NCBI GenBank assembly: GCA_038230075.1
Contig: JBBRNV010000002.1
Span: 62,215-126,214 of the forward strand
Direction of reading: 5' to 3'
Source of the DNA: Minisyncoccia bacterium
GTDB lineage: Bacteria; Patescibacteriota; Minisyncoccia; Phycocordibacterales; CALRBL01
Length of the DNA stretch: 64,000 nt
The notes under the pieces were generated by a model that ran no database searches, was not told the DNA's origin, and saw only the letters and a list, made by a program, of their open reading frames with translations. The position numbers and the translations under genes were made by a program. How positions within the stretch are numbered: the first letter of the stretch is position 1; every line of letters begins with the position of its first letter. This document shows, piece by piece, positions 1 to 64,000 of the stretch.

Positions 1-1
1 A

Positions 2-310
2 ATTTACGTATTTAAAGAAAGCAGTTTTGCGCTCGATTTTGCTAAACAACTACGCGATAATTTGTTGAAAGATGGAGTTCGTTCAAAGATTGGAATCGAC
101 TACGGAGATCTTCTCGTGTTCACCACTCCAGATGGTCATAAAGATATTGCTGGTATGCCTGTGAATCAGGCTTCAAAAATGGCTCAAGATAAAGGCGACT
201 TTGGTCACATATATATGAGTGCGGAAGTTGCTAAGCAGGTGAGTACCGAAGGTTTCTTTAAAACTACCATTGAGGTTTCAGGGGTCACGATTGATCAGTT
301 TGTGTTATAA
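2..310 (+). CDS. 3' end of a hypothetical protein that starts upstream of the window
   Basis: The frame is open from the window start, with no stop in frame from 2 to 310. I see no recognisable motifs. Confidence 0.35.
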   Translation: MYVFKESSFALDFAKQLRDNLLKDGVRSKIGIDYGDLLVFTTPDGHKDIAGMPVNQASKMAQDKGDFGHIYMSAEVAKQVSTEGFFKTTIEVSGVTIDQFVL

Positions 311-321
311 TTCTTCTATAT

Positions 322-978
322 ATGAAATCAAACAAAAAAGGATTCATTGGAATTATTATAGGAATCATTATTGCTTTGGCATTGGCCGGAGGAGCAGTTT
401 ATGTAGGGACTCACCATGCTTCTCAAACCAATTCTAACTTTGCCACCTCTTCAACTGAGACAAAAGTAAATTCAGATTCTCAAGTAACAGCCAATACTAA
501 TGTAAATGTACCAGCTGTTGGAAATGTGAATGTAAACTCTAAAATTACAATAACCGACTCAGATATTAAAAATCTAGGATATGATATCGGTTCTATCGGA
601 GGTAAGTCAGGCCTTACATTGCTCAATGACGGTAAGTTTAGTATTAAAGATGGAAATAATGTTGTCGGCGTTCAGATACACAATTATGCTACTGGAGATA
701 TTAATCATGATGGTACGCAAGATGCAGTTGTTGTGCTCACTCTTCAAGGGGGAAATGCTCCTATAGATGTTCCTTATGCTGTTATCAATATGAATGGAAC
801 ACTCAAAAGTTTTCGAGTATCTCCAAATATGGATGGAGACAATTCATATACCAACATCTCTAAAGTTGTTATCGACGCTCAAGGTAAGGTGTTTCTAACA
901 TACAGACCAAATCGGTTTACAAACGACCAAGTAACGACTTCGTACTCACTTAGTGGAAATGCGTTAGTTCGAAATTAA
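322..978 (+). CDS. Hypothetical membrane-anchored or secreted protein, 218 aa
   Basis: N-terminal hydrophobic helix (IGIIIGIIIALALAGGAVYV) followed by a Ser/Thr/Asn-rich extracytoplasmic region. The start sits in an ATATATG context. Confidence 0.55.
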   Translation: MKSNKKGFIGIIIGIIIALALAGGAVYVGTHHASQTNSNFATSSTETKVNSDSQVTANTNVNVPAVGNVNVNSKITITDSDIKNLGYDIGSIGGKSGLTLLNDGKFSIKDGNNVVGVQIHNYATGDINHDGTQDAVVVLTLQGGNAPIDVPYAVINMNGTLKSFRVSPNMDGDNSYTNISKVVIDAQGKVFLTYRPNRFTNDQVTTSYSLSGNALVRN

Positions 979-1096
979 GTTTGTAATTGCAAATACTCGG
1001 TTTTAATGCTATTCTACCTCTACAAAAGAGAGCGTTTTGACGTGTTTTATTTATCACAAAAAGTTTATTAAACGGCTTAAATACACATAATATTAT

Positions 1097-3244
1097 ATGA
1101 ATCGAGATTATCCATTAGAAAAAGTACGTAACTTCGGAATCATTGCTCACATTGATGCGGGAAAAACAACAACATCAGAACGAATTTTGTACTACACCGG
1201 AATGTCGCACAAAATTGGAGAAGTGCACGACGGTGAAGCAACAACAGACTGGATGGAACAGGAAAAAGAGCGAGGTATTACTATTACTGCCGCCGCTATT
1301 ACTTGTTTCTGGAATCCAACATTTCGAGCAAAAGCTGACGATCTTTCAGGAATGCATCGATTCAACATCATTGACACTCCAGGTCACGTAGACTTCACCG
1401 TAGAAGTAGAAAGATCTCTAAAGGTTCTCGACGGAGGAGTGGTGGTATTCGATGGAGTGGCGGGTGTAGAACCTCAATCTGAAACTGTGTGGCGACAAGC
1501 TGATAAATATCACGTACCTCGAATCTGTTTCATCAACAAACTTGATCGAACAGGAGGATCTTTCGATCGATCATTCAAATCTATTGTTGAACGACTAAAT
1601 AAAAACGCAGTTCGAATGCAACTTCCTATTGGAGAAGAAGCAAACTTTGAAGAAATTATCGACCTTTTGAAAATGAAGGTGTATGCATTTGAAGGTGACA
1701 TGGGAAATAAGATTATCGAAAAAGAAATTCCTGAATCTCATATGGCAGACGCAGTGAAGTATCGAGCAGAGCTTGTAGAAAGAATTGTTGAACATGATGA
1801 CGCTGCGATGACAGATTTTCTTGAAGGAAAAGAAATTGCGATTGACCGATTGAAAGCGATTCTTCGAAAGGCAACTATTGCAAACAAAATCTTCCCTGTA
1901 TTTACTGGTTCAGCACTTAAGAACCGAGGAGTGCAGCTTGTACTTGATGCGGTGGTTGAATATCTTCCATCTCCACTCGACATTCCTCCAGTAAAAGGAA
2001 TCGATCCAAACACAGGTGACGAAATCTTGCGAGCTCCATCAGACTCAGAACCATTTGCTGCGCTTGCTTTCAAACTTCAGACTGACCCATTCGTAGGACA
2101 GCTTACCTTCTTCCGAGTGTACTCAGGAACAATCGAAGCTGGTTCATATATCTATAACTCAACAACAGGAAACAAAGAACGACTCGGACGAATTGTTCGA
2201 CTTCAAGCTAATAAGCGAGAAGAAGTAAAGAAAGTGTATGCCGGAGAAATTGCTGCAGCTGTGGGCTTGAAAGAAGCAAAGACTTCACACACATTCTGTG
2301 ACGAAGCACATCCAATCATTCTCGATCCAATTAAATTCGCAGAACCGGTGGTATCTCTTCGAATCGAACCTGCAACAAAAGCTGACCAAGAAAAAATGGG
2401 AATGGCGCTTAAGAAGCTTTCTGATGAAGATCCAACATTTAGAATTTCAACAAATCCAGAAACTCTTGAAACTATCATTTCAGGTATGGGAGAACTTCAT
2501 CTTGAAATCATGATCGACCGAATGAAACGAGAATTCGGAGTAACAGCAAACGTAGGAAAGCCTCAGGTAGCATATCGAGAAACAATTCTTGGTTCAGCTG
2601 AAGCGGAACACAAATATGTTAAGCAATCAGGAGGAAAAGGACAGTATGGACACGTAAAACTTACTATCAAACCTCTCGAGAAATTAGTTGAAGGAGCAAA
2701 GATTCCTAAGAACGTTAAACGATACGATGACTTCGAATTTATCGACAGTATTAAAGGAGGAGTTATTCCACAAGAATTCATTCCTGCAGTTGAAAAGGGA
2801 GTTCGAGAAGCAATGGAACGAGGAATTGTTGCTGGTTTCAGACTAGTAAATGTATCTTGTGAATTAACATTTGGTTCATATCACGATGTAGACTCATCTG
2901 AAATTGCTTACAAGATCGCAGCATCTCAGGCTTTCCAAGAAGCTGCAAAACGAGCGAAGGCCGTGATTCTAGAACCTATTATGAAAGTTGAAGTAGTTGT
3001 TCCTGAAAAGTTCATGGGAGACATCACAGGAAACCTGAACTCAAAGCGAGCACAAATTGAAGGAATGGAAGAGCGAGGAATGCTTAAGGTGATTCGAGCG
3101 ATGGTTCCACTTTCTGAAATGTTCGGATACACAACTACTCTTCGATCAATGACAGAAGGACGAGGATCAGCAACTATGGAATTTGATCACTACGATGTGG
3201 TTCCTCCACACGTTGCGACAACAATTGCTGAGGCGCGAAAATAG
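1097..3244 (+). CDS. fusA: Translation elongation factor G
   Basis: GTPase G1 motif [17 protein letters not shown] and NKLDR motifs, and full-length (715 aa) EF-G architecture. Confidence 0.97.
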
Positions 3245-3261
3245 TATTCACTAAATATAAA

Positions 3262-3296
3262 ACAAAAGACCTTCGAACAAAGGTCTTTTGTTTTAT
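3262..3296 (+). terminator. Rho-independent terminator after fusA
   Basis: An 8-bp stem (AAAGACCT / AGGTCTTT) with a 7-nt loop, followed by TTTTGTTTTATTT. Confidence 0.6.
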
Positions 3297-3381
3297 TTGG
3301 CTAATTCTGTTAGTGTTCGGTCAGATTGACATAGAAGCGACATCTGTCACTTCGCAATCCTAACCCCAGCCTCGCTAAAAC

Positions 3382-4938
3382 ATGAATAAAATCAATGTTA
3401 AAAGCCTGGCCCAAGGGTCAGGTCCACTTCGTGTGGGAAAAGATTTGTGGGTGGGAGTGAATACACTTCCAACCAGGTTCGAGTGCATTAAGTTCGCTCG
3501 TAAGGTTGTCTCAGTTGCACAACAGCTAGAGCCTTCGCTCGCAGAGTTTCGTATGTGGCAACTTCGTAAAAGGTTTGCACTCGTGTGGATGGTTCTGACC
3601 GATCATTACGAAGTGTCGCTTTGGCAGAATCATTCCGCCGAACCTGTGTGGATGCAGGAGCTACCACTCTGTTTTCAACGCGCTGTCAGAGCAGATGTAA
3701 TTGCCTTCAAGGAATATAGAGATGGCAGAAGGCAGTTCGCGATTTGTCTCAATAATCGTTTCCATGGCTATGGAGGATACGTCGTTCTTGATGAGGGCAT
3801 CATTAATGATATGTGGATTCTTGGCATGGATCGTTTGGGAGGAATCGCTCAGTTGGCATTTCTTCATTGTCCGAACTTCGACAAGAGTAAGTCGACGGCA
3901 CATCTTCGTTTTGAACACACTCGTTTGCTTCACAGCTACGATGTGGTTGTGATCATGGAGTTACTCATTGCAAATAATCATGAAGTGCTCGGTGCACACC
4001 GAAATCTTCTGATTGCCGCAGCGTTTCTTCATGATATTTTCACGCCTGCAGGCGGAGATACGACAAAGGGAATTGACCCCGAAGCTTTCGATGAAGATGC
4101 GATGTTCCCCAAACTCTTCAAAACCGCTCGTTGGAAAGAGTTCAACCTGAAGTACAAGCTTGATGAAGTTGCTCTTGCTGAACTGATTCTTGGAAAAGGT
4201 CCTTTCGGATCTGTCCTCGATCTTGCCGACAAGAGTGCCTACATAGGAAGAGACTTTCAGGTATACCTTAGGTGGTCAATGCAGTTTGGGCCAACGAAGT
4301 ATCCAGAACTTTACACGAAGATGAATGGTTTCGCCCAAGCATATCCTGACGTTGCGTCATTGTGGCAGTATGCGAAGTATGTAGATGGAAAGGTTGTCAT
4401 CACTGACCACCAAGCTCTCTACCACTTTCTGTTGCTTCGAATGATGATGTTCAATAATCTCTACTACAGCCCGCGGGCTCGCTTTCTTGAGTACGTCGTT
4501 GGTCAAATATTGATTAAACACCTCTATGAGACCAAGAAGATTAGTGCAGAAGATTTGCTCAAAGGAAACGATTCATGGCTAGAAGAAGTTCTAGTCAGGG
4601 AGACTGGGTTTTTCCTTCCATTGTTTCAATGGGATTCAACACCTATGCAGGTTGTCGAAACAGAAGAGGAAGTTGCAGCGTTCCGAAAGTTGTATCCTCG
4701 CGAAAGTGGGATGTTGGTTATCGTTGATCGATTCAACCTTATCCCAAAACCAGCAACTGGTCGCTTCTTTGTGGAAAAGGATGGAGTTGTTCTTCCGTTC
4801 AATGAAGCATACCCCGAACTGGCGGCGCATGTTGAAGCCGAAGGTGAAATGAAAGTTCAGATCGCGTGTTACGCTGTTCGACTTGAAGACATGCGTCTTA
4901 AACCGGAAATAGTTGAAGTCATCGAGAGGCTCGCATAG
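3382..4938 (+). CDS. HD-domain phosphohydrolase, SAMHD1/dGTPase-like (dNTP triphosphohydrolase family), divergent
   Basis: Three motifs in SAMHD1-like order and spacing: H..RFEHTRLL, then AAFLHDIFTPAGGD (the HD motif), then DLADKSAYIGRDF. The gene lies in a GC-rich island whose codon usage (GC3-rich, CGT/CGC/AGG) is unlike the rest of the window. Confidence 0.6.
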   Translation: MNKINVKSLAQGSGPLRVGKDLWVGVNTLPTRFECIKFARKVVSVAQQLEPSLAEFRMWQLRKRFALVWMVLTDHYEVSLWQNHSAEPVWMQELPLCFQRAVRADVIAFKEYRDGRRQFAICLNNRFHGYGGYVVLDEGIINDMWILGMDRLGGIAQLAFLHCPNFDKSKSTAHLRFEHTRLLHSYDVVVIMELLIANNHEVLGAHRNLLIAAAFLHDIFTPAGGDTTKGIDPEAFDEDAMFPKLFKTARWKEFNLKYKLDEVALAELILGKGPFGSVLDLADKSAYIGRDFQVYLRWSMQFGPTKYPELYTKMNGFAQAYPDVASLWQYAKYVDGKVVITDHQALYHFLLLRMMMFNNLYYSPRARFLEYVVGQILIKHLYETKKISAEDLLKGNDSWLEEVLVRETGFFLPLFQWDSTPMQVVETEEEVAAFRKLYPRESGMLVIVDRFNLIPKPATGRFFVEKDGVVLPFNEAYPELAAHVEAEGEMKVQIACYAVRLEDMRLKPEIVEVIERLA

Positions 4939-5043
4939 TTCAATTCTAGCGGGCCTTTTCTCATGGGAAAATTTTACTAGTAAATATATAAAAAGAATCG
5001 CCGCGGGCACCGGTGGGTGCGCGCGGCAATGATTCTGCTCGAC

Positions 5044-5271
5044 TCAGACGATTTTTGGTGTGGCCAAGTCTGGCAACAGGTCGGCTTCCCGCGGGATGAT
5101 GGCTTCTTCCGCCATCGGGAATTCGAACACTTGGCGATCGTGACCGGTGTCGCTGGTGGAGCGGTGACAGGTTCCACCGGAACACTCTTTGATGACATAG
5201 TCAGGAGTGCCGTCACTTCGGAGGAACCGACGATACTCGGCTGGAGGTGGTGGAGGAAGGTGCGCGTTCAT
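5044..5271 (-). CDS. Small hypothetical protein (75 aa) inside the GC-rich island, convergent with the HD protein
   Basis: The ORF shows GC3-rich codon usage matching the island. The region has overlapping ORFs in several frames, so the call is uncertain. It contains a Cys/His cluster (CSGGTCHRSTSDTGHD). Confidence 0.25.
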   Translation of the reverse strand: MNAHLPPPPPAEYRRFLRSDGTPDYVIKECSGGTCHRSTSDTGHDRQVFEFPMAEEAIIPREADLLPDLATPKIV

Positions 5272-5425
5272 GGGAGGGGCAGCGTGGGTGAACCGGATGA
5301 ATCCAGGGAACGATGTGAGTTTTGTTCCAATAAAATAATGCCATAGTTTTTACTATTTATCAAACTCTCATAAAACTAATGGCAATCAGATATTTTCACG
5401 TGGTATTATATGAACATCATAGTTC

Positions 5426-5803
5426 ATGAATTCAATTACTGCACAATATATTGCGTGGCATTATAAAGATGGGTACAAAGATTTAAAAAACTTTTGTAAA
5501 ACCATACTTTCCTTCGTTGTCTACTTTTTTTCGGTAAAAACTCTTCTACAAACTTTTTTTCAACCATGGCGGCGAATTATGGAAAGAGGTCAGAAGGGAA
5601 AGATGTTTTCAATACTTCAAGGTTTTGTTGTGACAACACTGATGCGAATCATTGGAGTTATTATTCGAATAATAATGCTTGTTGTTGCTTTGGTTGCTCT
5701 GATTATTTCGTGCGTCATTGCACTTGTTTCTCTTATTGTTTGGCCTTTGTTGCCAATTCTTCTCGTTCTCATTTTTATTGATGGAGTTCTTCATTTTGTA
5801 TAA
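5426..5803 (+). CDS. Hypothetical small integral membrane protein (125 aa)
   Basis: Two to three strongly hydrophobic helices at the C-terminus. The stop at 5803 is followed 5 nt later by the ATG of the AAA+ gene, suggesting translational coupling. Confidence 0.45.
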   Translation: MNSITAQYIAWHYKDGYKDLKNFCKTILSFVVYFFSVKTLLQTFFQPWRRIMERGQKGKMFSILQGFVVTTLMRIIGVIIRIIMLVVALVALIISCVIALVSLIVWPLLPILLVLIFIDGVLHFV

Positions 5804-5807
5804 ATAT

Positions 5808-8189
5808 ATGAGAAATAATTTTTTTGATCAGACATATAATAAGATAGATCGACTTGAATCAACATTTTCTCATGCAAAACGTAGAAAATTGCGAAAGGCA
5901 TTTTTAATCTTGACGCTACTTGCTACGGTCGCTTCTGTTTATCCAGACTATAGAAATCAATCGACTGGTCTCATATTTATTTTTGGAAGCATATATGGCT
6001 TCTTTTCACTTGTTGAAGCTTTTTTCTACTCAGTGTTTAATAAAATTAAAGAGGAAAAAAAGTCGTTTGCAACTCTTTCTTCTATTTCAGGTAATCAATA
6101 TAAGGGAATAATCTTTCACGTTAGTAAGTCTTTTTTCGGCTCTCTTCTTCTTTATAGATTGGGAATCATTAATGATGTTGCATCAGACATGACTGCAATT
6201 GTTACCGAAGAAACGTTGATGGGGAATGAAAGCACTTTGTCTGAACATGTTGATATTACCGCAACAACGAATTTGGGAGCTTTGATGTTTTCTTTATCCA
6301 AAGTTTCACCAACATTTAAAAATATTTTAGAAAAGCACGCAACTACACTTCAGCAACTAACTCATGCAGCTTCTTGGCTTGAACGACTATACATAAAAGA
6401 AATAGAGAGAGAAAAGTGGTGGAGTGAACAAAACCTTTTTAAGACGCAACCTTTTGCGAGTGATTGGGCATATGGCCAAACTGACACGCTCGAGAAGTAT
6501 GGTAGTTTCATTCCTTCTGAATATTCTGGTGCAGAGTCATATCAAGGAGAAATAAATAAGATTGAACTTGTTCTCTCAAAACCAACATCTCCTTATGCTC
6601 TTGTTATTGGTGAAAGCGAAACAGGAACATTAACCTTGATTCAAGGCTTGGCAGGAAGAATTTCTGAAACTCATGATAAGCATGCTGCGCTCCACGGAAA
6701 AAGAATTTTTATGTTGAATACATCGCATCTTTTTCAGATAGTAAAAAATGGTCAAGATTTTGAAGCCACTTTCTCAGGTGTGTTATTCGAAGCAGAACGA
6801 GTTGGTAATGTTGTTTTTGCTATCGACAACTTCAGTCTCTTTATTGAATCAGCCCAATCTCTTGGAGTTGATGGAATCATGCTTCTTGTTTCATGCCTTC
6901 GAGTATCTTCAATGCCACTCATTGTACTCGCCGATACCCACTTATATTTTCAAAAGATTCAGAAACACACAGAGTTGTCGCAATATTTCGAAGTTGTACA
7001 AACATCTATCAAAGATAAAGAATCTCTTCTTTTCTATATTCAAGACCATGTTCTACAAGTTGAAGGAATGTATGAAGTGACATTTCTTTATCAAACCCTT
7101 GAAGTGATTGCAGAATCTGCTGAACGATATTTTGAAGGAGAAGCACTTCGTGAGAAAGCACTCGATTTATTAATTGAAGTTGCAGAAGTAGTAAAAGCAG
7201 AAAAAGGAAGGGTGGTGACAACTGAAAATGTACTATCACTCATTAAACAAAAAACAGGAATCCCAACAGGACAAATTAATGAAGAAGAAAAAGAAAAACT
7301 TCTTAACCTCGAAAGCTTGTTGCATCAAAAGGTGATTGGGCAGAATGAAGCTATTGTTTCAATTGCTAATGCCCTTCGACGTTCTCGAAGTGGTATTGGA
7401 AAACATAATAAACCAATTGGGTCATTTCTGTTTCTTGGTCCAACAGGAGTAGGAAAAACAGAAACAACTAAAGCACTCAGCGATATTTTCTTTGGGGAAA
7501 AGGCTCCCATGGTTCGATTCGATATGTCTGAATACTCGGGCGCCGATGGACTTGCTCGACTGATTGGTCAAAATAATTCTTCAGGATTATTGGCAGATGC
7601 TATTCGAGAAAGACACTACGGAGTACTACTTCTTGATGAATTTGAGAAAGCTTCGAAAGAAGTTCATAATCTTTTTCTACAAATTTTAGACGAAGGATTT
7701 TTCTCTGATTCAACAGGAAAGCATGTGAACTTACGAAATATGATTATTGTTGCAACATCAAATGCGGGAAGTGCTTTCATTATTTCTCAAACAGGAGAAG
7801 ATCTTCAAAAAAACAAACCAGACATCATTAATCAAATTATTTCTCAGGGAATTTTTAGACCAGAACTTTTGAATCGTTTTGACGGAGTTATTTTATTTGA
7901 ATCCCTCAATCAAGAACAGGTTGGAAAAGTAATTCAACTAATGCTTAAAGACCTCTCTCATCGTCTTGAAGAAAAGGGTGTTGAAATTCTTGTGACCGAT
8001 GAATTAGTTCAATATCTTATGTCACATGGAACTGATGCGCGATTTGGAGCACGACCACTTAACCGATTAATTGCAGATGTTATCGAAGAAAAGATTGCAG
8101 AAGGTTTAATTTCTGGAAATATCATGAGTGGTGCAAAAGTCTCATTTGTACAGAACGAACAAGGTGCACTTGATATAAAACAGATGTAG
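5808..8189 (+). CDS. Membrane-anchored ClpA/ClpB-family AAA+ ATPase with a degenerate first nucleotide-binding domain (D1) and an intact second (D2)
   Basis: The C-terminal half aligns to the Clp D2 domain: Walker A GPTGVGKTE, Walker B LLLDEFEKA, sensor-1 ATSNAG, and a GARPLNR sensor-2/ClpB_D2-small region. The region corresponding to D1 has Walker A replaced by GESETGTL (no Lys) and Walker B replaced by FAIDNFS. The N-terminus has two predicted TM helices and no Clp_N repeats. An alternative upstream ATG at 5718 overlaps the preceding ORF. Confidence 0.75.
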   Translation: MRNNFFDQTYNKIDRLESTFSHAKRRKLRKAFLILTLLATVASVYPDYRNQSTGLIFIFGSIYGFFSLVEAFFYSVFNKIKEEKKSFATLSSISGNQYKGIIFHVSKSFFGSLLLYRLGIINDVASDMTAIVTEETLMGNESTLSEHVDITATTNLGALMFSLSKVSPTFKNILEKHATTLQQLTHAASWLERLYIKEIEREKWWSEQNLFKTQPFASDWAYGQTDTLEKYGSFIPSEYSGAESYQGEINKIELVLSKPTSPYALVIGESETGTLTLIQGLAGRISETHDKHAALHGKRIFMLNTSHLFQIVKNGQDFEATFSGVLFEAERVGNVVFAIDNFSLFIESAQSLGVDGIMLLVSCLRVSSMPLIVLADTHLYFQKIQKHTELSQYFEVVQTSIKDKESLLFYIQDHVLQVEGMYEVTFLYQTLEVIAESAERYFEGEALREKALDLLIEVAEVVKAEKGRVVTTENVLSLIKQKTGIPTGQINEEEKEKLLNLESLLHQKVIGQNEAIVSIANALRRSRSGIGKHNKPIGSFLFLGPTGVGKTETTKALSDIFFGEKAPMVRFDMSEYSGADGLARLIGQNNSSGLLADAIRERHYGVLLLDEFEKASKEVHNLFLQILDEGFFSDSTGKHVNLRNMIIVATSNAGSAFIISQTGEDLQKNKPDIINQIISQGIFRPELLNRFDGVILFESLNQEQVGKVIQLMLKDLSHRLEEKGVEILVTDELVQYLMSHGTDARFGARPLNRLIADVIEEKIAEGLISGNIMSGAKVSFVQNEQGALDIKQM

Positions 8190-8197
8190 TCTACAAT

Positions 8198-9493
8198 TTG
8201 GTCATGTCATTTTCTATTGAAATTCTGTACGAAGATTTTAAAAACTCAGCAGGAGTTTGTATCGACAGTCGAAACATAAAAGACAATCAACTATTTTTTG
8301 CATTGAAAGGTGAACGTGTTGATGGAAATTCTTTTGTTGAAGAAGCGCTAAAAAAGAATGTGATTAAAGTAGTTATGAGTAATGAAGATGTGTATAAGAA
8401 TTTGTCACACGACGTAAAGGACAAAGTGTTCCTCGTAAAGGACACTCTTACAATACTTCAAGAACTAGCCATATTTCATCGAAAAACATTTTCAATTCCA
8501 GTTATTGCTATCGGAGGATCTAATGGAAAAACCACTACTAAAGAATTGCTTCGTGAAGTATTGTCGAAAAAATATAAAGTCTATGCGACAGAAGGGAATT
8601 TAAATAATGATGTCGGACTTCCGTTAAGTATTCTCCGAATTACAAAAGACATTGAGATTGCGGTTATTGAACTCGGCGCAAACCACATAGGAGAAATTGC
8701 AAACCTATGTCTCATTGCACAACCTACACATGGTCTCATTACGAATATCGGTAAAGCACACATTGGTGAGTTTGGATCACTCGATGGAGTTCTCAAAGGA
8801 GAGGGTGAGTTGTTCGATTATCTATCAGAACATAACGGCTCATATTTTTTAAATGAAGAAGATATTCGATTAGTTAAGAAAACTCAAAACAAGCCCCAGA
8901 TCATAAAAGCAACATATAACCGAAGTTTGGCTGATGGTATTGAAAACGAGCTTCCTGGTGAACACAACAAACAAAATATGGCTGCAGCTCTTGTTGTTGG
9001 TCGTTTTTTCGGGGTAGATGAGGTACTTATAAAAGAGGCTATTTCTGCATATAAACCAACACTCGGTCGTTCAGAATGGAAATTATGGCTCAGCAACAAG
9101 GTTTTTTACGATGCTTACAATGCCAATCCTTCAAGTATGGCTGTTGCTCTCGAAACGTTTGTTTCGCTTAAAAACCTTGAAAAATGGCCCAAAATGGCTA
9201 TTTTAGGAGATATGAAAGAGCTTGGAACGTATACTACAACTGAACATGCAACTGTTGTTGAGCAAGTAGAAGCATATATAGAACAAGGAAAGCTTCAGAA
9301 AGCTATATTTGTAGGCTTAGATTTTGAAAATGTTGCTAAAAGTATGGAAACTGATTGCGAAACAACCTTATTTTTCAGCACCCTTGAAGATCTTAAATTT
9401 TATTTTGATAAACTAGGTTATCCAAAAGGTGAGACTATTTTTATGAAAGGAAGTCGAGGAATGAAACTAGAGACTATTTTAAATTGGAACTAG
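8198..9493 (+). CDS. murF: UDP-N-acetylmuramoyl-tripeptide--D-alanyl-D-alanine ligase
   Basis: Mur ligase motifs GGSNGKTTTKE and GNLNNDVGLPLSIL, and a C-terminal domain with GSRGMKLE. Confidence 0.9.
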   Translation: MVMSFSIEILYEDFKNSAGVCIDSRNIKDNQLFFALKGERVDGNSFVEEALKKNVIKVVMSNEDVYKNLSHDVKDKVFLVKDTLTILQELAIFHRKTFSIPVIAIGGSNGKTTTKELLREVLSKKYKVYATEGNLNNDVGLPLSILRITKDIEIAVIELGANHIGEIANLCLIAQPTHGLITNIGKAHIGEFGSLDGVLKGEGELFDYLSEHNGSYFLNEEDIRLVKKTQNKPQIIKATYNRSLADGIENELPGEHNKQNMAAALVVGRFFGVDEVLIKEAISAYKPTLGRSEWKLWLSNKVFYDAYNANPSSMAVALETFVSLKNLEKWPKMAILGDMKELGTYTTTEHATVVEQVEAYIEQGKLQKAIFVGLDFENVAKSMETDCETTLFFSTLEDLKFYFDKLGYPKGETIFMKGSRGMKLETILNWN

Positions 9494-9551
9494 TAATATA
9501 AAGCCTTATTCTAAAGGACATTTTTACTAAAGCATCATTTATCGATTAAGT

Positions 9552-9580
9552 TTGACAGCAGTGATTTTGACTGCTAGTAT
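9552..9580 (+). promoter_or_regulatory. Sigma70-like promoter for the tuf/ribosomal operon (TTGACA-N17-TAGTAT)
   Basis: TTGACA at 9552-9557, a 17-nt spacer containing a small hairpin (GCAGT..ACTGC), and TAGTAT at 9575-9580. This lies about 150 nt upstream of tuf. Confidence 0.45.
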
Positions 9581-9729
9581 GCCCAATACGCTTTTGCGTT
9601 GGCAGTTGGTAGAATTTTTATAATTATCATTATTAACGATCTATAGGTTACTTGGATAAGGCCCACTTTCATTGGTTGAGCTTTTAGCCAAAGAGAACTA
9701 GAGATCAAAACTAATTAAACAATATTTTT

Positions 9730-10920
9730 ATGGCAGATTTTGATCGTTCAAAGCCTCACGTAAACGTGGGAACAATTGGTCACGTTGACCACGGTAAGAC
9801 AACTCTTACTGCGGCTATTCTTAATGTACTTTCACGAGCTGGAAAGATGGCAACTATTAAAGCAGTTGATCAAATTGACAAAGCTCCTGAAGAAAAAGCA
9901 CGAGGAATCACTATTTCTCTTTCACACAACGAATATGCTACTGATGCACGTCACTACGCGCACATCGATGCCCCAGGTCACGCTGACTACATCAAGAACA
10001 TGATTACAGGAGCTGCTCAGATGGACGGCGCTATTCTTGTAGTAGCCGCTACTGACGGTCCTATGCCTCAGACACGAGAACACGTTCTTTTGGCAAAGCA
10101 GGTGGGTGTGCCAAAGATCATTGTATTTCTAAACAAGTGCGACATGGTTGATGACAACGATCTTATTGATCTTGTTGAAGCAGAATGTCGAGAACTTCTT
10201 ACAAAGAATGGTTTTGATGGAGACAATGCTCCTGTAATTCGAGGTTCAGCTCTTAAAGCTCTTGAAGCAACAGACAACACAGATGAATGGTCAAAGAAAG
10301 TTCTTGAGCTTGCCGACGCTCTTGATTCATACATCCCAATCCCAATTCGAGAAACTGACAAGCCTTTCCTTATGCCAGTAGAAGACATCTTCTCAATTGA
10401 AGGACGAGGAACAGTAGTAACAGGACGAATCGAACGAGGAATTATCAAAGTAGGTGAAGAAGTTGAAGTTGTTGGTCTTAAAGACACTGCAAAAACAGTT
10501 GTTACAGGAATCGAAATGTTCAACAAATCACTTAACGAAGGTCAGGCTGGAGACAATGCCGGTATTCTTGTACGAGGTCTAAAGAAAGAAGACATCACAC
10601 GAGGACAGGTTCTCTCAAAGCCAGGATCAGTAAAGCCTCACACAGATTTCGAAGCAGAAGTATACATTCTTAAGAAAGAAGAAGGAGGACGACACACTCC
10701 ATTCTTCACAGGATACAAGCCTCAGTTCTACGTGCGAACAACAGACGTTACTGGAGAAGTATCATTGGCTGAAGGTGTAGAAATGGTTATGCCTGGAGAC
10801 ACTGTTACTTTCAAAGTTAAGCTCGTAGCCCCAATTGCTCTTGAAGAAAAGATGCGATTAGCTATTCGAGAAGGAGGAAAGACAGTAGGTGCTGGAGTTG
10901 TTACTAAGATTGTTGCCTAA
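9730..10920 (+). CDS. tuf: Translation elongation factor Tu
   Basis: [18 protein letters not shown] and NKCD motifs in a 396-aa protein. Confidence 0.97.
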
Positions 10921-10944
10921 CTTTAATCATCTAAATCTAACTAC

Positions 10945-11304
10945 ATGGCTACGGAAGCAGTAAAAAAGACAAAGAAAGCGGTAGAAAAAAGTGAAGTTAC
11001 TTCACGACTCCGCATTCGTGTCCGAGCCTACGACTCAAAGATCCTTGATGCATCAGTAAAGCAAATCATGGACACAGCTCTTCGATTTGATGCAAAGGTT
11101 CTTGGCCCGGTTCCACTTCCAACTGAGATTAAGAAATATACAGTTAACCGCGCTGCGTTCGTATACAAAAATGCTCGAGAGCAGTTTGAAATGCGAATTC
11201 ACAAGCGATTGATCGACATTGTTAATCCAAATGCACGTATCATTGAAGCGCTTACTAACATAAGCCTTCCATCAGGTGTGAACATTGATGTGAAGATGAT
11301 GTAA
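10945..11304 (+). CDS. rpsJ: 30S ribosomal protein S10
   Basis: RIRVRAYD ... PLPT motif, plus position immediately after tuf. Confidence 0.95.
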   Translation: MATEAVKKTKKAVEKSEVTSRLRIRVRAYDSKILDASVKQIMDTALRFDAKVLGPVPLPTEIKKYTVNRAAFVYKNAREQFEMRIHKRLIDIVNPNARIIEALTNISLPSGVNIDVKMM

Positions 11305-11317
11305 TAAATATACTGAC

Positions 11318-11959
11318 ATGAAATTTATCCTCGGAACAAAAGTAAAAATGACTCAAATCTTCGACGAAGAAGGTTTAGTTCATCCTGTCACAATCATCAA
11401 GGTTGCACCTGCAGTTGTTACACAAGTTAAAACAAAAGCTAAAGATGGATATGAAGCAATTCAGGTTGGATACGGAGCAAAGAAAGAAAAGAATGCAAAC
11501 ATGCCACTTAAGGGTCACCTTAAAGCAACTGGTCTTTTCCAACATCTAAAAGAAATTCGAACTGAGAAATCAGAAAAGAAAGATTGGGTGATTGGAGAAA
11601 AGATTGAACCAACAGTTTTTGAGCCTGGCGAAAAAGTAACTGTTACTTCTGTTTCAAAAGGAAAAGGATTCCAAGGTGTAGTGAAGCGTCACGGCTTTGC
11701 TGGAGGTCCTCGATCTCACGGTCAGAAACACAGCGAACGAGAAGCTGGTTCTATCGGTACTGCTGGATTCCAGCGAGTATTTAAGAACATGCGAATGCCA
11801 GGACGAATGGGAGGCGACATTATTTCTACAAAAAATCTTGTAGTGATGAAGGTTGATGCTGAGAAAGGTGAAATGCTTATCGAAGGATCACTTCCAGGAC
11901 GAACAGGTGCTCTCATTGAAATCAAAGGACAGCCCGCTAAAGCTAAGAAGACAAAATAA
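11318..11959 (+). CDS. rplC: 50S ribosomal protein L3
   Basis: Sequence similarity to L3 and its position in the operon. Confidence 0.93.
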   Translation: MKFILGTKVKMTQIFDEEGLVHPVTIIKVAPAVVTQVKTKAKDGYEAIQVGYGAKKEKNANMPLKGHLKATGLFQHLKEIRTEKSEKKDWVIGEKIEPTVFEPGEKVTVTSVSKGKGFQGVVKRHGFAGGPRSHGQKHSEREAGSIGTAGFQRVFKNMRMPGRMGGDIISTKNLVVMKVDAEKGEMLIEGSLPGRTGALIEIKGQPAKAKKTK

Positions 11960-11972
11960 TTAATTAACTATC

Positions 11973-12647
11973 ATGGAAACCTCTGTATACAATCAAGAAG
12001 GAAAGGCTGTAGGAAAGCTTAATCTCCCAGAAGAAATCTTCGGACTTTCTTGGAATGCCGATTTGGTTCACCAAGTTGTTGAATCAATGATGAGTGCTGC
12101 TCGATCAAACATTGCGCACGCAAAAGATCGAAGTGAAGTTTCTGGAGGAGGAAAGAAGCCTTGGAAACAGAAGGGAACAGGTCGTGCTCGACACGGATCT
12201 ACTCGATCACCTATCTGGATTGGTGGAGGTAAAGCCCATGGTCCTCGAAAGGAAAAGAATTATGACCGAAAGGTTAATAAGAAGATGAAGACAAAAGCAC
12301 TCTTCACTATTCTTTCAAAGAAATTTAAAGATGGAGAAATTATCTTCCTTGAGAGTCTTTCAATGAAGGCTCCAAAAACAAAAGATGCAAAAGCATTCTT
12401 CGCGAATGTTTCAGCAACAAAAGGATTTGAAGGATTCAAAACAAAGAAAGTTAACAAAGCATTTATCGCTCTTTCAGAAAAAGATGTGAATGTTGAAAAG
12501 AGTTTCCGAAACTTTAATAACATTGAAGTTGGAGAAGTTCGAAACCTTAACCCATTGAATGTGCTTCGATACAAATATCTCGTTGTCGCAAAACCAGATC
12601 TTGCCCTAAGCGCACTTTCTTCTAAAGTTGAAGTTGCAAAAAAATAA
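11973..12647 (+). CDS. rplD: 50S ribosomal protein L4, with a C-terminal Lys-rich extension
   Basis: L4 core (GTGRARHGS..P) and position in the operon. Confidence 0.93.
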   Translation: METSVYNQEGKAVGKLNLPEEIFGLSWNADLVHQVVESMMSAARSNIAHAKDRSEVSGGGKKPWKQKGTGRARHGSTRSPIWIGGGKAHGPRKEKNYDRKVNKKMKTKALFTILSKKFKDGEIIFLESLSMKAPKTKDAKAFFANVSATKGFEGFKTKKVNKAFIALSEKDVNVEKSFRNFNNIEVGEVRNLNPLNVLRYKYLVVAKPDLALSALSSKVEVAKK

Positions 12648-12656
12648 AACATTATC

Positions 12657-12932
12657 ATGAATACACGATCAACAATTCTTCGACCTCGAATCACTGAAAA
12701 AGCAACCATGCTTGCAGAGATGAACGTATACACTTTTGAAGTGACAAAAGAAGCAACAAAAGCTTCAGTTGCTCGAGAGATCATGAGTATGTACAAAGTA
12801 ACTCCGGTCAAAGTAAATATCATTACAAATCCAGGAAAGAAAGTGGTAATGAAAGGAAAGGTTGGCCGAAGTTCTGGAGTTAAAAAAGCAGCTGTGTACC
12901 TAAAGAAAGGTGACACTATCGACATCGCATAA
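12657..12932 (+). CDS. rplW: 50S ribosomal protein L23
   Basis: Size, sequence and position in the operon. Confidence 0.9.
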   Translation: MNTRSTILRPRITEKATMLAEMNVYTFEVTKEATKASVAREIMSMYKVTPVKVNIITNPGKKVVMKGKVGRSSGVKKAAVYLKKGDTIDIA

Positions 12933-12953
12933 TCGCATTATTAAACACACCGT

Positions 12954-13796
12954 ATGAAAACCTTTAAACCAACAAGTAAATCACGACGAGGAATGACTGT
13001 TGTTTCGTATCGAAACTTCATCACTGCTTCTGAGCCTCTTAAGTCTCTTACAAAGGGATATAAGCGATCAGTAGGACGAAACAGTCAAGGACGAATCACC
13101 ACACGTCACAAAGGATCAGGTCACAAACGACTTTTCCGAGACGTAGACTTTTTCTACAACAAGAAAAATGTTCCTGGCCGAGTAGTTACTGTTGAATACG
13201 ATCCTAACCGATCAGGATTCATCGGGCTTGTTGTGTATAAAGATGGAGAAAAGAAATACATTCTTATTCCAAAATCTGTAAAGGTTGGAAGTGAGATCAT
13301 TGTTTCAGACAAAGCACCAATTGTTCCTGGAAACCGAATGATGTTACAAAATATTCCTGTTGGAACATTTGTATACAATGTTGAGCTTAAACCATTGGGT
13401 GGAGCAAAGCTTGCTCGATCAGCCGGAGATTTTGCTGAAGTTATTGCTCATGACGAAGGGTACACACTTCTTAAACTTCCTTCATCTGAAGTTCGAAAAA
13501 TCAAAGATACTGCTTGGGCATCAGTCGGAGAAGTATCAAATGATGAAAATCGACTCCAAAACTATGGAAAAGCTGGAAAAAGCCGATGGAAGGGTATTCG
13601 ACCAACAGTTCGAGGTACCGCCCAGAACGCCGTAGACCACCCATACGGAGGAGGAGAAGGACGACAAGGTCGAGGATTGCGTCGAGCCAAGACTCGTTGG
13701 GGTAAGCCAGTAGGAAAGGGACAAAAATCTCGAACTCCTAAGAAATACTCAAACAAGCATATTATCTCTCGACGAAAGGTCGGAAAGAAAAAATAG
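12954..13796 (+). CDS. rplB: 50S ribosomal protein L2
   Basis: Conserved L2 C-terminal region (GRNSQGRITTRHKGSGHK; PYGGGEGR). Confidence 0.96.
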   Translation: MKTFKPTSKSRRGMTVVSYRNFITASEPLKSLTKGYKRSVGRNSQGRITTRHKGSGHKRLFRDVDFFYNKKNVPGRVVTVEYDPNRSGFIGLVVYKDGEKKYILIPKSVKVGSEIIVSDKAPIVPGNRMMLQNIPVGTFVYNVELKPLGGAKLARSAGDFAEVIAHDEGYTLLKLPSSEVRKIKDTAWASVGEVSNDENRLQNYGKAGKSRWKGIRPTVRGTAQNAVDHPYGGGEGRQGRGLRRAKTRWGKPVGKGQKSRTPKKYSNKHIISRRKVGKKK

Positions 13797-13855
13797 AGCT
13801 TAAATCAACATTAAATTGACACTCGTATAAATTTTGATACTATTGCCTAACCCAT

Positions 13856-14197
13856 ATGACACGATCACTAAGTAAAGGTCCATATATTGACGAAAAACTT
13901 CTCTCAAAAATTGAGGGAAAAAACCCTCGAGAAACAGGGGTTATTAAGACATGGGCACGACGAAGCCAGATCTCTCCTGAAATGTTAGGCTTTACTTTCG
14001 GTGTTCACAACGGAAAAATTCATATCGAAGTATTGGTTACTGAAGAAATGATTGGTCACCGACTTGGCGAGTTTTCTCCTTCAAAGAAATTCACTAAGCA
14101 CGGAGGTAAAATGCAGAAAGAAATGGAGCAGGCTAAGAAAGATGCTGAAATTAATGCTGCAAAAGCTGCTAAAACAACAGCAGAAACTAAGAAATAA
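13856..14197 (+). CDS. rpsS: 30S ribosomal protein S19, with a Lys/Ala-rich C-terminal tail
   Basis: S19 core (GHRLGEF) and position in the operon. Confidence 0.93.
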
Positions 14198-14205
14198 TTA
14201 TTTAT

Positions 14206-14583
14206 ATGAAAGCTTATCTCGCAAATTACAGACAATCACCACGAAAAGTACGACTACTTGCTGATTTGGTGCGAGGTAAAAGTGTTGCTCAAGCAGTTGA
14301 ACAACTTATGTTTACATACAAGCGAGCAGCAGCACCTATGATCAAAGTAATCAAAAGTGCCGCAGCAAACGCAACTCACAATAACCAAGCAAATCCTGAA
14401 GCTCTTTATATTAAAGGGATTCAAGTAAACAAAGGTCTTGTGATGAAGCGAATGATGCCTCGAGCCCGAGGATCAGCGTTTCAAATTTTAAAACGAACAA
14501 GTCATGTGTCTGTCGAACTTGCTGAAAAGGCAGTTGAGGCACCTAAAGTAGCTAAAAAGAAAGCAACAAAAAATACAAAGTAA
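14206..14583 (+). CDS. rplV: 50S ribosomal protein L22
   Basis: Sequence and position in the operon. Confidence 0.92.
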   Translation: MKAYLANYRQSPRKVRLLADLVRGKSVAQAVEQLMFTYKRAAAPMIKVIKSAAANATHNNQANPEALYIKGIQVNKGLVMKRMMPRARGSAFQILKRTSHVSVELAEKAVEAPKVAKKKATKNTK

Positions 14584-14587
14584 TTAT

Positions 14588-15253
14588 ATGTCACACCACG
14601 TACACCCATATGCACACCGACTAGGAATCATTCGAGATTGGAAATCTCGATGGTTTGGTGTTAACAAGCAATACCGAGACTTTCTTAAGTCAGATGTTCT
14701 TGTTCGACAATATCTCGAGAAGCGATTAAAGGGTATGTACATTGCTGCAATTGAAATGGAGCGAGGTCAGAAAACTCTTCGAATTCTCATTAAGACATCT
14801 CGACCAGGAATGATTATTGGACGAAGTGGGGAAGGAGCAGTAAAACTAAGACAAGACGTAATGAAGCAAATGAAGCGTCTAAAACTTGAACAATTTGGAG
14901 AGCTAAAGATTGATATCGAAGAAGTTCGATCACCAGAATCAAATGCACAGATCGTAGCTCAAATGGTTGCTGAAGGATTAGAAAAGCGAATGCCTTTCCG
15001 ACGAGTAATGAAGCAGATGGTTGAAAAGGTTATGGCAAATCGAGACGTAAAGGGAGTAAAAATCTACTTAGGAGGTCGCCTTGGTGGAGCAGACATGGCT
15101 CGTTCAGAAGTTTTGAAGAAGGGACAGATCCCTCTTCAGACATTCCGAGCAGACATTGATTACGCAACAACTCGAGCAACAATTGCTCAAGGAGATTTAG
15201 GAGTAAAGATCTGGATTTACAAGGGAGAAGTGTTTGAAAGTGATAAAAAGTAA
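14588..15253 (+). CDS. rpsC: 30S ribosomal protein S3
   Basis: KH domain plus the S3 C-terminal domain, and position in the operon. Confidence 0.95.
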   Translation: MSHHVHPYAHRLGIIRDWKSRWFGVNKQYRDFLKSDVLVRQYLEKRLKGMYIAAIEMERGQKTLRILIKTSRPGMIIGRSGEGAVKLRQDVMKQMKRLKLEQFGELKIDIEEVRSPESNAQIVAQMVAEGLEKRMPFRRVMKQMVEKVMANRDVKGVKIYLGGRLGGADMARSEVLKKGQIPLQTFRADIDYATTRATIAQGDLGVKIWIYKGEVFESDKK

Positions 15254-15266
15254 TTAATTAACCACC

Positions 15267-15686
15267 ATGTTATTCCCAAAGAAAGTAAAACATCGAAAAT
15301 GGCAAACAGGCCGAAGCAAGCGAAATGAAACTCGTATTGAAACTCGAGGTATTACTTTGGCTTTCGGATCATTTGGTTTAAAAGCTACTTCAAAAGCACG
15401 AGTTACTTCACGACAAATTGAATCAGCTCGAAAGGTGCTCGCACGAGCTGCAAGTAAAGTTGGAAAAGTTTGGATTCGAGTTTTCCCCGATCGACCTTTC
15501 ACTCAGAAAGCTGCAGAAGTAGGGATGGGTAAGGGTAAGGGAGATCCACAGGGATACTGTTTCGAAGTTCTTCCAGGGCGAATGATGTTCGAACTCGACG
15601 GCCTTGCATTAGCAGAAGCTAAAGAAGCTCTTCGAAAAGCGGGAACTAAACTTCCTGTTAAAACTCGAATCGTAGAACGAGAATAA
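15267..15686 (+). CDS. rplP: 50S ribosomal protein L16
   Basis: Sequence and position in the operon. Confidence 0.95.
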   Translation: MLFPKKVKHRKWQTGRSKRNETRIETRGITLAFGSFGLKATSKARVTSRQIESARKVLARAASKVGKVWIRVFPDRPFTQKAAEVGMGKGKGDPQGYCFEVLPGRMMFELDGLALAEAKEALRKAGTKLPVKTRIVERE

Positions 15687-15696
15687 ATATACATAT

Positions 15697-15906
15697 ATGG
15701 CAAAGAATCAATACAAAGGAAAAAATGTTAAGGACCTCGCAAAAGATTTGTCTTCAAAACAAGAAGCAATGAATAAATTTCGATTTACTCTTTCATCTGG
15801 AAAAGCAAAAAACAATAAAGAAGGAAGAAATCTTCGAAAAGAAATTGCTCAGATTTTAACTGAAATGAATGCGGCTCCAAAAGTAGTTAAAGCAAGCGTA
15901 AAATAA
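15697..15906 (+). CDS. rpmC: 50S ribosomal protein L29
   Basis: Size (69 aa) and position. Confidence 0.85.
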
Positions 15907-15911
15907 TTTAT

Positions 15912-16184
15912 ATGAAAACTCCATCAGCAAAAACATCAAAAAGTTCAGAGGCAACAACAGCATTAAAGCGAGAGCTTCAAGGTGTTGTTACTTCAGATAA
16001 GATGAAAGATACTATCGTTGTAAAGGTAGATCGATTTGTTAAACACCCAAAGTATGGTAAATTCCAGAAGCTTTCAAAGAAGTTTAAAGCTCACGACGCA
16101 GGAAACACAAAGAAAATTGGAGACATTGTAACAATTGTCGAATCACGACCAATTTCTAAAGATAAGCACTTTATCGTCAAATAA
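15912..16184 (+). CDS. rpsQ: 30S ribosomal protein S17, with an N-terminal extension
   Basis: S17 OB-fold core and position. Confidence 0.9.
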
Positions 16185-16193
16185 TTAACCATC

Positions 16194-16565
16194 ATGATAC
16201 AGCCACGAAGCATCGTAAATATTGCAGATAACTCAGGAGCCAAAATTGGCCGAATTTTCAAAGTACTTGGAAGTTCAAAAAAGCGATATGCTCAGCTTGG
16301 TGACTTGGTAGTACTCTCAGTTCAAAAAGCAGAACCTCGAAAAGCAGTTAAGAAGAAAGACGTTCTTCAAGGAGTAGTAGTTCGACAGCGACAAGCTTTC
16401 CGACGAAAAGATGGTTCATACGTTCGATTCGACGAAAACGCAGTGGTTATTCTTGAAAAAGGAAAGATGGATCCACTAGCTGGACGAATCTTCGGACCAA
16501 TTCCACGAGAAATTCAGGAAAAGGGTTTTCAGAAAATTGCTTCACTAGCACCTGAAATCGTATAA
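16194..16565 (+). CDS. rplN: 50S ribosomal protein L14
   Basis: MIQ..S.L..ADNSGAK start typical of L14. Confidence 0.96.
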
Positions 16566-16579
16566 ATAAAGAAAAATAT

Positions 16580-16795
16580 ATGCATGTAAAAAAAGGAGAC
16601 AATATAACAGTAATCGCCGGAAAGGATAAAGGCAAAAAAGGAGCCATTATTCGATCTATCCCATCTAAAGATATGGTAATCGTTTCTGGTATCAACATGC
16701 GAAAGCGACATCAGAAAGCTCGAAAGCAAGGAGGAAAGGGTCAGATTCTTGAAATCGCTGCCCCACTTCATGTTTCTAACGTAAAGAAATCATAA
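16580..16795 (+). CDS. rplX: 50S ribosomal protein L24 (short form, 71 aa)
   Basis: KOW motif (VKKGD.V.VI.GKDKGK.G) and position. Confidence 0.9.
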
Positions 16796-16805
16796 CTATA
16801 CCTAT

Positions 16806-17351
16806 ATGAAAATTCCTACATTTAAAGAAAAAGAAGCATCAGCTATTAAAGCACTCGGACCTCAGTTCGGTATTAAGAATGTTATGCAGTCACCTCGAAT
16901 TGTTAAGGTTATCGTCACTTCAGCTACTGGATCTATCAAAGACGCTAAAAAGAAAGAACTTGTTGGAAATCGACTCGCTAAAATCACTGGTCAGAAAGCA
17001 GCTCCTCGAGCAGCAAAGAAATCAATTGCTTCATTTAAGGTGCGACAAGGAGACCCAGTAGGGTATCAGGTGACGCTTCGAGGTGAACGAATGCAAGACT
17101 TCCTTGATAAGGTTGTTAACATTGTTCTCCCTCGAACGCGTGACTTTCGTGGCTTAAATGCTAAGTCAATCGATTCAATGGGTAACTTCAACTTCGGTAT
17201 CAAAGAACACACAGTGTTCCCAGAAACTGCAGATGAAGAGCTCAAAGACGTCTTTGGAATGGGTGTTACTGTTGTGACCACTTCAAAGGATAAAGTTCTG
17301 ACAAAAGCGCTTCTTGAGCACTTTGGCTTCCTTTTCAAAAAAGAAGCTTAA
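16806..17351 (+). CDS. rplE: 50S ribosomal protein L5
   Basis: Sequence and position. Confidence 0.94.
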   Translation: MKIPTFKEKEASAIKALGPQFGIKNVMQSPRIVKVIVTSATGSIKDAKKKELVGNRLAKITGQKAAPRAAKKSIASFKVRQGDPVGYQVTLRGERMQDFLDKVVNIVLPRTRDFRGLNAKSIDSMGNFNFGIKEHTVFPETADEELKDVFGMGVTVVTTSKDKVLTKALLEHFGFLFKKEA

Positions 17352-17389
17352 ATCAAGGGTTTTTGAGCAGTTCGAGAGGGCGATTTTAA

Positions 17390-17418
17390 TTGACACCACA
17401 GTACGTTCTTGTTAGTAT
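17390..17418 (+). promoter_or_regulatory. Internal sigma70-like promoter (TTGACA-N17-TAGTAT) upstream of rpsN
   Basis: TTGACA at 17390-17395, a 17-nt spacer and TAGTAT at 17413-17418, in the roughly 100-nt rplE-rpsN gap. It has the same hexamers as the tuf promoter. Confidence 0.4.
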
Positions 17419-17450
17419 GTTGGGACCGCTTATTTAGCGCTTATTTATTT

Positions 17451-17636
17451 ATGGCAAAAACATCCGTCATTGCACGATCACAAAAGACACCGAAATTCAA
17501 AAGCCGAGTAGTTCGACGATGTTTTCGATGTGGACGAAAGAACGGCTACATGCGAGATTTCGATATGTGCCGAATCTGCTTCCGTGAATTAGCAAACGAA
17601 GGAAAGCTCCCAGGAGTTAAGAAATCATCTTGGTAA
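17451..17636 (+). CDS. rpsN: 30S ribosomal protein S14, zinc-binding type Z (61 aa)
   Basis: CxxC...CxxC motif (RCFRCGR ... MCRICFRE). The start is taken at the internal ATG at 17451, not the longer ORF beginning at 17409. Confidence 0.9.
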
Positions 17637-17646
17637 TTATATCTAT

Positions 17647-18048
17647 ATGCGAGACCACATTGCCGAACTCATCAATAAAATCAAGAATGCAAGCTCACAA
17701 AGCTTAGAGTCTATTACAGTTCCTCACACAAAAATGGTTCTTGCAGTTGCTGAGCTTCTACAAAAAGAAGGATGGGTGGCAAGTATTACAAAGCATGCTG
17801 GCAAAGCTAAGAAGAGTGAAAAAACTCTTGAAATTGCACTTTCATACAATGAAGACAAATCTCCTCGAGTAATTGGCGTAGAGCGAGTTTCAAAATTCTC
17901 ACAGCGACTTTACACAGGATATAAAAATATTCGATCAGTTCGATCAGGATACGGGTTAACAGTAATCACGACTCCAAAGGGAATCATGACAGACATGAAT
18001 GCTAAGAAAGAAAAAGTGGGAGGCGAACCTCTCTTCAAGATTTGGTAA
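17647..18048 (+). CDS. rpsH: 30S ribosomal protein S8
   Basis: Sequence and position. Confidence 0.94.
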   Translation: MRDHIAELINKIKNASSQSLESITVPHTKMVLAVAELLQKEGWVASITKHAGKAKKSEKTLEIALSYNEDKSPRVIGVERVSKFSQRLYTGYKNIRSVRSGYGLTVITTPKGIMTDMNAKKEKVGGEPLFKIW

Positions 18049-18061
18049 TTTATATACATAT

Positions 18062-18595
18062 ATGTCACGAATTGGAAAACAATCTATTGAAATCCCAGCA
18101 AAAACAGAAGTAACTGTTAAAGATGGACTAGTAACTATAAAAGGAGCTCAGGGAACTATCTCTCGATCTTTTAAGAGTTCAATTATTATTGAAGTAAAAG
18201 ATAATCACATTAATCTTGTTCCAAAGAAGTCTGATCTTGAAACAAATGCACTTTGGGGAACATATGCTTCACACATTTTCAATATGGTAGAAGGAGCAAA
18301 CAAACTTTTCACAAAAAAACTCATTGTTGAAGGAATTGGATACAAAGCAGATGTTCAGACAACAAATCTTGTTTTAACAATTGGTTTCTCACACCCTATC
18401 ATTCTTGCAATCCCTGAAGGCTTAAAAGTAACGGTAGAAAAAGGAGTAATCACTATTAGTGGTGTCGACAAAGAAGTTGTTGGTCAATTTGCTGCAGAAA
18501 TTCGATCGTACAAGAAACCTGAACCATATAAGGGAAAGGGAATTCGGTACGAAAAAGAAGTGGTTCGACGAAAACAAGGTAAAAAATCAGTATAA
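18062..18595 (+). CDS. rplF: 50S ribosomal protein L6
   Basis: MSRIGK start typical of L6. The internal start at 18062 is preferred over the ORF start at 17999, which overlaps rpsH. Confidence 0.93.
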
Positions 18596-18603
18596 TTATT
18601 TTT

Positions 18604-18954
18604 ATGGCTATTCTTACAAACAAAACAGAAAAGCGAGCACGACGACAACGACGAATCAGATCGAAGGTTTCTGGCACAACAGAACGACCACGCCTTTCTG
18701 TTTTCAAATCATCAAAGTATATACACGCTCAGATTATTGATGATACTAAAGCAACAACTCTTGTTGGTCTTTCATCAAAAGATGTTAAGGCAAAAACAAA
18801 AACTGATGCATCTCGTCAACTTGGTCTTAAGTTGGCAGAACTTGCGAAGGCAAAGAAAATCGATAAAGTTGTCTTTGATCGAGGAGGATACATTTATACA
18901 GGTCGTGTAAAAGCATTGGCAGACGCCGCACGAGAAGGAGGTCTTATCTTTTAA
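18604..18954 (+). CDS. rplR: 50S ribosomal protein L18
   Basis: Sequence and position. Confidence 0.93.
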
Positions 18955-18960
18955 TACATT

Positions 18961-19629
18961 ATGTCTGAAACTACACCAACAATTCAAACAGCAGCTTCAT
19001 CTCCCGTAACAGGAGGCTCAATGCTCGCACCTAACAGCGCCGTAGAACAGCATGAAACTCGATCAGGGGGATTCAGCGGATCTCGATCAGGAGGAGGATT
19101 CAGTGGGGGTTCTCGATCAAAGAATGATCGAAAGCCGCGACGAGAACCTCGAGCTAAACCAGAATTCGATCAGAAAATCATCAGTATTCGACGAGTAACT
19201 CGAGTTGCTGCCGGAGGACGACGATTCAGTTTCAGTGTTGCTCTTGTTGCTGGAAACCGAAAAGGTAAAGTTGGTGTAGGAACAGGAAAAGCTGGAGACA
19301 CATCTCTTGCTATCGAAAAAGCGCTTAAGAGTGCAAAGAAGAACATGATCACTGTTCCTTTCACTAACAATCAATCAATTCCTCACGAAGTATTCGCTAA
19401 ATACTCAAGCGCTCTTGTTCACATGCAACCAGCAAAAGGAAGAGGAGTAGCCGCTGGAAGTTCTGTTCGAGACGTTATCGAACTTGCAGGTATCAAAGAT
19501 ATCAATGCAAAGCTTCGATCAGGAACAAAAAATAAACTCAATAATGCACAAGCTGCTATTAAAGCGCTTTCAATGCTCGCAACAAAGCCAGCACGACGAG
19601 TCGCCCAAACAGCCGAAGCTGTAAAATAA
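18961..19629 (+). CDS. rpsE: 30S ribosomal protein S5, with a roughly 60-aa Gly/Ser/Arg-rich N-terminal extension
   Basis: S5 dsRBD and C-terminal domain. Low-complexity N-terminus. Confidence 0.93.
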   Translation: MSETTPTIQTAASSPVTGGSMLAPNSAVEQHETRSGGFSGSRSGGGFSGGSRSKNDRKPRREPRAKPEFDQKIISIRRVTRVAAGGRRFSFSVALVAGNRKGKVGVGTGKAGDTSLAIEKALKSAKKNMITVPFTNNQSIPHEVFAKYSSALVHMQPAKGRGVAAGSSVRDVIELAGIKDINAKLRSGTKNKLNNAQAAIKALSMLATKPARRVAQTAEAVK

Positions 19630-19643
19630 ATAATTAAACTGCC

Positions 19644-20090
19644 ATGCAATTTCACACCCTTACACGAGTAAATAAAAATAAGAAATCAGTTAAAGTTGGC
19701 CGTGGAGGCAAACGAGGTAAAACTGCTGGTCGTGGAACAAAAGGTCAGAAAGCTCGAGCCGGACGAAAACTTCGACCAGAACTTCGAGATATCATCAAAA
19801 AGTATCCTAAGCTTCGAGGGCGAGGTGTTAATTCAAACCTTTCAATTCAAACAAAACCTCTTGTTGTTAATCTTCGAGAAATTGAATCATCATTTAAAGG
19901 AACAGAAGTTACTCCAAAGACACTTGTTGAATCAGGAATTATCTCAATTCATAAAGGAATGACACCAAAGGTTAAAATCCTTTCTATGGGTGAACTTACA
20001 AAGAAACTCGTATTCTCAAACTGTGAAGTCTCAGCAGGTGCTAAGACAAAGATCGAAAAGGTTGGTGGTGAGGTTAAAGCAAAAGCGTAA
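19644..20090 (+). CDS. rplO: 50S ribosomal protein L15
   Basis: GRGxxxGxGKTxGRG motif. It follows rpsE directly with a 14-nt gap, and there is no rpmD (L30) gene between them. Confidence 0.93.
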   Translation: MQFHTLTRVNKNKKSVKVGRGGKRGKTAGRGTKGQKARAGRKLRPELRDIIKKYPKLRGRGVNSNLSIQTKPLVVNLREIESSFKGTEVTPKTLVESGIISIHKGMTPKVKILSMGELTKKLVFSNCEVSAGAKTKIEKVGGEVKAKA

Positions 20091-20111
20091 CCCTAAAACA
20101 AAATTACATAC

Positions 20112-21398
20112 ATGAATAATTTTATCGAAAAAGCAAAATTAATTCTCAGCGACAAAAGTATTCTTCGACGAATTCTTTTCACTCTTCTCGGGCTCGTTGC
20201 CTTTCGATTTCTTGCAGCTATTCCAATTCCAGGAGTTGATAAAATTAAACTCGTAAACTTTTTTGAAGCAAACCAATTCCTCAGTTTTCTTAACGTATTC
20301 TCTGGAGGGGGACTCTCAACACTTTCAATTGTAATGCTTGGAGTTGGTCCATACATCACTGCATCTATCATCATGCAGCTTTTGACTATGATGTCTGAAA
20401 ACTTGAAAGCGATGTATCAAGAAGAAGGACAAGCTGGACGAATGAAATTTGGTCAGTACACTCGATTAATTTCAGTACCGCTTGCTATGGTTCAAGCCTT
20501 CGGTTTTATTTTACTTCTTGAGAAGCAGGGAATTGTAGCTAATCTTGGAGTAACAGGTCTCATTACGAACGTTATTGTTATTGTTGCAGGATCAGTACTT
20601 CTTATGTGGATTGGAGAACTTATTTCAGAATTTGGAGTTGGTAACGGTCCATCACTTATTATCTTCGCTGGTATTATTGCTCGACTTCCTATCGTTCTCT
20701 CTCAAACAATTGCAACTTACGATGCTGCTCAACTTCCTGAATATATCGCCATTCTTGTTGCGGCCATTGCTGTTATTTTCTTGGTAGTACAAGTAACCGA
20801 AGCAGAACGACCAGTTTCTGTTACATATTCACGACAAGTTCGAGGAAATAAAGTATACGGAGGTGTTTCAACATATCTTCCACTTCGATTAAACCAGGCT
20901 GGAGTTATTCCAATCGTGTTTGCACTCTCACTTCTACTCTTCCCACAATTAATTGTTAATCTTGTCTCACGACTTGTTCATGGTGGCGCAATTGCTACTT
21001 TTGTTCAGGCATCTGCTACTCATATTGCAGATTTCATGGCTAACCAGTGGTATTACGGAATTTCATACTTCATTCTTGTTTTCCTCTTCACATACTTCTA
21101 CACAGCTATCACTTTCGATCCAAAAGCTATTTCAGAAAACCTTCAGAAAAGTGGAGCGTTCGTTCCAGGAGTTCGACCAGGAAATCCAACTATTGAATAT
21201 TTAAGTAAAATTGTGACTCGAATTACTCTTGTTGGTGCACTCTTCCTTGGAGTAGTAGCCATTCTTCCTCTCATTGTTAAAGCAATCAATAATAATCAAT
21301 CAATTGCTATTGGAGGAACAGCCCTTCTCATTGTGGTTTCAGTAGTGCTCGATCTTGTAAAGAAAGTAGGTGCTCAGATAAGCATGCGGGAATACTAG
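20112..21398 (+). CDS. secY: Preprotein translocase subunit SecY
   Basis: Ten-TM SecY architecture and its position after rplO. Confidence 0.95.
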   Translation: MNNFIEKAKLILSDKSILRRILFTLLGLVAFRFLAAIPIPGVDKIKLVNFFEANQFLSFLNVFSGGGLSTLSIVMLGVGPYITASIIMQLLTMMSENLKAMYQEEGQAGRMKFGQYTRLISVPLAMVQAFGFILLLEKQGIVANLGVTGLITNVIVIVAGSVLLMWIGELISEFGVGNGPSLIIFAGIIARLPIVLSQTIATYDAAQLPEYIAILVAAIAVIFLVVQVTEAERPVSVTYSRQVRGNKVYGGVSTYLPLRLNQAGVIPIVFALSLLLFPQLIVNLVSRLVHGGAIATFVQASATHIADFMANQWYYGISYFILVFLFTYFYTAITFDPKAISENLQKSGAFVPGVRPGNPTIEYLSKIVTRITLVGALFLGVVAILPLIVKAINNNQSIAIGGTALLIVVSVVLDLVKKVGAQISMREY

Positions 21399-21424
21399 TT
21401 TTGTGAGATAATCGAGCGGTATCT

Positions 21425-22198
21425 ATGAGTATCGATCGAACGACTAAAATCTTAATTATTTGCCTTGTAGTAGCCTTTGCTATTCTTGTTGGATTAGTCG
21501 GTGGATACTTTCTATTTGGTCCTGCAGATCCTGCAGTTAAAATTCACAGCACGGGGTCAGAAGCAATGGTTACCGCAACAACAACTGCAACAACAACCGC
21601 GACAACCACGCCAAATCAAAATTCTACTTCAACTGTTAGTTCTTCAACTTCTCCTGTTCTTTCATATGTAAACGGCCTTATTCAAAATGAGGCAAGTTGG
21701 AAAAAAGTAGTAGATGAAGAAGGGGGATACGACTTCTCAATTCCTAAAGAATTTTCAGCAAGCACCTATGCTAATAAAAATATAGTAAGTACTTCACTCG
21801 GAAGACAGTACACTAGTACCGATTCATTTGAAGGAGAAACGCTTCAAGTTTTTGTTGAAGCAACTACTAATACTGTTGAAGCGTGTCAGGCTGTTGTAAC
21901 CAATAATTCCGATGTTCGTTCAGAAATTGGAAATGTGTCACTTCAAAAAACACTTATCTCTCGATTAGGTTCAAATACTTTCTATCAAACAACGTTTACT
22001 TCGAATGCTGTAAGTCGTTTGTCGACAAAAGGAAAAGTATATTCACTTTTCTCAAGTGATGGTCTTTGTTATGTTGGAATTGCATCATACTCAACCACTG
22101 ATCCAAATACTCTTACATCAGATTACGATCAGGCCTTTTTCAAGGTTGCTGAAGAAATGCTTGGAACATTTGAATTCGCTCAAGCTCCTACTAACTAA
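21425..22198 (+). CDS. Hypothetical membrane-anchored protein with a (TTTA)n Thr-rich repeat
   Basis: An N-terminal TM helix followed by TATTTATTTATTTP encoded by an imperfect ACAACAACYGCR repeat, then a Ser/Thr-rich ectodomain. Confidence 0.55.
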   Translation: MSIDRTTKILIICLVVAFAILVGLVGGYFLFGPADPAVKIHSTGSEAMVTATTTATTTATTTPNQNSTSTVSSSTSPVLSYVNGLIQNEASWKKVVDEEGGYDFSIPKEFSASTYANKNIVSTSLGRQYTSTDSFEGETLQVFVEATTNTVEACQAVVTNNSDVRSEIGNVSLQKTLISRLGSNTFYQTTFTSNAVSRLSTKGKVYSLFSSDGLCYVGIASYSTTDPNTLTSDYDQAFFKVAEEMLGTFEFAQAPTN

Positions 22199-22201
22199 TA
22201 T

Positions 22202-22813
22202 ATGCACGCTCAAACAATACTTATCATGGGGAGATCAGGTTCTGGAAAGGGAACACAAGTTCGCTTTATTGAAGAGTATATTAAAGATAAAGATATCGAT
22301 TCATTACCACTCTTCCATTTAGAAACAGGTAAGGCATTTCGAGAATTTATTAAAGGAAGTTCGCTCGCAAGTCGGCTTGCTTTTGATAAGTCTGAAAAAG
22401 GAGAACGACAGCCCGACTTTCTTGCGGTGTGGATGTGGACTCACACTGTTGTTCTAACGCTCGAAGATCAGATGCATTGGATTATCGATGGTACACCACG
22501 ATCACTTCCTGAAGCAAAAATCTTAGAAAGCGCTTTTGTTTTCTTTAAACGTCCAAAACCAATCATTATCTATTTAAATGTTGGTTCTGAGTGGTCATTC
22601 GATCGAATGAAAGCACGAGGAAGAGAAGATGATGTAAACGCAGGTTCAAAAGAAAATCGAGTGAAATGGTTTGATGAAGATGTGGTACCTGCAATTGAAT
22701 ATTTTAAAAACCAACTAGATTGCAGCTTTTTCGAAATAAATGGTGAGCAAGAAATTGAAAAGGTGAGAGAAGATATTATGGCAAAAATTAAGCCAATGTT
22801 AGATCATAAATAA
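22202..22813 (+). CDS. adk: Adenylate kinase, divergent
   Basis: P-loop GRSGSGKGTQ and its position after secY. Confidence 0.75.
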   Translation: MHAQTILIMGRSGSGKGTQVRFIEEYIKDKDIDSLPLFHLETGKAFREFIKGSSLASRLAFDKSEKGERQPDFLAVWMWTHTVVLTLEDQMHWIIDGTPRSLPEAKILESAFVFFKRPKPIIIYLNVGSEWSFDRMKARGREDDVNAGSKENRVKWFDEDVVPAIEYFKNQLDCSFFEINGEQEIEKVREDIMAKIKPMLDHK

Positions 22814-22814
22814 C

Positions 22815-23588
22815 ATGGTCAAATATAAAAGCCCAGAAGAAATACAAGTCTTGCGAGAAGGAGGAAAAATTATTGCCACCATACTCAAAGAACTCGAAGC
22901 CTTAGTTAAGGTTGGTCTTTCAACTGATGAAATAAATAATAAGGCGGCATTGCTTTGTGCATCACACAATGTTTCTCCGGTGTTTCTTGGGTATAAACCT
23001 CAAGGAGCAAAGCGGCCATATCCTGCAGCTATTTGTGTGTCTATTAACGATGAGATTGTGCACGGTATTCCAAATGAGAATCCAAAAATTCTAAAGGAAG
23101 GAGACGTGGTGTCACTTGATATGGGAATTATTTACAAAAAAATGGTTCTCGATTCTGCAATTACTGTTCCTGTTGGAACTATTGATGCTGCTGCAATACA
23201 TTTACTTAACATTACTAAAGACGCTTTATATATTGGAATCGCACAAGCGGTTATCGGAAACCGAATAGGAGACATTGGTGCGGCGATTGAAGAGGTGGCA
23301 CTTTCTGCTGGTTTTTCTGTTGCAGATGACTTGTGTGGTCATGGTGTTGGATATGCAATTCACGAAGATCCTTTTATTCCAAATGTAGGACGAAGAGGAA
23401 CTGGCCTTATTCTTGAAGAAGGGTTAGTGATAGCAATCGAACCTATGTTTTGTGAAAAGGGATCTCGTATAAAAATGGGAGGTGATGGATATACACTGTT
23501 AACAAAAGATGGAGGAAGATCTGCTCATTTTGAACACACTATTGCGATTACAAAAGATGGTCCGCTTATTTTGTCATCACTCGAATAA
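22815..23588 (+). CDS. map: Methionine aminopeptidase, type I
   Basis: Pita-bread fold metal ligands (D..D..H..E..E context: VHGIP, DMG, CGHGVG, EPMF). Confidence 0.9.
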   Translation: MVKYKSPEEIQVLREGGKIIATILKELEALVKVGLSTDEINNKAALLCASHNVSPVFLGYKPQGAKRPYPAAICVSINDEIVHGIPNENPKILKEGDVVSLDMGIIYKKMVLDSAITVPVGTIDAAAIHLLNITKDALYIGIAQAVIGNRIGDIGAAIEEVALSAGFSVADDLCGHGVGYAIHEDPFIPNVGRRGTGLILEEGLVIAIEPMFCEKGSRIKMGGDGYTLLTKDGGRSAHFEHTIAITKDGPLILSSLE

Positions 23589-23630
23589 AATCTCTTTCAG
23601 CGACAAGTGTAATAAGATATAATATAAGAA

Positions 23631-26498
23631 ATGGAACAAAGTTTTTCACAAAACAAAGAACTTTTCTCTTCTCCTGAAGAAGAACTTGCATATTTGCGCG
23701 AGCGAGTTCAAAAACAAGAACAAGTATTGAAACAAAAAGGTGAGAATCCTGATCGAGAAGAGTTGATCATGAAAGAGTTGAAAGAATACACACAATCAAT
23801 TCCTGAAAAAACTTTAGCTAAGGGCTTTCAAATGATAGAGCCACATCAACAAGCCATTGTTCTCGATCTTATTCCTGAAACACATGATGATAAGATGTCA
23901 GAACTTCTTGGGCTTCTTCATGATAAAGGTTTTCTCAACACATTGTCTGTTGTTGAAAAGTTGGGTAATCCTCATATTGAATCCGATTTTCATCGGTTTC
24001 TAGTTGAATATATTAAGAAAGGATTTGAAGTAAAGGGAGCAAGTGAGAAATCTCCAATCTACAAAGCACTTCGACACACTCTATATGAAGTGTCGCTTCC
24101 TCGTCCAAAAAAAGAAGAAAAAGAACGGCAGTTGAAAGAAGTTATTTCAAGTATGGAACAGTTCTACGCAGGAATGCTTTCAGTTTCAACTGAAGCAGAG
24201 AGAAACACTGAAAACTTTTTTTCAATTGAACTGGCTATTTCAAATGACAGTCAAGAATTTGTTTTCTACGCTTCAGTTCCTGATAGTAAAACTAACCTGT
24301 TTGAAAAACAGCTTCTTTCTGTTTTTGCAGGAGCAAAGATTGTTGAAAAGAAAGATGATTACAATGTGTTTAATGCAGAGGGAATTACTGTTGCATCAGT
24401 TGCCAAACAAAAGAATAAACCAATTTTTCCAATCAAAACCTATGAGCAGTTTGACTATGATCCATTAAATATTGTTTTGAACACTCTTTCAAAGATTGAT
24501 AAGTCGGGGGAAGGAGCGTCTATTCAATTGGTCATCAATCCGTCTGGCGACTACTACCTTAAACCTTTTAAAAATGCACTAGAACAGATTCATAAGGGAG
24601 TGAAAGTGAAAGACGCAATCGATACTCCGTTCACTGCTGGTCAATTAATGAAAAAAGAGTTGAAAGAAATTGGTAAAACAATGTTTGATGAAGTGTTTAA
24701 GCGAAAAGATGACAAGAAAAAAGACGAAGAAAAATTTGAGAAAAAAGGGGTAAAGCCAGAAGATCAAAAAGTACTCGAGCAAATTGAGCAGAAAATATCT
24801 TCGCCAGTTACTGCTGTTAACATTCGTATTGTTGCGTCAGCTCCAAGTAGACATCGTGCAGAAGAAATTCTTTCAGATATTGAGTCTTCATTTAATCAGT
24901 TTGAAAACACTACGGGAAATGCTTTATCTTTTGATCGAGTTTCAGAGAAAGACCTTTCAAAAACAGTTCGAAATTTCTCATTTAGAATGTTCGACGATAG
25001 CCAAGCCCTTCCTATGAATTTGCGTGAAATTAGCTCTATTCTGCACTTCCCAGGCCAGTCTATTGTTGAAGGTGGACAATTGAAGCAAAGTAAGGCGAGT
25101 ACAGCTCCAGCGCCCCTTGATGCGCCTCGAGAAGGGGTCTATTTGGGTGTTAATAAGCACCGAAATCAAGAAGTTCCTATTTATATGACTCCTGAAGATC
25201 GACTTCGACACTTCTACGTTATTGGTCAAACAGGAACTGGAAAGACTACTCTTTTGAAAGACATGATTATTCAAGATATTAAGAATGGGGAAGGTGTCTG
25301 CTTTATCGATCCACACGGATCAGACGTGCAAGATATTTTGGCCCATATTCCACCTGAACGATTCGAAGATGTTATTTATTTCGATCCAAGTTATATTCCA
25401 CGGCCGATGGGAATGAATATGCTTGAATACGATCCTGCATATCCTGAGCAAAAAACATTCGTGGTAAATGAACTCTTTTCTATTTTTGATAAGTTGTTTG
25501 ACATGAAGACGACCGGAGGCCCAATGTTTGAACAATATTTTAGAAACTCAACAATGCTCGTGCTTGAAGATCCAGAATCAGGAAACACACTTCTTGATGT
25601 ATCTCGCGTGCTTTCAAATAAAGCATATCGAGAATTAAAAATTTCACGATGTAAGAATCCTATTGTTGTGCAGTTTTGGAAAGAAGTTGCTGAGAAGGCA
25701 GGAGGGGAATCATCACTTGCAAACATTGTTCCTTACATCACAAGTAAGTTTGATGTGTTTTTGGCAAACGATATTATGCGACCGCTTATTGCTCAAGAAA
25801 AATCGTCATTTGATTTCAGAAAGATTATGGATGAAAAGAAAATCTTACTTGTTAATCTTTCAAAAGGAAGATTGGGTGACATTAACGCTAACTTAATTGG
25901 TCTTATTTTGGTTGGAAAGATTTTGATGGCAGCACTTTCACGAGTAGATTCAATGGCTAAAGGTTTTCCTCCTTTCTATTTATATATCGATGAGTTCCAA
26001 AATGTGACCACAAATTCTATTTCAGTTATTTTGTCTGAAGCTCGAAAATATAAACTCTCACTTCATATCGCTCATCAATTTATTGCACAACTTAAAGAAG
26101 ATATTCGAGATGCCGTGTTTGGAAACGTTGGATCAATTGTTTCGTATCGAGTTGGTGCAGACGACGCTGAATATTTACAGAAACAATTTGAACCAGTTTT
26201 TACTTCAAACGATATTATGAATCTCGATAACCTGAACGCCTATTCACGACTTCTTATAAATGGCCGACCTGCTCGTCCTTTCAACATTACTGTGCCATTT
26301 CCTCCTGTGGTTGATAAATCTCACGTGCAGCCGTTGAAAGAACTTTCATATTTAAAATATGGAGGAGATAGAGAAGAGATTGAAGAAATGGTCATGAAGA
26401 AATATCGAAAAGAACCACCTCCAGCTCCTGCGCCATCACCGTTTCCTGCGGCAGAATCTCAACTTAAAAAGGCACTTAATCCATTCCTTGAGGTCTAA
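23631..26498 (+). CDS. FtsK/HerA-superfamily ATPase of the VirD4/TraD/TrwB (type IV coupling protein)-like family, soluble, with a roughly 500-aa N-terminal domain of unknown function
   Basis: Walker A GQTGTGKTT is followed immediately by CFIDPHGSD (the DP.G motif seen in TrwB/TraD and HerA). Walker B is LYIDEFQN, and the arginine-finger region is SEARKYKLSLHIAHQF. No TM segments are predicted. Confidence 0.7.
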   Translation: MEQSFSQNKELFSSPEEELAYLRERVQKQEQVLKQKGENPDREELIMKELKEYTQSIPEKTLAKGFQMIEPHQQAIVLDLIPETHDDKMSELLGLLHDKGFLNTLSVVEKLGNPHIESDFHRFLVEYIKKGFEVKGASEKSPIYKALRHTLYEVSLPRPKKEEKERQLKEVISSMEQFYAGMLSVSTEAERNTENFFSIELAISNDSQEFVFYASVPDSKTNLFEKQLLSVFAGAKIVEKKDDYNVFNAEGITVASVAKQKNKPIFPIKTYEQFDYDPLNIVLNTLSKIDKSGEGASIQLVINPSGDYYLKPFKNALEQIHKGVKVKDAIDTPFTAGQLMKKELKEIGKTMFDEVFKRKDDKKKDEEKFEKKGVKPEDQKVLEQIEQKISSPVTAVNIRIVASAPSRHRAEEILSDIESSFNQFENTTGNALSFDRVSEKDLSKTVRNFSFRMFDDSQALPMNLREISSILHFPGQSIVEGGQLKQSKASTAPAPLDAPREGVYLGVNKHRNQEVPIYMTPEDRLRHFYVIGQTGTGKTTLLKDMIIQDIKNGEGVCFIDPHGSDVQDILAHIPPERFEDVIYFDPSYIPRPMGMNMLEYDPAYPEQKTFVVNELFSIFDKLFDMKTTGGPMFEQYFRNSTMLVLEDPESGNTLLDVSRVLSNKAYRELKISRCKNPIVVQFWKEVAEKAGGESSLANIVPYITSKFDVFLANDIMRPLIAQEKSSFDFRKIMDEKKILLVNLSKGRLGDINANLIGLILVGKILMAALSRVDSMAKGFPPFYLYIDEFQNVTTNSISVILSEARKYKLSLHIAHQFIAQLKEDIRDAVFGNVGSIVSYRVGADDAEYLQKQFEPVFTSNDIMNLDNLNAYSRLLINGRPARPFNITVPFPPVVDKSHVQPLKELSYLKYGGDREEIEEMVMKKYRKEPPPAPAPSPFPAAESQLKKALNPFLEV

Positions 26499-26516
26499 TA
26501 GCTTTTATATTGTGGT

Positions 26517-27137
26517 GTGTATAATGAACGTATGACTCATCACAAATACGAACAAACATTTACTCTTATAAAGCCAGATGGAATTCAGCGGTCATTAATT
26601 GGTGAAATGATTGGCAGATTTGAAAAAGTTGGCCTCAAATTGGTTGCGATGAAAATGTTTGTACCTACAAAAGATCTCATTAAAAAGCATTACACCATTG
26701 ATCCTGATTGGTTTATGATTACCGGTACTAAATCCATTAAAGGAAGAGCAGCTTCGGGGGAAGATGTAACGGGATTAGATCCAATAAAAGTATGTGAAGA
26801 GGTTCTTGAACGACTACAAACCTATTTATCTGCAGGTCCCGTAATTTCTATGGTGTGGCAAGGTGCTCATGCAGTTCGGCTCGTTCGAAAACTTGTGGGA
26901 GGAACAGAGCCACTTACTTCAGATGTGGGAACAATTCGTGGAGACTTTGTGATGGACTCTTATGAAATGACAGAAGTTGATAAACGATCGATTCGAAATT
27001 TAATTCACGCATCAGGATCAGTGAAAGAAGCGCATGATGAAATTAACTTATGGTTTAAACCTGAAGAAATTATCAAGTATCGATTGGCACAGGAAGAAAT
27101 TTTGTATGATGTCAATCTTGACGGAATTTTAGAATAA
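26517..27137 (+). CDS. ndk: Nucleoside diphosphate kinase with a roughly 45-aa insertion
   Basis: TFTLIKPDG start and catalytic-His region (NLIHASGS). At 206 aa it is longer than the canonical ~140 aa, with an insert after KHY. Confidence 0.75.
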   Translation: MYNERMTHHKYEQTFTLIKPDGIQRSLIGEMIGRFEKVGLKLVAMKMFVPTKDLIKKHYTIDPDWFMITGTKSIKGRAASGEDVTGLDPIKVCEEVLERLQTYLSAGPVISMVWQGAHAVRLVRKLVGGTEPLTSDVGTIRGDFVMDSYEMTEVDKRSIRNLIHASGSVKEAHDEINLWFKPEEIIKYRLAQEEILYDVNLDGILE

Positions 27138-27204
27138 ACTTCCTCTTTAAAAAATCCTTGCGTCTCGTGTGAGGTGAGTATAATGAACTACGGATTATCT
27201 TGTA

Positions 27205-27862
27205 TCATCGAGATTAATTTTTTCATTCGGGGTTTCGGAATCAATTTTCACTTTGGTGTTAGTTGTAGAAGTCCCACCTAGTTTAAGCTAGGATGATACC
27301 TGATAATCCATGCAAGAAACGGAAAAGTGTAGGTACGTCGAAAGATGTCCTTATAACTAGCCGTTTTTTGCTTTTTATGGTACTATGGTAAGTCGCTAGT
27401 TCACCCCATATCACCTCACCCTGCAAAGCTTGTCACCTCATGCTCTTGCGATTTATTCTCAACCCCCTCAGACTGATAGCACTATCGCTTCTTAGTTGGG
27501 TCGAAGAACACCAACCTGAAGACCCAGATCACCACGTACTCACTCTTGTTGACGCAAAGATTTCCGAAATGAGAGAGGGGATTGTCAAAAAACGTTTACA
27601 TTGCGACCCTTACTTGATTGGTTGTCGTTGTCCACTTCGAGTGGAAGAGACGGCCGATCTTCAAGGGATACGCATAACGGTGACGTTTACTCAAATGCGA
27701 TGGATTGTTTCTTTTGAGGGAGATATTGCACTCATCACCAAGGCGCAATTATTTATCCAGAGGAGATTTTTCAAAAACACCCGAGTTGTTGTACGACCGA
27801 CCGAAAATTCCACTTAAGCCCACCGCCCGCTTTGCGTTTACGCCGAGCGGGCCGTGCTTTTT
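27205..27862 (+). ncRNA. Candidate structured non-coding region or unclassified RNA, flanked by a promoter-like element and an intrinsic terminator
   Basis: A TTGCGT ... TATAAT promoter-like element lies at about 27171-27200. A long-range helix pairs GGATTATCTTGTATCATC (27212-) with GATGATACCTGATAATCC (-27312). A GC-rich hairpin plus T-tract terminator lies at about 27824-27862. The only ORF in the region (27440..27817) has atypical codon usage. I could not assign it to an RNA family. Confidence 0.25.
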
Positions 27863-27901
27863 TATAACTTCACTCTTTTCCATATTTGGTATAATAGCCA
27901 C

Positions 27902-28015
27902 ATGAGAAAACTTACCTTGATTCTGCTTATTATTATCTTGGTGGCACTAGGTATTGGGTATGCACAAAAATTGTATAGAGGATTAACAACTGAAACAGCT
28001 CCGCTTACACGATAA
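27902..28015 (+). CDS. Possible 37-aa single-TM micro-protein upstream of livH
   Basis: ATG at 27902, a hydrophobic core (LTLILLIIILVALGIGY), and a stop 20 nt before livH. Confidence 0.25.
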   Translation: MRKLTLILLIIILVALGIGYAQKLYRGLTTETAPLTR

Positions 28016-28035
28016 GTTCGTGTTACCATAATCAC

Positions 28036-28917
28036 ATGTTCTCAGCTGCAGACATCTCTATCATTCCACAACTTATTGCAAATAGCCTTATTGCAGCGGC
28101 ACTTTATGCACTCATTGCGCTTGGTTTTAACTTAATATATGGAGCAACAAAGTTTTTCAACTTAGCTCATGGTGCGGTGGTTGTTGTTGGTGGGTATCTT
28201 GTTTTTGCTCTCACTCGATTTGCAGGAATTAATGTCTACATTGCAGTACTTATTGGTGTTCTCGGTTCGGGTGTTCTCGGACTACTTCTTGATCGTTTTA
28301 TTTTTCTTCCTCTTCGAGTTCGAAAAGCGTCGAGTATGGTGACCTTGGTAGCATCACTTGGAATCTCAACGGTGCTTCAGGCAATTATCGCCATGATTTT
28401 CACTAGTCAGTTTCAAACACTTTCACTCAGCTTCAATACAAAAACATTTAATCTTTTTGGAGGAATCATCACTGATGTACAGTTGGTGATGATGCTCTCA
28501 GCTCTTGTCATAATGATTGTACTCGGCATTATTTTACGAAAAACATTATTTGGAAAAACAGTTGAAGCTATTAGTGATAACGAAGAAGTAGCACGAGTGG
28601 TTGGTATTGATACAAATAAAGTAATTGCTCAAGTATTTTTTATAGGTTCAATGATTGCCGGGCTTGCTGGTATTCTTGTTGGATTCGATACGGGGATTGA
28701 ACCTACTATGGGTATGTCTTTGCTGCTTAAAGGCGTCATTGCTTCAATTATTGGAGGGGTGGGGAGTGTATACGGAGCTGTTATTGGTGCGGTAGTGCTT
28801 GGCTTCGTTGAAAACTTTGGTATCTGGAAAATCTCAGGGGAGTGGAAAGACGCTATTGCGTTTGGAGTGTTAATTCTCTTTTTATTATTCAGGTCTCAAG
28901 GTATTCTAAAACGATAA
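28036..28917 (+). CDS. livH: Branched-chain amino acid ABC transporter permease (LivH family)
   Basis: Multi-TM permease whose LivH-like assignment rests on its position as the first of two permeases directly upstream of the two ATPase genes. Confidence 0.85.
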   Translation: MFSAADISIIPQLIANSLIAAALYALIALGFNLIYGATKFFNLAHGAVVVVGGYLVFALTRFAGINVYIAVLIGVLGSGVLGLLLDRFIFLPLRVRKASSMVTLVASLGISTVLQAIIAMIFTSQFQTLSLSFNTKTFNLFGGIITDVQLVMMLSALVIMIVLGIILRKTLFGKTVEAISDNEEVARVVGIDTNKVIAQVFFIGSMIAGLAGILVGFDTGIEPTMGMSLLLKGVIASIIGGVGSVYGAVIGAVVLGFVENFGIWKISGEWKDAIAFGVLILFLLFRSQGILKR

Positions 28918-28918
28918 T

Positions 28919-29797
28919 ATGGAATACTTCATTCACCTCGGCATTCTCTTTGGTATCTATGCAGGCTTAGCACTTAGTCTTAATCTTCTGGTTGGATATA
29001 CTGGATTGTTGTCGGTCACTCATGCGGCATTTTACGGAATTGGAGCATACACCACGGCAATTCTTCTGACCAAATACAGTACGACATTTGCTGGCAACTT
29101 TTTCCTTTCAATTTTTATTGGAATGATTATTTCAGGATTACTCGCTCTGTTTATCGGTTTCGTACTCCGTAGGTTTAAAGACGATTACTACGCTCTGGTT
29201 TCATTCGGGTTTAACATTATTGTCTACAGCATCTTTCTTAACTGGCAAGATGTGACACGTGGTCCTCTTGGAATTCCTGGTATTACTCGACCTAGTTTGT
29301 TTGGTTACGAACTGCAAAGTAACACGGCATTTCTTATTCTGACTTTGGTTATAATGTTGGCTATTTACGGAGTGTGTTACTTTATCGTCAACTCATCATT
29401 CGGAAGAGTACTTAAGGCAATTCGAGAAGATGAAAAAGCACTTCAGGTATTTGGATATAAGACGTCGAGGTACAAACTGGTAACATTTGTGGTTGCTGCA
29501 ATGCTTGCTGCTGTTGCTGGGTCACTCTTTGCTAGTTACATTACGTTTATCGATCCATCGACGTTCAGTTTGAATGAATCAATCTTTATTTTGGCCATGA
29601 TTATTCTAGGAGGTCTCGCTAGTTTGCGAGGTTCACTTGTTGGGGCACTCTTCCTTATTTTACTTCCCGAAGCGCTTCGTTTCGTTGGTTTTCCAACAGA
29701 CATTGCTGCTCAAATGCGTCAAGCGGTATATGGGCTACTTTTGATCGCACTCATGCTTTATCGTCCGCAAGGTTTAATGGGGGAGTATAAGTTATAA
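28919..29797 (+). CDS. livM: Branched-chain amino acid ABC transporter permease (LivM family)
   Basis: Second permease of the operon. Multi-TM. Confidence 0.85.
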   Translation: MEYFIHLGILFGIYAGLALSLNLLVGYTGLLSVTHAAFYGIGAYTTAILLTKYSTTFAGNFFLSIFIGMIISGLLALFIGFVLRRFKDDYYALVSFGFNIIVYSIFLNWQDVTRGPLGIPGITRPSLFGYELQSNTAFLILTLVIMLAIYGVCYFIVNSSFGRVLKAIREDEKALQVFGYKTSRYKLVTFVVAAMLAAVAGSLFASYITFIDPSTFSLNESIFILAMIILGGLASLRGSLVGALFLILLPEALRFVGFPTDIAAQMRQAVYGLLLIALMLYRPQGLMGEYKL

Positions 29798-29804
29798 TTT
29801 TTAT

Positions 29805-30569
29805 ATGCATTCATCAGATTTAAAATCCTCTCTTTCAACCTCATCTCTCTCAAAACATTTTGGAGGTATTAAGGCTGTAAACAACGCCTCTCTTTCATTT
29901 GAAGCTGGTAAAATTACAGGGGTGATTGGTCCGAATGGTTCTGGAAAGTCTACACTCATCAACTTACTATCAGGAATGACTCCTTTTGATCGTGGTCATC
30001 TTATTCTTCTTGGAAAAGAAAAAATTTCTAAACTTGCTCCTGACGAAGCACCTGACATTGGTATTACTCGAACCTTTCAAGAGGTGAGACTATTTGAACA
30101 AATGACCGTGCTCGATAATATTTTGGTTGTTGTGACTGAAAAAGATTGGAGTAGTGCTCTCTTTGAAAATCATTCTGCCTATCATCTTACTCTTGCTGAA
30201 GAAGCTTTAAAGAAAGTTGGCATGCAACACTTCGCTCATAAAAATGCAGCAGAACTTTCATACGGTCAGCGAAAACTAATTGAAATTGCTCGAGTACTTG
30301 CTATGAAGTCTGTTGGAAAGGCGAATATCTTTTTTTTCGATGAGCCATTTGCTGGGCTCTTTCCTGAAATGGTTAAGGTGGTTGTTTCGGTAATGAAAGA
30401 ATTACGAGACGAAGGATATACTCTTGTTTTGGTTGAACATAATATGGATCTCATTCGAGAATTGTCAGATACTGTAATTGTGATGGATTCAGGCGAAGTT
30501 CTTGCTACAGGTCTTCCTCATGAAGTACTTGCTCGAAAAGAGGTGATAGAAGCGTATTTGGGGGAATAG
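29805..30569 (+). CDS. livG: ABC transporter ATP-binding protein (LivG family)
   Basis: Walker A GPNGSGKST, signature LSYGQRK, and Walker B FFFDEP. Confidence 0.88.
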   Translation: MHSSDLKSSLSTSSLSKHFGGIKAVNNASLSFEAGKITGVIGPNGSGKSTLINLLSGMTPFDRGHLILLGKEKISKLAPDEAPDIGITRTFQEVRLFEQMTVLDNILVVVTEKDWSSALFENHSAYHLTLAEEALKKVGMQHFAHKNAAELSYGQRKLIEIARVLAMKSVGKANIFFFDEPFAGLFPEMVKVVVSVMKELRDEGYTLVLVEHNMDLIRELSDTVIVMDSGEVLATGLPHEVLARKEVIEAYLGE

Positions 30570-30602
30570 TTCAAGTATTACTCTTGGGATATAATTGACA
30601 CA

Positions 30603-31331
30603 ATGTCATCTCAACCAACTATTCTCAAAGTAACAGACGCTCATGTTCACTACGGGGGAGTTAAAGCTCTCGATGGTGCATCAATTGAAATTAAACAAGG
30701 AGAGTTGGTGGCGTTGATGGGTCCAAATGGTGCTGGAAAATCGACTATTTTAAAAGCCGCTTTTGGATTAGCTCCACTTTCACATGGTCATATTGAAGTT
30801 CGAGGAGAACGTGTTCATCCTTTGCCTCACACGATGGTTCCTCGAGGGGTGGCGTTTGTTCCTCAGGGAAAGCGGGTGTTTGGAAGATTAACAGTTCGAG
30901 AAAATCTTGAACTTGGAGGTGTTGGTCTTCGAGATCGAGGTCTTTTGAATGAAAGAATCGAAGATGTGCTTACTCTTTTTCCTGCACTTCGGCCGAAACT
31001 TATACAGCGCTCAGGAGAGCTTTCGGGAGGGCAGCAGCAAATGGTTGCACTTGCTCGGGGGCTTATTACTGCACCAGACCTTCTTTTTCTTGATGAACCA
31101 TCACTCGGTCTTGCGCCAAAAGTAGTAAAAGAAGTATTTGAAAAAATTAAAGAAATTAATAAAATCAGAGGAATGGCAATCGTTGTTGTTGAACATAACT
31201 TAAAGTCACTTCTTCCGTTAGTTGATCGTGCATATGTGCTTGATAAAGGAAAGATTATTAAAGAGGGAAATGCAGACGAGATTATTAACAGTAATATTTT
31301 CCAGAAAGTTTTTTTGGGAGCATTGGAATAA
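30603..31331 (+). CDS. livF: ABC transporter ATP-binding protein (LivF family)
   Basis: Walker A GPNGAGKST, signature LSGGQQQ, and Walker B LFLDEPS. Confidence 0.88.
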   Translation: MSSQPTILKVTDAHVHYGGVKALDGASIEIKQGELVALMGPNGAGKSTILKAAFGLAPLSHGHIEVRGERVHPLPHTMVPRGVAFVPQGKRVFGRLTVRENLELGGVGLRDRGLLNERIEDVLTLFPALRPKLIQRSGELSGGQQQMVALARGLITAPDLLFLDEPSLGLAPKVVKEVFEKIKEINKIRGMAIVVVEHNLKSLLPLVDRAYVLDKGKIIKEGNADEIINSNIFQKVFLGALE

Positions 31332-31334
31332 TAT

Positions 31335-32261
31335 ATGAGCGAACACCAATACGGAGAACAATCAGCGCATGAAAGAAGTCAAATACGAGTAGAAGAAATG
31401 CTGCTTCAATTGAGTGCTTTTGATGAACAACTAAAACGTTTCAATGCTGCGTTAGGTTACGTACATGCCTACCTGCTTAGTATTTCAGAAGTTGTACAGA
31501 GTCTTCCTCCAGAATTTTGCGTAGAAGAAAGAGACCATCTTAAAGGTAGTCTGCTTCCACTATATGAAGAGTCAAAACTAAAAGCCGAATTAGATCTGTT
31601 AGATAGTTCTGCTTTGGTTGTTGTTAAGCTGCTGCAACAAATGAAAGAGTTGGGGATTCTTGTTCCTGAATCAGTTGATCTCGAAGTTCCAAGTGAAAAG
31701 CTAGAGATGATGATGGCTACTCTTTCGGGTGTTTACCCGTTCATTAAAAATATGTATACCCATAAAGATTTGTTTATTCTTGAAAAGAATCACACAACAG
31801 ATTTTTTGGAACAAATGGAGGAGGTGCTTCGTGTTACTCATTTATATTTTGCGACAGAAGAAATCGACAAGACATTACATCCTTCATTCCTCTCTTTTCA
31901 AAGGATGGCTAATCTGTTGCCGTTTATCTTGGTTAAAGCTGGTCATCAGCCTGTAGCGGTGTTGTCTGACATTGCTCGTGCAAATGATGAAGAATATAAA
32001 AAGATAATCGAACGACAAAAATTAAGAAATCACCTAGAATTCAATATAGGATTATTGAGAGGAATTGTTGTGTTGCCGCTTGATAACCGCGACAGAGCTT
32101 ACAATGTTTCGACAACACTTGAGAATGTCATGAAAACGATCGCTCTCATTGAACCTCAACTACATGAATATACCGACGAAGGTAGAAAACAGATTGAAGA
32201 TTTGATTAATGAAGTAAAAATTTATCGTGCCAATGAAGCGTCTGGCGTTTCTGAAAAGTAG
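31335..32261 (+). CDS. Hypothetical protein (308 aa)
   Basis: No recognisable motifs. The start is 4 nt after the livF stop. Confidence 0.5.
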   Translation: MSEHQYGEQSAHERSQIRVEEMLLQLSAFDEQLKRFNAALGYVHAYLLSISEVVQSLPPEFCVEERDHLKGSLLPLYEESKLKAELDLLDSSALVVVKLLQQMKELGILVPESVDLEVPSEKLEMMMATLSGVYPFIKNMYTHKDLFILEKNHTTDFLEQMEEVLRVTHLYFATEEIDKTLHPSFLSFQRMANLLPFILVKAGHQPVAVLSDIARANDEEYKKIIERQKLRNHLEFNIGLLRGIVVLPLDNRDRAYNVSTTLENVMKTIALIEPQLHEYTDEGRKQIEDLINEVKIYRANEASGVSEK

Positions 32262-32300
32262 TATCTTGGTAACCACTCGAAATTTCTGTACAATAGAACA

Positions 32301-33668
32301 ATGGCTAAACAACTGAAACTGACATTTTGCGGAGGAGTGAGTACAGTAACGGGTGCCAACTTTCTTTTAGAAAGCGATACAACAAAAATATTAATTGATT
32401 GCGGATTAGAACAGGGTGGAAAGAGTGCCGATATCTTTAATCGAAAAGCATTATTGTATAATCCTGCAGATATTGATTTTCTTCTTATTACCCATGCTCA
32501 CCTTGATCACATTGGAAGAATTCCACTTCTCATAAAAAAGGGTTTTAAAGGAGTTATTTACTCAACACCTGAAACAAAAGAGTTAGCTTTTCCCATGCTT
32601 GAAGATAGTGTTCGACTCTTGTCTCAAGAAGCTGTTAAAGAAGGCCTCACTCCTTTATATGATGAAAAAGATGTGCAAGCCTCATTTGGTTTGTGGAAAA
32701 CAATTCCATATCGAACAAAAACTAATATCACTCCAGAATTCACCTTATTTCTAAAAGACGCAGGTCACGTACTTGGTTCATCAATGTATGAAATTACGTA
32801 CAATGAAAAGAAAATTGTTTTTACAGGAGATTTAGGAAATACTCCAACTCCATTGTTGAAAGATACCGAAGATATTACTGATGCAAATTATATGGTGATG
32901 GAAAGTGTGTATGGAGATCGAAATCATGAATCACGAGATGAACGACGAGATAAATTAGAAAATGTTATTGAAGACACAATTAAAAAGAAGGGAGTTTTAA
33001 TGATTCCTACCTTTTCTCTTGAAAAAACTCAAGTAGTTATTTATGAACTTAGTCGATTGGTGCAAGAGGGAAGAATTCCCGCAGTTCCAGTGTACATTGA
33101 TTCACCACTTGCTATTAAAATCACCGATATTTATCGACGACGAGCAAACGACTTCAACGCAGAAGCACAAGCAGAGTTAAAAAAAGTACACGATTTATTT
33201 AATTTTCCTTTGCTTCATATAACTGAAACCTCAGAAGAATCAAAGGCCATTAAGCATTCCCCAAGTCCAAAAATCATTATTGCTGGTTCTGGAATGTCGA
33301 ATGGAGGGCGAATTACACACCATGAAATTAATTATTTACCTGATGCCAACAACACCCTTCTTCTTATTGGATATCAATCTGCGGGAACTATTGGAAGACA
33401 AATTCATGATGGAGTAAAATCAATTAATATTTTTGGGCAAATTGTTCCAATCCGAGCTCGAGTTGTTTCAATAGACGGATATTCTTCGCATAAAGATTCA
33501 GATCATCTTGTGTTATTTGTTGAAAAAAGTATCGACACGCTACAAAAAGTATTTGTGACGATGGGAGAACCACGATCTGCTTTATTTTTAGTACAAAAGC
33601 TTCGCGACAATTTAGGAATCAATGCATTTCATCCAGATGAAGGAGAAAGTATAATGCTAGATTTTTAA
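32301..33668 (+). CDS. Metallo-beta-lactamase fold beta-CASP ribonuclease (CPSF73/RNase J-like)
   Basis: HxHxDH motif (ITHAHLDHIG), beta-CASP motifs (ESVYGDRNH; PVYIDSPLA), and a C-terminal His (GYSSHKD). Confidence 0.75.
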   Translation: MAKQLKLTFCGGVSTVTGANFLLESDTTKILIDCGLEQGGKSADIFNRKALLYNPADIDFLLITHAHLDHIGRIPLLIKKGFKGVIYSTPETKELAFPMLEDSVRLLSQEAVKEGLTPLYDEKDVQASFGLWKTIPYRTKTNITPEFTLFLKDAGHVLGSSMYEITYNEKKIVFTGDLGNTPTPLLKDTEDITDANYMVMESVYGDRNHESRDERRDKLENVIEDTIKKKGVLMIPTFSLEKTQVVIYELSRLVQEGRIPAVPVYIDSPLAIKITDIYRRRANDFNAEAQAELKKVHDLFNFPLLHITETSEESKAIKHSPSPKIIIAGSGMSNGGRITHHEINYLPDANNTLLLIGYQSAGTIGRQIHDGVKSINIFGQIVPIRARVVSIDGYSSHKDSDHLVLFVEKSIDTLQKVFVTMGEPRSALFLVQKLRDNLGINAFHPDEGESIMLDF

Positions 33669-33682
33669 ATGTACGTTATAAT

Positions 33683-34327
33683 GTGCACATGTCTCACCTC
33701 GATATTCGTCATCATAAACAAAATAGAATAAAACTTTGTGTCTCAGGCGCAGCAGAAATGGGATTCTTGGGTCCACAAGATTATGAAATAGCAAAAGAGT
33801 TAGGAAGAGAAATTGTTCGACAAGGAGCAGTTCTTACCACAGGAGCAACAACTGGTTTTCCTCTTTGGGCAGCGATGGGTTGTAAAGAAGAAGGGGGAGT
33901 ATCTATTGGAATGTCACCAGCTTCGACTGAACGAGAACATATCGAAGTATATCGACTTCCTGTCGACTATATGGATCTCATCATGTATACAGGTTTTGGA
34001 TATGTTGGAAGAGATCTTCTTCTAACTCGATCTTCAGATGCTGTGCTTATTGGTCCAGGAAGAATTGGTACAATTCACGAATTTACCGTTGCTTATGAAG
34101 ATGGGAAGCCAATTGGTATACTTGAAGGAGATTGGGAAACCGACAAAGTCATTAAAATGATTATCGACAAGAGTCACCGTATTAATACAAAGATCGTTTT
34201 CGACAAAGATCCTAAGGCTCTTGTCCAAAAAGTCATTGCCATGGTAAAAGTAGATACCAACGTTCACAATTACGTAAGAACAAATGATGATCGAATCGGA
34301 GGAACGCTTGGAGAAAAAATCTTATAA
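33683..34327 (+). CDS. SLOG/LOG-family Rossmann protein (TIGR00725-like)
   Basis: GGxGT..E-like motif (GPGRIGTIHEF) and sequence VLTTGATTG..AAMGC, typical of LOG/TIGR00725 proteins. Confidence 0.6.
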   Translation: MHMSHLDIRHHKQNRIKLCVSGAAEMGFLGPQDYEIAKELGREIVRQGAVLTTGATTGFPLWAAMGCKEEGGVSIGMSPASTEREHIEVYRLPVDYMDLIMYTGFGYVGRDLLLTRSSDAVLIGPGRIGTIHEFTVAYEDGKPIGILEGDWETDKVIKMIIDKSHRINTKIVFDKDPKALVQKVIAMVKVDTNVHNYVRTNDDRIGGTLGEKIL

Positions 34328-34350
34328 ATTATTAGTTAAGTTAGATCTAT

Positions 34351-35136
34351 ATGGAATCATCAAATAAATCAAAAGCGGCTATTCTTGTTATTCTCGGAGT
34401 AGTGGTGCTTGTGGGGCTTAGTATTTTAGTCTCAGTTCGAAGTAGCAAAAGTACAGAGAAGAATGAATATCAAGATGCAGAAAGCTTACAACAACGACAA
34501 AATAATGCAGCTGATATTGTTACTACATCTTCAACGACAACCGTAAGTAAACCAGCTTCTGTATCTAATGTTTCATTCGGGCCTCTCGAACAAGCACCGG
34601 CGCCTCAACAAGTAACATCAAATGCTTCAGTTGATCAAGGATACTCAGCTGGCGTGCACGTTATGGCAGACATTGAAGGAAATTCAGTACAAGAAGCGTT
34701 GGTTGGATTTGAACGAAACAATTCAGGTACTTCAAATCTTCCACAAACACGTTTGATTGTTGTAAGTAGTTATCAGTCAAAAACTCCAAGTATTATCTAT
34801 AGGCAAGATCTTCCAGAAGGAACTTCCGCAACAAGTACATTCAGTATTATTGATCTGAACGGAGATGCTAAACAAGAAGTTCTTGTTACACAGATATATA
34901 CAGCAGGAAATATTCCTTACAAACAAGCATTTCTTGCTCTTGGAGCAGACGGAAAGATTCATGATTACTTAACATCATCACAGATTAAACCAACAGGATT
35001 CGCTTATGTTGAAAATGGAAGATTGAAAACACAAGAGTCAATTGCAGCAAAACCAAATATGTATAAAATTTCTACCTATTCATTCGATGGTACAAACTTT
35101 GCACTTGTATCTTGGGAAGAGAAGGCGGGAAAGTAA
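34351..35136 (+). CDS. Hypothetical membrane-anchored protein
   Basis: An N-terminal TM helix followed by a Ser/Thr-rich linker and a globular domain. Confidence 0.55.
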   Translation: MESSNKSKAAILVILGVVVLVGLSILVSVRSSKSTEKNEYQDAESLQQRQNNAADIVTTSSTTTVSKPASVSNVSFGPLEQAPAPQQVTSNASVDQGYSAGVHVMADIEGNSVQEALVGFERNNSGTSNLPQTRLIVVSSYQSKTPSIIYRQDLPEGTSATSTFSIIDLNGDAKQEVLVTQIYTAGNIPYKQAFLALGADGKIHDYLTSSQIKPTGFAYVENGRLKTQESIAAKPNMYKISTYSFDGTNFALVSWEEKAGK

Positions 35137-35230
35137 ATAACAAAATAAATACAAAAGACTTTCTTCAGCGTCCTCGTCCTTACGGACTGCGAATGCTTCA
35201 GAAAGTCTTTTGTATTTATTTTGTTATTTA
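35134..35230. terminator. Bidirectional intrinsic terminator formed by a 31-bp perfect inverted repeat
   Basis: Positions 35134-35164 are the exact reverse complement of 35200-35230, with a 35-nt spacer. The arms include the stop codons of both convergent genes (the 34351..35136 gene and rplT). Confidence 0.6.
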
Positions 35231-35574
35231 ACAACCACCTTTTTTACAACCGCTTCGAAAGCAAGGGGAGAAACCTTTGCGATTTCTGTGAGAACTTTTC
35301 GGTCAAGAGTAACATTGGCTTTCTTTAAAGCATCGATGAATCTACTGTATGAAATATTGAAAGGCTTGAGGGCGGCTGAAAGACGAGTGTTCCAAAGAGC
35401 TCGCATATCATTCTTTTTATCTTTTCGGTGAGCGAAGGCGTATGTTCCTGCATGGAAAATAGCTTCGTTAGCCTGTCGTTCCTTTTTTGATCGTCCAAAA
35501 CGATATCCCTTAACTTGCTTTAAGATATTTCGTCGTGACTTTAATGATTGTGTTCCTCTTTTTACTCGTGTCAT
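35224..35574 (-). CDS. rplT: 50S ribosomal protein L20
   Basis: MTRVKRG start and the L20 core. Confidence 0.94.
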   Translation of the reverse strand: MTRVKRGTQSLKSRRNILKQVKGYRFGRSKKERQANEAIFHAGTYAFAHRKDKKNDMRALWNTRLSAALKPFNISYSRFIDALKKANVTLDRKVLTEIAKVSPLAFEAVVKKVVVK

Positions 35575-35598
35575 GGTATTTTTGTTAGCGTAAAATTA

Positions 35599-35793
35599 TT
35601 AGATAGTAGAGTTCGACAAGAATCGAGACTTTGATTTGTTGCTGATATCAAAACTAACACCTCGCTTTTTTCCAAGCTGATTTCGTCGTCGTGATTCTTT
35701 AGAGTTGAAGTGGTTCTGTCCTGCTTTTCGAGCAGTGATTTTACCATTCTTACTAACCTTTAATCGTTTTGAATATGACTTGTTTGTTTTCAT
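35599..35793 (-). CDS. rpmI: 50S ribosomal protein L35
   Basis: A 64-aa basic protein located between infC and rplT. Confidence 0.88.
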   Translation of the reverse strand: MKTNKSYSKRLKVSKNGKITARKAGQNHFNSKESRRRNQLGKKRGVSFDISNKSKSRFLSNSTI

Positions 35794-35803
35794 TGGTGTT
35801 GTT

Positions 35804-36316
35804 TTATGAAGCTCTTTCGATGAGGACGCTTAATCCTTTTGGACTCTTTCTTGGTTCATCAGCGATCTTGTATTCTTCGGTGATGAGCTTAAGAATTCGA
35901 TCAAGACGTTCCTTGAGAAAATTGACATCAAGATACTTGGTTCGGCCGGGGAGAAAGAGGTCGATCTTGATTCGGTGGCGTTCTTTTAGCCATTCTGAAG
36001 CTTTTTTAGCTTTGAGAGCAAGATCGTGTTCTCCTGTACCAACTTTTATCTGTAATGTTTTGACTTCAACAGTCTGAGCTTTGGCTTTTGCCTGCTTCTG
36101 TTTCTTGTTTTGATCGTACTGGAATTTACCATAATCCATGATTTTTGCAACCACGGGGACGGCATTTGGAGAGATTTCGATCAGGTCAGTTCCAAGCTCC
36201 TGAGCCTTTGCTAGGGCCTCCTGGAGGCTTAAAAGACCGAAATTCTCTCCTTCAGGACCGATAACTCGAACCTGAGTTGCCTTAATTTGATGATTTACTC
36301 GTACGAATGTCGACAA
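35804..36316 (-). CDS. infC: Translation initiation factor IF-3
   Basis: IF3 N- and C-terminal domains (VRVIGPEGE..LG; KQKQAK linker), heading the infC-rpmI-rplT operon. Confidence 0.93.
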   Translation of the reverse strand: MSTFVRVNHQIKATQVRVIGPEGENFGLLSLQEALAKAQELGTDLIEISPNAVPVVAKIMDYGKFQYDQNKKQKQAKAKAQTVEVKTLQIKVGTGEHDLALKAKKASEWLKERHRIKIDLFLPGRTKYLDVNFLKERLDRILKLITEEYKIADEPRKSPKGLSVLIERAS

Positions 36317-36387
36317 TGTCTTGATAATTACTCAATAATAGATGAGTACTATAGCATAAATATCCTAAAAGGTATATCTTTTGAGCC

Positions 36388-37077
36388 TTATATTGCCTTT
36401 AGTCCTGAGCCGCTTTCCTTGAGTAAGTCGTCGATTCTGCCGTAATCATCCCACGCTAGAATTTTCCAACCGTGACTTTTGTTTTTATAAACGCTTTTGT
36501 CGAACTGACAAAGAGTGATTGAGCAATTGTGTACTGGATTTAGAAATGAAAGTCTGACCAATTCTTCAGAGGTGATGTTGTCACCAAATTCTATGTATAG
36601 TGCAACCATTCGTATGAAGATGCCATGTGATACACACATGATAGAAGATTCGGTTCGTTCGCTTAAAAATGTTAGTAATTGTTTTGCTCGGTTTTTGAGG
36701 TCTTCAAAATTTTCTTCGTCGGAATAACGAGAGCTATTGGTGTGAAAACTTTTGTCGATCAAATCGATAATCTTTTTTACTTCTGGATCGTTTCCGCTTT
36801 TACCGATAATTACTGAAGGATTTCGTCTTTCTGTTAACAAGTCACAAATTTCAAGAGGTTTTACTAATTGTTGGTTAATAATATCAGCAGTTTCTCGTGT
36901 TCTTTCAAAAGGGCTGACTAAAATACTATCAATAGGTATTTGTTGAAATCGTTCACCAACAAAAGCTGCTTGTTTTCTTCCAAGTTCACTAAGTTTTCCG
37001 ATAGGACCTTGTCGAACATTAAGGGCGTTGTTCTCACTTTCGCCGTGTCGTATAAAATAAACGCGCTTTGACTTCAT
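36388..37077 (-). CDS. Histidine phosphatase family protein (phosphoglycerate mutase-like)
   Basis: RHGESENN catalytic motif near the N-terminus. Confidence 0.75.
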   Translation of the reverse strand: MKSKRVYFIRHGESENNALNVRQGPIGKLSELGRKQAAFVGERFQQIPIDSILVSPFERTRETADIINQQLVKPLEICDLLTERRNPSVIIGKSGNDPEVKKIIDLIDKSFHTNSSRYSDEENFEDLKNRAKQLLTFLSERTESSIMCVSHGIFIRMVALYIEFGDNITSEELVRLSFLNPVHNCSITLCQFDKSVYKNKSHGWKILAWDDYGRIDDLLKESGSGLKAI

Positions 37078-37106
37078 AAGGGGGTTGAGTAAAGTATACT
37101 ACATAT

Positions 37107-38378
37107 ATGAAATTACGACTTAGAGATAAGCATCTAGAAAGCATTATTATAAGCCTTATCAGTGGTTTTGTGGGTGCTTTGATTTGTCTCTTCGTTCTTG
37201 TTTTTGGTCTCTGGTACACAAAATTAGGTCCCAAATTTTTAGGTCAAGGAATCATAAACACTGCTTCAATGCCGTCGGTTATAACTCATTCTGAACACGA
37301 TTCAGAAGTCATTTCTGCGGTTAATAAAGCGATGCCTGCAGTTGTCTCAATCTCGATAAGTCAGAATGTTGCTGTTGATCAATATCAATCAGATGTTCCT
37401 AGTGGTAATGGGATGAACGACTACATGCAAAATTTGTTTGAGCAGTTGTTTGGTCAGAAGTATCAAGCTCCAACACAGCAGCAAGAACAAGGGAGTCAGA
37501 ATCAACAAACTAAAAAGTTAGAAGTTGGTGGTGGTTCAGGATTCTTTGTTACATCAGATGGATTATTGATCACCAATAAACATGTTGTTGATCTCGAAGG
37601 TGCTGAGTACACAGTTATTACTAGTGAAGGAAAGAAATATCCAGCAAAAGTAGTCGCCCGAGATCCTGTTCTTGACCTTGCTGTTCTTAAGGTTGAAGGA
37701 AAGAATTTTCCAACTCTTTCATTTGCAGACTCATCTACACTTCAGGTAGGACAAACAGCGATCGCTATCGGAAATTCTCTCGGACAAAAAAATACTGTCT
37801 CAGTTGGTGTCATCTCAGGATTAGGAAGAAGTATTGTTGCAGCAGATCAACAAGGATATGAAAATCTTGATGAAGTCGTTCAAACAGACGCTGCAATTAA
37901 TCCTGGAAATTCAGGAGGACCACTTCTTGATCTTGATGGAAATGTTGTCGGTATAAATGTTGCTATTGTCGATGGTTCTCAAAGTGTTGGTTTTGCCCTT
38001 CAATCAAATAGTGTAAGAGGGGTTGTTGAATCGGTAGAACAACATGGAACCATTGTTCGACCATACTTAGGAGTTCGATATGTTGAAATAACTGACGAAA
38101 GCAAAGCTCGAAACAAACTCCCTGTAAATTATGGTGCACTTGTTCTACGAGGAGACACGCAAGATGATTTTGCTGTTGTTCCAGGCTCTCCAGCTGACAA
38201 AGCGGGAATTGTAGAAAATGATATAATTCTTGAGGTTGATGGCGTCACGATCGACTCTGAACACCGCCTCACCTCTATCGTAAATTCACATAAAATTGAT
38301 GATATATTGAACCTCACTGTGCTTCATCGAGGAGACCAGATACATGTTCGAGTTAGACTTGAAGCAATTCCTCAATAA
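37107..38378 (+). CDS. htrA: Trypsin-like serine protease HtrA/DegP with a PDZ domain, membrane anchored
   Basis: Catalytic triad context (TNKHVV; D; GNSGGPLL) and a C-terminal PDZ domain. Confidence 0.88.
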   Translation: MKLRLRDKHLESIIISLISGFVGALICLFVLVFGLWYTKLGPKFLGQGIINTASMPSVITHSEHDSEVISAVNKAMPAVVSISISQNVAVDQYQSDVPSGNGMNDYMQNLFEQLFGQKYQAPTQQQEQGSQNQQTKKLEVGGGSGFFVTSDGLLITNKHVVDLEGAEYTVITSEGKKYPAKVVARDPVLDLAVLKVEGKNFPTLSFADSSTLQVGQTAIAIGNSLGQKNTVSVGVISGLGRSIVAADQQGYENLDEVVQTDAAINPGNSGGPLLDLDGNVVGINVAIVDGSQSVGFALQSNSVRGVVESVEQHGTIVRPYLGVRYVEITDESKARNKLPVNYGALVLRGDTQDDFAVVPGSPADKAGIVENDIILEVDGVTIDSEHRLTSIVNSHKIDDILNLTVLHRGDQIHVRVRLEAIPQ

Positions 38379-38382
38379 ATTT

Positions 38383-39018
38383 ATGGCAATTCCACAAAAT
38401 GTTCCGCAGCACACAGGACTAAACTCTCTCACTGTTTTATTTGTGAGACGACTAACTCCTGTTATCTTTGTTCTCTTTTTCTTAGCAGTTGTCGCGGCGT
38501 TACTTAACTATCTTCCTAATATTGAAACATTCTTTAACTTAACTCCTCGTGCTTACCAAATTGTCTACGGAATCATTAGTTTCTTTTTCTTAATAGCAGC
38601 TGCAGCTTCTCTTGTTGCTATCTTCTTCGTTTTTCTTTTTACCATCATTCAGTATTACTTCTACACATTCATTCTTGGAGATTTTAGTTTTAACATCATT
38701 AAAGGAATTTTCTTTAGAGAAGATACCTCTATTTCATACCGTCAGATTCGAAATGTTGATCTTGAGCAGCCACTTCTGTTTATTCTCCTCAAGGTTTCTA
38801 AGATGACTATCTTAATGTTGAGTAATGCTCCAGATGCAATCTCAAATGGGGGAGTTCGATCAGTTGAAATCATTCTCGATGCCAATCTTGCAGAAGAGTT
38901 GCAAGATATTTTAGTTCGTCGTTCAAATGTGAGTGAGGTTATAGAATTGCCAGCAAATACGCCACGAATTGTCGGAAATCCTGTTAGTCCTTTAGATTCA
39001 GCACCGCCTGTTATATAA
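38383..39018 (+). CDS. Membrane protein with a bacterial PH (bPH_2/YdbS-like) domain
   Basis: TM helices followed by FREDTSISYRQIRNVDLEQPLLFILLKVSKMTIL, which is bPH-like. The start at 38383 was chosen to avoid overlap with htrA. Confidence 0.5.
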   Translation: MAIPQNVPQHTGLNSLTVLFVRRLTPVIFVLFFLAVVAALLNYLPNIETFFNLTPRAYQIVYGIISFFFLIAAAASLVAIFFVFLFTIIQYYFYTFILGDFSFNIIKGIFFREDTSISYRQIRNVDLEQPLLFILLKVSKMTILMLSNAPDAISNGGVRSVEIILDANLAEELQDILVRRSNVSEVIELPANTPRIVGNPVSPLDSAPPVI

Positions 39019-39023
39019 TATTT

Positions 39024-39332
39024 ATGACTATGAAAAAGATTGGTTTATTTTTCGTTTCTTTCATTATTATCTTCGCATTTTCTTCTGTTAATCAGAATGT
39101 GGTATATGCAGCAACAAAAGCTCATGTACTTAGTGTAAAGACTGTTACATCTTCAACGCCAACCACTCTTACAAAACCAAAGACTATAGTTCAAAAAAAG
39201 GCTAACACAAAAAGCAAAATAGTCGTCAAGCAAAAATCTAAGGTGGTAAAGAAGAAGATGGTCAAGCCAAAACACTCGAGTAAGTTACTCACTGCTCCAC
39301 TTTTAACTCCTGAAACGGCACCTCATAATTAA
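39024..39332 (+). CDS. Small secreted Lys-rich protein
   Basis: A signal-peptide-like N-terminus and a KKKMVKPKHSSK region. Confidence 0.45.
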   Translation: MTMKKIGLFFVSFIIIFAFSSVNQNVVYAATKAHVLSVKTVTSSTPTTLTKPKTIVQKKANTKSKIVVKQKSKVVKKKMVKPKHSSKLLTAPLLTPETAPHN

Positions 39333-39338
39333 TACCAC

Positions 39339-39698
39339 ATGAACAAATATTTTCTTTTCGCAATTATTGTTTTGAGCTTAATCTTTGTTGGTAAAACATT
39401 TGCTCAAAATACTCGACCTGCCACCTGTAGAAAAGAAGCTCAGGTTAATTATGAGCATAGTCGTACAGAAGCTATAAAAATAAGAGATGAGGCTTTTAAA
39501 AATGCGAAAGGTGCGCGAAACGATGGAATTGAGTCGGCAAAGAAAGTACACAACCGCTCTCAAACTCTAGGAGCGCTTGAAGATGTAAGAAAAGTTTTTC
39601 GAAACGCTGAAAGCCAAGCTTTTGTGAACTATAAAAATACACTAAAAGATATAAAAACAAAATATGCTGATGCACGAAAAGATTGCATCAACAAATAG
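39339..39698 (+). CDS. Small secreted protein
   Basis: Signal-peptide-like N-terminus. Confidence 0.45.
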   Translation: MNKYFLFAIIVLSLIFVGKTFAQNTRPATCRKEAQVNYEHSRTEAIKIRDEAFKNAKGARNDGIESAKKVHNRSQTLGALEDVRKVFRNAESQAFVNYKNTLKDIKTKYADARKDCINK

Positions 39699-39750
39699 TA
39701 AGGTTTAGGTCTTATTTGTCGAGTTCATCATTTCGATTATACTTAATTAT

Positions 39751-39936
39751 ATGACAAAGAATTTTATTGGTGTTTTGTTCTCACTTCTCATTCTATTCGT
39801 TATTTACGCTGGATTTCCAGATTCAATACGATCTATTCTTTTAATTATTGTAGCCGTTGTACAAATGTTCATTTTCGCACTTTTTGAGACAATCAGAGTT
39901 AAACAAGAAAGAGAGAGAGAGAAAGAATTAGATTAA
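39751..39936 (+). CDS. 61-aa two-TM micro-protein
   Basis: Hydrophobic profile only. Confidence 0.3.
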   Translation: MTKNFIGVLFSLLILFVIYAGFPDSIRSILLIIVAVVQMFIFALFETIRVKQEREREKELD

Positions 39937-40076
39937 AAATAGAGGTTGATAGTACTTCCTTAACACCCTCGTCGCTCCGCTCATGTGAATACTTCGTTAC
40001 ACTATTAACCTCTGTTTCTTTTTTTATTCTTATATTTATAACTGAACGAAAAAGATATTATTCCTTTTTCGCTTTG

Positions 40077-40085
40077 TGATATAAT
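40077..40085 (+). promoter_or_regulatory. Extended -10 element (TGaTATAAT) 7 nt upstream of the ATG, consistent with a leaderless transcript
   Basis: TG at 40077-78 and TATAAT at 40080-85. The ATG is at 40093. Confidence 0.4.
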
Positions 40086-40092
40086 TAACGAA

Positions 40093-42102
40093 ATGAACAA
40101 TCCCGACATCACATATTTCGCTCAAACAGACTCACGAAGTAGTCGGATTCCGTTCGGAATTAAATCTAAAGACAGAGCAAAGCATACCTATATCATTGGA
40201 AAGACTGGAATGGGTAAGTCGACAGTGCTTGAAAACATGACCATTCAAGATATTCAGAATGGCAATGGAGTTGCATTTCTTGATCCTCACGGAAAGACTG
40301 CAGACCTTTTTCTCGAATATGTTCCTGAACATCGAAAGAAAGATGTAATCTATTTCGCTCCGTTCGATATGGATCACCCTATCTCGTTCAATGTGCTCGA
40401 AGATGTTGGTCCAGATAAACGTCACTTGGTAACCAGTGGTCTTATGTCTGCTTTCAAAAAAATCTGGGTAGATGCATGGAGTGCTCGAATGGAATACATT
40501 TTAAATAATATTTTACTGGCACTTCTTGAATATCCTGGTTCAACTCTTATTGGGGTAAACCGAATGCTTGCCGATAAAGATTATCGAAAGAAAGTAGTTG
40601 ATAACATTAAAGACCCTTCAGTAAAGGCATTTTGGGTTGACGAATTTGCAAAATACGGAGATCGATATATGCAGGAAGCTGGAGCTTCAATTCAAAATAA
40701 AATCGGGCAATTCGTGTCTAATCCACTTGTTCGAAATATTATTGGTCAGCCGAAATCTACATTCGATCTTCGAAAGATTATGGATGATAAGAAAATTCTC
40801 ATCATCAACCTTTCGAAAGGAAGAATGGGAGAAACCAACGCCAATCTTATTGGAAGTATGTTGATCACAAAAATATATCTCGCTGCAATGTCGCGAGCTG
40901 ATTCAACAGAGTCTGTGCTGTCAAAACTTCCTCCATTTTATTTATATGTAGACGAATTTCAAAACTTCGCCAACGAATCATTTGCAGACATCCTTTCAGA
41001 AGCTCGAAAATATAAACTATGCTTAACAGTAGCCCATCAATACATTGAGCAAATGTCAGACGAAGTACGAGCCGCTGTGTTTGGAAACGTTGGAACCATG
41101 ATTACTTTTCGAGTGGGAGCGTATGATGCTGAAGTTCTTGAAAAAGAATTTGCACCACAGTTTACCGCTGAAGATTTAGTTAATCTTGGACGATTTCAAA
41201 TTTATTTAAAGTTGATGATTGATGAAGTGAGTTCGTCACCATTTTCTGCAACGACACTCCCTCAAATTGAAAAACCCATCATTTCATTTACTAATGAAAT
41301 TATTGAAAATTCTCGAGCAATGTATGCACGGCCTCGTCCTATTGTTGAACAAGAAATTAAAGATTGGCACGAAGATGGTGTGAAAAGAGACGAAACTTCT
41401 GGTGGAGGTAGAGGGCAAACAGGCGAACGAAGAAGTGTGTCAGCTGGATACGGTGGAGGGGCGCCCGGAGCACAATCAATTGCACCACGAAAGTTTGATC
41501 GACAAGCGGTTCCTCAAAACCTTGCTGCAAAACTTCCATCAATGACAACGCTTGCTCAAAACATGAGAAGCGAAGAACGCCAACGAGTAGATAGACAAAG
41601 TTCAGGACAAATGTCGACTCAGGGTTACAGCGCTCAACGTACTTCTGGTGGCTCATCAAGTTCATCTGCTGGTTTGCCTCCTCGAAGAATGCCTACAAAT
41701 GATAGTCCGTCAGTTTCAGAAATGGCCGCAGTACCTCAGTCAGTATCTCTTAATCATCTTAAGAATCCGCCACAAGAAAAATCTGCGAATACTCAAAAAG
41801 TGGCTACACCAGAACATATTTCAGAACTTCGAAATGCACTCAAAGCATTTATGAAGCCAGGCGCTCCAGTTGAAGAGGTTAAACAAGAATCTGTTACTGC
41901 AGAAAAACCAACAGAAGATAAAAAGGAAGAAGTGCTCAAAGAACATAATAAAGAAACAACTCACGCGCATGCTGCTCATAAACATTCCACAGAAAAGAAA
42001 GATGATGAGTCTGTTCATCACAAGAAACACACAAAAGAAGTGCCCAAAGAAGTGCTGATGGAAATTCTAGGAAATGAAGAGCAAGACTCGCTTAATGCAT
42101 AG
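40093..42102 (+). CDS. Second VirD4/TraD/TrwB-like FtsK/HerA-superfamily ATPase, paralogous to 23631..26498, with a roughly 250-aa disordered acidic/basic C-terminal tail
   Basis: Walker A GKTGMGKST, then AFLDPHGKT, Walker B LYVDEFQN, and SEARKYKLCLTVAHQY. The core aligns closely with the first copy over long stretches (SKGR.G..NANLIG ... FGNVG...FRVGA.DAE.L.K.F.P.FT..D..NL). Confidence 0.7.
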   Translation: MNNPDITYFAQTDSRSSRIPFGIKSKDRAKHTYIIGKTGMGKSTVLENMTIQDIQNGNGVAFLDPHGKTADLFLEYVPEHRKKDVIYFAPFDMDHPISFNVLEDVGPDKRHLVTSGLMSAFKKIWVDAWSARMEYILNNILLALLEYPGSTLIGVNRMLADKDYRKKVVDNIKDPSVKAFWVDEFAKYGDRYMQEAGASIQNKIGQFVSNPLVRNIIGQPKSTFDLRKIMDDKKILIINLSKGRMGETNANLIGSMLITKIYLAAMSRADSTESVLSKLPPFYLYVDEFQNFANESFADILSEARKYKLCLTVAHQYIEQMSDEVRAAVFGNVGTMITFRVGAYDAEVLEKEFAPQFTAEDLVNLGRFQIYLKLMIDEVSSSPFSATTLPQIEKPIISFTNEIIENSRAMYARPRPIVEQEIKDWHEDGVKRDETSGGGRGQTGERRSVSAGYGGGAPGAQSIAPRKFDRQAVPQNLAAKLPSMTTLAQNMRSEERQRVDRQSSGQMSTQGYSAQRTSGGSSSSSAGLPPRRMPTNDSPSVSEMAAVPQSVSLNHLKNPPQEKSANTQKVATPEHISELRNALKAFMKPGAPVEEVKQESVTAEKPTEDKKEEVLKEHNKETTHAHAAHKHSTEKKDDESVHHKKHTKEVPKEVLMEILGNEEQDSLNA

Positions 42103-42873
42103 TTTGAGATATCCGATATAAAAGTTTGGATAATCATTTCGGTATCGCTGTATGATTTGCCACGAAGCTTGAAGCCCTTTCGTTCTGTTTTCTGAAGAAG
42201 CACTTTTTTTATGAAATCTGAATGTTACTGAGTAGTCGGGAATATTTGCAAACTTGTATGTTTTCCCAATTCGAAACCAAAGATCGTAATCTTCCCAGAT
42301 AATAATAGTTGGATCATAGATATCACCTTCGCTATTGCATGGAGTGAGAGCAGACTTTCTAATCATAACTGTTGAGTGGGCAAATTGATTGCGAAACATC
42401 ATGTTTCTTCGTATCGATTTATCGCTGGTGGCATAAGTGATAGGAGAGACAAAGACCCCTTTGTCATTAATTGAATTACCAAATGTTCCTACCAATGCAT
42501 ATTCTGCATGTTCCTTTTTCAAAAAGAATGCAACTTGTTTAGTAATTTTTTCTTCATCATTCCAAAAGTCATCACTGTCAACTACGGCTATATATTCACC
42601 TTTCGTGAATGTGTGGGCTTTGTTTCGTGCCGCTGTAATTCCTATATTTTTTTCTCCTTTAATATATCTGATTCTTTTATCTATATAGGTGGCGATTAAT
42701 TGTTCAGTATCATCAGTTGAGGCATCATCGTAAATAATAAATTCAAAATTTGTGTATGTCTGGGAAAGCACTCCTTCAATTGCATCTTTCAAATAGTGAG
42801 CTCGATTGTATGTGCAAAGAATAACAGAAACGAGTGGTGATTGAGCTTGTGTTGTACTTACGTCGGGATTCAT
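42067..42873 (-). CDS. Glycosyltransferase family 2
   Basis: VSVILCTYNRA ... YDDASTDDT (DxD) motifs. Confidence 0.85.
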   Translation of the reverse strand: MNPDVSTTQAQSPLVSVILCTYNRAHYLKDAIEGVLSQTYTNFEFIIYDDASTDDTEQLIATYIDKRIRYIKGEKNIGITAARNKAHTFTKGEYIAVVDSDDFWNDEEKITKQVAFFLKKEHAEYALVGTFGNSINDKGVFVSPITYATSDKSIRRNMMFRNQFAHSTVMIRKSALTPCNSEGDIYDPTIIIWEDYDLWFRIGKTYKFANIPDYSVTFRFHKKSASSENRTKGLQASWQIIQRYRNDYPNFYIGYLKLCIKRVLLFIS

Positions 42874-42880
42874 ACAAGTA

Positions 42881-43867
42881 TTATACTAAATAACCAGGTA
42901 ATGAGATCCATGAAGGGGGAATGAGGTCTTCAGCTCCAAATGCTGTATGTTTATAAAACTCTTTAGGACAAATAACCACCTTTGGGATTGAATGCTTCTC
43001 TGCTGAACGTGAGAGCCATGCTGGCCACCATCCAAAAGTGCTGTTAGGTATAATAAAATGTTTGCACTCTGACATGATGCGAAGTTGATGTGCCGCTCCT
43101 TTTCCTGACCAATCATTATTAAAATAAGTATATGCTACTTTGGGATGTGTGATGTTTTCTTTACACCAATCTATTTCATCTGAGAATACAAACCATTTTA
43201 GATTTGGATTTCGATCTTTTGTTCTTACAATCATTTCCTCGATTGCTTTTGAAAAGTATTGTGGTGAAACAGTACCATGAAGCGCTGCTGCTCTTGGATC
43301 TTTTGCCATATCACCCCGACGAGCATACACACACACCGATTCTGACTCGAGAACATGTTTCTCAAAGTCCTTTGCCTCGGTACTCATTTCGCCGTACTCA
43401 TTTCCGTTTTGAAAGGTGAAATCGTGTGCGATATTACCTGAGATGGCGTCAAAATATTTATAGCTTTGCCAATTTCCATCAAGATACATTCCATCTTTTA
43501 TTTTTTTCGAATAATCATCGTATTGAAATCGTTTTTCTTGCATGAATCGAAAATCATATTTCTCAATTAACTTCTCAACAATTTTTCCTGCAAGACTTTG
43601 TCTTACGCGGTATTTACTATGTGAGACAAATTTTGTCTGATCTATATTGGGAAAGATGTCGAGAGAGAAAGATCGAGGTGCAAAAACTGCGCTTTGTGAT
43701 CTCATCTTAAGAAACATTTCTAACGCTTTACTTTTATCACTATATAAACCCTTCAGATAACTTGTGTCGTATTGAACAGAAATGCCTGTTTTTGCTTGAA
43801 TACTTTCACCAAAAGCATATTGAAACATTTGATTGCCCAAACCTCCTTTAAGTCGAACAGTGATCAT
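42881..43867 (-). CDS. Glycosyltransferase family 11 (alpha-1,2-fucosyltransferase-like)
   Basis: N-terminal GGLGNQMFQYA hallmark motif. Confidence 0.8.
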   Translation of the reverse strand: MITVRLKGGLGNQMFQYAFGESIQAKTGISVQYDTSYLKGLYSDKSKALEMFLKMRSQSAVFAPRSFSLDIFPNIDQTKFVSHSKYRVRQSLAGKIVEKLIEKYDFRFMQEKRFQYDDYSKKIKDGMYLDGNWQSYKYFDAISGNIAHDFTFQNGNEYGEMSTEAKDFEKHVLESESVCVYARRGDMAKDPRAAALHGTVSPQYFSKAIEEMIVRTKDRNPNLKWFVFSDEIDWCKENITHPKVAYTYFNNDWSGKGAAHQLRIMSECKHFIIPNSTFGWWPAWLSRSAEKHSIPKVVICPKEFYKHTAFGAEDLIPPSWISLPGYLV

Positions 43868-43868
43868 A

Positions 43869-44609
43869 TTATTCTTTGATAAACCAAAAACATCCGCATG
43901 CGTATTTTTCCTTTTCCAAAAGCGCCTTATCAGCGTTTATAATTAAACCACCGTCTTTTTCATATTCTGGAATAAATGAGAACTCTTTAAGTGTTAATCC
44001 ACTCATCATGCTCATTACAAGATCGTATGTGTAAATTCGATGAGCATTAAATTCAATCATGGCATCTTTCCCAATTGGAGTTACATAAAGAAATGATCCT
44101 CCTTTTTTAATGACACGCTTAATTTCGTTAATTGCTTTAATGTCACCCTTGGCATCGAATGGGTCTCCGTATCGTCCAAGACCAACATGCTCAATGGTGT
44201 GCATGCATGAAATACTTTCGATGCTGTTGTCAGGGAAGGGGAGGCTATGTAAGTTTCCTTCCTTACTTTGCAAATTACTTAGATAGAGTGCTGCTGGCCG
44301 ATAGTCATAAAAGTTAACAGGAATGAATGCAGAAACGATTCCACAAAAGTAGAGACTTGAACTTATGTCTGTGTGTAGGGTAGGATTTATTTCCTTCACT
44401 TTTCGTGCGGCCCACGCAGTGTGATACACATAATGTCTATCGAATGCAGTTCCAACAGTTTTGTCTCTTATCTGAGGATTAAGGTCAGCAAAGTTAACTG
44501 AGAATCTTTCATCTTTGATTCGATTAAATACATAGTAGTCAGCCAAAACAAAAGGACTAAGAATGAAACGGAGTAGGGTCTTAAGATTTTGTTTTATATC
44601 AGTATTCAT
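43869..44609 (-). CDS. Putative SAM-dependent methyltransferase (DUF268-like)
   Basis: CMHTIEHVGLGRYGD and KKGGSFLYVTP motifs resemble class I methyltransferases found in glycan loci. Confidence 0.4.
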   Translation of the reverse strand: MNTDIKQNLKTLLRFILSPFVLADYYVFNRIKDERFSVNFADLNPQIRDKTVGTAFDRHYVYHTAWAARKVKEINPTLHTDISSSLYFCGIVSAFIPVNFYDYRPAALYLSNLQSKEGNLHSLPFPDNSIESISCMHTIEHVGLGRYGDPFDAKGDIKAINEIKRVIKKGGSFLYVTPIGKDAMIEFNAHRIYTYDLVMSMMSGLTLKEFSFIPEYEKDGGLIINADKALLEKEKYACGCFWFIKE

Positions 44610-45535
44610 AGTTGTTCAATAAGGTGTTGTGCTGCAATTGTATCAGTGAAATTGTCATTAATGTATTCTCTGGGTGTAAATGTTGAATATTTTGAAATAA
44701 AAGTTGAAAGATCTCGCTCAAAGCTTGTATCGGTGAAAAACATTCCTGTTTGTTCGGTAAGATAAGGCGCCCCAATCTTTCCCTCAACATCAATGGTTGT
44801 TTGAGGATCGACATATCGCTGAGCATTATATACAAGGGTTGGAACATTTCGAGCCCAGGCTTCAAGTAGTGCTAATCCCTGACTTTCACTTCTTTGAAGA
44901 TATATTACATAAGGTGTTTGCTCAAGTTGGGTAAAATATTCTTCTTGAGTGAAGTCTCCATATGAAAGAAGTTTGTATGATATTTTTTCTTTATGTAATG
45001 TTGCGATAACACTTTCATACAAAGTCTGGTCAATGTGTTTTTTAACGACAAGTACTTGTCCACCTTTTGTTGAGCTTTTTTGAGGAAGATTAACACCTGC
45101 ACCCCACACAATAATTTTTCCTGTAAGTTCAGGAGTTATTCGCTCATACAGTTGTTGAACCCATACTGAGGGAACGACAACTTTATCAATTAACGAGTTG
45201 ATAATTATTTTATGATGATCAAGTGGAGAGACGATAATGTTTGGTCCGGCGTACAATTCTTCAATAAACCCTTTTTGTTTTGCATGAATAGCCCACGAAA
45301 GTGTATCCACTCCGGAAAGTACTAATACTTTTTTATATACTTCATTTTCGTTTTTCGGATTTACATTAAAAGAGTGATTAATACCAGAAAGACCTCGTGT
45401 GAGACTTGAAAAAACTGACTGTGGCCCACGAGTTTTTCCTAACCAATCTTTCAGTCGATGCTTAATATATGAAGGAGAAAAGACTGAAGAACCAGGCCTT
45501 TCAGTTAAAATAGTAAGAGGAGAATCTGAATTCAT
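44606..45535 (-). CDS. Putative GT-B fold glycosyltransferase (GT4-like C-terminal motif)
   Basis: ESQGLALLEAWARNVPTLV resembles the GT4 E-x7-E motif. Confidence 0.45.
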   Translation of the reverse strand: MNSDSPLTILTERPGSSVFSPSYIKHRLKDWLGKTRGPQSVFSSLTRGLSGINHSFNVNPKNENEVYKKVLVLSGVDTLSWAIHAKQKGFIEELYAGPNIIVSPLDHHKIIINSLIDKVVVPSVWVQQLYERITPELTGKIIVWGAGVNLPQKSSTKGGQVLVVKKHIDQTLYESVIATLHKEKISYKLLSYGDFTQEEYFTQLEQTPYVIYLQRSESQGLALLEAWARNVPTLVYNAQRYVDPQTTIDVEGKIGAPYLTEQTGMFFTDTSFERDLSTFISKYSTFTPREYINDNFTDTIAAQHLIEQL

Positions 45536-45563
45536 ACGAGAATTATATCATGCCATCCTTTCC

Positions 45564-46496
45564 TTATTCGAGCGAGCGAAGTGTCTTGCTTCTTATTTGA
45601 TACAAGACTTTATAGAGTCTTTCGCCTCCAAGAGCTGCTAATAGTCGAGCGTAGTTTGCAATGCCAAATGGATGATGTTTGATAGCCTTTTTAAATGAAA
45701 CAACTGCCTCTTTTTTGTTTCCTAAGTGCAGGTGAAGTCGGGCAATTGCATGATATACCGCACTTAAACTCTTCGGGTACTTTAAGAATGTTTTTTGATA
45801 TTTGGTAATAATTGATTCGAGATCTTGCGCTCTTCGATGTGCTGTTCGTTCAAGAGATGACGTATTGTTATCATGAATATGATAGGTAACCAACGAGTCA
45901 TTAAGAAATTTATATAACACATTGTTTGCAACCATTCGTGCAACAAGGTCATAATCTGCAAATACTAAAAGACCAGTATCGAGTGTTCCAACACGATCGA
46001 GTACAGACTTTTTAATGACGAGCATGCTGAATGTATTGAAATATGAACCAGCAAGAACTTTTTCGACAGGAAGATTATCTTTCTCTAATTTTAAAACACC
46101 TGTAGTCTTCTTCTTTGTTTTGTCGTGATGTTGGTCAACATTTGAAGCGAAGAAACCAATATCAGGATTCTTTTTAACAACATCGTATATTTTTTGCAAT
46201 TTATCTTCTCTCCACTCATCGTCATGATCGAGAAAGGCAACGTATTCTCCTTTAGCAACATTAATGCCAATGTTCGTTGGAATCGTTGGTCCTCCCGAAT
46301 TAGGTGTGCTAATTACCTTGATACGAGTATCTTTCAATTGCGCTTTTTTAATGAGACGATCGGTATTGTCGTTTGATCCATCATCAACAATGATTAATTC
46401 AAAGTCAGTAAATGTTTGATTGAGCACACTTTTAATTGTTCGCTCAATAAAACGTTCACTATTATATGCCGGAATGATGACAGAAAATGTAGGCAT
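45564..46496 (-). CDS. Glycosyltransferase family 2
   Basis: FSVIIPAYNSERFIERTIKSVLNQTFTDFELIIVDDGSND. The start is placed at the internal ATG at 46496 so the gene abuts the rmlC-like stop instead of overlapping it by 140 bp. Confidence 0.8.
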   Translation of the reverse strand: MPTFSVIIPAYNSERFIERTIKSVLNQTFTDFELIIVDDGSNDNTDRLIKKAQLKDTRIKVISTPNSGGPTIPTNIGINVAKGEYVAFLDHDDEWREDKLQKIYDVVKKNPDIGFFASNVDQHHDKTKKKTTGVLKLEKDNLPVEKVLAGSYFNTFSMLVIKKSVLDRVGTLDTGLLVFADYDLVARMVANNVLYKFLNDSLVTYHIHDNNTSSLERTAHRRAQDLESIITKYQKTFLKYPKSLSAVYHAIARLHLHLGNKKEAVVSFKKAIKHHPFGIANYARLLAALGGERLYKVLYQIRSKTLRSLE

Positions 46497-46497
46497 G

Positions 46498-47028
46498 TTA
46501 TTGAAGATGGGGAAGTTCTTTGTCTTTGCTCGATACGATTGGATTTTTAACACCCCAGTCGATTCCAAGTTGTGGATCATCATATCGTATGCCACTTTCA
46601 GCAGTCTTATTGTATTCTCGAGTGCATCCATAAAGTACATAAGCTTCGTTTGAAAAAACAGAAAATCCGTGTGCGAATCCTACAGGGATATAAATGAAGG
46701 TATTGTCTTCTCCTTGAAGATCAATCGTTATCACTTTTTTATAGGTAGGAGATTCTGGACGCGCATCAACAATGACATCGCGAATGCTTCCAGCAATTAA
46801 GTACAAGAACTTTCCTTGAGCACTTTCTCCTTTTTGAAAATGAAGACCTCGCACCACATCTTTTTTAGAATACGAAAGATTATATTGAGGAAATGCATCC
46901 GCTAATTGTAAATGTTGAAATTCAGTAATTTTACAGATTTCCATGAAATAACCACGGTCGTCATAAAACTTATCAGATTTAACCATCTTTACTTCAGGAA
47001 TTTCGAGGTCAATTACTTTAAATGCCAT
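46498..47028 (-). CDS. rmlC: dTDP-4-dehydrorhamnose 3,5-epimerase-like cupin (RmlC family)
   Basis: RGLHFQ and GFAHGF motifs, at 176 aa. Confidence 0.8.
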   Translation of the reverse strand: MAFKVIDLEIPEVKMVKSDKFYDDRGYFMEICKITEFQHLQLADAFPQYNLSYSKKDVVRGLHFQKGESAQGKFLYLIAGSIRDVIVDARPESPTYKKVITIDLQGEDNTFIYIPVGFAHGFSVFSNEAYVLYGCTREYNKTAESGIRYDDPQLGIDWGVKNPIVSSKDKELPHLQ

Positions 47029-47037
47029 ATATGTTAA

Positions 47038-47532
47038 TTAATATGCGGTTACTAAAACGGAATATTTTTTTCCAATTCGTACCGCATGAACGATCTTAAG
47101 AAGGGTTGGGCAATCGATTGTTACTGAGGTTGGCTTTTCTTCCAATATAAATTTCTGTATATGAATCCAAGCTGGTTCAGTTTCATAATCAAATAACTGT
47201 TTATCAATATATTTTGTATTTGAAGAAAACTTATTTTTGATCCATCGAGATAGTTTTCCTGAGGCTCCAGCAATGGCAATTTGTTTTCCTTGGGTATTGT
47301 TAGCAATAGTCATTTCTCTTGAAAGAAGCGCTACAAGGTCGGGGTGAGTGACAGAGCTTTTGTCTGCTCCATCTTTCATTACAATGTTTGTAACGCTAGG
47401 GAGATAGAAGGTGATAAAGGGCCACATTGCCTGTTTGAACATTTCTGTCTGATCTTCTGGAAAAGAAGATGCACCATGAAATGCCTTATCAACTTCGGCT
47501 AATTCTTTTTGATTGAGATGTATGGTGATCAT
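47038..47532 (-). CDS. Hypothetical protein
   Basis: ORF within the glycan operon. No motifs. Confidence 0.45.
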   Translation of the reverse strand: MITIHLNQKELAEVDKAFHGASSFPEDQTEMFKQAMWPFITFYLPSVTNIVMKDGADKSSVTHPDLVALLSREMTIANNTQGKQIAIAGASGKLSRWIKNKFSSNTKYIDKQLFDYETEPAWIHIQKFILEEKPTSVTIDCPTLLKIVHAVRIGKKYSVLVTAY

Positions 47533-47538
47533 ATTTTT

Positions 47539-48237
47539 TTATACTACCTGCATTTTATTCATGGCGTAATCAAATCGAAGCACGCCTGCGTGAGATAGTT
47601 CTTTGAAAGGAAGGTTCGAAGTGTGTACATAGTGATATAACCACGCTTCACTATTCATCTTATCTTTTGCTAGTTTCTCAGGATTCATACTATCAACGTA
47701 TCCAAGGAAGGCTGTTGGCTTCATGGCAAAAATCATATCGTTGTAATTTAAAGGAGCAGACAATATTTTTGACCCATCACTAAAATGATAGGGAGGGTTA
47801 CAGATTAAAATATCTTCGGTTGGATTTGTATTCATTTCGTCAATAAATACAGGGAAACATAACACTTGTCGTGATGTGTAATACACAACCCAATCGTATG
47901 TTTTTAAAAGTTCTCGATGTTTTTCAACGACAGCTTGGCACATAACATATTCACCAGCTCCCTTACTCTTTGAACCAAGTGTATTGTTGTTAATCAGCAT
48001 AAGGTCTTTGATTGCAGGATGTCCGTATAGAGAGGTGAGTGAAGAAGACAATTCATCTTTTGAAGAAACTGTATTATCAATCACAATTAAATGAATATTG
48101 GGATTTTTATCAGCACGCCTGAGCATTCCATGTAAGGCAACTGCGTATAAATCTTGTCGATCTTTTTCATCATATGTTTCGGCACTTCGATACTTGTATG
48201 CTCCTAAACAGATAAATAAAATCTTTGGTTGATCCAT
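47539..48237 (-). CDS. Hypothetical protein
   Basis: ORF within the glycan operon. No motifs. Confidence 0.45.
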   Translation of the reverse strand: MDQPKILFICLGAYKYRSAETYDEKDRQDLYAVALHGMLRRADKNPNIHLIVIDNTVSSKDELSSSLTSLYGHPAIKDLMLINNNTLGSKSKGAGEYVMCQAVVEKHRELLKTYDWVVYYTSRQVLCFPVFIDEMNTNPTEDILICNPPYHFSDGSKILSAPLNYNDMIFAMKPTAFLGYVDSMNPEKLAKDKMNSEAWLYHYVHTSNLPFKELSHAGVLRFDYAMNKMQVV

Positions 48238-48238
48238 C

Positions 48239-49369
48239 TTATTTTTTAAAATTTTTAATTGTTTTGATAACGTATTTTTGCTCAGTAGTTGTTAATCCTG
48301 GAAATACAGGAAGAAGTACAATTTTCTGCCATTCAGATTCTGTGACAGGAACGTCAGCTTTGTACTTTCGATACATTTTAAATTGATGATTTGGACTATA
48401 GTGCACACCAGTTGCAATGTTGTTATCCATCATATAGCCAATAAACTCACTTCGAAGTTTTGGGTCATGAATTCGCACTGCGTAGTTATGTCGAACTGTT
48501 CGAGTGTAAGGTTTTTCAACAGGAAGGGTGAGCCACTTCACTTCTTTTAATTCTTTGTCGTACATTGCTGCAATTGATCGTCGTTTATCGTTTGCTTTTT
48601 CGAGTTTTGAAAGTTGAACTAAACCAAGGCATGCATTAATATCATTCATGTGATACTTGTATCCCAGTTCTTCAACATCGTATTGCCAGTGATAGCCTTT
48701 ATTTACGATGTTTCGTTCGTACGTACTCTTGCTGATTCCAAGCCATCGTCGTCGTCGAAGAATAGCATCCCACTCAGCGTTGTTGAACGTCAACATTCCT
48801 CCATCTCCCATAGCTAAGTTTTTTACTGCATGAAAACTAAATGAAGTGATGTCTGCCACATTTCCAACTCGTTTCTTTTTATACATTGATCCACAAGCGT
48901 GCGCAGCGTCTTCGATAACAAATAAATTATGCTTCTTGGCAATTGCCATGATTTTGTCCATGTCACACGCATGACCTCCGTAGTCGACACAAATAATTCC
49001 CACAGTTTTTGGAGTGATAAGTGCTTCAATCTTTTTTGCATCCATATTTAACGTATCTCTTTCGATATCACAAAAGACAGGAATACCTTGTTCATACAAA
49101 ATCGCATGATTAGTTGAAACGAATGTGAGGGAAGTAGTAATTACTTCTTTCCCTTTAATATTAAAAAGTGAGAGTGCCAAATGAAGACCAGATGTGGCTG
49201 AGTTTACGGCAACGGCATGTGTTGAACCAACAAAAGCAGCAAATTTATCTTCAAATTCTTTTGTTTTAGGCCCAAGTCCGATCCATCCTTTTTCAAAGGG
49301 TTCTTTAAGTGAATCTAATTCTCGGTGGTCATACGATGGTCTGAAAAGAGGGATGTGTTTTTTGATCAT
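48239..49369 (-). CDS. DegT/DnrJ/EryC1/StrS-family PLP-dependent sugar aminotransferase
   Basis: Fold-type I aminotransferase, typical of ArnB/WecE-like enzymes (active-site Lys in SFHAVKNL context). The start is placed at the internal ATG at 49369. Confidence 0.8.
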   Translation of the reverse strand: MIKKHIPLFRPSYDHRELDSLKEPFEKGWIGLGPKTKEFEDKFAAFVGSTHAVAVNSATSGLHLALSLFNIKGKEVITTSLTFVSTNHAILYEQGIPVFCDIERDTLNMDAKKIEALITPKTVGIICVDYGGHACDMDKIMAIAKKHNLFVIEDAAHACGSMYKKKRVGNVADITSFSFHAVKNLAMGDGGMLTFNNAEWDAILRRRRWLGISKSTYERNIVNKGYHWQYDVEELGYKYHMNDINACLGLVQLSKLEKANDKRRSIAAMYDKELKEVKWLTLPVEKPYTRTVRHNYAVRIHDPKLRSEFIGYMMDNNIATGVHYSPNHQFKMYRKYKADVPVTESEWQKIVLLPVFPGLTTTEQKYVIKTIKNFKK

Positions 49370-49370
49370 G

Positions 49371-51101
49371 TTATTCGATAGTAATAGTCTTATATTCTTT
49401 ATTATTCCAGGCCGGATTGCCTTGATCCATGAAATCAATCTTATCATAATTGAACGTTTTGACCCTGTAATTGGTCCAATTGGCGAAATATGGACGTTCT
49501 TGGCATACAATGCCCGCAATGGCGTCTATTCCGGCCCCTGCATCGATAAAAACCTTATCACACTCATTCTTGAGAAGCGAAACGAGGCCAAGTTTTGCGT
49601 GTCCTGCGCCCACCAAGAAGATTTTAGCTTTTGAAGCTTTGATTTGTGGAATTAGTTTCTGAGCAAGAGCGTCGATGTCGTCTGCTGCACCTTTCTGAGG
49701 AACTTCTACATATTCAGCAAATGATGTAATTCCTAAATATGTTCGATACATGTCTCGTTTTTCTAATTCTTTAATCACTTCCATTTTTTCTCTTCCAGCG
49801 ATGATTCCAATTTCTGTAGGGAAGTTTTTGAAAATCCACTTAGTGCTTACTAGTGCATACACCGCTTCGAGAGGTTGAGCATTAAGAGAAGCTAGTAGTT
49901 TTGCTTTGGCTGCATATACTTCACCTCGCCACTTTTTGTGGAAGAAAATCGCTAGTCGGGGAATGATGCCAAATATACTAAGTACTTTTAATTTTATCTC
50001 AATAATTTTTGACCAATATTTATTTTGATATACAAAATGAAAATTTCGTTTAAAAGCTTTTTGCAACAGTCGTTCAATAAATTCTGATAGCACTAATGAT
50101 CGCCAATCTTTTCGTTCTCGATGTTCAATGGCAGTAGTGATGAGGTCGTGATGCCAAAAGAGCGATTGATGATAAGGAGTGTTTATTTTGTCATACCCAA
50201 GAAGAGTTCCGCGATTTCCTGGCTTTGCACTTCCTTTAGGAATTGCACGAAGAAAGAAAAAGTCTCCATCACTTGCTCTTAGAATGCTATAGCCTTTATT
50301 GTTTGATGCTGCCCACTTTACTTTCTCTGTGAGTGAAATAAATGATTGTTGAAGAGATTGTTTGATTAATCCTTTATCGGTAAGACCTACATGATGACTT
50401 TTGTTGTCAGTATTAATACCCTGTACAAAATATTGGCTGGCAATTGGTGCAAACATTCTTCGCTTGAATACTAAAATGTCGTGAGGCCACCACTGATAGC
50501 CAAATCCGTCGAGGGTATTTTTCATTTCTTCTCGTAATGCATCAGCTGCTTCTTTCCAGTAGACTAACCCTCGTTTTTCAATTTCTCGAATGACATAGTC
50601 TTTTGGTTGGGGATTCAAATGTTGGCCATCATGATCTTCGTGTTGGTTTGACCAGGTTACAAATAAAATATCTTTTGCTGCCTTGCTTAGATTGTCGATA
50701 AAATCTTGCTCACCCTCTTTTTCAATATGTTCACCAACTTCTGAACAATTGACCATGTCATACGCCTTTTCAAACGTAAAAGGCTTTGCAAGATCGGCTA
50801 TGTGAACAACATTTTTAATAATTGGAGCTGCATATTGTTTTGACCATTCAAAATAGTCATACCCAACAACTTCAACATGTGGATTGTTTTCCTTTAATGT
50901 TTCGATCAGTCTGCCGTTATTACATCCTAAGTCTGCAAATGAGTTTACAATACTCATATCAAAGATCTTTGTTAAAGCATTGAAATAGGCCCTGTATGCT
51001 GTCATAGGACGAGTATATTCTTCTTCTTTATATGTATCCTCAACTTCTTTTTTCATGAGTATTTGTTGTTCTTGATTATATACAGGTGGGTACTCAAACA
51101 C
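49371..51101 (-). CDS. Two-domain protein: an N-terminal class I SAM-dependent methyltransferase plus a large C-terminal domain of unknown function
   Basis: Methyltransferase motif I LGCNNGRLIE at the N-terminus. The C-terminal roughly 330 aa has no assignable motif. Confidence 0.5.
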   Translation of the reverse strand: MFEYPPVYNQEQQILMKKEVEDTYKEEEYTRPMTAYRAYFNALTKIFDMSIVNSFADLGCNNGRLIETLKENNPHVEVVGYDYFEWSKQYAAPIIKNVVHIADLAKPFTFEKAYDMVNCSEVGEHIEKEGEQDFIDNLSKAAKDILFVTWSNQHEDHDGQHLNPQPKDYVIREIEKRGLVYWKEAADALREEMKNTLDGFGYQWWPHDILVFKRRMFAPIASQYFVQGINTDNKSHHVGLTDKGLIKQSLQQSFISLTEKVKWAASNNKGYSILRASDGDFFFLRAIPKGSAKPGNRGTLLGYDKINTPYHQSLFWHHDLITTAIEHRERKDWRSLVLSEFIERLLQKAFKRNFHFVYQNKYWSKIIEIKLKVLSIFGIIPRLAIFFHKKWRGEVYAAKAKLLASLNAQPLEAVYALVSTKWIFKNFPTEIGIIAGREKMEVIKELEKRDMYRTYLGITSFAEYVEVPQKGAADDIDALAQKLIPQIKASKAKIFLVGAGHAKLGLVSLLKNECDKVFIDAGAGIDAIAGIVCQERPYFANWTNYRVKTFNYDKIDFMDQGNPAWNNKEYKTITIE

Positions 51102-51123
51102 AAATTGAGGCTTGTATTAAAGG

Positions 51124-52839
51124 TTAATCGATAAGAAAGATTTTCTTTGCAATTGGTCGAGTTTTTGGAAAGAGAAAGATTGCGACGCTATTTCCAAAAT
51201 ATGAAATAAGTGTTGCAAACGCAGAGCCAGCTATTCCATAGTGAGGAATGAGAAGAAGATTGAGTACAACATTTAATACCATGGCAAACAATGAGCTCAT
51301 GAGTACAGCAAACTGATTTCTTTCAGAAATGAAAATTTGATTCACTAAGTAGGTAAGCGATGTGCCAATTCCTGCCCAAATATAAATTTGAAGAACAATA
51401 GCTCCTGGAAGGAAGGCTTCTCCATAGAGAATTCGCATAATTGGTTTTGCGAGTAATGAAACAGGAAGGCTGACACCAACGGCCAGAATGACTAAAAATA
51501 AACTGAGTCTTTTAATTCGACTGAAATATAATGCCTCTGAAGTTTTTTTACTGTTTACAATTGCAGGGTAGAGGGAGCTAATAATGATGCCGGGTAAGAA
51601 ATACCATCCTTCTGCCAAACGCACCGCTGCATCGTATACTCCGACAGCAGTAGTGCTCACCATTGATTTTAAGAGCACCTGATCAATTCGTGAATAGATC
51701 ACTGCAAATCCTGAAGAGATCATGAGAGGAAGTGCGTGGCGAAGCATTAACTTCGCTGTTTCTTTGTCGAAACTCCATTGAAAGATTGATCCATAGTGTT
51801 TGTATCGAATGATGATGTACATAATCATGTACAGAATTGGTTCGATAACAAAAATTGCCGCAAGATAAATTACTCCTTTATTTGCATAGACGGTGTAAAT
51901 TTTAATTGCAGAAAGAATAGCAATAACAAAAATAGAAATAACTGCAGGATATTTTGATTTAACATGAGATTGGAATTCATACGCGATAATATTCCATTGA
52001 TTGAAAAGGTATGAAAGTGAAGCTATGGCAATAAGAAGGAAAGAAAGAGAATCACCATGGAGGGCTCGAGCTACCACAATAAGAATGGCGCTTGTTAAGA
52101 ATCCTGCAATAAACTTGAGTGTCAATGCTGTACCTAAAATTTTATTCTTATCTTCAGGTCGTTCAATTAATTCTCGAAAGAGTATCTGGTCAATTCCAAG
52201 TCCTGCGATAAATGAACAAAGCGTTGCAAAACTAACTGCATAGCTCAATTCTCCGTTGTTCAAGGGCCCAAGATGTCTGATGACAAAAATGTTTGCAATG
52301 AATGATATGCCCAAACTAACAACGCGAGCCGAAAACATCCATCCTGTATTTTTGAAATATTTAAGGAAGCCGGCATCGCTTCGTACATGGTGTGCTGCAT
52401 CATCAAGTCGATATACTAACTTTGTTTTCCAATCTTCCTTTCCTGTCATAACTCGTTTCACTTTAATAAACTCTCCTTTAATGTTGTGAGCGAATAATCC
52501 GTCGGTTAAGTATTTATCACCAATAACAACATAGTCTTTTCTAAATTCTTCGGGAATCTCTTCAATCACTTTTTTACTAGGCTTTCGATGGTGTTTTGAA
52601 ATGAAAAGAATTCCTAATAGTTCTGCGAAGTGGTTATTTCGTTTGTCATCTCTTTTATTTGATGAAAGAAAGACATTATTGTGCTTCTTGAGTAATTCAA
52701 CCTTATTGATTGTTTCTTGATCGAGCGAATGTTCTCCGTCGGCAACGAGTGTTCCGTCAATATCGAGAATGATAGTGTGGTTGTGGATATGATCGACTGA
52801 GAGTTGTTTGAAGAATTCCATGAGTTTATTTTGCAACAC
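51124..52839 (-). CDS. Fusion of a HAD-superfamily phosphatase (YqeG-like) to a Wzx/MOP-family polysaccharide flippase
   Basis: N-terminal ILDIDGTLV (HAD motif I) with ...GDKYLTD (motif IV-like). The C-terminal roughly 400 aa has about 12 TM helices typical of Wzx 'polysaccharide biosynthesis protein' transporters. Confidence 0.6.
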   Translation of the reverse strand: MLQNKLMEFFKQLSVDHIHNHTIILDIDGTLVADGEHSLDQETINKVELLKKHNNVFLSSNKRDDKRNNHFAELLGILFISKHHRKPSKKVIEEIPEEFRKDYVVIGDKYLTDGLFAHNIKGEFIKVKRVMTGKEDWKTKLVYRLDDAAHHVRSDAGFLKYFKNTGWMFSARVVSLGISFIANIFVIRHLGPLNNGELSYAVSFATLCSFIAGLGIDQILFRELIERPEDKNKILGTALTLKFIAGFLTSAILIVVARALHGDSLSFLLIAIASLSYLFNQWNIIAYEFQSHVKSKYPAVISIFVIAILSAIKIYTVYANKGVIYLAAIFVIEPILYMIMYIIIRYKHYGSIFQWSFDKETAKLMLRHALPLMISSGFAVIYSRIDQVLLKSMVSTTAVGVYDAAVRLAEGWYFLPGIIISSLYPAIVNSKKTSEALYFSRIKRLSLFLVILAVGVSLPVSLLAKPIMRILYGEAFLPGAIVLQIYIWAGIGTSLTYLVNQIFISERNQFAVLMSSLFAMVLNVVLNLLLIPHYGIAGSAFATLISYFGNSVAIFLFPKTRPIAKKIFLID

Positions 52840-53185
52840 TAAAACTTAAGATCATGATGATGCCGATAATAAGAAATCCATAACCAACAATTTGAAGAGG
52901 AGAGATCTTTTCACCGAATTGAAGAAGGGCAAATGAATTGATAATTAAAAAACTTGCTCCAACCATAATAGGATATGCAACACTGATTGGCATTGAACGA
53001 AGTGCGAGAAAATAAAAGAGGGCATTAAGTGCAAAGCAAAAAAGACCAATGATAAATAAATAGTTTGAAGTAATGATACTCAAGCTGAATCCGTTAAAAA
53101 CGATTCCTTTCTGTGCGCCAGCCTTCAACAGAACATTTGCTGTCCCATTCAAGATAAAAGCAATGATGAGAAAAAGAATATACAT
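52826..53185 (-). CDS. Small 4-TM EamA/SMR-like membrane protein (ArnE/ArnF-like flippase subunit candidate)
   Basis: 119 aa with four hydrophobic helices and an LALRSMPISVAYPI motif typical of small EamA/DMT proteins. Confidence 0.5.
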   Translation of the reverse strand: MYILFLIIAFILNGTANVLLKAGAQKGIVFNGFSLSIITSNYLFIIGLFCFALNALFYFLALRSMPISVAYPIMVGASFLIINSFALLQFGEKISPLQIVGYGFLIIGIIMILSFSVAK

Positions 53186-53186
53186 A

Positions 53187-54830
53187 CTATGACGTTATTT
53201 TATCCCAGTAGACATTCTTCGAGTCGTTTCGTAGTAATAACTTCACTCCTTTATATGTCACCAACTTATAGTTCTTTGAACACCATTCTTCAAGATTTTG
53301 TGAAGCCCATGAACAATAATGGTTATTAAAAGCGAGATATACAATGACATCAGGCTTCTTTTCTATATATGTATAGTTCAAATCGTATTTATTGTGTCCT
53401 GGAATACTATACATTCCTCGAGGATTCGAAAGTGCGCCAGATAAGTCTGGTGCAAGTGTTGCAATATATGCGTCTGTTTTTCCTAAAGGATCGAGAGAGT
53501 ATCGTTCAGTCAAATATGGAATTGTTCCTGCCCAAAATGATGAGATTGTTGCATTTGGAGTTGTTAACTCGTTGATAACAAGTGAAGTGTCAATATTTTC
53601 TTTGTTATTTCGAGTTTGATAAGGCTCTAGTCTCATGAAGTCGTAGTGATAGTCGAAAGGAATAAGAACAAGAAGGGAAGTGACAATGACGCTTGCGAAC
53701 GCTAAAAATAAATCTTCTCGAAGATGAAATGATTTTTTTAATTTTACGATTGAAAGAATAAATGCAATGAAAAAGAGAATGGTGTACGGAACTGTCATTC
53801 GCCAGAATGGAGGCCACGGATCACCACCTGCCCAAATTTGATACGCAGCATATGCTCCAAAACATAGTGTAAACATGGTGATGTATTTGTACTGATCGAT
53901 AAACAAATTCTTGAGCTTGTTGGTGAAGCTTGTTCCAAACTCCCATATATAGACAAAGAAAAACAGGACAACAGGAATAATAAAGAGTGAAATTCGAGTA
54001 ATGAATGGACTAAAGAACCCTATACCGTTTTTGAGGCGATCCTCGAGTGGCATACCAGTTGCTTTTAATATGTACGTATTTGGATATGAGAGATGATAAA
54101 AATAAAGTCTAAATAGTTGATATCCAATGATAGGAAGTGCGGTAATAATAGCTTCAACAACGGTTGCTAAGATTCCATTCTTTTCTTTATATCGTTGAAT
54201 TGCTCGAAATGCGTAAAAGATAGCAATAAAAAGTGCGCCTTCTGGTCGAGTAAGATATACGAGTGATAAAAGAAGTGCTAGGCCAGAATAAATCTTTCCA
54301 TGACGTATTGGTTTGAGAGACAAAGAAATAATAAAGAGAACGAGGGTGGTGAGAAATCCTGTTTCCATTCCAAAAACTGACCAATAAATAACTGGGTACC
54401 ATGCCATAGTCAAAAGAAGTGATATAAAAAGAATGAAATCACTTCGATCTTCAGGTTTTAACAATGACGTTACAATGTTTTTAACGAGATACACATTCAA
54501 AGCTAAACAAACAACTCCAAGGAGTTGAATAAAAAGCATTGAATAATTTGTTCCAAATACTGCAATTGCTCCTGCCATGATAAATACCATAAGTGGATTG
54601 GTGAATCCTTCAATATGTTCTCCCATATTCCACACCAAGCCATTTCCAAGAACTAGATTATGTGCGTATCTCATTGAAATCATTGCGTCGTCAAAAAGTA
54701 CAAAATGTCTTTGATGATCAATTGCTACATACGATGAACGAGCAACGAGTACTAAAGAGAAAATGATATACAGAGCGAAACAAATCTTAAATAATGTTCT
54801 ATATATAGGTGACGTAAATGTTGTAAACAT
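53187..54830 (-). CDS. GT-C superfamily integral-membrane glycosyltransferase (ArnT/PMT/AftA-like) with a roughly 180-aa C-terminal extracytoplasmic domain
   Basis: More than 10 TM helices, an acidic FDDAM motif in the first loop, and a soluble C-terminal domain. Confidence 0.5.
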   Translation of the reverse strand: MFTTFTSPIYRTLFKICFALYIIFSLVLVARSSYVAIDHQRHFVLFDDAMISMRYAHNLVLGNGLVWNMGEHIEGFTNPLMVFIMAGAIAVFGTNYSMLFIQLLGVVCLALNVYLVKNIVTSLLKPEDRSDFILFISLLLTMAWYPVIYWSVFGMETGFLTTLVLFIISLSLKPIRHGKIYSGLALLLSLVYLTRPEGALFIAIFYAFRAIQRYKEKNGILATVVEAIITALPIIGYQLFRLYFYHLSYPNTYILKATGMPLEDRLKNGIGFFSPFITRISLFIIPVVLFFFVYIWEFGTSFTNKLKNLFIDQYKYITMFTLCFGAYAAYQIWAGGDPWPPFWRMTVPYTILFFIAFILSIVKLKKSFHLREDLFLAFASVIVTSLLVLIPFDYHYDFMRLEPYQTRNNKENIDTSLVINELTTPNATISSFWAGTIPYLTERYSLDPLGKTDAYIATLAPDLSGALSNPRGMYSIPGHNKYDLNYTYIEKKPDVIVYLAFNNHYCSWASQNLEEWCSKNYKLVTYKGVKLLLRNDSKNVYWDKITS

Positions 54831-54839
54831 AATGTTTTG

Positions 54840-55874
54840 TTAGAAAAATATTTTAGCTACTTTAAGAATGCCTTGTTTCCATGGAACTCTGTGTGTTACT
54901 CCAGATCTTCCTTCGAAGTTCTTCATGTTTTCTAAATACCACTCATAATTTCGAACCAATGCCTGTTTATTTGAGTATTTGGGCTTATATCCTAAAACTC
55001 TTTCTGCTTTTTCAATTGAAACAAATGAATCTTCAGATGCTGTTTCATATACCCATTTATAAAGTGGTGAAAGTTTCAAAAGTTCAAGAAGGCGAAGTGT
55101 CCATATAATAGGAGTTGCAGGGAGGCCGACAATGTTTCTATGGAATCCTGCTTTATCAAGTACTGCCTGATAGTCTTCTTTCATGGTAGTAAATTCTTTT
55201 GCTCCAATATTAAACGTGTCATTTACTTTGTTTGCGTCGAGAGTTGCACATAAATAAATTGCTTCGCATAAATCTTCAACGTCGAGTAGTTGATATCGAT
55301 TCTTTCCATTTCCAATCATAGGAAAATTCTTTCCATCTTTTGCCCAATCATAAAAGAGTGCAAATACTCCGAGTCGTTCTGGTCCAACAAAAGACTTAGG
55401 ACGAATAATTGGAATACATATTCCTTTTGCTCGATATTCAACACAGAGTGCTTCTGCTTCAATTTTTGCCTTGCCGTATGGTCCAACACCATCAAGTTTG
55501 TCTGTCTCAAGAAGAGGGTGGTGGTCGGGAATTCCGTATACTGCTGTTGATGAGATGTGAACCACTCGCTTAACATCACATGAGAGCGCAGCATCAAGAA
55601 CATTCTTTGTGCCAGCAATATCTGTTGAAAGAATTTCTTCTTCAGAATAAAGAGGAAGGGCAGCAGCGGTGTGAATTACCATATCGACTCCTTTCATTGC
55701 TGTTTCAATATCTGACTTGTTTCGAATGTCTCCAACTATTGATGTAATTTGATCTTTTTCAGGATAGTCAAAAATATCTTTGTCTAAAGAAACAATAGTG
55801 TGGCCCTTCTCAAGGAGAAACCTCACCATGTTGATTCCTAAAAATCCTGATCCGCCGGTAATAAGAAATTTCAT
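54840..55874 (-). CDS. NAD-dependent epimerase/dehydratase (extended SDR)
   Basis: TGGSGFLG Rossmann motif and YGKAK catalytic YxxxK. The start is placed at the internal ATG at 55874. Confidence 0.8.
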   Translation of the reverse strand: MKFLITGGSGFLGINMVRFLLEKGHTIVSLDKDIFDYPEKDQITSIVGDIRNKSDIETAMKGVDMVIHTAAALPLYSEEEILSTDIAGTKNVLDAALSCDVKRVVHISSTAVYGIPDHHPLLETDKLDGVGPYGKAKIEAEALCVEYRAKGICIPIIRPKSFVGPERLGVFALFYDWAKDGKNFPMIGNGKNRYQLLDVEDLCEAIYLCATLDANKVNDTFNIGAKEFTTMKEDYQAVLDKAGFHRNIVGLPATPIIWTLRLLELLKLSPLYKWVYETASEDSFVSIEKAERVLGYKPKYSNKQALVRNYEWYLENMKNFEGRSGVTHRVPWKQGILKVAKIFF

Positions 55875-55881
55875 GACTCTA

Positions 55882-56724
55882 TTATATATGATGATAAAAA
55901 ATGAGATACATGAAGCAAATCCACAAAATTCCACTTAAAAGAAGAATTGGATCAGATACGACGAGCTTTTCAGGATATTCACTTTTATTGCTTGTAAAAA
56001 TAAGAAGGGTGTAACGAATGACACCAAGGAGTACAAAGAAAACTGAGAAGACTGCAAAAGGCGAACTCAAAACTAATACGGTATAGAGACTGTAAGAGAT
56101 AACTGCCAATGTTGAAGCAAGAATTAATAATCCTTTCAAAAATTCAGGAGTGTAGTGTTCAAGTACTGCTCGTTTGTGTTCTTGTTGAAATTCAGAAAGT
56201 CGTTTTCCAACAATGAGAAAGAGTGACATAAAGATGGTGCATAATAAAAGCCATTCAGATATATAGATGGAAGCAGCTATTCCTCCGATAACGATTCGAA
56301 TTAAATAAAAACTAGCGATGAGAAGAATATCAACAACAGCCACGTGTTTAAAATAAAATGTGTAGAGAAAGGTAAGTGCAATATATATGAGCATTACTCC
56401 CCAGATCTGAGGAATAAAGAAGGTGATGAGTAATAGAACAGCAACCGCAAGGCAGCAAAGAAGAGTTAACGCTTGCTTTCGAGAGACCTTTCCAGAAGCC
56501 ACGGGGCGATTCTTTTTTTGACTATGTTTTTGATCTTGTTCGATATCAACAAGATCATTAATGATGTATACACAACTTGCGGTGAGACAGAAGACGACAA
56601 AAGCAATAATGGTTGCATCTACTTTTGCAACATTAAAAATATCTTTGGCAAAGAAAAGAGGAACAAAAATGAAAAGATTTTTGATCCAACTGTACGGACG
56701 AAGCAATGCGACAATGCTAGGCAT
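55882..56724 (-). CDS. UbiA-family prenyl-phosphate glycosyl (phosphoribosyl) transferase, DPPR synthase-like
   Basis: NDLVDIEQDQKHSQKKNRPVASG (NDxxDxxxD...RP..SG) motif in a 7-8 TM protein. Confidence 0.65.
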   Translation of the reverse strand: MPSIVALLRPYSWIKNLFIFVPLFFAKDIFNVAKVDATIIAFVVFCLTASCVYIINDLVDIEQDQKHSQKKNRPVASGKVSRKQALTLLCCLAVAVLLLITFFIPQIWGVMLIYIALTFLYTFYFKHVAVVDILLIASFYLIRIVIGGIAASIYISEWLLLCTIFMSLFLIVGKRLSEFQQEHKRAVLEHYTPEFLKGLLILASTLAVISYSLYTVLVLSSPFAVFSVFFVLLGVIRYTLLIFTSNKSEYPEKLVVSDPILLLSGILWICFMYLIFYHHI

Positions 56725-56838
56725 AGAGATAAAGCTAAAAATAGCATAAAAGGCGCTAAAGTCTATCTAGAATAGAAAGTTGTTTTTGACAGGCTATTTG
56801 GCACGCAGAGCTCTCAAATGATATAGTGAGAGCCACTT

Positions 56839-59283
56839 ATGAATTTACGATCATTTCTTCGGGGTACCATATTATCAGTTCTTTTATTAGTTCCGTTTGT
56901 AGGATTATTTGTTGATGACGCAGCATACTTTCCATTTATTACAGGAAAGAATGAGCTCTTCAGATTGTTGGTAGATATTGGTCTCATATTGTATGCGTGG
57001 TTGATACTCGATTGTTTATTCAACGCTAAGAGCGCAGATGCCTATAAACAATATATTCCAAAAGTAAACTTAGTGAGTGTTGCATTGTTTGCCTTCATGG
57101 CAATCATTTGTGTCGCTGACATTTTTGGAGCGAGCCCATCAAAAAGTTTTTGGAGTAATTTTGAACGAATGGAAGGATACATTACCTTCCTTCATTTGTT
57201 TGCCTACTTCATACTACTTTCAGCACTTATTAATAAAGAAATGATTTGGCGACGATTGATGCAAACAACACTTATTTCAAGTTTGTTTGTTGGTCTTGAT
57301 GCACTGAGTCGTGCAAAAGATACTATAGGACTTCAGGTTCTTGGACACCGGATATCGCAAGGACAAACGCTTCTCGGAGAAATCACAAAGCTTGGAAGTG
57401 GTGCTCTTCAAGATTACTACACTCGATTATCTAATTATCGACTCGATGGGGCACTTGGAAACTCAACGTATGTTGGAGTATTCGCAATGCTTAGCATCTT
57501 TTTGGCAATCTATCTTTCAGTTCGAATTCTCAGACGATCATTTAAAGAAACTCATGAATTTCATGGTGATTCAGAATACGACGAAGAAAAGCATCAGATT
57601 CCATCAATTGTTGCTATCGTATTATATGTAGCAATTTCACTCTTCAACTTCTATATTCTTTTCCACACAGGAACTCGAGGAGCAATGCTTGGATTCGCAG
57701 TTGGTATTGTTTTTGCAGCATTAATGTTTGCTGTATTTGAAAAGCGAGCACGAAAATTAAAAATGGCTGGTCTCACTATTGTTGTGTTAATTGTTGGTTT
57801 CGTTGGGGGGTTAATGATTTTCAAAGATAGCCAAGTTATTCAGTCGTCTCCACTCCTTAAACGATTCGCAGTTGTCTTCACGACTTCTCCATCTGAACTT
57901 CTTCAGACTGAAGGAAAGGCGCGAACAGGTATTTGGGCAATGGCGTGGCAGGGAACAAAAGAGCATCCACTTCTAGGATGGGGACAAGACAACTTCGGAT
58001 ATGTTTTTAGTAAGTACTACGATCCATCACTTTATAATCAGGAGCAGTGGTTTGATCGAGCACATAATGTATTCTTCGATTGGCTAACAGCCGGAGGATT
58101 TCTTGGTCTTCTCAGCTACCTTTCTCTCTATGGAGTTATCGTCTATGCACTCTGGTACAAACGACAGAATGGAAATCTTATATTCTCATTTGAAGAACGA
58201 GTGATTTTCACCGCTCTTTTGATGGCATACTTTATTCACAACTTCTTTGTATTCGACAGTATTACTAGTTACATTATTTTCTTCTCAATACTTGCTCTCA
58301 CTTCTGAACGAATTAGTACCAAGAAATCTGAACACGAAGCCACTGCTGTTCGAGAAGTTGAAAAGGAAAGTACGCTTGCTATGTTGATCCCTGTTGTTGC
58401 AGGAGTCTTCGCTATCTTCTCACTATATTTCGCAGTGTACGCTCCATATACCGCTTCTCACGATTTGATCACTGCTATTTCTCATCAACCAGATGCAAAA
58501 ACAGGCGTGACTCCAAACTATGACGCATTCGTGGCTGTGTTTAACAAGGGTTACATTGGTCAACAGGAAGGAAGAGAACAGCTTTCAAATACCTCACTTC
58601 AGATTTTCTCAATTCAACAGATTCCCGATGCAGATAAGAAAAAGTTCTATGACTTAGTTGCAAGTGAATACAAGAAACAAATCGAACAAACTCCTAATGA
58701 TGCACGTGTTCGACTTTTCTACGGTGCATTCCTTCAAAATGTTGGAAACACTGACGAAGCAGAAATTCATTTGAAAAAGGCTGTTGAATTATCACCATCA
58801 AAACAAACACTTCGTTATCAACTTGGATACCTCTATATTCAGACTGCAAAATACGACAGTGCTCTTGAACAATTTAAGACAGCATATAACTTAGCTACAT
58901 CTTCAGGTGAATCAGCACTTCTTTATTCACTCTCAGCAATTTACGCAAATAAGCTTGATGTCTCAGATAATTTGTTTGCGTCTCTAAAGACTGCAAAAAC
59001 TAATTCTGTCGATGAAATGCTCGCAAATCTTGATCGAATAAGTGATCCTCGAATTTATCAAGCATACATTCAAACAAAGCATTCTGAGAGGGTTGATGGA
59101 TGGGTGAGAAATCGAGAAGAGGCAATTAACGCATATGTAAGTGCGGGAAGAATCGATATTGCAGCAAGTCGAATTAAGGAATTAATCGAACTTATTCCTC
59201 AGTATAAAGATGTGGGTGAGAAGTATTTACAAGCACTTGGAGTTAGTACTTCAACAAGCACTGCAACTACCGTTAATCCATAG
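56839..59283 (+). CDS. O-antigen ligase/Wzy-like polymerase domain fused to C-terminal TPR repeats
   Basis: Multi-TM protein with an O-antigen-ligase-type loop (RAHNVFFDWLTAGGFLG) and a C-terminal TPR-like region. Confidence 0.6.
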   Translation: MNLRSFLRGTILSVLLLVPFVGLFVDDAAYFPFITGKNELFRLLVDIGLILYAWLILDCLFNAKSADAYKQYIPKVNLVSVALFAFMAIICVADIFGASPSKSFWSNFERMEGYITFLHLFAYFILLSALINKEMIWRRLMQTTLISSLFVGLDALSRAKDTIGLQVLGHRISQGQTLLGEITKLGSGALQDYYTRLSNYRLDGALGNSTYVGVFAMLSIFLAIYLSVRILRRSFKETHEFHGDSEYDEEKHQIPSIVAIVLYVAISLFNFYILFHTGTRGAMLGFAVGIVFAALMFAVFEKRARKLKMAGLTIVVLIVGFVGGLMIFKDSQVIQSSPLLKRFAVVFTTSPSELLQTEGKARTGIWAMAWQGTKEHPLLGWGQDNFGYVFSKYYDPSLYNQEQWFDRAHNVFFDWLTAGGFLGLLSYLSLYGVIVYALWYKRQNGNLIFSFEERVIFTALLMAYFIHNFFVFDSITSYIIFFSILALTSERISTKKSEHEATAVREVEKESTLAMLIPVVAGVFAIFSLYFAVYAPYTASHDLITAISHQPDAKTGVTPNYDAFVAVFNKGYIGQQEGREQLSNTSLQIFSIQQIPDADKKKFYDLVASEYKKQIEQTPNDARVRLFYGAFLQNVGNTDEAEIHLKKAVELSPSKQTLRYQLGYLYIQTAKYDSALEQFKTAYNLATSSGESALLYSLSAIYANKLDVSDNLFASLKTAKTNSVDEMLANLDRISDPRIYQAYIQTKHSERVDGWVRNREEAINAYVSAGRIDIAASRIKELIELIPQYKDVGEKYLQALGVSTSTSTATTVNP

Positions 59284-59402
59284 TAGTAGGCAATAAGGCC
59301 TAGAATATAAGCCATCCTTGACTTATATGACTAAAGATGCTATTGTCTCTGTATGTGAGAGTTGTTAATTAATGAGCTAACTCTTAACAAAGTAAATATC
59401 GC

Positions 59403-59432
59403 AAAAAACCGCCTTTGGGCGGTTTTTTGTTT
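59403..59432. terminator. Intrinsic terminator (A-tract, GC hairpin, T-tract)
   Basis: AAAAAACCGCCTTTGGGCGGTTTTTTGTTTT. Confidence 0.6.
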
Positions 59433-59600
59433 TCTTATTTTGACTATATAGAGAAGGTGTAGAGACAAGGGCTTGTTATTTATCGTAAGTTCACTATCAT
59501 ACATATGTATACGTTGTTTCAATTCACGGTCAGCGACTGCACTCACATAGATATTTACTTTGGAGTTAGCACCCGCTGACCATGTGTCGACGCAACAAAG

Positions 59601-59630
59601 TTAAAACGGCTTCGGCCGTTTTTTCTTTTT
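59601..59630 (+). terminator. Intrinsic terminator with a UUCG tetraloop
   Basis: AAAACGGCTTCGGCCGTTTTTTCTTTTT. Confidence 0.6.
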
Positions 59631-59777
59631 ACAGAAAAAGTTTTTCTTGAAATTCTTGATGTTGAAAAGAAAAATATATTTTATATTTTATTTATAATTA
59701 CAAAAAAGTTTTTATATTTTATTTTTTCTCACTCTTTTTAAAAAATAATTAATTTTATTTTCAAAAAAATAAAAAAG

Positions 59778-59786
59778 TTATCCACA
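59778..59786 (+). promoter_or_regulatory. Perfect DnaA box (TTATCCACA) within a 290-bp extremely AT-rich region (59640-59930)
   Basis: Exact consensus 9-mer. The surrounding 59640-59930 is visibly far more AT-rich than any other stretch in the window and contains an exact 14-bp palindrome, TTCATTGTAATGAA. Confidence 0.4.
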
Positions 59787-59932
59787 ACTTTCCATTAATT
59801 TCATTGTAATGAAATTTTATTTGTTAGATAATTGTTTTCAGAGTAAGCGCATATATATTTCAAAAAATATTTATTAATAAATACTTTTGAGGTCGGCGCG
59901 CATTACAATTTAAAAATAATTTTTATACTACA

Positions 59933-60010
59933 ATGGCAATGAAGAAAAAGGCAAAGAAAGTAGCTAAGAAGAAAGCAACAAAGAAGAAAGCAAAGAAAGC
60001 AAAACGATAA
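59933..60010 (+). CDS. 25-aa Lys/Ala-rich micro-protein (MAMKKKAKKVAKKKATKKKAKKAKR)
   Basis: Stand-alone ORF with a TATACT -10 element immediately upstream (leaderless-like) and its own intrinsic terminator. Confidence 0.35.
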   Translation: MAMKKKAKKVAKKKATKKKAKKAKR

Positions 60011-60027
60011 TCGTTTTCCCACTTAAC

Positions 60028-60058
60028 AAAGGCCTCCCGAAAGGGAGGTTTTTGTTTT
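60028..60058 (+). terminator. Intrinsic terminator with a GAAA tetraloop
   Basis: GGCCTCCCGAAAGGGAGGTTTTTGTTTT. Confidence 0.6.
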
Positions 60059-60118
60059 GCCTTAGTTATAGAGCCTGTTGGCTATTGCTACTATTTTTAA
60101 ACGGTGTGATATAGTGTT

Positions 60119-62680
60119 TTGACTATGTCATTAATCGATTCAATCAAAGGAATATTTTCAGGAAGAGACAAGCAAATTGTCGCCAAATACCGAAAAACTG
60201 CAGCAGTTATTGGTGGTTTTGAATCTGCAATGAAAGCACTTTCAAATGAAGGCTTAAAAGAAAAAACTAAAGAGTTTAAATTACGATTAGAAAAAGAAGA
60301 AACATTAGAGGCTATTTTGCCTGAAGCATTTGCTCTTGTTCGAGAAGCCGCGGTTCGAACACTTAATCAGCGTCACTACGATGTGCAACTTATTGGAGGC
60401 ATGATTATGCATTCATCAGGTATTGCTGAAATGAAAACAGGAGAAGGAAAGACCTTAGTGGCTACACTTCCTGCATATTTAAATGCACTCACTGGAAAAG
60501 GAGTTCACATTGTTACTGTTAATGATTATCTTTCAAGACGAGATGCTGTGTGGATGGGACAGATTTTTTCACTCCTTGGTCTTTCAGTTGGAGTGATTAA
60601 TCACGAAACTTCATTTTTGTACGATCCAACTCAAAAAGAAGATCCTGAAAAAGAAGCAGTCGCTTCATTTAAAGTGGTATATGATTTTCTACGACAGTGT
60701 TCTCGACGAGAAGCGTATGAAGCAGATATTACCTACGGAACAAACAATGAATTCGGTTTCGACTACTTACGAGACAACTTAGCCTACGACAATTCACAAC
60801 TTCGACAACGAGAATTTAATTGCGCCATTATCGACGAAATCGACTCCATCTTGATTGATGAGGCACGAACACCTCTTATTATTTCTCAGGCAGGAAATGA
60901 GTCAGAAAATCTCTATGCAACGTTTGCTGGTATTGCCAAGACAATGCAAGTTGAAACAGACTTCACCGTTGATGAAAAGCGAAAAGCAATTGTTTTGACT
61001 GATGAAGGAATTTCAAAAGCTGAAAAAGCACTTAATGTCGACAATATCTATACAACAGGAGGAATTAAGTACGTGCATCATTTAGAGAATGCTGTTCGAG
61101 CAAAGGCACTTTTCCTTTTAAATAAAGATTACGTTATTAAAGATGGAGAAATTATTATTGTTGATGAATTTACAGGGCGACTTCAAGCAGGAAGACGATG
61201 GTCAGAAGGATTACACCAGTCAATTGAAGCTAAAGAAGGGGTAACTGTACAACGTGAATCTCGAACGGCTGCATCTATTACTTATCAAAACTATTTCAAA
61301 CTGTATAAAAAGTTGTCAGGAATGACAGGAACAGCAAAAACCAGTGAAGAAGAGTTTTATAAGGTGTATGGTCTCGATGTTATTGAAGTGCCAACTAATA
61401 AAAAAATTGCTCGACTCGATAAAAACGATCTTATTTTTCAAACTGAAAAAGGAAAGTTTGTTGCAATCGCAAAAAAGATCAAAGAATTGAACGAAAAAGG
61501 TCAGCCAGTTCTTGTTGGAACGGTTTCTATTGAAAAAAATGAACTACTCTCACTCTACCTAAAGAAAGAGGGGATCGCTCACCAGATGCTTAATGCAAAG
61601 CCTGAATTTGCAGAAAAAGAAGGAGAAATTGTAGCTAATGCCGGAAGAAAAGGAGCGGTTACTATTGCAACAAACATGGCAGGACGAGGAGTTGATATTA
61701 AACTTGGAGGTCCACTCGCTGATATTAAGCTTGCAGACGACGTTAAGGCAGCCGGAGGACTCTTTGTGCTTGGAACAGAACGACATGAAGCACGACGAAT
61801 CGATAACCAGCTTCGAGGAAGATCAGGACGACAGGGAGATCCTGGGGAAACACAATTCTTTGTATCACTCGAAGACGAACTAATGCGAGTGTTTGCGACT
61901 GACACTGTTAAAAATTTGATGGGACGATTTGGTATTCCTGAAGAACAGCCTATTGAAAACTTCATGGTGACACGAGGTCTTGAAAGCGCTCAAACTCGAA
62001 TCGAAGGATTTCACTTTGATGCACGACGACACGTGCTCGATTTTGACAATGTGATGAATGAACAGCGACGATCGGTATATGAACGACGACGACGAATTTT
62101 ACTCGCTGAAGAAGCCTTCCTTAAAGAACAAGAAGTAATGCTTTTAGGTCTTGCAACAGATGAAGAACGAATTGCTATTGAAGGAAAGAAAGAAAAAGTT
62201 GGTCCTGCAGGCTTTCTTAATGTTATTCGAAATGTGCTTCTTCAGACAATCGACCTTTTCTGGATAGATCACTTAGAAATGATGGATCATTTACGATCAA
62301 GTGTGAATTTGCGAGGATACGGTCAGCGAGATCCATTAATTGAATATCGACGAGAAGGATTAATGCTCTATAAACAAATGCAGGCATCTATTGATAACGA
62401 AGCAATTAGAGTACTGCACTCAATGATTGTGGAGGAAGCACAGGCACAGCCGTCATTTTCTGTCACACCTATCAGTGGTCAATTAATTGAATCTCACGAA
62501 GGTGATCAGAAGGTAGGTGGTTCTCAGTCGTCTGCACAATTTTCAGCTGTAACTTCAACACTTGGAAAAGAACTCGGAAGAAATGATAAGGTCATGATGT
62601 CAAAAGGAGGGGAGAAGCGAGAAATGAAGGTAAAAAAAGTTGAAGAAATGTTAAAACAGGGTTGGATTATTGAGAAATAA
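60119..62680 (+). CDS. secA: Preprotein translocase ATPase SecA
   Basis: DEAD-like motor motifs (MKTGEGKTLV; DEIDSILIDEARTPLIIS) in an 853-aa protein. An alternative start lies at 60125. Confidence 0.95.
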   Translation: MTMSLIDSIKGIFSGRDKQIVAKYRKTAAVIGGFESAMKALSNEGLKEKTKEFKLRLEKEETLEAILPEAFALVREAAVRTLNQRHYDVQLIGGMIMHSSGIAEMKTGEGKTLVATLPAYLNALTGKGVHIVTVNDYLSRRDAVWMGQIFSLLGLSVGVINHETSFLYDPTQKEDPEKEAVASFKVVYDFLRQCSRREAYEADITYGTNNEFGFDYLRDNLAYDNSQLRQREFNCAIIDEIDSILIDEARTPLIISQAGNESENLYATFAGIAKTMQVETDFTVDEKRKAIVLTDEGISKAEKALNVDNIYTTGGIKYVHHLENAVRAKALFLLNKDYVIKDGEIIIVDEFTGRLQAGRRWSEGLHQSIEAKEGVTVQRESRTAASITYQNYFKLYKKLSGMTGTAKTSEEEFYKVYGLDVIEVPTNKKIARLDKNDLIFQTEKGKFVAIAKKIKELNEKGQPVLVGTVSIEKNELLSLYLKKEGIAHQMLNAKPEFAEKEGEIVANAGRKGAVTIATNMAGRGVDIKLGGPLADIKLADDVKAAGGLFVLGTERHEARRIDNQLRGRSGRQGDPGETQFFVSLEDELMRVFATDTVKNLMGRFGIPEEQPIENFMVTRGLESAQTRIEGFHFDARRHVLDFDNVMNEQRRSVYERRRRILLAEEAFLKEQEVMLLGLATDEERIAIEGKKEKVGPAGFLNVIRNVLLQTIDLFWIDHLEMMDHLRSSVNLRGYGQRDPLIEYRREGLMLYKQMQASIDNEAIRVLHSMIVEEAQAQPSFSVTPISGQLIESHEGDQKVGGSQSSAQFSAVTSTLGKELGRNDKVMMSKGGEKREMKVKKVEEMLKQGWIIEK

Positions 62681-62698
62681 TGTCTTCTGTATTATGAT

Positions 62699-63514
62699 GT
62701 GGGCATGAATATTCTCCACTCAATAATTTTTGGAATCGTCGAAGGAATTACTGAGTTTCTCCCTATCTCTTCAACTGCTCATCTTATTCTCACAGCGAAG
62801 ATTCTTCACATTGCTGACTCCGATTTCCTTAAAAGTTTCGAAATTATCATTCAATTAGGCTCTATTTTGGCTGCGGTATTGTATTTCGGAAAACGACTCC
62901 TTTCAAATATTGAACTCTTAAAGCGAGCTATTATTGGTTTTATTCCAACAGGAATTATTGGTTTGTTTCTTTATAAATATATTAAAAATGCTTTAGGAAG
63001 TGACGTTCATGTTGCGTGGACGCTTCTTATTGGAGGAATTTTAATTATCATTTTTGAAAAATACTATATTCGAGATGAGGTTGTTCAACCGGTAGCAACA
63101 GAAACAACAGATGGTGTTCAAAAAGTTGACGGTGTCGCTAGTCGAGTGTCACTTCTTCAAGCATTCTATATTGGATGCTTCCAGTGTCTCGCTCTTATTC
63201 CTGGGTTATCTCGATCGGCAGCAACTATTATCGGAGGGGAGTTGATTGGTGTGAAGAAACAAGATGCTGTTGATTTTACTTTCATGCTCGCAATTCCAAC
63301 CATGGCGGCAGCAACATTGTACGATCTATATAAGAACTATCATTTATTTAGTAGCGACCAAATTGGCGTTCTGTCTGTAGGATTTCTCACCTCATTTTTT
63401 GTTGCATATATCGCCATTGCATCATTTCTTCGATACATTAAGAAGAATTCATTTACTGCATTTGGATGGTATCGAGTTGTCGTTGGAATCTTCGCACTTT
63501 TGTTCATTGTATAA
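62699..63514 (+). CDS. uppP: Undecaprenyl-diphosphatase
   Basis: GIVEGITEFLPISSTAHL motif and an 8-TM protein. Confidence 0.9.
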   Translation: MGMNILHSIIFGIVEGITEFLPISSTAHLILTAKILHIADSDFLKSFEIIIQLGSILAAVLYFGKRLLSNIELLKRAIIGFIPTGIIGLFLYKYIKNALGSDVHVAWTLLIGGILIIIFEKYYIRDEVVQPVATETTDGVQKVDGVASRVSLLQAFYIGCFQCLALIPGLSRSAATIIGGELIGVKKQDAVDFTFMLAIPTMAAATLYDLYKNYHLFSSDQIGVLSVGFLTSFFVAYIAIASFLRYIKKNSFTAFGWYRVVVGIFALLFIV

Positions 63515-63553
63515 CTCTCATTTTATATGTGTGCGTGATATAATACACACAGT

Positions 63554-63769
63554 ATGGAACCAACAAATCAACAACTTGGGGAAGAGATTAAAGGAATGCA
63601 GGTAAAGATAGATGCAATTTATATTTCAGTTGAAAAAACACGTCGATATTTTTTAATAGTTACCATTCTTACTGTCGTTGTTACTGTTCTTCCTCTCATT
63701 GGATTAGTCTTCGCGATTCCGAAATTTCTTTCATCATATCAGGGGTACTCATCTCTTTTAGGTCAATAA
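63554..63769 (+). CDS. Hypothetical small membrane protein
   Basis: One TM helix. No motifs. Confidence 0.35.
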   Translation: MEPTNQQLGEEIKGMQVKIDAIYISVEKTRRYFLIVTILTVVVTVLPLIGLVFAIPKFLSSYQGYSSLLGQ

Positions 63770-63770
63770 T

Positions 63771-64000
63771 ATGTATTTTGGATCCTTCTCAAAACAAAAT
63801 GAAGAAGATCTTCGTGTAACTCTTGGCACCACTTTAAACGGTCTTTCAAAAGTAGATGCACGTAAGCGTTTTCTGATGTATGGTCCAAACGAGCTTAAAG
63901 AAAAGAAAGTTAATGTAATCGCTATTTTTCTTCGACAATTCTCATCAGTGTTCGTTCTTATTTTGTTTGTTGCAGGATTTTTATCACTTCTTGCCGGAGG
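63771..64000 (+). CDS. P-type cation-transporting ATPase, N-terminal fragment (continues beyond the window)
   Basis: The N-terminal cytoplasmic domain reads GLSKVDARKRFLMYGPNELKEKK, then the first TM helix. Confidence 0.6.
   Translation, partial: MYFGSFSKQNEEDLRVTLGTTLNGLSKVDARKRFLMYGPNELKEKKVNVIAIFLRQFSSVFVLILFVAGFLSLLAG

What the first reader, a model, noticed from the sequence alone, without database searches (positions are those of the whole stretch)
5426..8189. Membrane-anchored ClpA-like double-ring AAA+ protein with a dead D1 ATPase, coupled to a small membrane protein
The D2 half is a textbook Clp ATPase, with Walker A/B, sensor 1/2 and the ClpB_D2-small region all present. The D1-equivalent region retains the fold-level sequence flow but has lost the Walker A Lys (GESETGTL) and the Walker B Asp-Glu (AIDNFS). 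Instead of Clp_N repeats, the N-terminus has two TM helices. Immediately upstream, with stop and start 5 nt apart, lies a 125-aa polytopic membrane protein. This sits in the non-syntenic stretch between fusA and tuf. A membrane-tethered unfoldase with one pseudo-ATPase ring is not a standard Clp architecture. It could be a dedicated membrane-protein extraction or secretion chaperone.
Basis: seen in the sequence. Interest (0 to 1): 0.6.

Follow-up and report, generated by a model that had tools for sequence, protein, structure and literature searches.

The report
Membrane-anchored Hsp100 ATPase with small partner
This is an intact two-gene module found widely in the ultra-small Patescibacteria (CPR): a Clp/Hsp100-type motor protein anchored in the membrane, with one dead and one live ATPase ring, always encoded next to a small orphan membrane protein, and nobody has yet worked out what it does.

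Summary
The core observation holds. Window 5808-8189 encodes an intact 793-aa two-tier Clp/Hsp100 protein. Window 5426-5803 encodes a 125-aa polytopic membrane protein that ends 4 nt before it.

D1 keeps the AAA+ fold but has lost Walker A Lys/Thr, the Walker B Glu, the pore-loop Tyr and the Arg finger. D2 keeps every catalytic motif.

Two corrections:
- **D2.** It is not fully textbook. Its pore loop is shortened and has no aromatic residue in this protein.

This is not a one-off. At least 150 clusters at 50% identity share the architecture, and all named members are Patescibacteria. D1 Walker A is intact in 1 of 127 and D2 in 127 of 127. The small gene lies directly upstream in 68 of 70 testable loci, and three natural fusions exist. 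An FtsQ-like gene is adjacent in 29 of 57 loci, and peptidoglycan genes recur nearby.

A probable orthologous pair in cultivated Southlakia is non-essential, with a late growth defect, and coexists with canonical ClpC and ClpP.

Best reading: a ClpP-independent, D2-driven membrane-tethered remodeller or extractor working with its small partner, possibly on envelope or division proteins. It is a new variant of a known kind, and its function is untested.

The parts
5426..5803 (+). Gene for the 125-aa small polytopic membrane protein, the partner of the ATPase. It belongs to an orphan family with invariant W11, P47, R74, G77, R81, W106 and P110.
   Evidence: ORF. Hydrophobic segments. 66 homologues of 109-179 aa (most about 125-135 aa) with no Pfam, NCBIfam or PDB relative. 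Directly upstream of the ATPase gene in 68 of 70 loci.
5808..8189 (+). Gene for the 793-aa membrane-anchored two-tier Clp/Hsp100-like AAA+ protein. The real start is ATG 5808, not the TTG at 5718 that heads the mechanical ORF.
   Evidence: Homologue N-termini align to M at 5808. AF2 model has mean pLDDT 87.2. Foldseek best hits are ClpC, ClpB and ClpA protomers, E about 1e-42.
5898..6038 (+). Transmembrane hairpin. The hydrophobic cores are residues 31-45 and 54-77, joined by the short loop PDYRNQSTG. Lys/Arg-rich flanks predict both ends in the cytoplasm.
   Evidence: Hydropathy. Helices H22-42 and H46-82 at pLDDT 89-97. Two hydrophobic segments are seen in most relatives checked.
6057..6410 (+). 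Diverged Clp_N-like N-terminal domain of eight helices, residues 84-201.
6411..6548 (+). Family-specific linker carrying the conserved WW...DWAYGxT..L motif, residues 202-247.
   Evidence: W205, L210, G223 and L228 are each conserved in at least 120 of 127 relatives. Consensus.
6549..7217 (+). D1 pseudo-ATPase module, residues 248-470. It holds the degenerate Walker A GESETGTL (6609-6632), the degenerate Walker B VVFAIDN (6810-6830), and the pore loop KNGQ in place of KYRG (6744-6755).
   Evidence: Alignment to ClpB D1 and to the ClpA model. Coordinates checked. Family counts: GxxxxGK[ST] in 1 of 127 and Walker B DE in 5 of 127.
7308..7898 (+). D2 active AAA+ module, residues 501-697. It holds Walker A GPTGVGKT (7437-7460), the shortened pore loop IGQNNSSGL (7563-7589), Walker B LLLDE (7626-7640), sensor 1 TSNAG (7755-7769) and the Arg-finger motif PELLNRFD (7860-7883).
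   Evidence: Pfam AAA_2 E 5.3e-40. ClpB alignment. Coordinates. Walker A G[PST]TGVGKT and Walker B DE are kept in 127 of 127.
7905..8144 (+). ClpB_D2-small lid domain, residues 700-779, with sensor 2 GARPL at 8046-8060.
   Evidence: Pfam PF10431 E 1.1e-20. Coordinates.

Best explanation
The two genes encode a conserved Patescibacteria-specific membrane machine.

**ATPase.** It is a class-I Clp/Hsp100 derivative. From the N-terminus it has an amphipathic helix, a TM hairpin, a diverged Clp_N domain, a WW/DWAYG linker, D1, D2 and the D2-small lid.

**Assembly (inferred by homology).** It forms a hexamer on the cytoplasmic face of the membrane. D1 is a catalytically dead scaffold ring. D2 is the only motor.

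**What it lacks.** It has no M domain, so no DnaK coupling. It has no ClpP-docking loop, so it is not a protease partner.

**Partner.** The small polytopic protein is its obligate membrane partner. It probably packs against the TM hairpin.

**Geometry.** The anchor is N-terminal, so the N-domain/D1 entry face points at the bilayer.

**Most likely activity.** ATP-driven extraction, disassembly or remodelling of membrane-embedded or membrane-associated proteins, pulled towards the cytoplasm. Gene neighbourhoods point, weakly, to divisome and peptidoglycan-synthesis components as clients.

**Shown:** architecture, motif states, family-wide conservation, gene pairing, fusions.

**Inferred:** hexamer, complex formation, direction of action, client class.
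For: - **Architecture and motifs:**
- **Family-wide pattern in 127 full-length representatives:** D1 Walker A is intact in 1, D1 Walker B DE in 5, D2 Walker A and DE in 127, and a ClpP-like tripeptide appears in 2 by chance.
- **Domain divergence:** D1 mean pairwise identity is 32% against 57% for D2, as expected for a retained but non-catalytic ring.
- **Family size:** at least 150 clusters at 50% identity cover the whole N-terminal profile at E < 1e-90. Every named member is Patescibacteria.
- **Pairing:** the small gene is directly upstream in 68 of 70 loci whose 5' side is present. The paired loci fall into 67 clusters at 80% identity, with median identity 38%. The reverse look-up from small-protein hits also finds the ATPase downstream.
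- **Fusions:** the small protein is fused to the ATPase in L083, P0257 and P0261.
- **Neighbourhood:** an FtsQ-like gene is adjacent in 29 of 57 loci and present in 33 of 57. D,D-carboxypeptidase is at +1 in 8 of 61 and YkuD in 3 of 61. FtsEX-CHAP-CtpB, MraZ-RsmH-FtsI and murF in this window also occur.
- **Southlakia epibionticum:** the probable ortholog pair SEML1_0701/0700 has identical Tn-seq calls (NE, NE, GD). It sits back to back with murT/gatD. The genome also has canonical ClpC and ClpP, so this protein is a specialised extra paralogue there (PMC10633639 Tables S1 and S2).
Against: - Neither ring has an aromatic pore-loop residue in this protein, and 50 of 127 relatives have none in the D2 loop. 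Processive threading is therefore not assured.
- The neighbourhood signal is diluted. The commonest block is SerRS, FtsQ-like, small gene, ATPase, (DacA), Dus, which mixes unrelated housekeeping genes. In this window there is no FtsQ-like gene at all.
- No hexamer or complex model could be computed.
- The Southlakia orthology rests on architecture and gene order, not on a sequence comparison. The phenotype there is mild.
Confidence: 0.45

Rival explanations
1. It is a non-threading ATP-driven switch. The D2 ring cycles nucleotide to gate, assemble or regulate the small membrane protein, which could be a channel, a transporter-like oligomer or a lipid-binding scaffold. No polypeptide is translocated.
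For: The pore loops are degenerate: D1 has KNGQ and D2 has a 6-residue deletion that removes GYVG. 50 of 127 relatives have no aromatic residue in the D2 loop. The 1:1 gene pairing is strict and fusions exist. The small protein has invariant intramembrane Arg, Gly and Pro residues, as a functional rather than merely anchoring protein would.
Against: 77 of 127 relatives keep an aromatic residue (mostly GSF) in the D2 loop. The Clp_N-like domain and the whole Hsp100 chassis are retained, which is usual for substrate-handling machines. No known function or fold is available for the small protein.
Confidence: 0.2
2. It is a general membrane-proximal disaggregase or quality-control chaperone, a ClpB substitute. 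It has no specific tie to division or cell-wall proteins.
For: D2 is most similar to ClpB (TIGR03346 366 bits; the best PDB hits are ClpB) and there is no ClpP loop. An HSP20 gene lies two genes upstream in L011.
Against: There is no M domain, so the DnaK coupling that ClpB disaggregation needs is missing (alignment jumps from ClpB 403 to 527). D1 is dead and the pore-loop Tyr residues are absent. It has an obligate membrane partner. Canonical ClpC and ClpP coexist in Southlakia.
Confidence: 0.15
3. It is a protein-export motor. The hexamer would push unfolded substrates through a pore formed by the small protein, as Plasmodium HSP101 feeds EXP2 in PTEX.
Confidence: 0.08
4. It is an anti-phage defence ATPase of the Dodola DolB type or a related type.
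For: The PADLOC DolB model matches residues 484-768 at E 8e-42.
Against: The match covers only the generic D2. The small protein matches no PADLOC model. The pair sits in conserved housekeeping synteny across very divergent genomes (SerRS, FtsQ, Dus), not in variable islands. It is classed as a core family in Southlakia.
Confidence: 0.03
5. It is an artefact: a frameshifted or decaying Clp gene whose N-terminal part belongs to another gene.
For: Only the degenerate D1 motifs.
Against: The ORF is continuous. It has full-length collinear homologues down to 26% identity. The same D1 state occurs across 127 representatives. The AF2 model is confident.
Confidence: 0.02

Closest known systems
ClpA (class-I Hsp100, E. 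coli)
   Same: Same domain order N, D1, D2 with no M domain. One contiguous alignment covers residues 248-779 against the ClpA model. Foldseek matches ClpA protomers.
   Different: It has no IGL ClpP-docking loop, a dead D1 and no pore-loop Tyr residues, and it adds a TM hairpin. Its score of 330 bits is far below the ClpA cut-off of 993.
ClpB/Hsp104 disaggregases
   Same: D2 and D2-small are most similar to ClpB (268.6 bits for the D2 stretch). It is independent of ClpP.
   Different: It has no coiled-coil M domain. D1 is inactive and the D2 pore loop is shortened. It is membrane-anchored. It scores 366 bits against the ClpB cut-off of 1232.
Pex1/Pex6 with Pex15/Pex26 (peroxisomal AAA+ exportomer)
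   Same: By analogy only: a two-tier AAA+ with a catalytically inactive D1 ring and an active D2 ring, held at a membrane through a small membrane protein, and pulling a client out of the membrane. This rests on established knowledge (review PMC6862443 listed, not read here).
   Different: It belongs to a different AAA+ clade (classic AAA, not Hsp100). Pex1/Pex6 has no TM segment of its own. It is eukaryotic.
Msp1/ATAD1 and FtsH (N-terminally anchored AAA+ extractors)
   Same: An N-terminal TM anchor places the pore entrance at the membrane surface. This geometry is used for extracting membrane proteins.
   Different: They have a single AAA ring and intact aromatic pore loops. FtsH carries a protease domain. 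No homology beyond the AAA+ core was tested here.
Human CLPB/Skd3
   Same: It is an Hsp100 that works with a D2-type module only and has an N-terminal hydrophobic stretch (papers PMC7343390 and PMC10818064 listed). It matches D2 at E about 1e-22.
   Different: Skd3 has ankyrin repeats instead of Clp_N plus D1. It keeps the GYVG pore loop. It is soluble after processing.
Dodola DolB (PADLOC)
   Same: It shares a ClpB-like D2 module (E 8e-42).
   Different: There is no DolA partner and no defence-island context. The N-terminal two thirds are unrelated.

Membership tests
Clp/Hsp100 class I (two AAA+ modules) | D2 AAA_2 module with Walker A/B, sensor 1, Arg finger and sensor 2, plus the ClpB_D2-small lid | tested here: met
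   Pfam AAA_2 5e-40 and PF10431 1e-20. Motifs read. Walker A and Walker B DE are kept in 127 of 127 relatives.
Clp/Hsp100 class I (two AAA+ modules) | D1 AAA+ module with catalytic Walker A GxxxxGK[ST] and Walker B hhhhDE | tested here: not met
   The fold is present, but the motifs read GESETGTL and VVFAIDN. In the family, Walker A is intact in 1 of 127 and Walker B DE in 5 of 127.
Clp/Hsp100 class I (two AAA+ modules) | N-terminal double Clp_N repeat domain | tested here: met
Clp/Hsp100 class I (two AAA+ modules) | Aromatic pore-loop residues (KYR in D1, GYVG in D2) | tested here: not met
   D1 has KNGQ. The D2 loop is shortened to GQNNSSG. An aromatic residue is present in the D2 loop of 77 of 127 relatives.
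ClpA / ClpC / ClpE / ClpX (ClpP-binding unfoldases) | Surface loop with the [ILV]G[FL] tripeptide that docks on ClpP | tested here: not met
   None is found between sensor 1 and the Arg finger. Only 2 of 127 relatives show a chance match. The ClpA NCBIfam score is 330 against a cut-off of 993.
ClpB / Hsp104 | Coiled-coil M domain inserted in the D1 small domain, needed for DnaK/Hsp70 coupling | tested here: not met
   The alignment to ClpB skips residues 404-526. The model shows no long coiled coil there. The ClpB NCBIfam score is 366 against a cut-off of 1232.
FtsH | Single AAA module followed by an M41 zinc-protease domain | tested here: not met
   No Peptidase_M41 hit. The protein has two AAA+ tiers of Hsp100 type.
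Dodola defence system (DolA + DolB) | DolB ATPase encoded with DolA in a defence context | tested here: not met
   Only D2 matches DolB. Neither the small partner nor the upstream 518-aa protein matches any PADLOC model. The synteny is housekeeping.
Proposed new family: Patescibacteria membrane-anchored Hsp100 plus small partner | TM hairpin, then Clp_N-like domain, WW/DWAYG linker, dead D1 and live D2, with the small WHY...PW[KR]R membrane-protein gene immediately upstream | tested here: met
   The window protein scores 879 bits on the family HMM. The window small protein scores 130 bits on the partner HMM. Architecture. Pairing.
Proposed new family: Patescibacteria membrane-anchored Hsp100 plus small partner | Physical complex between the two proteins, and hexamer formation | not testable with these tools
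   Only indirect support exists: conserved adjacency, start/stop coupling and three fusions. No multimer modelling was available.

The most novel reading that the evidence does not exclude
The pair, often together with the FtsQ-like protein encoded just upstream, is a Patescibacteria-specific envelope machine. A D2-only Hsp100 hexamer is docked on a ring of the small Arg-bearing membrane protein. It extracts or recycles divisome or peptidoglycan-synthesis membrane components, or their lipid-linked complexes, at the division site. If so, it would be a lineage-defining solution to membrane-protein turnover in these minimal cells, and the first membrane-integral Hsp100.
Probability: 0.25. Interest if true: 0.8.

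Novelty: new variant of a known kind. Interest (0 to 1): 0.6.

Why it matters
**For the Hsp100 field.** Hsp100/Clp proteins are among the best-studied molecular machines. To my knowledge none of the described classes (ClpA, B, C, D, E, L, V, K/G) is membrane-integral, none has a constitutively dead D1, and none has an obligate membrane partner. A family with all three features shows that the Hsp100 chassis was repurposed as a membrane machine. It is also conserved across a radiation that makes up a large share of bacterial diversity.

**As a natural experiment.** It tests what a pseudo-ATPase ring contributes, and whether aromatic pore loops are dispensable.

**For Patescibacteria biology.** It adds a conserved, tractable candidate to the poorly understood envelope and division apparatus. 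Mutants already exist in the Southlakia Tn-seq library.

Tried and rejected
- **The search for related loci, 9-sequence N-terminal alignment.** It failed because no stretch was conserved enough.
- **The search for related loci, 3-sequence alignment on genome contigs.** It returned only 3 loci, one of them an ordinary ClpA.
- **Second word-indexed protein search with the N-terminal profile.** It added only one new member. The exhaustive representative search was needed to see the family's size.
- **Small partner.** The Pfam, NCBIfam and PDB profile searches found nothing.
- **Literature.** Searches for a membrane-anchored Clp/Hsp100 in CPR found no description of this family.
- **Rfam and tRNA scans of the window.** Both were empty.
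- **Frameshift or pseudogene.** Considered and rejected: the ORF is continuous and has collinear homologues.
- **Defence system.** Considered and rejected: the D2 match is generic and the synteny is housekeeping.
- **TTG 5718 as the start.** Considered and rejected: it overlaps the upstream gene by 86 nt, and homologues align to ATG 5808.
- **Sole Hsp100 of these organisms.** Considered and rejected, at least for Saccharibacteria, where ClpC and ClpP coexist. This could not be checked for the window's own genome, since only 64 kb are visible and hold no other Clp gene.
Full report
**1. What is in the window**

The mechanical ORF list shows two same-strand genes between fusA and tuf. The first is 5426-5803 (125 aa). 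The second is an ORF that ends at 8189.

fusA is 1097-3244 and has the EF-G motif AHIDAGKTT. tuf is 9730-10920 and has GHVDHGKTT.

The listed TTG start at 5718 overlaps the first gene. Homologues align to the ATG at 5808, four bases (ATAT) after the TAA stop at 5801-5803. The product is therefore 793 aa. It is uninterrupted and collinear with full-length relatives; P0002 is 44% identical over 99% of the length.

The other genes in the fusA-tuf gap are:
- a 518-aa protein with only a weak HD-domain hit (3382-4938);
- murF (8198-9493; TIGR01143, 345 bits).

**2. Anatomy of the large protein**

*Database matches.*
- Pfam detects AAA_2 at residues 535-692 (E 5e-40) and ClpB_D2-small at 700-779 (E 1e-20). 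It finds only a sub-threshold AAA_lid_9 at 419-495, no D1 AAA domain and no Clp_N.
- The NCBIfam ClpA model aligns in one piece to residues 248-779. ClpB, ClpG, ClpK and ClpV models match mainly D2. All scores are far below their cut-offs: ClpB 366 against 1232, and ClpA 330 against 993.

*D1 against solved ClpB.* D1 aligns to residues 186-403 of ClpB (39 bits, E 3e-9).

| Element | ClpB | This protein |
|---|---|---|
| Walker A | GEPGVGKT | GESETGTL |
| Walker B | ILFIDELH | VVFAIDNFS |
| Pore loop | KYRG | KNGQ |

*M domain.* The alignment then jumps to ClpB residue 527. The coiled-coil M domain is therefore absent, as in ClpA.

*D2.* It keeps GPTGVGKT, LLLDEFE, TSNAG, PELLNRFD and GARPL. 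Its pore loop is six residues shorter than ClpB's GAPPGYVGYEEGG. It reads GQNNSSG, with no aromatic residue.

*ClpP loop.* No [ILV]G[FL] ClpP-docking tripeptide lies between sensor 1 and the Arg finger.

*Structure model.* An AlphaFold2 model built on a 43-sequence alignment is confident (mean pLDDT 87.2, pTM 0.77). It shows:
- an N-terminal helix (residues 2-19);
- two long helices (22-42 and 46-82) that contain the hydrophobic cores;
- an eight-helix domain (87-201);
- two alpha/beta AAA+ modules.

Foldseek against the PDB returns ClpC, ClpB and ClpA protomers (E about 1e-42).

*Membrane hairpin.* Hydropathy analysis and Lys/Arg-rich flanks (HAKRRKLRK before TM1, NKIKEEKK after TM2) support an in-out-in hairpin, so the ATPase is cytoplasmic.

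**3. The N-terminal domain is a diverged Clp_N**

I modelled residues 84-250 alone (pLDDT 72).
- Foldseek found nothing significant, although about ten of the 30 weak hits were Clp N domains.
- Profile-profile comparison with canonical Clp_N gave P 2.4e-4 and probability 44%.

The membrane hairpin is therefore added in front of a retained, sequence-degenerate Clp_N domain. It does not replace that domain.

Between the Clp_N-like domain and D1 lies a family-specific linker. It carries the conserved WW...DWAYGxT..L motif.

**4. A large, lineage-wide family**

*Size and taxonomy.*
- An exhaustive profile search with the N-terminal 470 residues found at least 150 representatives (50% identity clusters) that cover the whole profile at E < 1e-90.
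- Every member that carries a taxon label is Patescibacteria: Pacebacteria, Wildermuthbacteria, Saccharibacteria, Taylorbacteria, Parcubacteria or 'Patescibacteria group'.

*Motif states in 127 full-length representatives.*
- D1 Walker A GxxxxGK[ST] is intact in 1. GK survives in 38, but the Mg-binding Ser/Thr is replaced by Met or Leu.
- D1 Walker B DE is present in 5.
- The D1 pore-loop Tyr is absent.
- An Arg at the D1 Arg-finger position is kept in 41.
- D2 Walker A and DE are intact in 127 of 127.
- The shortened D2 pore loop is a family trait, with consensus GSFxxGxxG. 77 of 127 have an aromatic residue somewhere in the loop and 50 of 127 have none, including this protein.

*Divergence.* Mean pairwise identity is 57% in the D2 large domain and 32% in D1. 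This is consistent with a retained but non-catalytic ring.

**5. The small protein is an obligate genomic partner**

- It has about 3-4 hydrophobic segments. It has a conserved N-terminal Y..WHY motif, a PW[KR]R motif followed by a basic loop, and invariant R74, G77, R81, W106 and P110.
- It has 66 detectable homologues, most about 125-135 aa, all annotated as hypothetical. It has no Pfam, NCBIfam or PDB relative.
- I retrieved 80 metagenomic loci with D2 patterns specific to the family (LLLDEFEK, LFLQI[LI]DE). With the earlier loci, 70 have the 5' side of the ATPase gene on the contig. 68 of these have the small gene directly upstream on the same strand. The 68 fall into 67 clusters at 80% identity, with median pairwise identity 38%.
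- Starting instead from small-protein hits, the ATPase is found downstream each time.
- One of the two exceptions (L083) is a fusion. There the small protein replaces the hairpin at the N-terminus of the ATPase. In the other (L066), the small gene lies 663 nt upstream.
- Two further representatives (P0257, P0261) carry the small protein fused in front of the complete ATPase.
- These fusions require the C-terminus of the small protein to be cytoplasmic. That matches the predicted topology of the ATPase.

**6. Genomic context**

- An HMM built from the FtsQ-like proteins (POTRA_1/FtsQ_DivIB_C) finds such a gene immediately upstream of the pair in 29 of 57 loci, and within the locus in 33 of 57.
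- Seryl-tRNA synthetase is at position -2 in about 24 of 53 loci.
- At +1 are Dus (12 of 61), D,D-carboxypeptidase S11 (8 of 61) and YkuD (3 of 61). There are also single cases of M23, LysM, PAP2, polysaccharide deacetylase and MraZ. Dus is at +2 in 9 of 54.
- Individual loci place the pair before FtsE-FtsX-CHAP-CtpB or before MraZ-RsmH-(FtsL)-FtsI. Others place it near a PBP or before murF, as in this window.

The envelope and division theme recurs. However, the commonest block also holds unrelated housekeeping genes, so guilt by association is only moderate. The window itself has no FtsQ-like ORF.

**7. Experimental hint from a cultivated relative**

The source is the Tn-seq study of Southlakia epibionticum (PMC10633639, Tables S1 and S2).
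- SEML1_0701 is a hypothetical protein of 127 aa.
- It overlaps the start of SEML1_0700, an 860-aa 'AAA family ATPase'. SEML1_0700 has AAA_2 at 544-706 and D2-small at 713-792, only weak D1 AAA hits, and no Clp_N by Pfam.
- Both genes receive the calls NE, NE, GD, and their read counts fall over passages.
- They are divergent from murT/gatD.
- The same genome has a canonical ClpC (SEML1_0512, with two Clp_N repeats and UVR) and ClpP (SEML1_0493).

Orthology to the window pair is inferred from architecture and gene order only. I could not compare sequences. If it holds, the module is dispensable in laboratory co-culture but contributes to fitness, and it is an extra specialised paralogue rather than the cell's only Hsp100.

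**8. Mechanism**

*Shown:*
- a two-tier Hsp100 chassis with a dead D1 and a complete D2;
- an N-terminal membrane hairpin;
- a retained Clp_N-like domain;
- no M domain and no ClpP loop;
- an obligate small membrane partner.

*Inferred from what is established for Hsp100 proteins:*
- It forms a hexamer.
- D1 acts as an assembly and scaffold ring, as inactive rings do in NSF and Pex1/Pex6.
- D2 is the motor.
- The anchor precedes the N domain by only about five residues, so the N-domain/D1 face is pressed against the membrane. Hsp100 rings move substrate from D1 to D2. Any translocation would therefore pull material out of the membrane into the cytoplasm.
- This favours extraction or disassembly (as with FtsH, Msp1 and Pex1/Pex6) over export (as with PTEX).

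*Caveat.* The missing pore-loop aromatic residues are a real problem for the threading model. They keep a non-threading 'ATP-driven switch acting on the small protein' model alive.

*Confidence by layer:*

| Claim | Confidence |
|---|---|
| Architecture | about 0.9 |
| Functional or physical coupling to the small protein | about 0.8 |
| Membrane-protein remodelling or extraction | about 0.45 |
| Specific link to division or peptidoglycan machinery | about 0.25-0.3 |

**9. Comparison with known families, and novelty**

It works most like the N-terminally anchored extractors (FtsH, Msp1) and like Pex1/Pex6 with Pex15/26. By descent it is a Clp/Hsp100 protein.

It fails defining tests for each named class:
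- ClpA/ClpC: no ClpP loop;
- ClpB: no M domain;
- canonical class I in general: no catalytic D1 and no pore-loop Tyr residues.

The PADLOC DolB match covers only the generic D2.

Three literature searches found no description of a membrane-integral Hsp100 or of this CPR family. Databases label members only as 'AAA family ATPase' or generically as ClpA/ClpC.

I rate it a new variant of a known kind: real, widespread, uncharacterised, and experimentally approachable.

Noticed in passing
window 4995-5310: A stretch of about 300 nt has 56-64% GC in a neighbourhood of 27-45% GC. It lies between the HD-like gene and the small membrane gene. It has no Rfam, tRNA or Pfam match. The RNA folding z-score is only about -2 on both strands. 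It carries overlapping ORFs on both strands, for example 5044-5271 (-), 75 aa. It could be a structured RNA, a gene remnant or foreign DNA.
   Followed up: partly
window 3382-4938: A 518-aa protein has only a sub-threshold HD/HDIG hit, and its GC (45-46%) is higher than that of its neighbours. Together with the pair and murF it interrupts the usual fusA-tuf adjacency. In relatives the pair sits elsewhere, so this placement is specific to this lineage.
   Followed up: partly
L083 4402-6807; proteins P0257 and P0261: These are natural fusions of the small membrane protein to the ATPase. In L083 the small protein replaces the TM hairpin. In P0257 and P0261 it precedes the complete ATPase. Each is known from a single contig, so read-through caused by a sequencing error cannot be excluded.
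   Followed up: partly
L001, L004, L005, L007 and 25 further loci (upstream of the pair): A diverged FtsQ-like (POTRA) gene lies immediately upstream of the pair in 29 of 57 loci. It is usually preceded by seryl-tRNA synthetase and followed, after the pair, by a D,D-carboxypeptidase and/or Dus. In these loci FtsQ is not next to ftsA/ftsZ.
   Followed up: partly
window 7563-7589, and the same column in 127 relatives: The D2 pore loop is shortened across the family (GAPPGYVGYEEGG becomes GSFxxGxxG). 50 of 127 members, including this one, have no aromatic residue in it. That is unusual for an Hsp100 motor ring whose other catalytic motifs are all intact.
   Followed up: yes
window 23631-26498 and 40093-42102: A 955-aa protein has a DUF87/HerA-type ATPase hit, and a 669-aa protein has a TrwB/T4SS coupling-protein hit. 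Together they may represent a type IV secretion or conjugation-like system of the kind recently discussed for Patescibacteria (bioRxiv 10.1101/2025.01.22.634366, title seen).
   Followed up: no
window 56839-59283 and 60119-62680: An 814-aa Wzy_C (O-antigen ligase-like) protein with C-terminal TPR repeats lies next to SecA.
   Followed up: no
L009 6255-8501, compared with L010 1387-3756: L009 carries the ATPase gene broken into several short ORFs beside an intact small gene. A sister contig with the identical small protein has the ATPase gene intact. This is most likely assembly or sequencing error rather than decay.
   Followed up: no
Southlakia epibionticum SEML1_0700/0701 (PMC10633639 Tables S1 and S2): A probable ortholog pair in a cultivated Saccharibacterium is non-essential with a growth-defect call at the last passage. 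It lies divergent from murT/gatD. Canonical ClpC (SEML1_0512) and ClpP (SEML1_0493) are present in the same genome.
   Followed up: partly

Follow-up and report, generated by a model that had tools for sequence, protein, structure and literature searches.

A probable divergent 6S RNA gene (ssrS) with a short closing stem, and a separate orphan-ORF unit, between ndk and livH in a Minisyncoccia bacterium

The interval at positions 27140 to 27900 of the 64-kb stretch of Minisyncoccia DNA analyzed here (the window, to which all coordinates refer; all features described lie on the + strand) contains two units, each with its own terminator, rather than the single non-coding element of about 0.75 kb that an earlier note on this sequence had proposed. 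The first unit is an RNA gene (27158-27377) made up of a -10 box, a 118-nt RNA, and an intrinsic terminator, and the second comprises an orphan ORF (27440-27817) and the terminator that follows it (27821-27865). The right-hand boundary is set, outside the RNA, by the -10 box of the next unit, GGTATAAT (27888-27895, recognized in the sequence), which precedes a leaderless 37-aa transmembrane ORF (27902-28015) and then livH. The interval had been described as the longest gene-free stretch of the window; it is actually the third-longest without an ORF of at least 130 aa. Its elevated G+C content was described correctly (0.44 to 0.47 over 27300-27800, versus about 0.35 to 0.40 in the flanks), and the GC-richer part is the ORF (GC 0.45), the RNA core having a GC of just 0.36.

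The promoter of the RNA gene (27158-27184) consists of a -35-like TTGCGT (27158-27163), a 15-nt spacer, and the -10 box TATAAT (27179-27184), so that the promoter-like element reported before is indeed present. The pair went unlisted by our consensus scan because the scan demands a spacer of 16 to 18 nt. The -10 box ends 7 nt 5' of the RNA, and the transcript apparently starts at the first base of the stem that closes the fold. This stem is seen both in the fold and as an 18-nt inverted repeat, GGATTATCTTGTATCATC and GATGATACCTGATAATCC, which is 89% complementary and pairs as 8 bp, a 2x2 internal loop, and another 8 bp. A long-range helix had been noticed here, with coordinates of 27212-27312 and a loop of about 100 nt; the helix stands, whereas the arms lie at 27192-27209 (5' strand) and 27292-27309 (3' strand) and enclose 82 nt.

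Enclosed by the closing stem are three further elements. The first is the 5' strand of a central bubble, GAGAUUAAUUUUUUCAUUCG (27210-27229), which is A/U-rich and single-stranded, being unpaired in the covariance model (CM) alignment; its counterpart in the Rfam 6S consensus is 'gAaaauuuuuauaaua'. The second, recovered by both fold and CM, is an internal stem (27230-27275) in which GGG (27230-27232) pairs with CCC (27273-27275) and which ends in an apical hairpin with the loop UUUG (27242-27265). The third, with the same support, is a hairpin on the 3' side of the bubble, CCUAGU-UUAA-GCUAGG (27277-27292), which comes right after the conserved CCCA that opens the 6S signature CCCACCU; the corresponding part of the Rfam consensus is CCCACCUggaAcagCaGG. 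Folding of the + strand over 27185-27385 gave -69.2 kcal/mol (z = -6.7, with none of 200 shuffles as good), and the fold of the - strand was weaker (z = -4.3). A few nucleotides 3' of the stem, the minimum free energy (MFE) fold gives an intrinsic terminator (27312-27377), a long hairpin GCAAGAAACGG...CCGUUUUUUGC followed by UUUUUAU, which had been overlooked when one terminator was recorded for the whole interval. The predicted primary transcript is about 186 nt including this hairpin, and the core within it is 118 nt.

The second unit may be driven by the extended -10-like site TGGTACTAT (27378-27386), as suggested by its sequence and by the flanks of relatives, where a leaderless membrane-protein gene comes next and has its promoter at this position. 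The ORF (27440-27817) encodes 125 aa, as previously stated, with a predicted N-terminal hydrophobic helix and then a small alpha/beta domain. The strong terminator placed at about 27824-27862 is likewise present; as an inverted repeat in the sequence it has arms at 27821-27837 and 27840-27856, followed by the T-run CUUUUUUAU (27821-27865). The UUCG-type hairpin CCACTTCGAGTGG occurs at 27632-27644, inside the ORF and not in non-coding sequence. Codon usage in the ORF is atypical overall, as had been claimed, with a GC3 of 0.42 versus 0.28 +/- 0.06 and a codon log-likelihood under 99% of real-gene chunks, whereas the codons that were named as rare occur just 1 to 3 times each. In relatives, the place of the ORF is taken by a conserved gene for a small membrane protein. 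A decayed copy of that gene was considered and rejected, as the family HMM finds nothing in the window.

We consider the ORF to be probably a real lineage-specific gene, and a real gene, lineage-specific or acquired, to be the most likely content of 27378-27865. A less probable reading, which nonetheless deserves serious weight, is that the frame is fortuitous and 27390-27865 represents either a decayed remnant or a transcript that does not code for protein. The homology check proposed with the original description returned no true homologue of the ORF: word-indexed and exhaustive HMMER searches found none in 5.8 billion clustered or 1.84 billion representative proteins. A second contig that carries the ORF is identical over 6.4 kb (the window's contig occurs in SRR19962015 too), and the one other HMMER match (27 residues, E = 6e-5, to a protein matched in 8 stretches) is read as spurious. 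There was no Pfam or NCBIfam family, no phage match, and no match of the ORF model to PDB folds (TM below 0.35), and nhmmer with the whole interval found no homologue of 27390-27900 among the related loci. This isolation favors a fortuitous frame, as do a log-likelihood ratio of 0.01 per codon (the value below 99% of real-gene chunks), the moderate structure of the + strand (z = -3.4), and the lack of both a Shine-Dalgarno sequence and a leaderless -10 box like those before 13 other window genes. However, the ORF is the sole one to span the unit between the promoter-like site and the strong terminator, stopping 3 nt short of the latter, and its frame 0 lies about 3.6 sd above off-frame sequence and well over the other two frames (-0.63 and -0.43 per codon). 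Furthermore, the AlphaFold2 single-sequence model has a coherent alpha/beta topology (pLDDT 70, pTM 0.56). By our estimate, an ORF of 125 codons would arise in 470 nt of this GC content with a chance of roughly 0.04.

The RNA of the first unit has relatives in the corresponding position of many other genomes. With a family CM, built from 8 copies and then from 43, one full-length + strand copy was found 3' of ndk in 66 of 80 ndk-selected, species-level loci of Paceibacteria type, with E-values from 8e-25 to 1e-4. The sole match in the window is 27192-27309 (85 bits with model R1; 71.6 bits, E = 7.7e-15, with model R2), and in the sequence scanned, namely the loci and the 64-kb window, the RNA occurs once in each. 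The ndk stop codon and the RNA are separated by a median of about 100 nt, and in several species the RNA promoter overlaps that stop codon. By eye, most of 67 copies have a -10 box (TATAAT, TAAAAT, or TACAAT) ending about 6 to 8 nt 5' of the RNA, often accompanied by a -35 of the TTGC type, and most have a G+C-rich hairpin with a U-run within about 5 to 10 nt of the RNA 3' end. The family core is 110 to 194 nt long (median about 126; 118 in the window). Its invariants, GGGA...ACCCACCU...AGG, are conserved at 90% or more and include A-CCCACCU. The window copy scores under the family median and departs at two near-invariant sites, with GGGG/U for GGGA and U for A before CCC (UCCCACCU).

Covariation analysis, a check for which the earlier note had asked, shows that the helices covary strongly across the family. 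When the alignment came from a model without the closing stem, 80% of cells were paired (64% in shuffles, 38 to 48% in slid controls) and 287 cells carried double changes (109 in shuffles); 15 of the 17 closing-stem pairs change on both sides, though the model had left this helix out. The 67-sequence alignment gave 88% paired cells versus 63% and 647 double-change cells versus 214 in shuffles, with compensatory changes in 34 of 38 pairs. All 10 pairs of the apical stem show compensatory changes, 4 of the 6 pairs of the 3'-bubble hairpin change on both sides (95% of cells paired), and the GGG/CCC pairs of the internal stem are invariant in 65 to 67 of the 67 copies. The RNA is a member of a conserved, covarying family whose invariant core and layout are those of 6S RNA.

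6S RNA is a small RNA that regulates bacterial RNA polymerase and is a global regulator of transcription; known 6S RNAs are about 160 to 200 nt long. The RNA studied here has the rod-like layout of this class, with a closing stem, a central bubble whose 5' strand is unpaired over about 20 nt, and an internal stem with an apical loop. The conserved nucleotides that flank the bubble in 6S RNAs are found in the family, the window copy being off at two flanking positions. The consensus of RF00013, the Rfam 6S family, reads ...auaGGGagccc...gggcaCCCACCUggaAcagCaGGuUCaAg... in cmscan, and its flanks, GGGagccc...gggcaCCCACCUgg...caGG, can be set beside the family invariants given above. The order of this core relative to the closing stem, the A/U-rich bubble strand, and the internal stem is identical in the family and in RF00013.

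The suggested search with Infernal agrees with the original description in that no Rfam family explains the stretch directly. At the gathering score, the whole 64-kb window has 0 Rfam matches, and a search of 27000-28100 at E <= 10 gave chance-level matches only; RF00013, for which the curated gathering score is 46.4 bits, does not match the window RNA at that score or, in this 1.1-kb search, at E <= 10. Neither do relatives reach the gathering score, as RF00013 was found at that level in none of 17 Paceibacteria loci, where one tRNA is the sole Rfam match. Below the threshold, RF00013 matches of 19.8 to 21.5 bits fall precisely on the RNA, in its orientation, in three unselected relatives (L006, L037, and L074) and are the sole RF00013 matches in that search. 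Ten further relatives, searched as a second batch, had no 6S match below the threshold, so that such matches occur in 3 of the 20 loci overall.

Homology to 6S RNA by way of intermediate sequences was found through loci retrieved, and thus preselected, with the DNA pattern GGGAN{34,64}GRNNACCCACCTRGN{4,12}CYAGG, which was derived solely from the Paceibacteria family. The pattern matched more than 120 metagenome stretches. Twelve of 20 retrieved loci that were tested are 6S RNAs at or above the RF00013 gathering score, at the same coordinates (46.9 to 86 bits), and the remainder are mostly copies of the type found in the candidate phyla radiation (CPR). Model R2 aligns the retrieved canonical 6S RNAs full-length and colinearly; R2 gives 53 bits for locus L153 and 43 bits for locus L155, where RF00013 gives 46.9 and 51.8 bits, respectively. 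R2 E-values on the metagenome loci are inflated, because the pattern that preselected these loci belongs to the model, and independent Rfam matches alone count there. With filters off, R2 does not match the E. coli ssrS locus, which is a caveat to this homology, although E. coli 6S RNA is without the CCCACC signature and the result therefore has no bearing on membership.

Based on the family-wide comparison, the identity of the core with that of RF00013, the retrieval of canonical 6S RNAs, and the sub-threshold RF00013 matches on relatives, we conclude that 27192-27309 is very probably the ssrS (6S RNA) of this Paceibacteria-type CPR bacterium, with its own promoter and terminator, and that 27378-27865 is a separate orphan-ORF unit. 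As judged from CM, covariation, and the match to the RF00013 consensus, the RNA is a divergent ssrS with a short closing stem that goes undetected by Rfam and has a predicted function; it is an extension of a known family and not a new type of element. The earlier note had found no 6S match by eye and had left three options. A divergent housekeeping RNA is the one that fits the first 220 nt, identified as divergent 6S through comparison across the family. A single structured RNA over all 760 nt is not supported, as the ORF of the separate unit contains both the GC-rich hairpins and the UUCG loop, and a small foreign insert is possible for the ORF alone, which is an orphan of atypical GC3.

Candidates from other RNA classes were rejected. 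ARAGORN found 0 tRNA or tmRNA genes. A comparison with the architecture and conserved motifs of SRP RNA, RNase P RNA, 5S rRNA, Y RNA, retron msr/msd, and known riboswitch classes turned up no signature motif, and Rfam matched none of them. RNase P RNAs of CPR bacteria are divergent yet full-size (PMC8172020).

We think it quite unlikely that the RNA is a lineage-specific small RNA that merely resembles 6S and does another job, whether as a partner of a membrane protein or, in the manner of Ms1, as a binder of another form of RNA polymerase. A model for the first of these roles is OLE RNA, which partners with OapA. A membrane-protein gene is found directly 3' of the RNA in 38 of 66 loci, adjoins it even kilobases from ndk (L037, L043, and L053), and also follows it in metagenome loci located through the RNA first; the protein is conserved, has ~135 aa, and belongs to no Pfam or NCBIfam family. 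The unusually short core and the RF00013 scores, under the gathering score on every Paceibacteria copy tested, point in the same direction. However, there is no nearby membrane gene in 28 of 66 loci or in the window, and a -10 box belonging to the gene lies about 6 nt 5' of its ATG, so that the RNA and the membrane gene are separate transcription units. Moreover, the family shares with the 6S consensus both its invariant nucleotides and the order in which they occur, and genuine 6S RNAs are retrieved by the family-derived pattern.

A cis-regulatory leader or riboswitch, in which a helix-closed aptamer would use the terminator, in competition with its helix, as the expression platform for the downstream gene, is very improbable. 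The order of promoter, junction fold closed by a P1 helix, terminator, and gene would suit such an element, and the neighboring gene is conserved in many relatives. In the copies inspected, however, the terminator is self-contained (A-tract, stem, and U-tract) and lies a few nucleotides past the helix without overlapping it, so no antiterminator alternative is evident. The next gene has its own promoter, the downstream genes vary (the membrane protein, ~455-aa proteins, or the orphan ORF in the window), and the RNA is homologous to a trans-acting RNA. Finally, the 18-nt terminal inverted repeats around 82 nt and the neighboring ORF of atypical composition might suggest a miniature transposable element or small foreign insert instead of an RNA gene, but the chance of this is close to nil, given a single copy in 64 kb in place of multiple dispersed ones, a fixed position relative to ndk in dozens of species, a stronger fold on the + strand only, and arms that covary for pairing while the sequence itself is not kept.

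If the RNA is a 6S RNA, it would mimic an open promoter, as other 6S RNAs do. By analogy, the closing stem (27192-27209 with 27292-27309) would be the equivalent of the 6S downstream duplex, the internal stem (27230-27275) that of the upstream duplex, and CCCACCU with its hairpin (27273-27292) the 3' side of the bubble. The 5' bubble strand (27210-27229) would correspond to the template strand, from which the product RNA (pRNA) is made in 6S biology (PMC8876501). The predicted target of the RNA is the housekeeping sigma-RNA polymerase holoenzyme, and binding to it would damp transcription in nutrient scarcity; upon the return of NTPs, the polymerase would copy a short pRNA from the 5' strand of the bubble and closing stem, leading to release of the RNA.

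A more specific scenario is conceivable, and we regard it as improbable in its full form: Paceibacteria-type CPR bacteria would have a natural minimal 6S RNA of ~120 nt with a ground-state 3'-bubble hairpin, locked in the order ndk-ssrS-membrane protein, and its 6S cycle would be coupled to NTP supply by ndk or to the membrane protein. If so, the NTP supply through nucleoside diphosphate kinase, the product of ndk, would be coupled to the NTP-dependent, pRNA-driven release of RNA polymerase or, alternatively, 6S RNA would be tied to an uncharacterized membrane protein. Either coupling would represent a wiring of the 6S cycle unlike any in model bacteria.

The literature that we searched contained no paper joining 6S RNA with the candidate phyla radiation and no description of a CPR RNA of this kind. 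If 6S RNA escapes the curated Rfam model in this large clade of uncultured, ultra-small bacteria, genomes of the clade would appear to be without it, and the CM that finds the RNA in 66 of 80 loci is useful for annotation. A 6S RNA here would give one regulatory mechanism to organisms with very few recognizable regulators. Its natural short form would parallel engineered minimal 6S RNAs and probe the least RNA needed for mimicry of an open promoter.

Among described systems, Ms1 of actinobacteria (PMC9130861) is similar in being a 6S-like rod RNA from a lineage in which standard 6S searches fail, and in having been found by synteny and structure and not by sequence. Ms1 is reported to bind the core RNA polymerase and not the holoenzyme; the RNA studied here differs in retaining the 6S signature. 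The engineered forms of B. subtilis 6S-1 RNA offer another comparison. In vitro, 6S-1 variants cut down to the bubble plus a pair of short arms still bind sigmaA-RNAP, with about 10-fold lower affinity, and they both template pRNA and undergo release (PMC8876501). Since these truncated RNAs complete the 6S cycle in vitro, a form about this short can work. They are laboratory products, whereas the short form here is natural and clade-wide, and the likeness is drawn at the level of the shared core.

The closest counterpart is 6S RNA (SsrS) itself, with which the RNA shares the rod layout, a stem formed by the 5' and 3' ends, the A/U-rich 5' bubble strand, and an internal stem that ends in a loop, along with the bubble-flanking GGGA ... 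CCCACCU ... GG and a gene that is single-copy in each locus scanned and has its own strong promoter. It differs in the length of the core (110 to 194 nt in the family and 118 nt here, versus about 160 to 200 nt), in the absence of about 20 bp of the distal closing stem, and in a score far under the RF00013 gathering score. A further difference is that, by covariation, the 3'-bubble hairpin is here an element of the ground state, an alternative drawn in Rfam being that its GG pairs with the 5' strand; free B. subtilis 6S-1 RNA already has a small hairpin in its 3' central bubble (PMC8876501). The setting of the gene differs as well, being zapA-ssrS-fau in E. coli and the clade-specific order of ndk, ssrS, and small membrane protein here.

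Two units on the + strand, an RNA gene and then an ORF unit, make up the interval that runs from ndk (stop at 27137) to the liv permease genes and the short transmembrane ORF preceding them (from 27902), in a low-GC genome (about 38%). In the first, a -35-like TTGCGT (27158-27163) is separated by a 15-nt spacer from a -10 TATAAT (27179-27184). The 5' arm of an 18-nt closing helix begins 7 nt after this box and pairs, over 27192-27209, with 27292-27309 (89% complementary, 82 nt enclosed); the predicted fold then places a long hairpin followed by a U-run, the terminator of the RNA gene, at 27312-27371. The second unit comprises an extended -10-like TGGTACTAT (27378-27386), an orphan 125-aa ORF termed ORF125 (27440-27817), and a strong terminator (27821-27856, then a T-run). 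The + strand of 27185-27385 folds into the helix-enclosed junction plus terminator at -69.2 kcal/mol (z = -6.7, 0/200 shuffles as good), and the - strand folds less strongly (z = -4.3). The GC content of the RNA core is only 36%. The elements that an earlier note had reported from this stretch do exist, with helix coordinates off by about 20 nt; the GC-rich hairpins and UUCG loop (27632-27644) are located within ORF125, outside the RNA. Two other stretches of the window that lack ORFs of 130 aa or more exceed the interval in length (15687-16805 and 39019-40092).

Rfam 15 produced zero gathering-level matches anywhere in the 64 kb and, at E <= 10 on 27000-28100, chance-level matches only; a tRNA/tmRNA gene search of the window likewise found none. 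A comparison with related genomes, in which covariation supports the helix, used 80 loci encoding relatives of the window Ndk, one genome per species; this Ndk has at most 68% identity to those of Paceibacteria/Parcubacteria-type MAGs. With the RNA region as query, nhmmer returned weak matches, each shortly after ndk and in the same orientation as that gene. By eye, these copies have in common a promoter, a terminator, a closing helix whose sequence covaries, and three motifs: cAGGGA, a CUUGG-loop hairpin, and CCCACCUAG...CUAGG. A covariance model built from eight copies with the central helices alone annotated (R1) retrieved 43 copies at E <= 0.015. Because the closing helix was unmodelled in R1, this alignment could not lean towards it, and both-side changes occur at 15/17 of its pairs; 80% of cells are paired (64% in shuffles, 38-48% in slid controls), with 287 double-change cells versus 109 in shuffles. 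With the closing helix added, a second model (R2) found one full-length + strand copy in 66/80 loci; the window has a single copy, at 27192-27309 (71.6 bits, E = 8e-15). In the R2 alignment (n=67), which is fitted to the structure, 88% of cells are paired versus 63% in shuffles, and compensatory changes occur at 34/38 pairs. In a subset of the family (L059 5050-5188, L065 4648-4781, L075 4901-5048, and L030 4773-4945), the apical stem carries an insertion with (U)GAUGAG ... UUC(U/A)GA, similar to a box C/D or K-turn-like motif.

In most copies, a -10 box (TATAAT, TAAAAT, or TACAAT) ends 6-8 nt before the first paired base, often accompanied by a TTGC-type -35, and a G+C-rich hairpin with a U-run lies within about 5-10 nt after the last paired base. 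About 15 species have a -10 box that overlaps the 3' end of ndk. Given this -10 box and terminator, we conclude that the RNA is most probably an independent small-RNA gene, with one copy per locus. A role as leader of the next gene is made very unlikely by these same signals and by the next gene's own -10 box, usually about 6 nt before its ATG.

Comparison of sequence and layout makes it very probable that the window RNA (27192-27309) is 6S RNA (ssrS). Read 5' to 3', the Paceibacteria-type family consists of the 5' strand of the closing stem (about 17-19 bp), a single-stranded A/U-rich stretch (about 20 nt), an internal stem of variable length that opens with GGG/CCC, and a short hairpin followed by the 3' strand of the closing stem, with GGGA ... 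A-CCCACCU ... AGG invariant; the layout scheme of 6S RNA is the same. A pattern taken from the family alone, without reference to 6S (GGGAN{34,64}GRNNACCCACCTRGN{4,12}CYAGG), matched >120 stretches in public metagenomes. R2 matched 58 of the 80 stretches listed over its full length, including human-gut and high-GC soil contigs without ndk nearby, but its E-values on pattern-selected loci are inflated, and the evidence there is confined to independent Rfam calls. The Rfam 6S/SsrS model (RF00013) scored at or above the gathering score in 12 of 20 such loci (46.9-86 bits), with coordinates and strand identical to those of the pattern/R2 copy; the rest are mostly CPR-type copies with ndk and/or a membrane-protein gene alongside. 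The RF00013 consensus from cmscan (...CuGAgCCgAaaauuuuuauaauaGGGagccc ... gggcaCCCACCUggaAcagCaGGuUCaAg...) shows this core with its order unchanged, and R2 aligns canonical 6S RNAs colinearly, closing stem on closing stem, GGG/CCC on GGG/CCC, and hairpin on CCUGG...CCAGG. Two loci bridge both models, L153 (53 bits R2, 46.9 bits RF00013) and L155 (43 and 51.8 bits, respectively). Among relatives that were not pattern-selected, RF00013 matched below threshold (19.8-21.5 bits) in L006, L037, and L074, in each case coinciding with the RNA in position and strand; these were its sole matches in that 45-kb search. Ten further loci had no sub-threshold 6S match, for a total of 3/20 relatives. R2 did not detect E. 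coli ssrS, which is without CCCACC.

6S RNAs mimic an open promoter and sit in the active site of the holoenzyme that RNA polymerase forms with the housekeeping sigma factor; when NTPs are plentiful, the enzyme uses the 5' bubble strand and neighbouring stem as template for a short product RNA, and the 6S RNA is released (PMC8876501). By analogy, 27192-27209 / 27292-27309 would form the downstream duplex, 27210-27229 the bubble template strand, 27230-27275 the upstream duplex, and CCCACCU with the hairpin at 27277-27292 the 3' bubble side. Relative to the Rfam model, the distal closing stem is absent, about 20 positions at either end; the first stem base appears to be the transcription start, and the terminator appears to follow directly. 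This leaves a core of 118 nt (110-194 across the family, with a median of about 126) in a predicted primary transcript of about 186 nt. A functional 6S of such short form is plausible, since a truncated B. subtilis 6S-1 (bubble plus two short arms) still goes through the whole cycle in vitro; a small 3'-bubble hairpin is already present in free 6S-1 (PMC8876501).

Elsewhere in the window, a TA[ATC]AAT box lies 5-8 nt before the ATG of 13 ORFs of at least 60 aa, versus 0.4 expected in shuffles, which suggests from sequence that the organism makes many leaderless mRNAs. Sites with such a box include 26520-26534, 27890-27904, 8204, 23631, 29805, 30603, 32301, 33689, and 40093 (+) and 42873, 45535, and 55874 (-). 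The same reasoning places the start of ndk at ATG 26532 rather than GTG 26517, and by eye the 37-aa transmembrane ORF (27902-28015) has this arrangement. The 955-aa protein encoded upstream of ndk (23631-26498; DUF8128 in precomputed annotation) has signatures of DUF87/HerA-like and TraG/VirD4-type coupling ATPases and may belong to a machinery for secretion or DNA transfer.

In 38/66 loci, the CPR-type 6S gene is followed directly by a conserved, uncharacterised membrane-protein gene, also where kilobases separate 6S and ndk, and the RNA-first metagenome loci show the same adjacency. Its ~135-aa product, probably with four transmembrane segments (motifs H..GG, WE..E, D..D..GG; e.g., L047 4836-5237, L003 1021-1434, L053 7096-7488, and 35 other loci), matches no Pfam or NCBIfam family and is not in the window, where ORF125 occupies this position. 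ORF125 as a decayed copy of it was rejected. We lean towards ORF125 being a real gene, lineage-specific or acquired. It belongs to no Pfam or NCBIfam family, and the protein homologs envisaged in the earlier note were not found: 5.8 billion clustered proteins gave a self-match only (the other contig carrying it is identical over 6.4 kb), and exhaustive HMMER against 1.84 billion representatives added one match, to a 27-residue stretch of a protein matched in eight stretches, read as spurious. Neither a phage search nor a PDB fold search (TM below 0.35) gave a match. Codon usage is atypical, as had been remarked: the log-likelihood ratio is 0.01 per codon, versus 0.38 +/- 0.13 for real-gene window chunks and -0.60 +/- 0.17 for off-frame chunks (-0.63 and -0.43 in its other two frames), and GC3 is 0.42 versus 0.28 +/- 0.06. 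The start has no Shine-Dalgarno and no leaderless -10 box of the kind preceding 13 other window genes. The ORF fills its unit to 3 nt before the strong terminator, and we estimate the chance of such an ORF in 470 nt at roughly 0.04. Single-sequence AlphaFold2 (pLDDT 70, pTM 0.56) predicts an N-terminal helix and a small alpha/beta domain.

In a literature search, 6S RNA and the candidate phyla radiation were not found together in any paper, and a single paper named 6S RNA, in passing, alongside Patescibacteria. The CPR-type 6S is useful for CPR genome annotation and as a natural minimal 6S. The window RNA is very probably a new divergent 6S, not a new type of element; 6S/SsrS is the closest family, with the same core and layout. 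The CPR-type RNA differs from it in its short closing stem, its directly appended terminator, a 3'-bubble hairpin backed by covariation, its score below the Rfam threshold, and its clade-specific synteny of ndk, ssrS, and membrane protein.

Follow-up and report, generated by a model that had tools for sequence, protein, structure and literature searches.

Introduction

Patescibacteria, which have very small genomes, account for a large part of the diversity of bacteria, and almost all of them retain about two ATPases that resemble the coupling proteins (T4CPs) of type IV secretion systems (T4SSs). In the only species tested so far, the epibiotic lifestyle cannot do without the T4SS genes, and no coupling protein has been tied to that T4SS. 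What, then, do these coupling-protein-like ATPases do in the cell? Here I address this question for gene A (40093..42102; plus strand, as are all features below unless stated otherwise), which encodes a protein of 669 aa from an ATG start and lies in a 64-kb stretch of patescibacterial DNA (the window, to which all coordinates refer), together with a paralogue, here called B. That the family exists and has an odd genomic placement is already published, as laid out in the sections of a recent survey that deal with these homologues (PMC12102498), and A as such, an unremarkable orthologue among thousands of annotated proteins, is an incremental addition to them. What is worked out here is the split between A and B, the membrane-anchored forms that combine their modules, the motifs in the tail of A, the leaderless promoters and the map-B-ndk synteny. 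A is thus a lineage-typical variant of a known family, and what I infer below concerns its function.

Results

The product of gene A is a predicted soluble ATPase of the T4CP-like (VirD4/TrwB) kind. Its core (aa 1-426; 40093..41370), which is supported by the orthologue alignment, the identity to B and Foldseek, carries the Walker A motif GKTGMGKST (aa 36-44; 40198-40224), the Walker B motif YLYVDEF (aa 283-289; 40939-40959) and a conserved block, ARKYKL...AHQYIEQM (aa 304-321). The P-loop is intact, with the key residues of both Walker motifs invariant in an alignment of 32 orthologues, and more than 200 columns of the core are invariant in the same alignment. As the cores of A orthologues are also 75-80% identical across candidate families of Paceibacteria (about 60% for orthologues of B), the core of A must be under very strong purifying selection.

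Searches with the profiles of coupling-protein families give a mixed picture for A. It exceeds the Pfam cut-offs for TrwB_AAD_bind (36.3 bits against 20.5, covering residues 25-341), T4SS-DNA_transf (30.1 against 20.1) and TraG-D_C (24.5 against 22), and also the gathering cut-off for DUF87. It obtains only 45-47 bits with the NCBIfam TraD and CD1115 VirD4-like models, however, for which the cut-offs are 250-366, and the sole match of a profile of A among PDB sequences is the P-loop region of TrwB (E 0.003). At least 8000 homologues of A exist, and its orthologues, from organisms labelled Paceibacterota, Parcubacteria and the like, go by the NCBI names 'type IV secretion system DNA-binding domain-containing protein' or 'TraM recognition domain-containing protein'. 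In terms of fold, the best Foldseek match of the core is DotL (6sz9, E 2.7e-9) and the second best is HerA (4d2i, E 1.3e-8), with Cag-beta and TrwB also among the matches; A is 13-16% identical to the solved T4CPs, and HerA scores nearly as well as DotL and TrwB. AlphaFold2 predicts an all-helical insertion inside the nucleotide-binding domain (aa 107-231; 40411..40785), formed by helices 107-124, 131-146, 153-170, 175-208, 211-217 and 226-231 with a pLDDT of 85-94. Its position is that of the all-alpha domain of T4CPs, and this feature of coupling proteins is therefore present in the predicted structure of A. For the conserved stretch 332-387 the AlphaFold2 confidence is low.

The N-terminal transmembrane anchor of T4CPs is absent from A. 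The Walker A motif begins at residue 36, 35 aa from the start, whereas about 500 residues precede that of B, which agrees with the claim of the earlier note on this DNA that A is devoid of the N-terminal domain of the gene at 23631. According to AlphaFold2, about 25 residues, folded into two short strands, lie ahead of the P-loop domain. The short N-terminus is shared by the orthologues: of the 73 orthologous loci listed, nearly all have the ATG 35-43 aa ahead of Walker A, usually with an in-frame stop shortly upstream. Hydropathy analysis detects no hydrophobic segment outside the ATPase core in A or B, and the highest 19-residue hydropathy in A (1.18) falls within the core.

The paralogue B (23631..26498; 955 aa) consists of a helical N-terminal stretch, DUF8128 (PF26449) and a T4CP-like core at aa ~500-890. 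Foldseek gives it target-normalised TM-scores of 0.55-0.6 with TrwB and Cag-beta; its top match is full-length VirB4 (TrwK), with a TM-score of just 0.24. BLASTP aligns A and B collinearly (A 7-388 with B 503-888) with 169 of 389 positions identical (43%, E 1e-105), well above the 25% under which the earlier note would not have counted them as paralogues. That note had also described two soluble VirD4-like ATPases 14 kb apart, and indeed 13.6 kb separate the end of B from the start of A, with no membrane segment in either protein. However, the corresponding distances in two other genomes are 8.4 kb and ~49 kb, so the spacing of ~14 kb is incidental. B sits between map and ndk at the end of the ribosomal-protein/secY/adk cluster, and its position between these two genes after the ribosomal-protein cluster is the same in all genomes that were examined. 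A and B form separate orthologous groups, which occur together on one contig in three genomes. Because A and B are 40-46% identical in each genome compared while orthologues are 60-80% identical, the duplication is, judged by these identities, ancient and not local. A recent local duplication or the remnant of a mobile element was considered and rejected for the same reason, and also because the GC content of the A region is that of its surroundings and no integrase or relaxase is near.

The separate modules of A and B are found joined elsewhere. Other Patescibacteria encode single proteins in which an N-terminal membrane helix, DUF8128, the core and a tail follow one another, the core being 50-58% identical to A. 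These combined forms point to A as a truncated soluble derivative of such a protein, with B retaining DUF8128. They also lend support to the earlier idea of subfunctionalisation, in which the modules were divided over the two copies, DUF8128 having stayed with B and the tail with A. A more distant homologue, WP_331738717.1 on a plasmid of the actinobacterium Embleya sp. NBC_00896, is 30% identical to A over the core and aligns with B over 546 aa, including part of DUF8128 (27%, E 1e-56). The plasmid cluster in which it is encoded comprises PrgI, a VirB4-like ATPase, the T4CP, a relaxase-like protein and an NlpC-P60 protein, which suggests that the family derives from the T4SSs of single-membrane organisms.

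The C-terminal tail of A (aa 427-669, 243 aa; 41371..42099) is predicted to be disordered on the basis of its composition, charge and pLDDT. Its main constituents are S (11.1%), E (10.2%), A (9.0%), K (8.6%), G (7.4%), P (6.6%), Q (6.1%) and H (4.5%), and the last 80 aa of the protein have a net charge of -7 and contain 8 His. The disorder prediction that the earlier note had called for gives a pLDDT below 50 throughout residues 427-669 apart from two short helices (AlphaFold2). Of the ~250-aa low-complexity tail that had been described, the length and the disorder are thus borne out, but it is not plainly of low complexity, since it contains three short, putatively helical motifs that are conserved. 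This is in a region that otherwise differs greatly between orthologues, where the tail measures 4-466 aa (median 188) and its sequence is also highly variable.

The first motif, M1 (aa 548-557, QSVSLNHLKN; 41734..41763), emerges from the orthologue alignment with the consensus E(R/K)E..LRKA(I/M)SL..LK, of which A has a degenerate copy. M2 (aa 569-586, KVATPEHISELRNALKAF; 41797..41850), detected by the alignment and by AlphaFold2, is a predicted amphipathic helix (residues 573-587, pLDDT ~74) within an otherwise disordered part of the tail; K569, L579 and L583 are invariant in the 32 orthologues. The alignment of B orthologues gives no support to the idea that the C-terminus of B shares M2. M3 (aa 648-659, KEVPKEVLMEIL; 42034..42069) is an amphipathic peptide of the KEVPEDVLRKIL type near the C-terminus, with the consensus (K/R)E(V/I)PE(D/E)xL(R/K)x(I/M)L and a predicted helix at 652-668 (AlphaFold2). 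Its residues E649, L655 and L659 never vary in the 32 orthologues, and P651 hardly does; the strict pattern is present in 43 of 72 orthologues, and almost all others fit a looser form by eye. The membrane-anchored relative P0296 also ends in an M3-like peptide. I considered whether M3 could be a membrane-targeting helix that substitutes for the missing tether, but this is disfavoured by the acidic character of the motif and by the M3-like end of a relative whose N-terminus does have a hydrophobic helix. By analogy with other coupling proteins, M1, M2 and M3 may be regarded as conserved candidate docking peptides.

Upstream of A, the extended -10 sequence TGATATAAT (TGaTATAAT; 40077-40085) is separated by 7 nt (40086-40092) from the ATG at 40093, a distance that predicts a leaderless mRNA. 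No usable -35 can be read upstream of this -10 and no Shine-Dalgarno-like sequence was found ahead of A; as the consensus promoter scan requires a -35, it did not list this promoter. The occurrence of TGNTATAAT by itself is within chance in the window (6 found against 3.0 expected), so that the -10 of A counts by virtue of its position. In 45 of the 72 orthologous loci compared, a -10-like hexamer ends 5-11 nt ahead of the start codon, and 18 of these 45 have TGn as well. Over the 72 loci, the hexamer positions peak sharply at 6-10 nt before the ATG, with about one per position elsewhere. Shine-Dalgarno-like sequences are present in 3 of the 72. The prediction is thus that A has an extended -10 promoter of its own and that its mRNA is leaderless. 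This upholds the leaderless promoter of the earlier note, though not as a peculiarity of A: many genes of this organism have a TATAAT 6-7 nt before the ATG, including B (7 nt), and Shine-Dalgarno sequences are hardly used.

Between A and the small-ORF genes upstream of it lies a terminator-like hairpin (39937..40030), which consists of a 17-bp stem with a large loop and is followed by GTTTCTTTTTTTATTC. It folds with -23.3 kcal/mol (z = -4.6), and none of 200 shuffled sequences was as stable; the consensus terminator scan passed over it because its loop is longer than 8 nt. Co-expression of A with the upstream genes for a bPH protein and small secreted proteins appears unlikely, as the strong hairpin and the T-run intervene and as this neighbourhood occurs in one close relative only. 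An operon with these genes can be rejected in view of the same hairpin and T-run and the promoter that A itself has. In none of the 80 other orthologous loci are bPH or small secreted-protein genes found beside A; they are shared only by the one close relative examined.

In the window, the neighbours of A encode HtrA, the bPH protein, small secreted proteins and glycosyltransferases. The 3' end of A overlaps by 36 nt with that of a convergent gene for a family-2 glycosyltransferase (42067..42873, minus strand; from the ORF list and Pfam), which opens a glycan-synthesis cluster on the minus strand, an arrangement that is repeated in close relatives. Among the scanned ORFs of the window there is no VirB4, VirB6, PrgI or other T4SS gene and no relaxase, and none of the 80 orthologous loci has VirB4, VirB6, PrgI or a relaxase within 6 kb of A. 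Rfam and tRNA scans of the window gave no matches.

Discussion

The explanation that I favour, with a probability of roughly 0.55, is that Patescibacteria (class Paceibacteria) have an ancient pair of housekeeping ATPases on the chromosome, of T4CP descent, and that A is the one of the two that bears a tail for docking. The common ancestor of A and B would have been a coupling protein (VirD4/TrwB family) of the conjugation machines of single-membrane bacteria. Loss of the membrane helix and DUF8128 would then have left A as a soluble core with a disordered linker of ~240 aa that bears M1, M2 and M3, presumably transcribed from its own promoter and insulated from the upstream genes by the terminator-like hairpin. 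By its likeness to the superfamily, the core is likely to assemble into a ring that works as an NTP-driven motor or receptor. The tail could serve as a fishing line, with conserved peptides that dock one or more partners in the way that the extensions of TraD and DotL do, and the candidate partners are a substrate or adaptor, a patescibacterial T4SS-like apparatus, or the paralogue B.

Alternatively, A could be a working coupling protein, that is, a cytoplasmic substrate receptor that feeds protein or DNA cargo to a VirB4/VirB6 channel encoded elsewhere on the chromosome; its tail motifs would bind cargo or adaptors, and docking to the channel would stand in for the lost anchor. The scores above the cut-offs of T4CP Pfam families, the fold matches to DotL, Cag-beta and TrwB and the Embleya homologue within a conjugative-type T4SS cluster are consistent with this, and the C-terminal extensions of T4CPs such as TraD and DotL are generally known to bind cargo or adaptors. 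Furthermore, T4SS genes are common in Patescibacteria and indispensable in the one species tested, and coupling genes are often far from virB4, as stated where the survey treats these genes (PMC12102498). However, the counts given there are 5,713 VirD4-type T4CP homologues in 2,918 of 3,035 Patescibacteria genomes, about two per genome, with 148 of them near virB4, and VirB4 in 2,417 genomes, about 500 fewer. The same part of the survey reports that the T4CP homologue of Southlakia epibionticum is not essential whereas its T4SS genes are, and Wang et al. recognized neither a coupling protein nor a relaxase in the T4SS cluster of that species (PMC10633639). The surplus of T4CP homologues and their dispensability in S. 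epibionticum argue against an obligatory role in a T4SS, and A has no membrane anchor and the window no T4SS gene, which leaves a working coupling protein possible but doubtful. A second option is exaptation, which Quinonero-Coronel et al. (2025, Microb Genom) raised for the patescibacterial T4CP homologues in their discussion of these genes (PMC12102498). In the form considered here, A, with or without B, might be a T4SS-independent nucleic-acid translocase of the HerA/FtsK kind, tethered by its tail to machinery for, e.g., chromosome segregation or resolution, DNA repair or DNA uptake. This would fit the presence of about two copies per genome, near-universal in the phylum and wider than that of VirB4 in the figures of the same authors, and also the 75-80% identity and >200 invariant columns of the A core, the chromosomal housekeeping context with B between map and ndk, and HerA as second-best fold match. 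On the other hand, A has no HAS-barrel, no NurA-like gene is nearby, FtsK_SpoIIIE is not among the listed Pfam families and a dedicated DNA-binding domain was not identified, and apart from murC and rsmI, which are loosely adjacent to A in some genomes, its neighbours have no link to replication, repair or division; I consider such a translocase unlikely.

The gene neighbourhood could also be taken to mean that A serves the production of glycans or surface proteins, for instance by powering the export of a surface polymer or its assembly. Of the 80 orthologous loci, 57 have a same-strand gene for a putative glycosyl hydrolase (DUF4015) upstream of A, 50 have a GT4 glycosyltransferase gene downstream and 25 have a gene for a surface protein with lamin-tail (LTD) and PKD domains nearby. 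In 71 loci the A gene could be anchored, and there A is followed on its own strand by an LTD/PKD gene in 22 cases and by a GT4 gene in another 22. The gap from A to the next gene is usually -3 to +40 nt over all loci, and A borders directly on a GT2/GT11/methyltransferase cluster in the window and in its close relatives. However, in the window and the nearest relatives the glycan cluster is convergent and thus not co-transcribed with A, A has its own promoter in most genomes, and a gene order that is conserved within one class can be inherited rather than functional. To my knowledge there is no precedent for a T4CP-type ATPase in glycan export, and I regard an envelope role as very improbable. 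The boldest reading is that A and B together make up a housekeeping machine that occurs throughout the phylum and works independently of a T4SS. The ancestor, with its membrane helix, DUF8128, core and tail, would have been split into a motor with DUF8128 (B, expressed beside the ribosomal-protein/secY cluster) and a motor with a tail (A) whose peptides would dock onto B or onto a core machine. The chances of this are rather slim, but if true, an ATPase of conjugation would now perform an essential-type task, the moving of nucleic acid or protein, in ultra-small bacteria. The soluble core with its tail, the three motifs and the relatives with combined modules turn the label 'T4CP homologue' into testable hypotheses on partners and function.

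Comparison with known systems

The homologues counted in the survey of Patescibacteria (PMC12102498) are the same proteins as A and B: they hit the T4CP profile, the window contains both copies, and no virB4 lies in its 64 kb. The sections of the survey that treat them count them only, without A and B types, tail motifs, promoters or synteny. The Embleya T4CP resembles B in its DUF8128-like N-terminal region and is related to A in its core, but has one N-terminal membrane helix, is part of a plasmid T4SS cluster and has no long disordered tail. In the papers searched, nothing useful came up on DUF8128 or on Parcubacteria with TraG, and what came up on the replacement of FtsK was uninformative.

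TrwB of plasmid R388 and Cag-beta of H. pylori share with A the P-loop domain with an all-helical insertion (Foldseek E ~1e-6 to 1e-7, target-normalised TM-score 0.5). However, TrwB has an N-terminal transmembrane domain and is plasmid-borne together with a relaxase and a T4SS, whereas A is chromosomal and soluble. HerA belongs to the same FtsK/HerA/VirB4/VirD4 superfamily and resembles A in being its second-best fold match, in the DUF87 match and in weak PADLOC matches to HerA and mad8; in contrast to HerA, A has no HAS-barrel and no NurA, Sir2 or DUF4297 partner gene, and it does have the helical insertion typical of T4CPs. An ATPase of a defence system (HerA-Sir2, DndH, MADS) was likewise rejected, given matches that are weak and at superfamily level, and the housekeeping context. 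FtsK_SpoIIIE is not found among the Pfam and NCBIfam matches of A up to an E of 0.01, and as to features of VirB4, A has no N-terminal domain of that kind and reaches 21 bits with TIGR00929, for which the cut-off is 643.

The model for the tail comes from DotL (IcmO) of the Legionella Dot/Icm system and from TraD of the F plasmid. Both differ from A in that they are membrane-anchored and belong to defined secretion or conjugation systems, the sequences of their motifs are unrelated to those of A, and no homologue of their partners is known here. The C-terminal extension of DotL binds IcmS/IcmW, LvgA and DotN, while that of TraD, the C-terminus of which is acidic, binds TraM. DotL is the best fold match of A and, like A, has a long C-terminal extension, and TraD combines such an extension with an acidic end, which matches the acidic last 80 aa of A.

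The ATPase and its tail

The open reading frame at 40093..42102 (+), here gene A, is present and encodes a protein of 669 aa, and every observation made of it in the earlier note is correct. The claimed collinearity with gene B, the 955-aa paralogue at 23631..26498 (+), takes the form of a single BLASTP match (43% identity over 389 aa, E 1e-105; A 7-388 against B 503-888), and the N-terminal module said to be lacking is indeed absent, with Walker A only 35 residues from the start of A and preceded by about 500 residues in B. Neither protein has hydrophobic segments outside the ATPase core. Both score just over the Pfam gathering thresholds for TrwB_AAD_bind, TraG-D_C and DUF87/HerA; T4SS-DNA_transf does so in A only and not in B, and the NCBIfam equivalog models TraD and VirD4 give weak matches only. 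AlphaFold2 models the core of A (residues 50-320) with pLDDT of up to 85-94. The best matches of the model among solved structures are DotL, HerA, Cag-beta and TrwB, next DndH-C and VirB4, at 13-16% identity throughout and with a target-normalised TM-score of about 0.5 for TrwB, and a confidently modelled all-helical insertion (aa 107-231) lies where coupling proteins have their all-alpha domain. The Pfam scores, the fold matches and this insertion therefore place A in the VirB4/VirD4/HerA superfamily, nearest to the coupling proteins.

The disordered tail (residues 427-669) is, much as described earlier, rich in S, E, A, K, G, P, Q and H, with pLDDT below 50. Orthologous tails range from 4 to 466 aa (median 188), are highly variable in sequence and rich in K, P, E and S. 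An alignment of A orthologues reveals three conserved islands within the variable tail: M1 (A 548-557), M2 (A 569-586; K569, L579 and L583 invariant; predicted helix, pLDDT about 74) and M3 (A 648-659, KEVPKEVLMEIL; E649, L655 and L659 invariant; predicted helix), and a strict or loose form of M3 occurs in almost all orthologues. A few family members (at loci L051 and L053, and the proteins P0285, P0309 and P0319) carry instead an alternative conserved C-terminal peptide, (I/L)KPG(Q/E)x(V/I)xF(D/K), for example SGILKPGQNVKFD. The tail of A also contains a His-rich patch at residues 623-646 (41959..42030; HAHAAHKHSTEKKDDESVHHKKH), and other His-rich stretches, such as HVHNEKSVHVHT, are found in some orthologues.

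The paralogous pair

A has at least 8000 homologues. From one candidate family to another its core keeps 75-80% identity, and an alignment of 32 sequences shows over 200 invariant columns. Full-length orthologues exist for B as well (57-69% identity). In three genomes A and B share a contig, the distance between them being 13.6, 8.4 and about 49 kb, and none of 80 A loci has a second copy within 6 kb. I rejected local duplication as the origin of the pair, as A and B are 40-46% identical whichever genomes are compared, and each has closer orthologues elsewhere; judged by these identities, the pair is ancient.

Annotation records of B orthologues assign its N-terminal region to Pfam DUF8128 (PF26449). 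In all genomes examined (the window, 23631..26498 (+), and loci L082-L084, L089 and L091), B follows map and precedes ndk where the ribosomal-protein/secY/adk cluster ends, an odd location for a conjugation-type ATPase. With the full model of B, the top Foldseek matches are full-length VirB4 proteins (TrwK of R388), aligned end to end over about 950 columns with E 4e-10 and a TM-score of only 0.24; this may hint, and nothing more, that DUF8128 (within B residues 1-500, 23631..25130) resembles the N-terminal domain of VirB4.

Expression

The extended -10 element reported before A, TGATATAAT, does lie at 40077-40085, with the ATG seven bases on. Direct reading of the sequence finds no -35 before it, and a search for a Shine-Dalgarno-like sequence found none for A. 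By itself the element is statistically unremarkable, the window containing 6 TGNTATAAT sites where 3.0 are expected. However, at 45 of 72 orthologous A loci a -10-like hexamer ends 5-11 nt 5' of the ATG, with a sharp peak at 6-10 nt and a TGn on 18 of the 45, and only three of the 72 have a Shine-Dalgarno-like sequence. It is the placement of this putative promoter element that is conserved.

The same pattern extends beyond A. Among 57 window genes inspected, about two have a Shine-Dalgarno-like sequence. In about eleven (for example those at 322, 18604, 23631, 29805, 30603, 32301, 37107, 39751, 42873(-) and 45535(-)) a -10 close to consensus ends 4-10 nt ahead of the start codon; B is one of them, with TATAAT 7 nt from its start, and some are internal to apparent operons. 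All five B orthologues examined have TATAAT ending 7-9 nt before the start, and in four a TG and one further base stand in front of it (TGNTATAAT). As Shine-Dalgarno sequences are scarce and -10 elements close to starts, leaderless expression looks like the norm in this organism and not special to A.

A terminator-like hairpin at 39937..40030 (+; 17-bp stem, unusually long loop of about 45 nt, then a T-run; z = -4.6), overlooked by a consensus terminator scan, lies between the small-ORF genes upstream and the promoter of A and ends the small-ORF unit. No terminator-like structure was found 3' of A.

Genomic surroundings

The window is ordinary chromosomal DNA of low GC (36-43%), with fusA, a ClpB-like gene, a Mur ligase, tuf, a long ribosomal-protein cluster followed by secY, adk and map, then ndk and a branched-chain amino-acid ABC transporter, a beta-CASP RNase, htrA, secA and a large glycan-synthesis cluster on the minus strand. 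Scans of the window for tRNAs and for Rfam families found neither. Between secY and adk a 257-aa open reading frame (21425..22198, +) without a Pfam match is inserted, and the secY/adk clusters of other Paceibacteria hold different unannotated inserts. Homologues of A and B come from MAGs named Paceibacterota, Parcubacteria, and Zambryski-, Taylor-, Yonath-, Nomura-, Adler- and Campbellbacteria; the organism therefore belongs to the Patescibacteria (CPR), class Paceibacteria.

The small-ORF genes upstream of A encode a membrane bPH protein, two small signal-peptide proteins and a 61-aa two-helix protein; they stand beside A in one close relative only and at none of 80 other loci. The last 36 nt of A (42067..42102) overlap the 3' end of a convergent family-2 glycosyltransferase gene (-); this tail-to-tail arrangement recurs in close relatives, where the glycan cluster is likewise convergent to A. 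In other Paceibacteria, a DUF4015 putative glycosyl hydrolase lies upstream of A at 57 of 80 loci (L002-L081), and rsmI or murC is often upstream; a lamin-tail (LTD)/PKD surface protein or GT4 glycosyltransferases follow closely on the same strand, usually at a gap of -3 to +40 nt. This adjacency to glycan and surface genes is a weak sign of the function of A.

Origin of the family

An exhaustive search with the A core returned 22,606 representative clusters, and E was 1e-30 or lower for 6,160. Of the best 150 of these 22,606, 66 start with the core and continue into a tail whose median length is about 247 aa; an N-terminal extension of about 380-470 aa starting with a membrane helix is present in at least 20, and several combine extension and long tail. 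In one such relative, P0296, the N-terminal hydrophobic helix is visible by eye though under the hydropathy threshold used; a DUF8128-like region aligns with B 148-921 (31%, E 3e-106), the core is 58% identical to A, and the tail ends in an M3-like peptide. Because this helix-bearing relative has an M3-like end, M3 probably does more than stand in for a lost membrane anchor. NCBI labels another extended relative, P0309, a patescibacterial T4SS DNA-binding-domain protein. Outside the phylum, a homologue on an Embleya plasmid (30% identical) has a single membrane helix together with a DUF8128-like region; its cluster comprises PrgI, a VirB4-like ATPase, the coupling-protein homologue itself, a relaxase-like gene and NlpC/P60.

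The simplest reading is that the family descends from coupling proteins of conjugation systems in single-membrane bacteria. The fuller form would comprise membrane helix, DUF8128 and core, with a tail as well in patescibacterial relatives; in this genome, B would have retained DUF8128 without the helix, and A the core and tail only. The earlier suggestion that the two copies partition the modules is thus supported by relatives that combine helix, DUF8128, core and tail.

A plasmid of the alphaproteobacterium Sulfitobacter mediterraneus (NZ_CP081110.1, 99994-101181; L085) encodes a 395-aa protein that is a core alone, with neither N-terminal domain nor tail. This protein is 40% identical to A, nearly as near as A's own paralogue B (43%), and adjoins a recombinase, transposases and a DUF3768 gene; no T4SS genes were found near it.

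Function and relation to known systems

Quinonero-Coronel et al. (2025, PMC12102498) counted 5,713 VirD4-type homologues, spread over 2,918 of 3,035 Patescibacteria genomes; just 148 lay close to virB4, and VirB4 was found in 2,417 genomes. In S. epibionticum the VirD4-type homologue was not essential and the T4SS was, and the authors raised exaptation of these homologues. Wang et al. (2023, PMC10633639) could not recognize a coupling protein or relaxase in the S. epibionticum T4SS cluster. That these genes exist, are abundant and are oddly placed is therefore already in the literature; the architecture, tail motifs, all-module forms, promoter pattern and synteny of B are not described in the parts of these articles drawn on here. 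Within a family counted before but uncharacterised, A is an ordinary orthologue, typical of its lineage.

The earlier interpretation of A is essentially right, and the finding is real. The best-supported reading is that A would be a ring-forming, soluble ATPase of coupling-protein descent that would dock partners with conserved helical peptides in its disordered tail. Such an ATPase may feed the patescibacterial T4SS, or it may have been exapted to another role; no T4SS or relaxase genes were found among the scanned open reading frames of the 64 kb window.

A differs from coupling proteins in two of their defining features, having neither a membrane anchor nor T4SS or relaxase genes nearby. 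Its folded core, flexible linker and conserved terminal peptides form the layout of interaction hubs, the same as in the C-terminal extensions of TraD and DotL, and from this layout I infer that the tail probably recruits one or more partners, as the extension of TraD binds TraM and that of DotL binds IcmSW-type adaptors.
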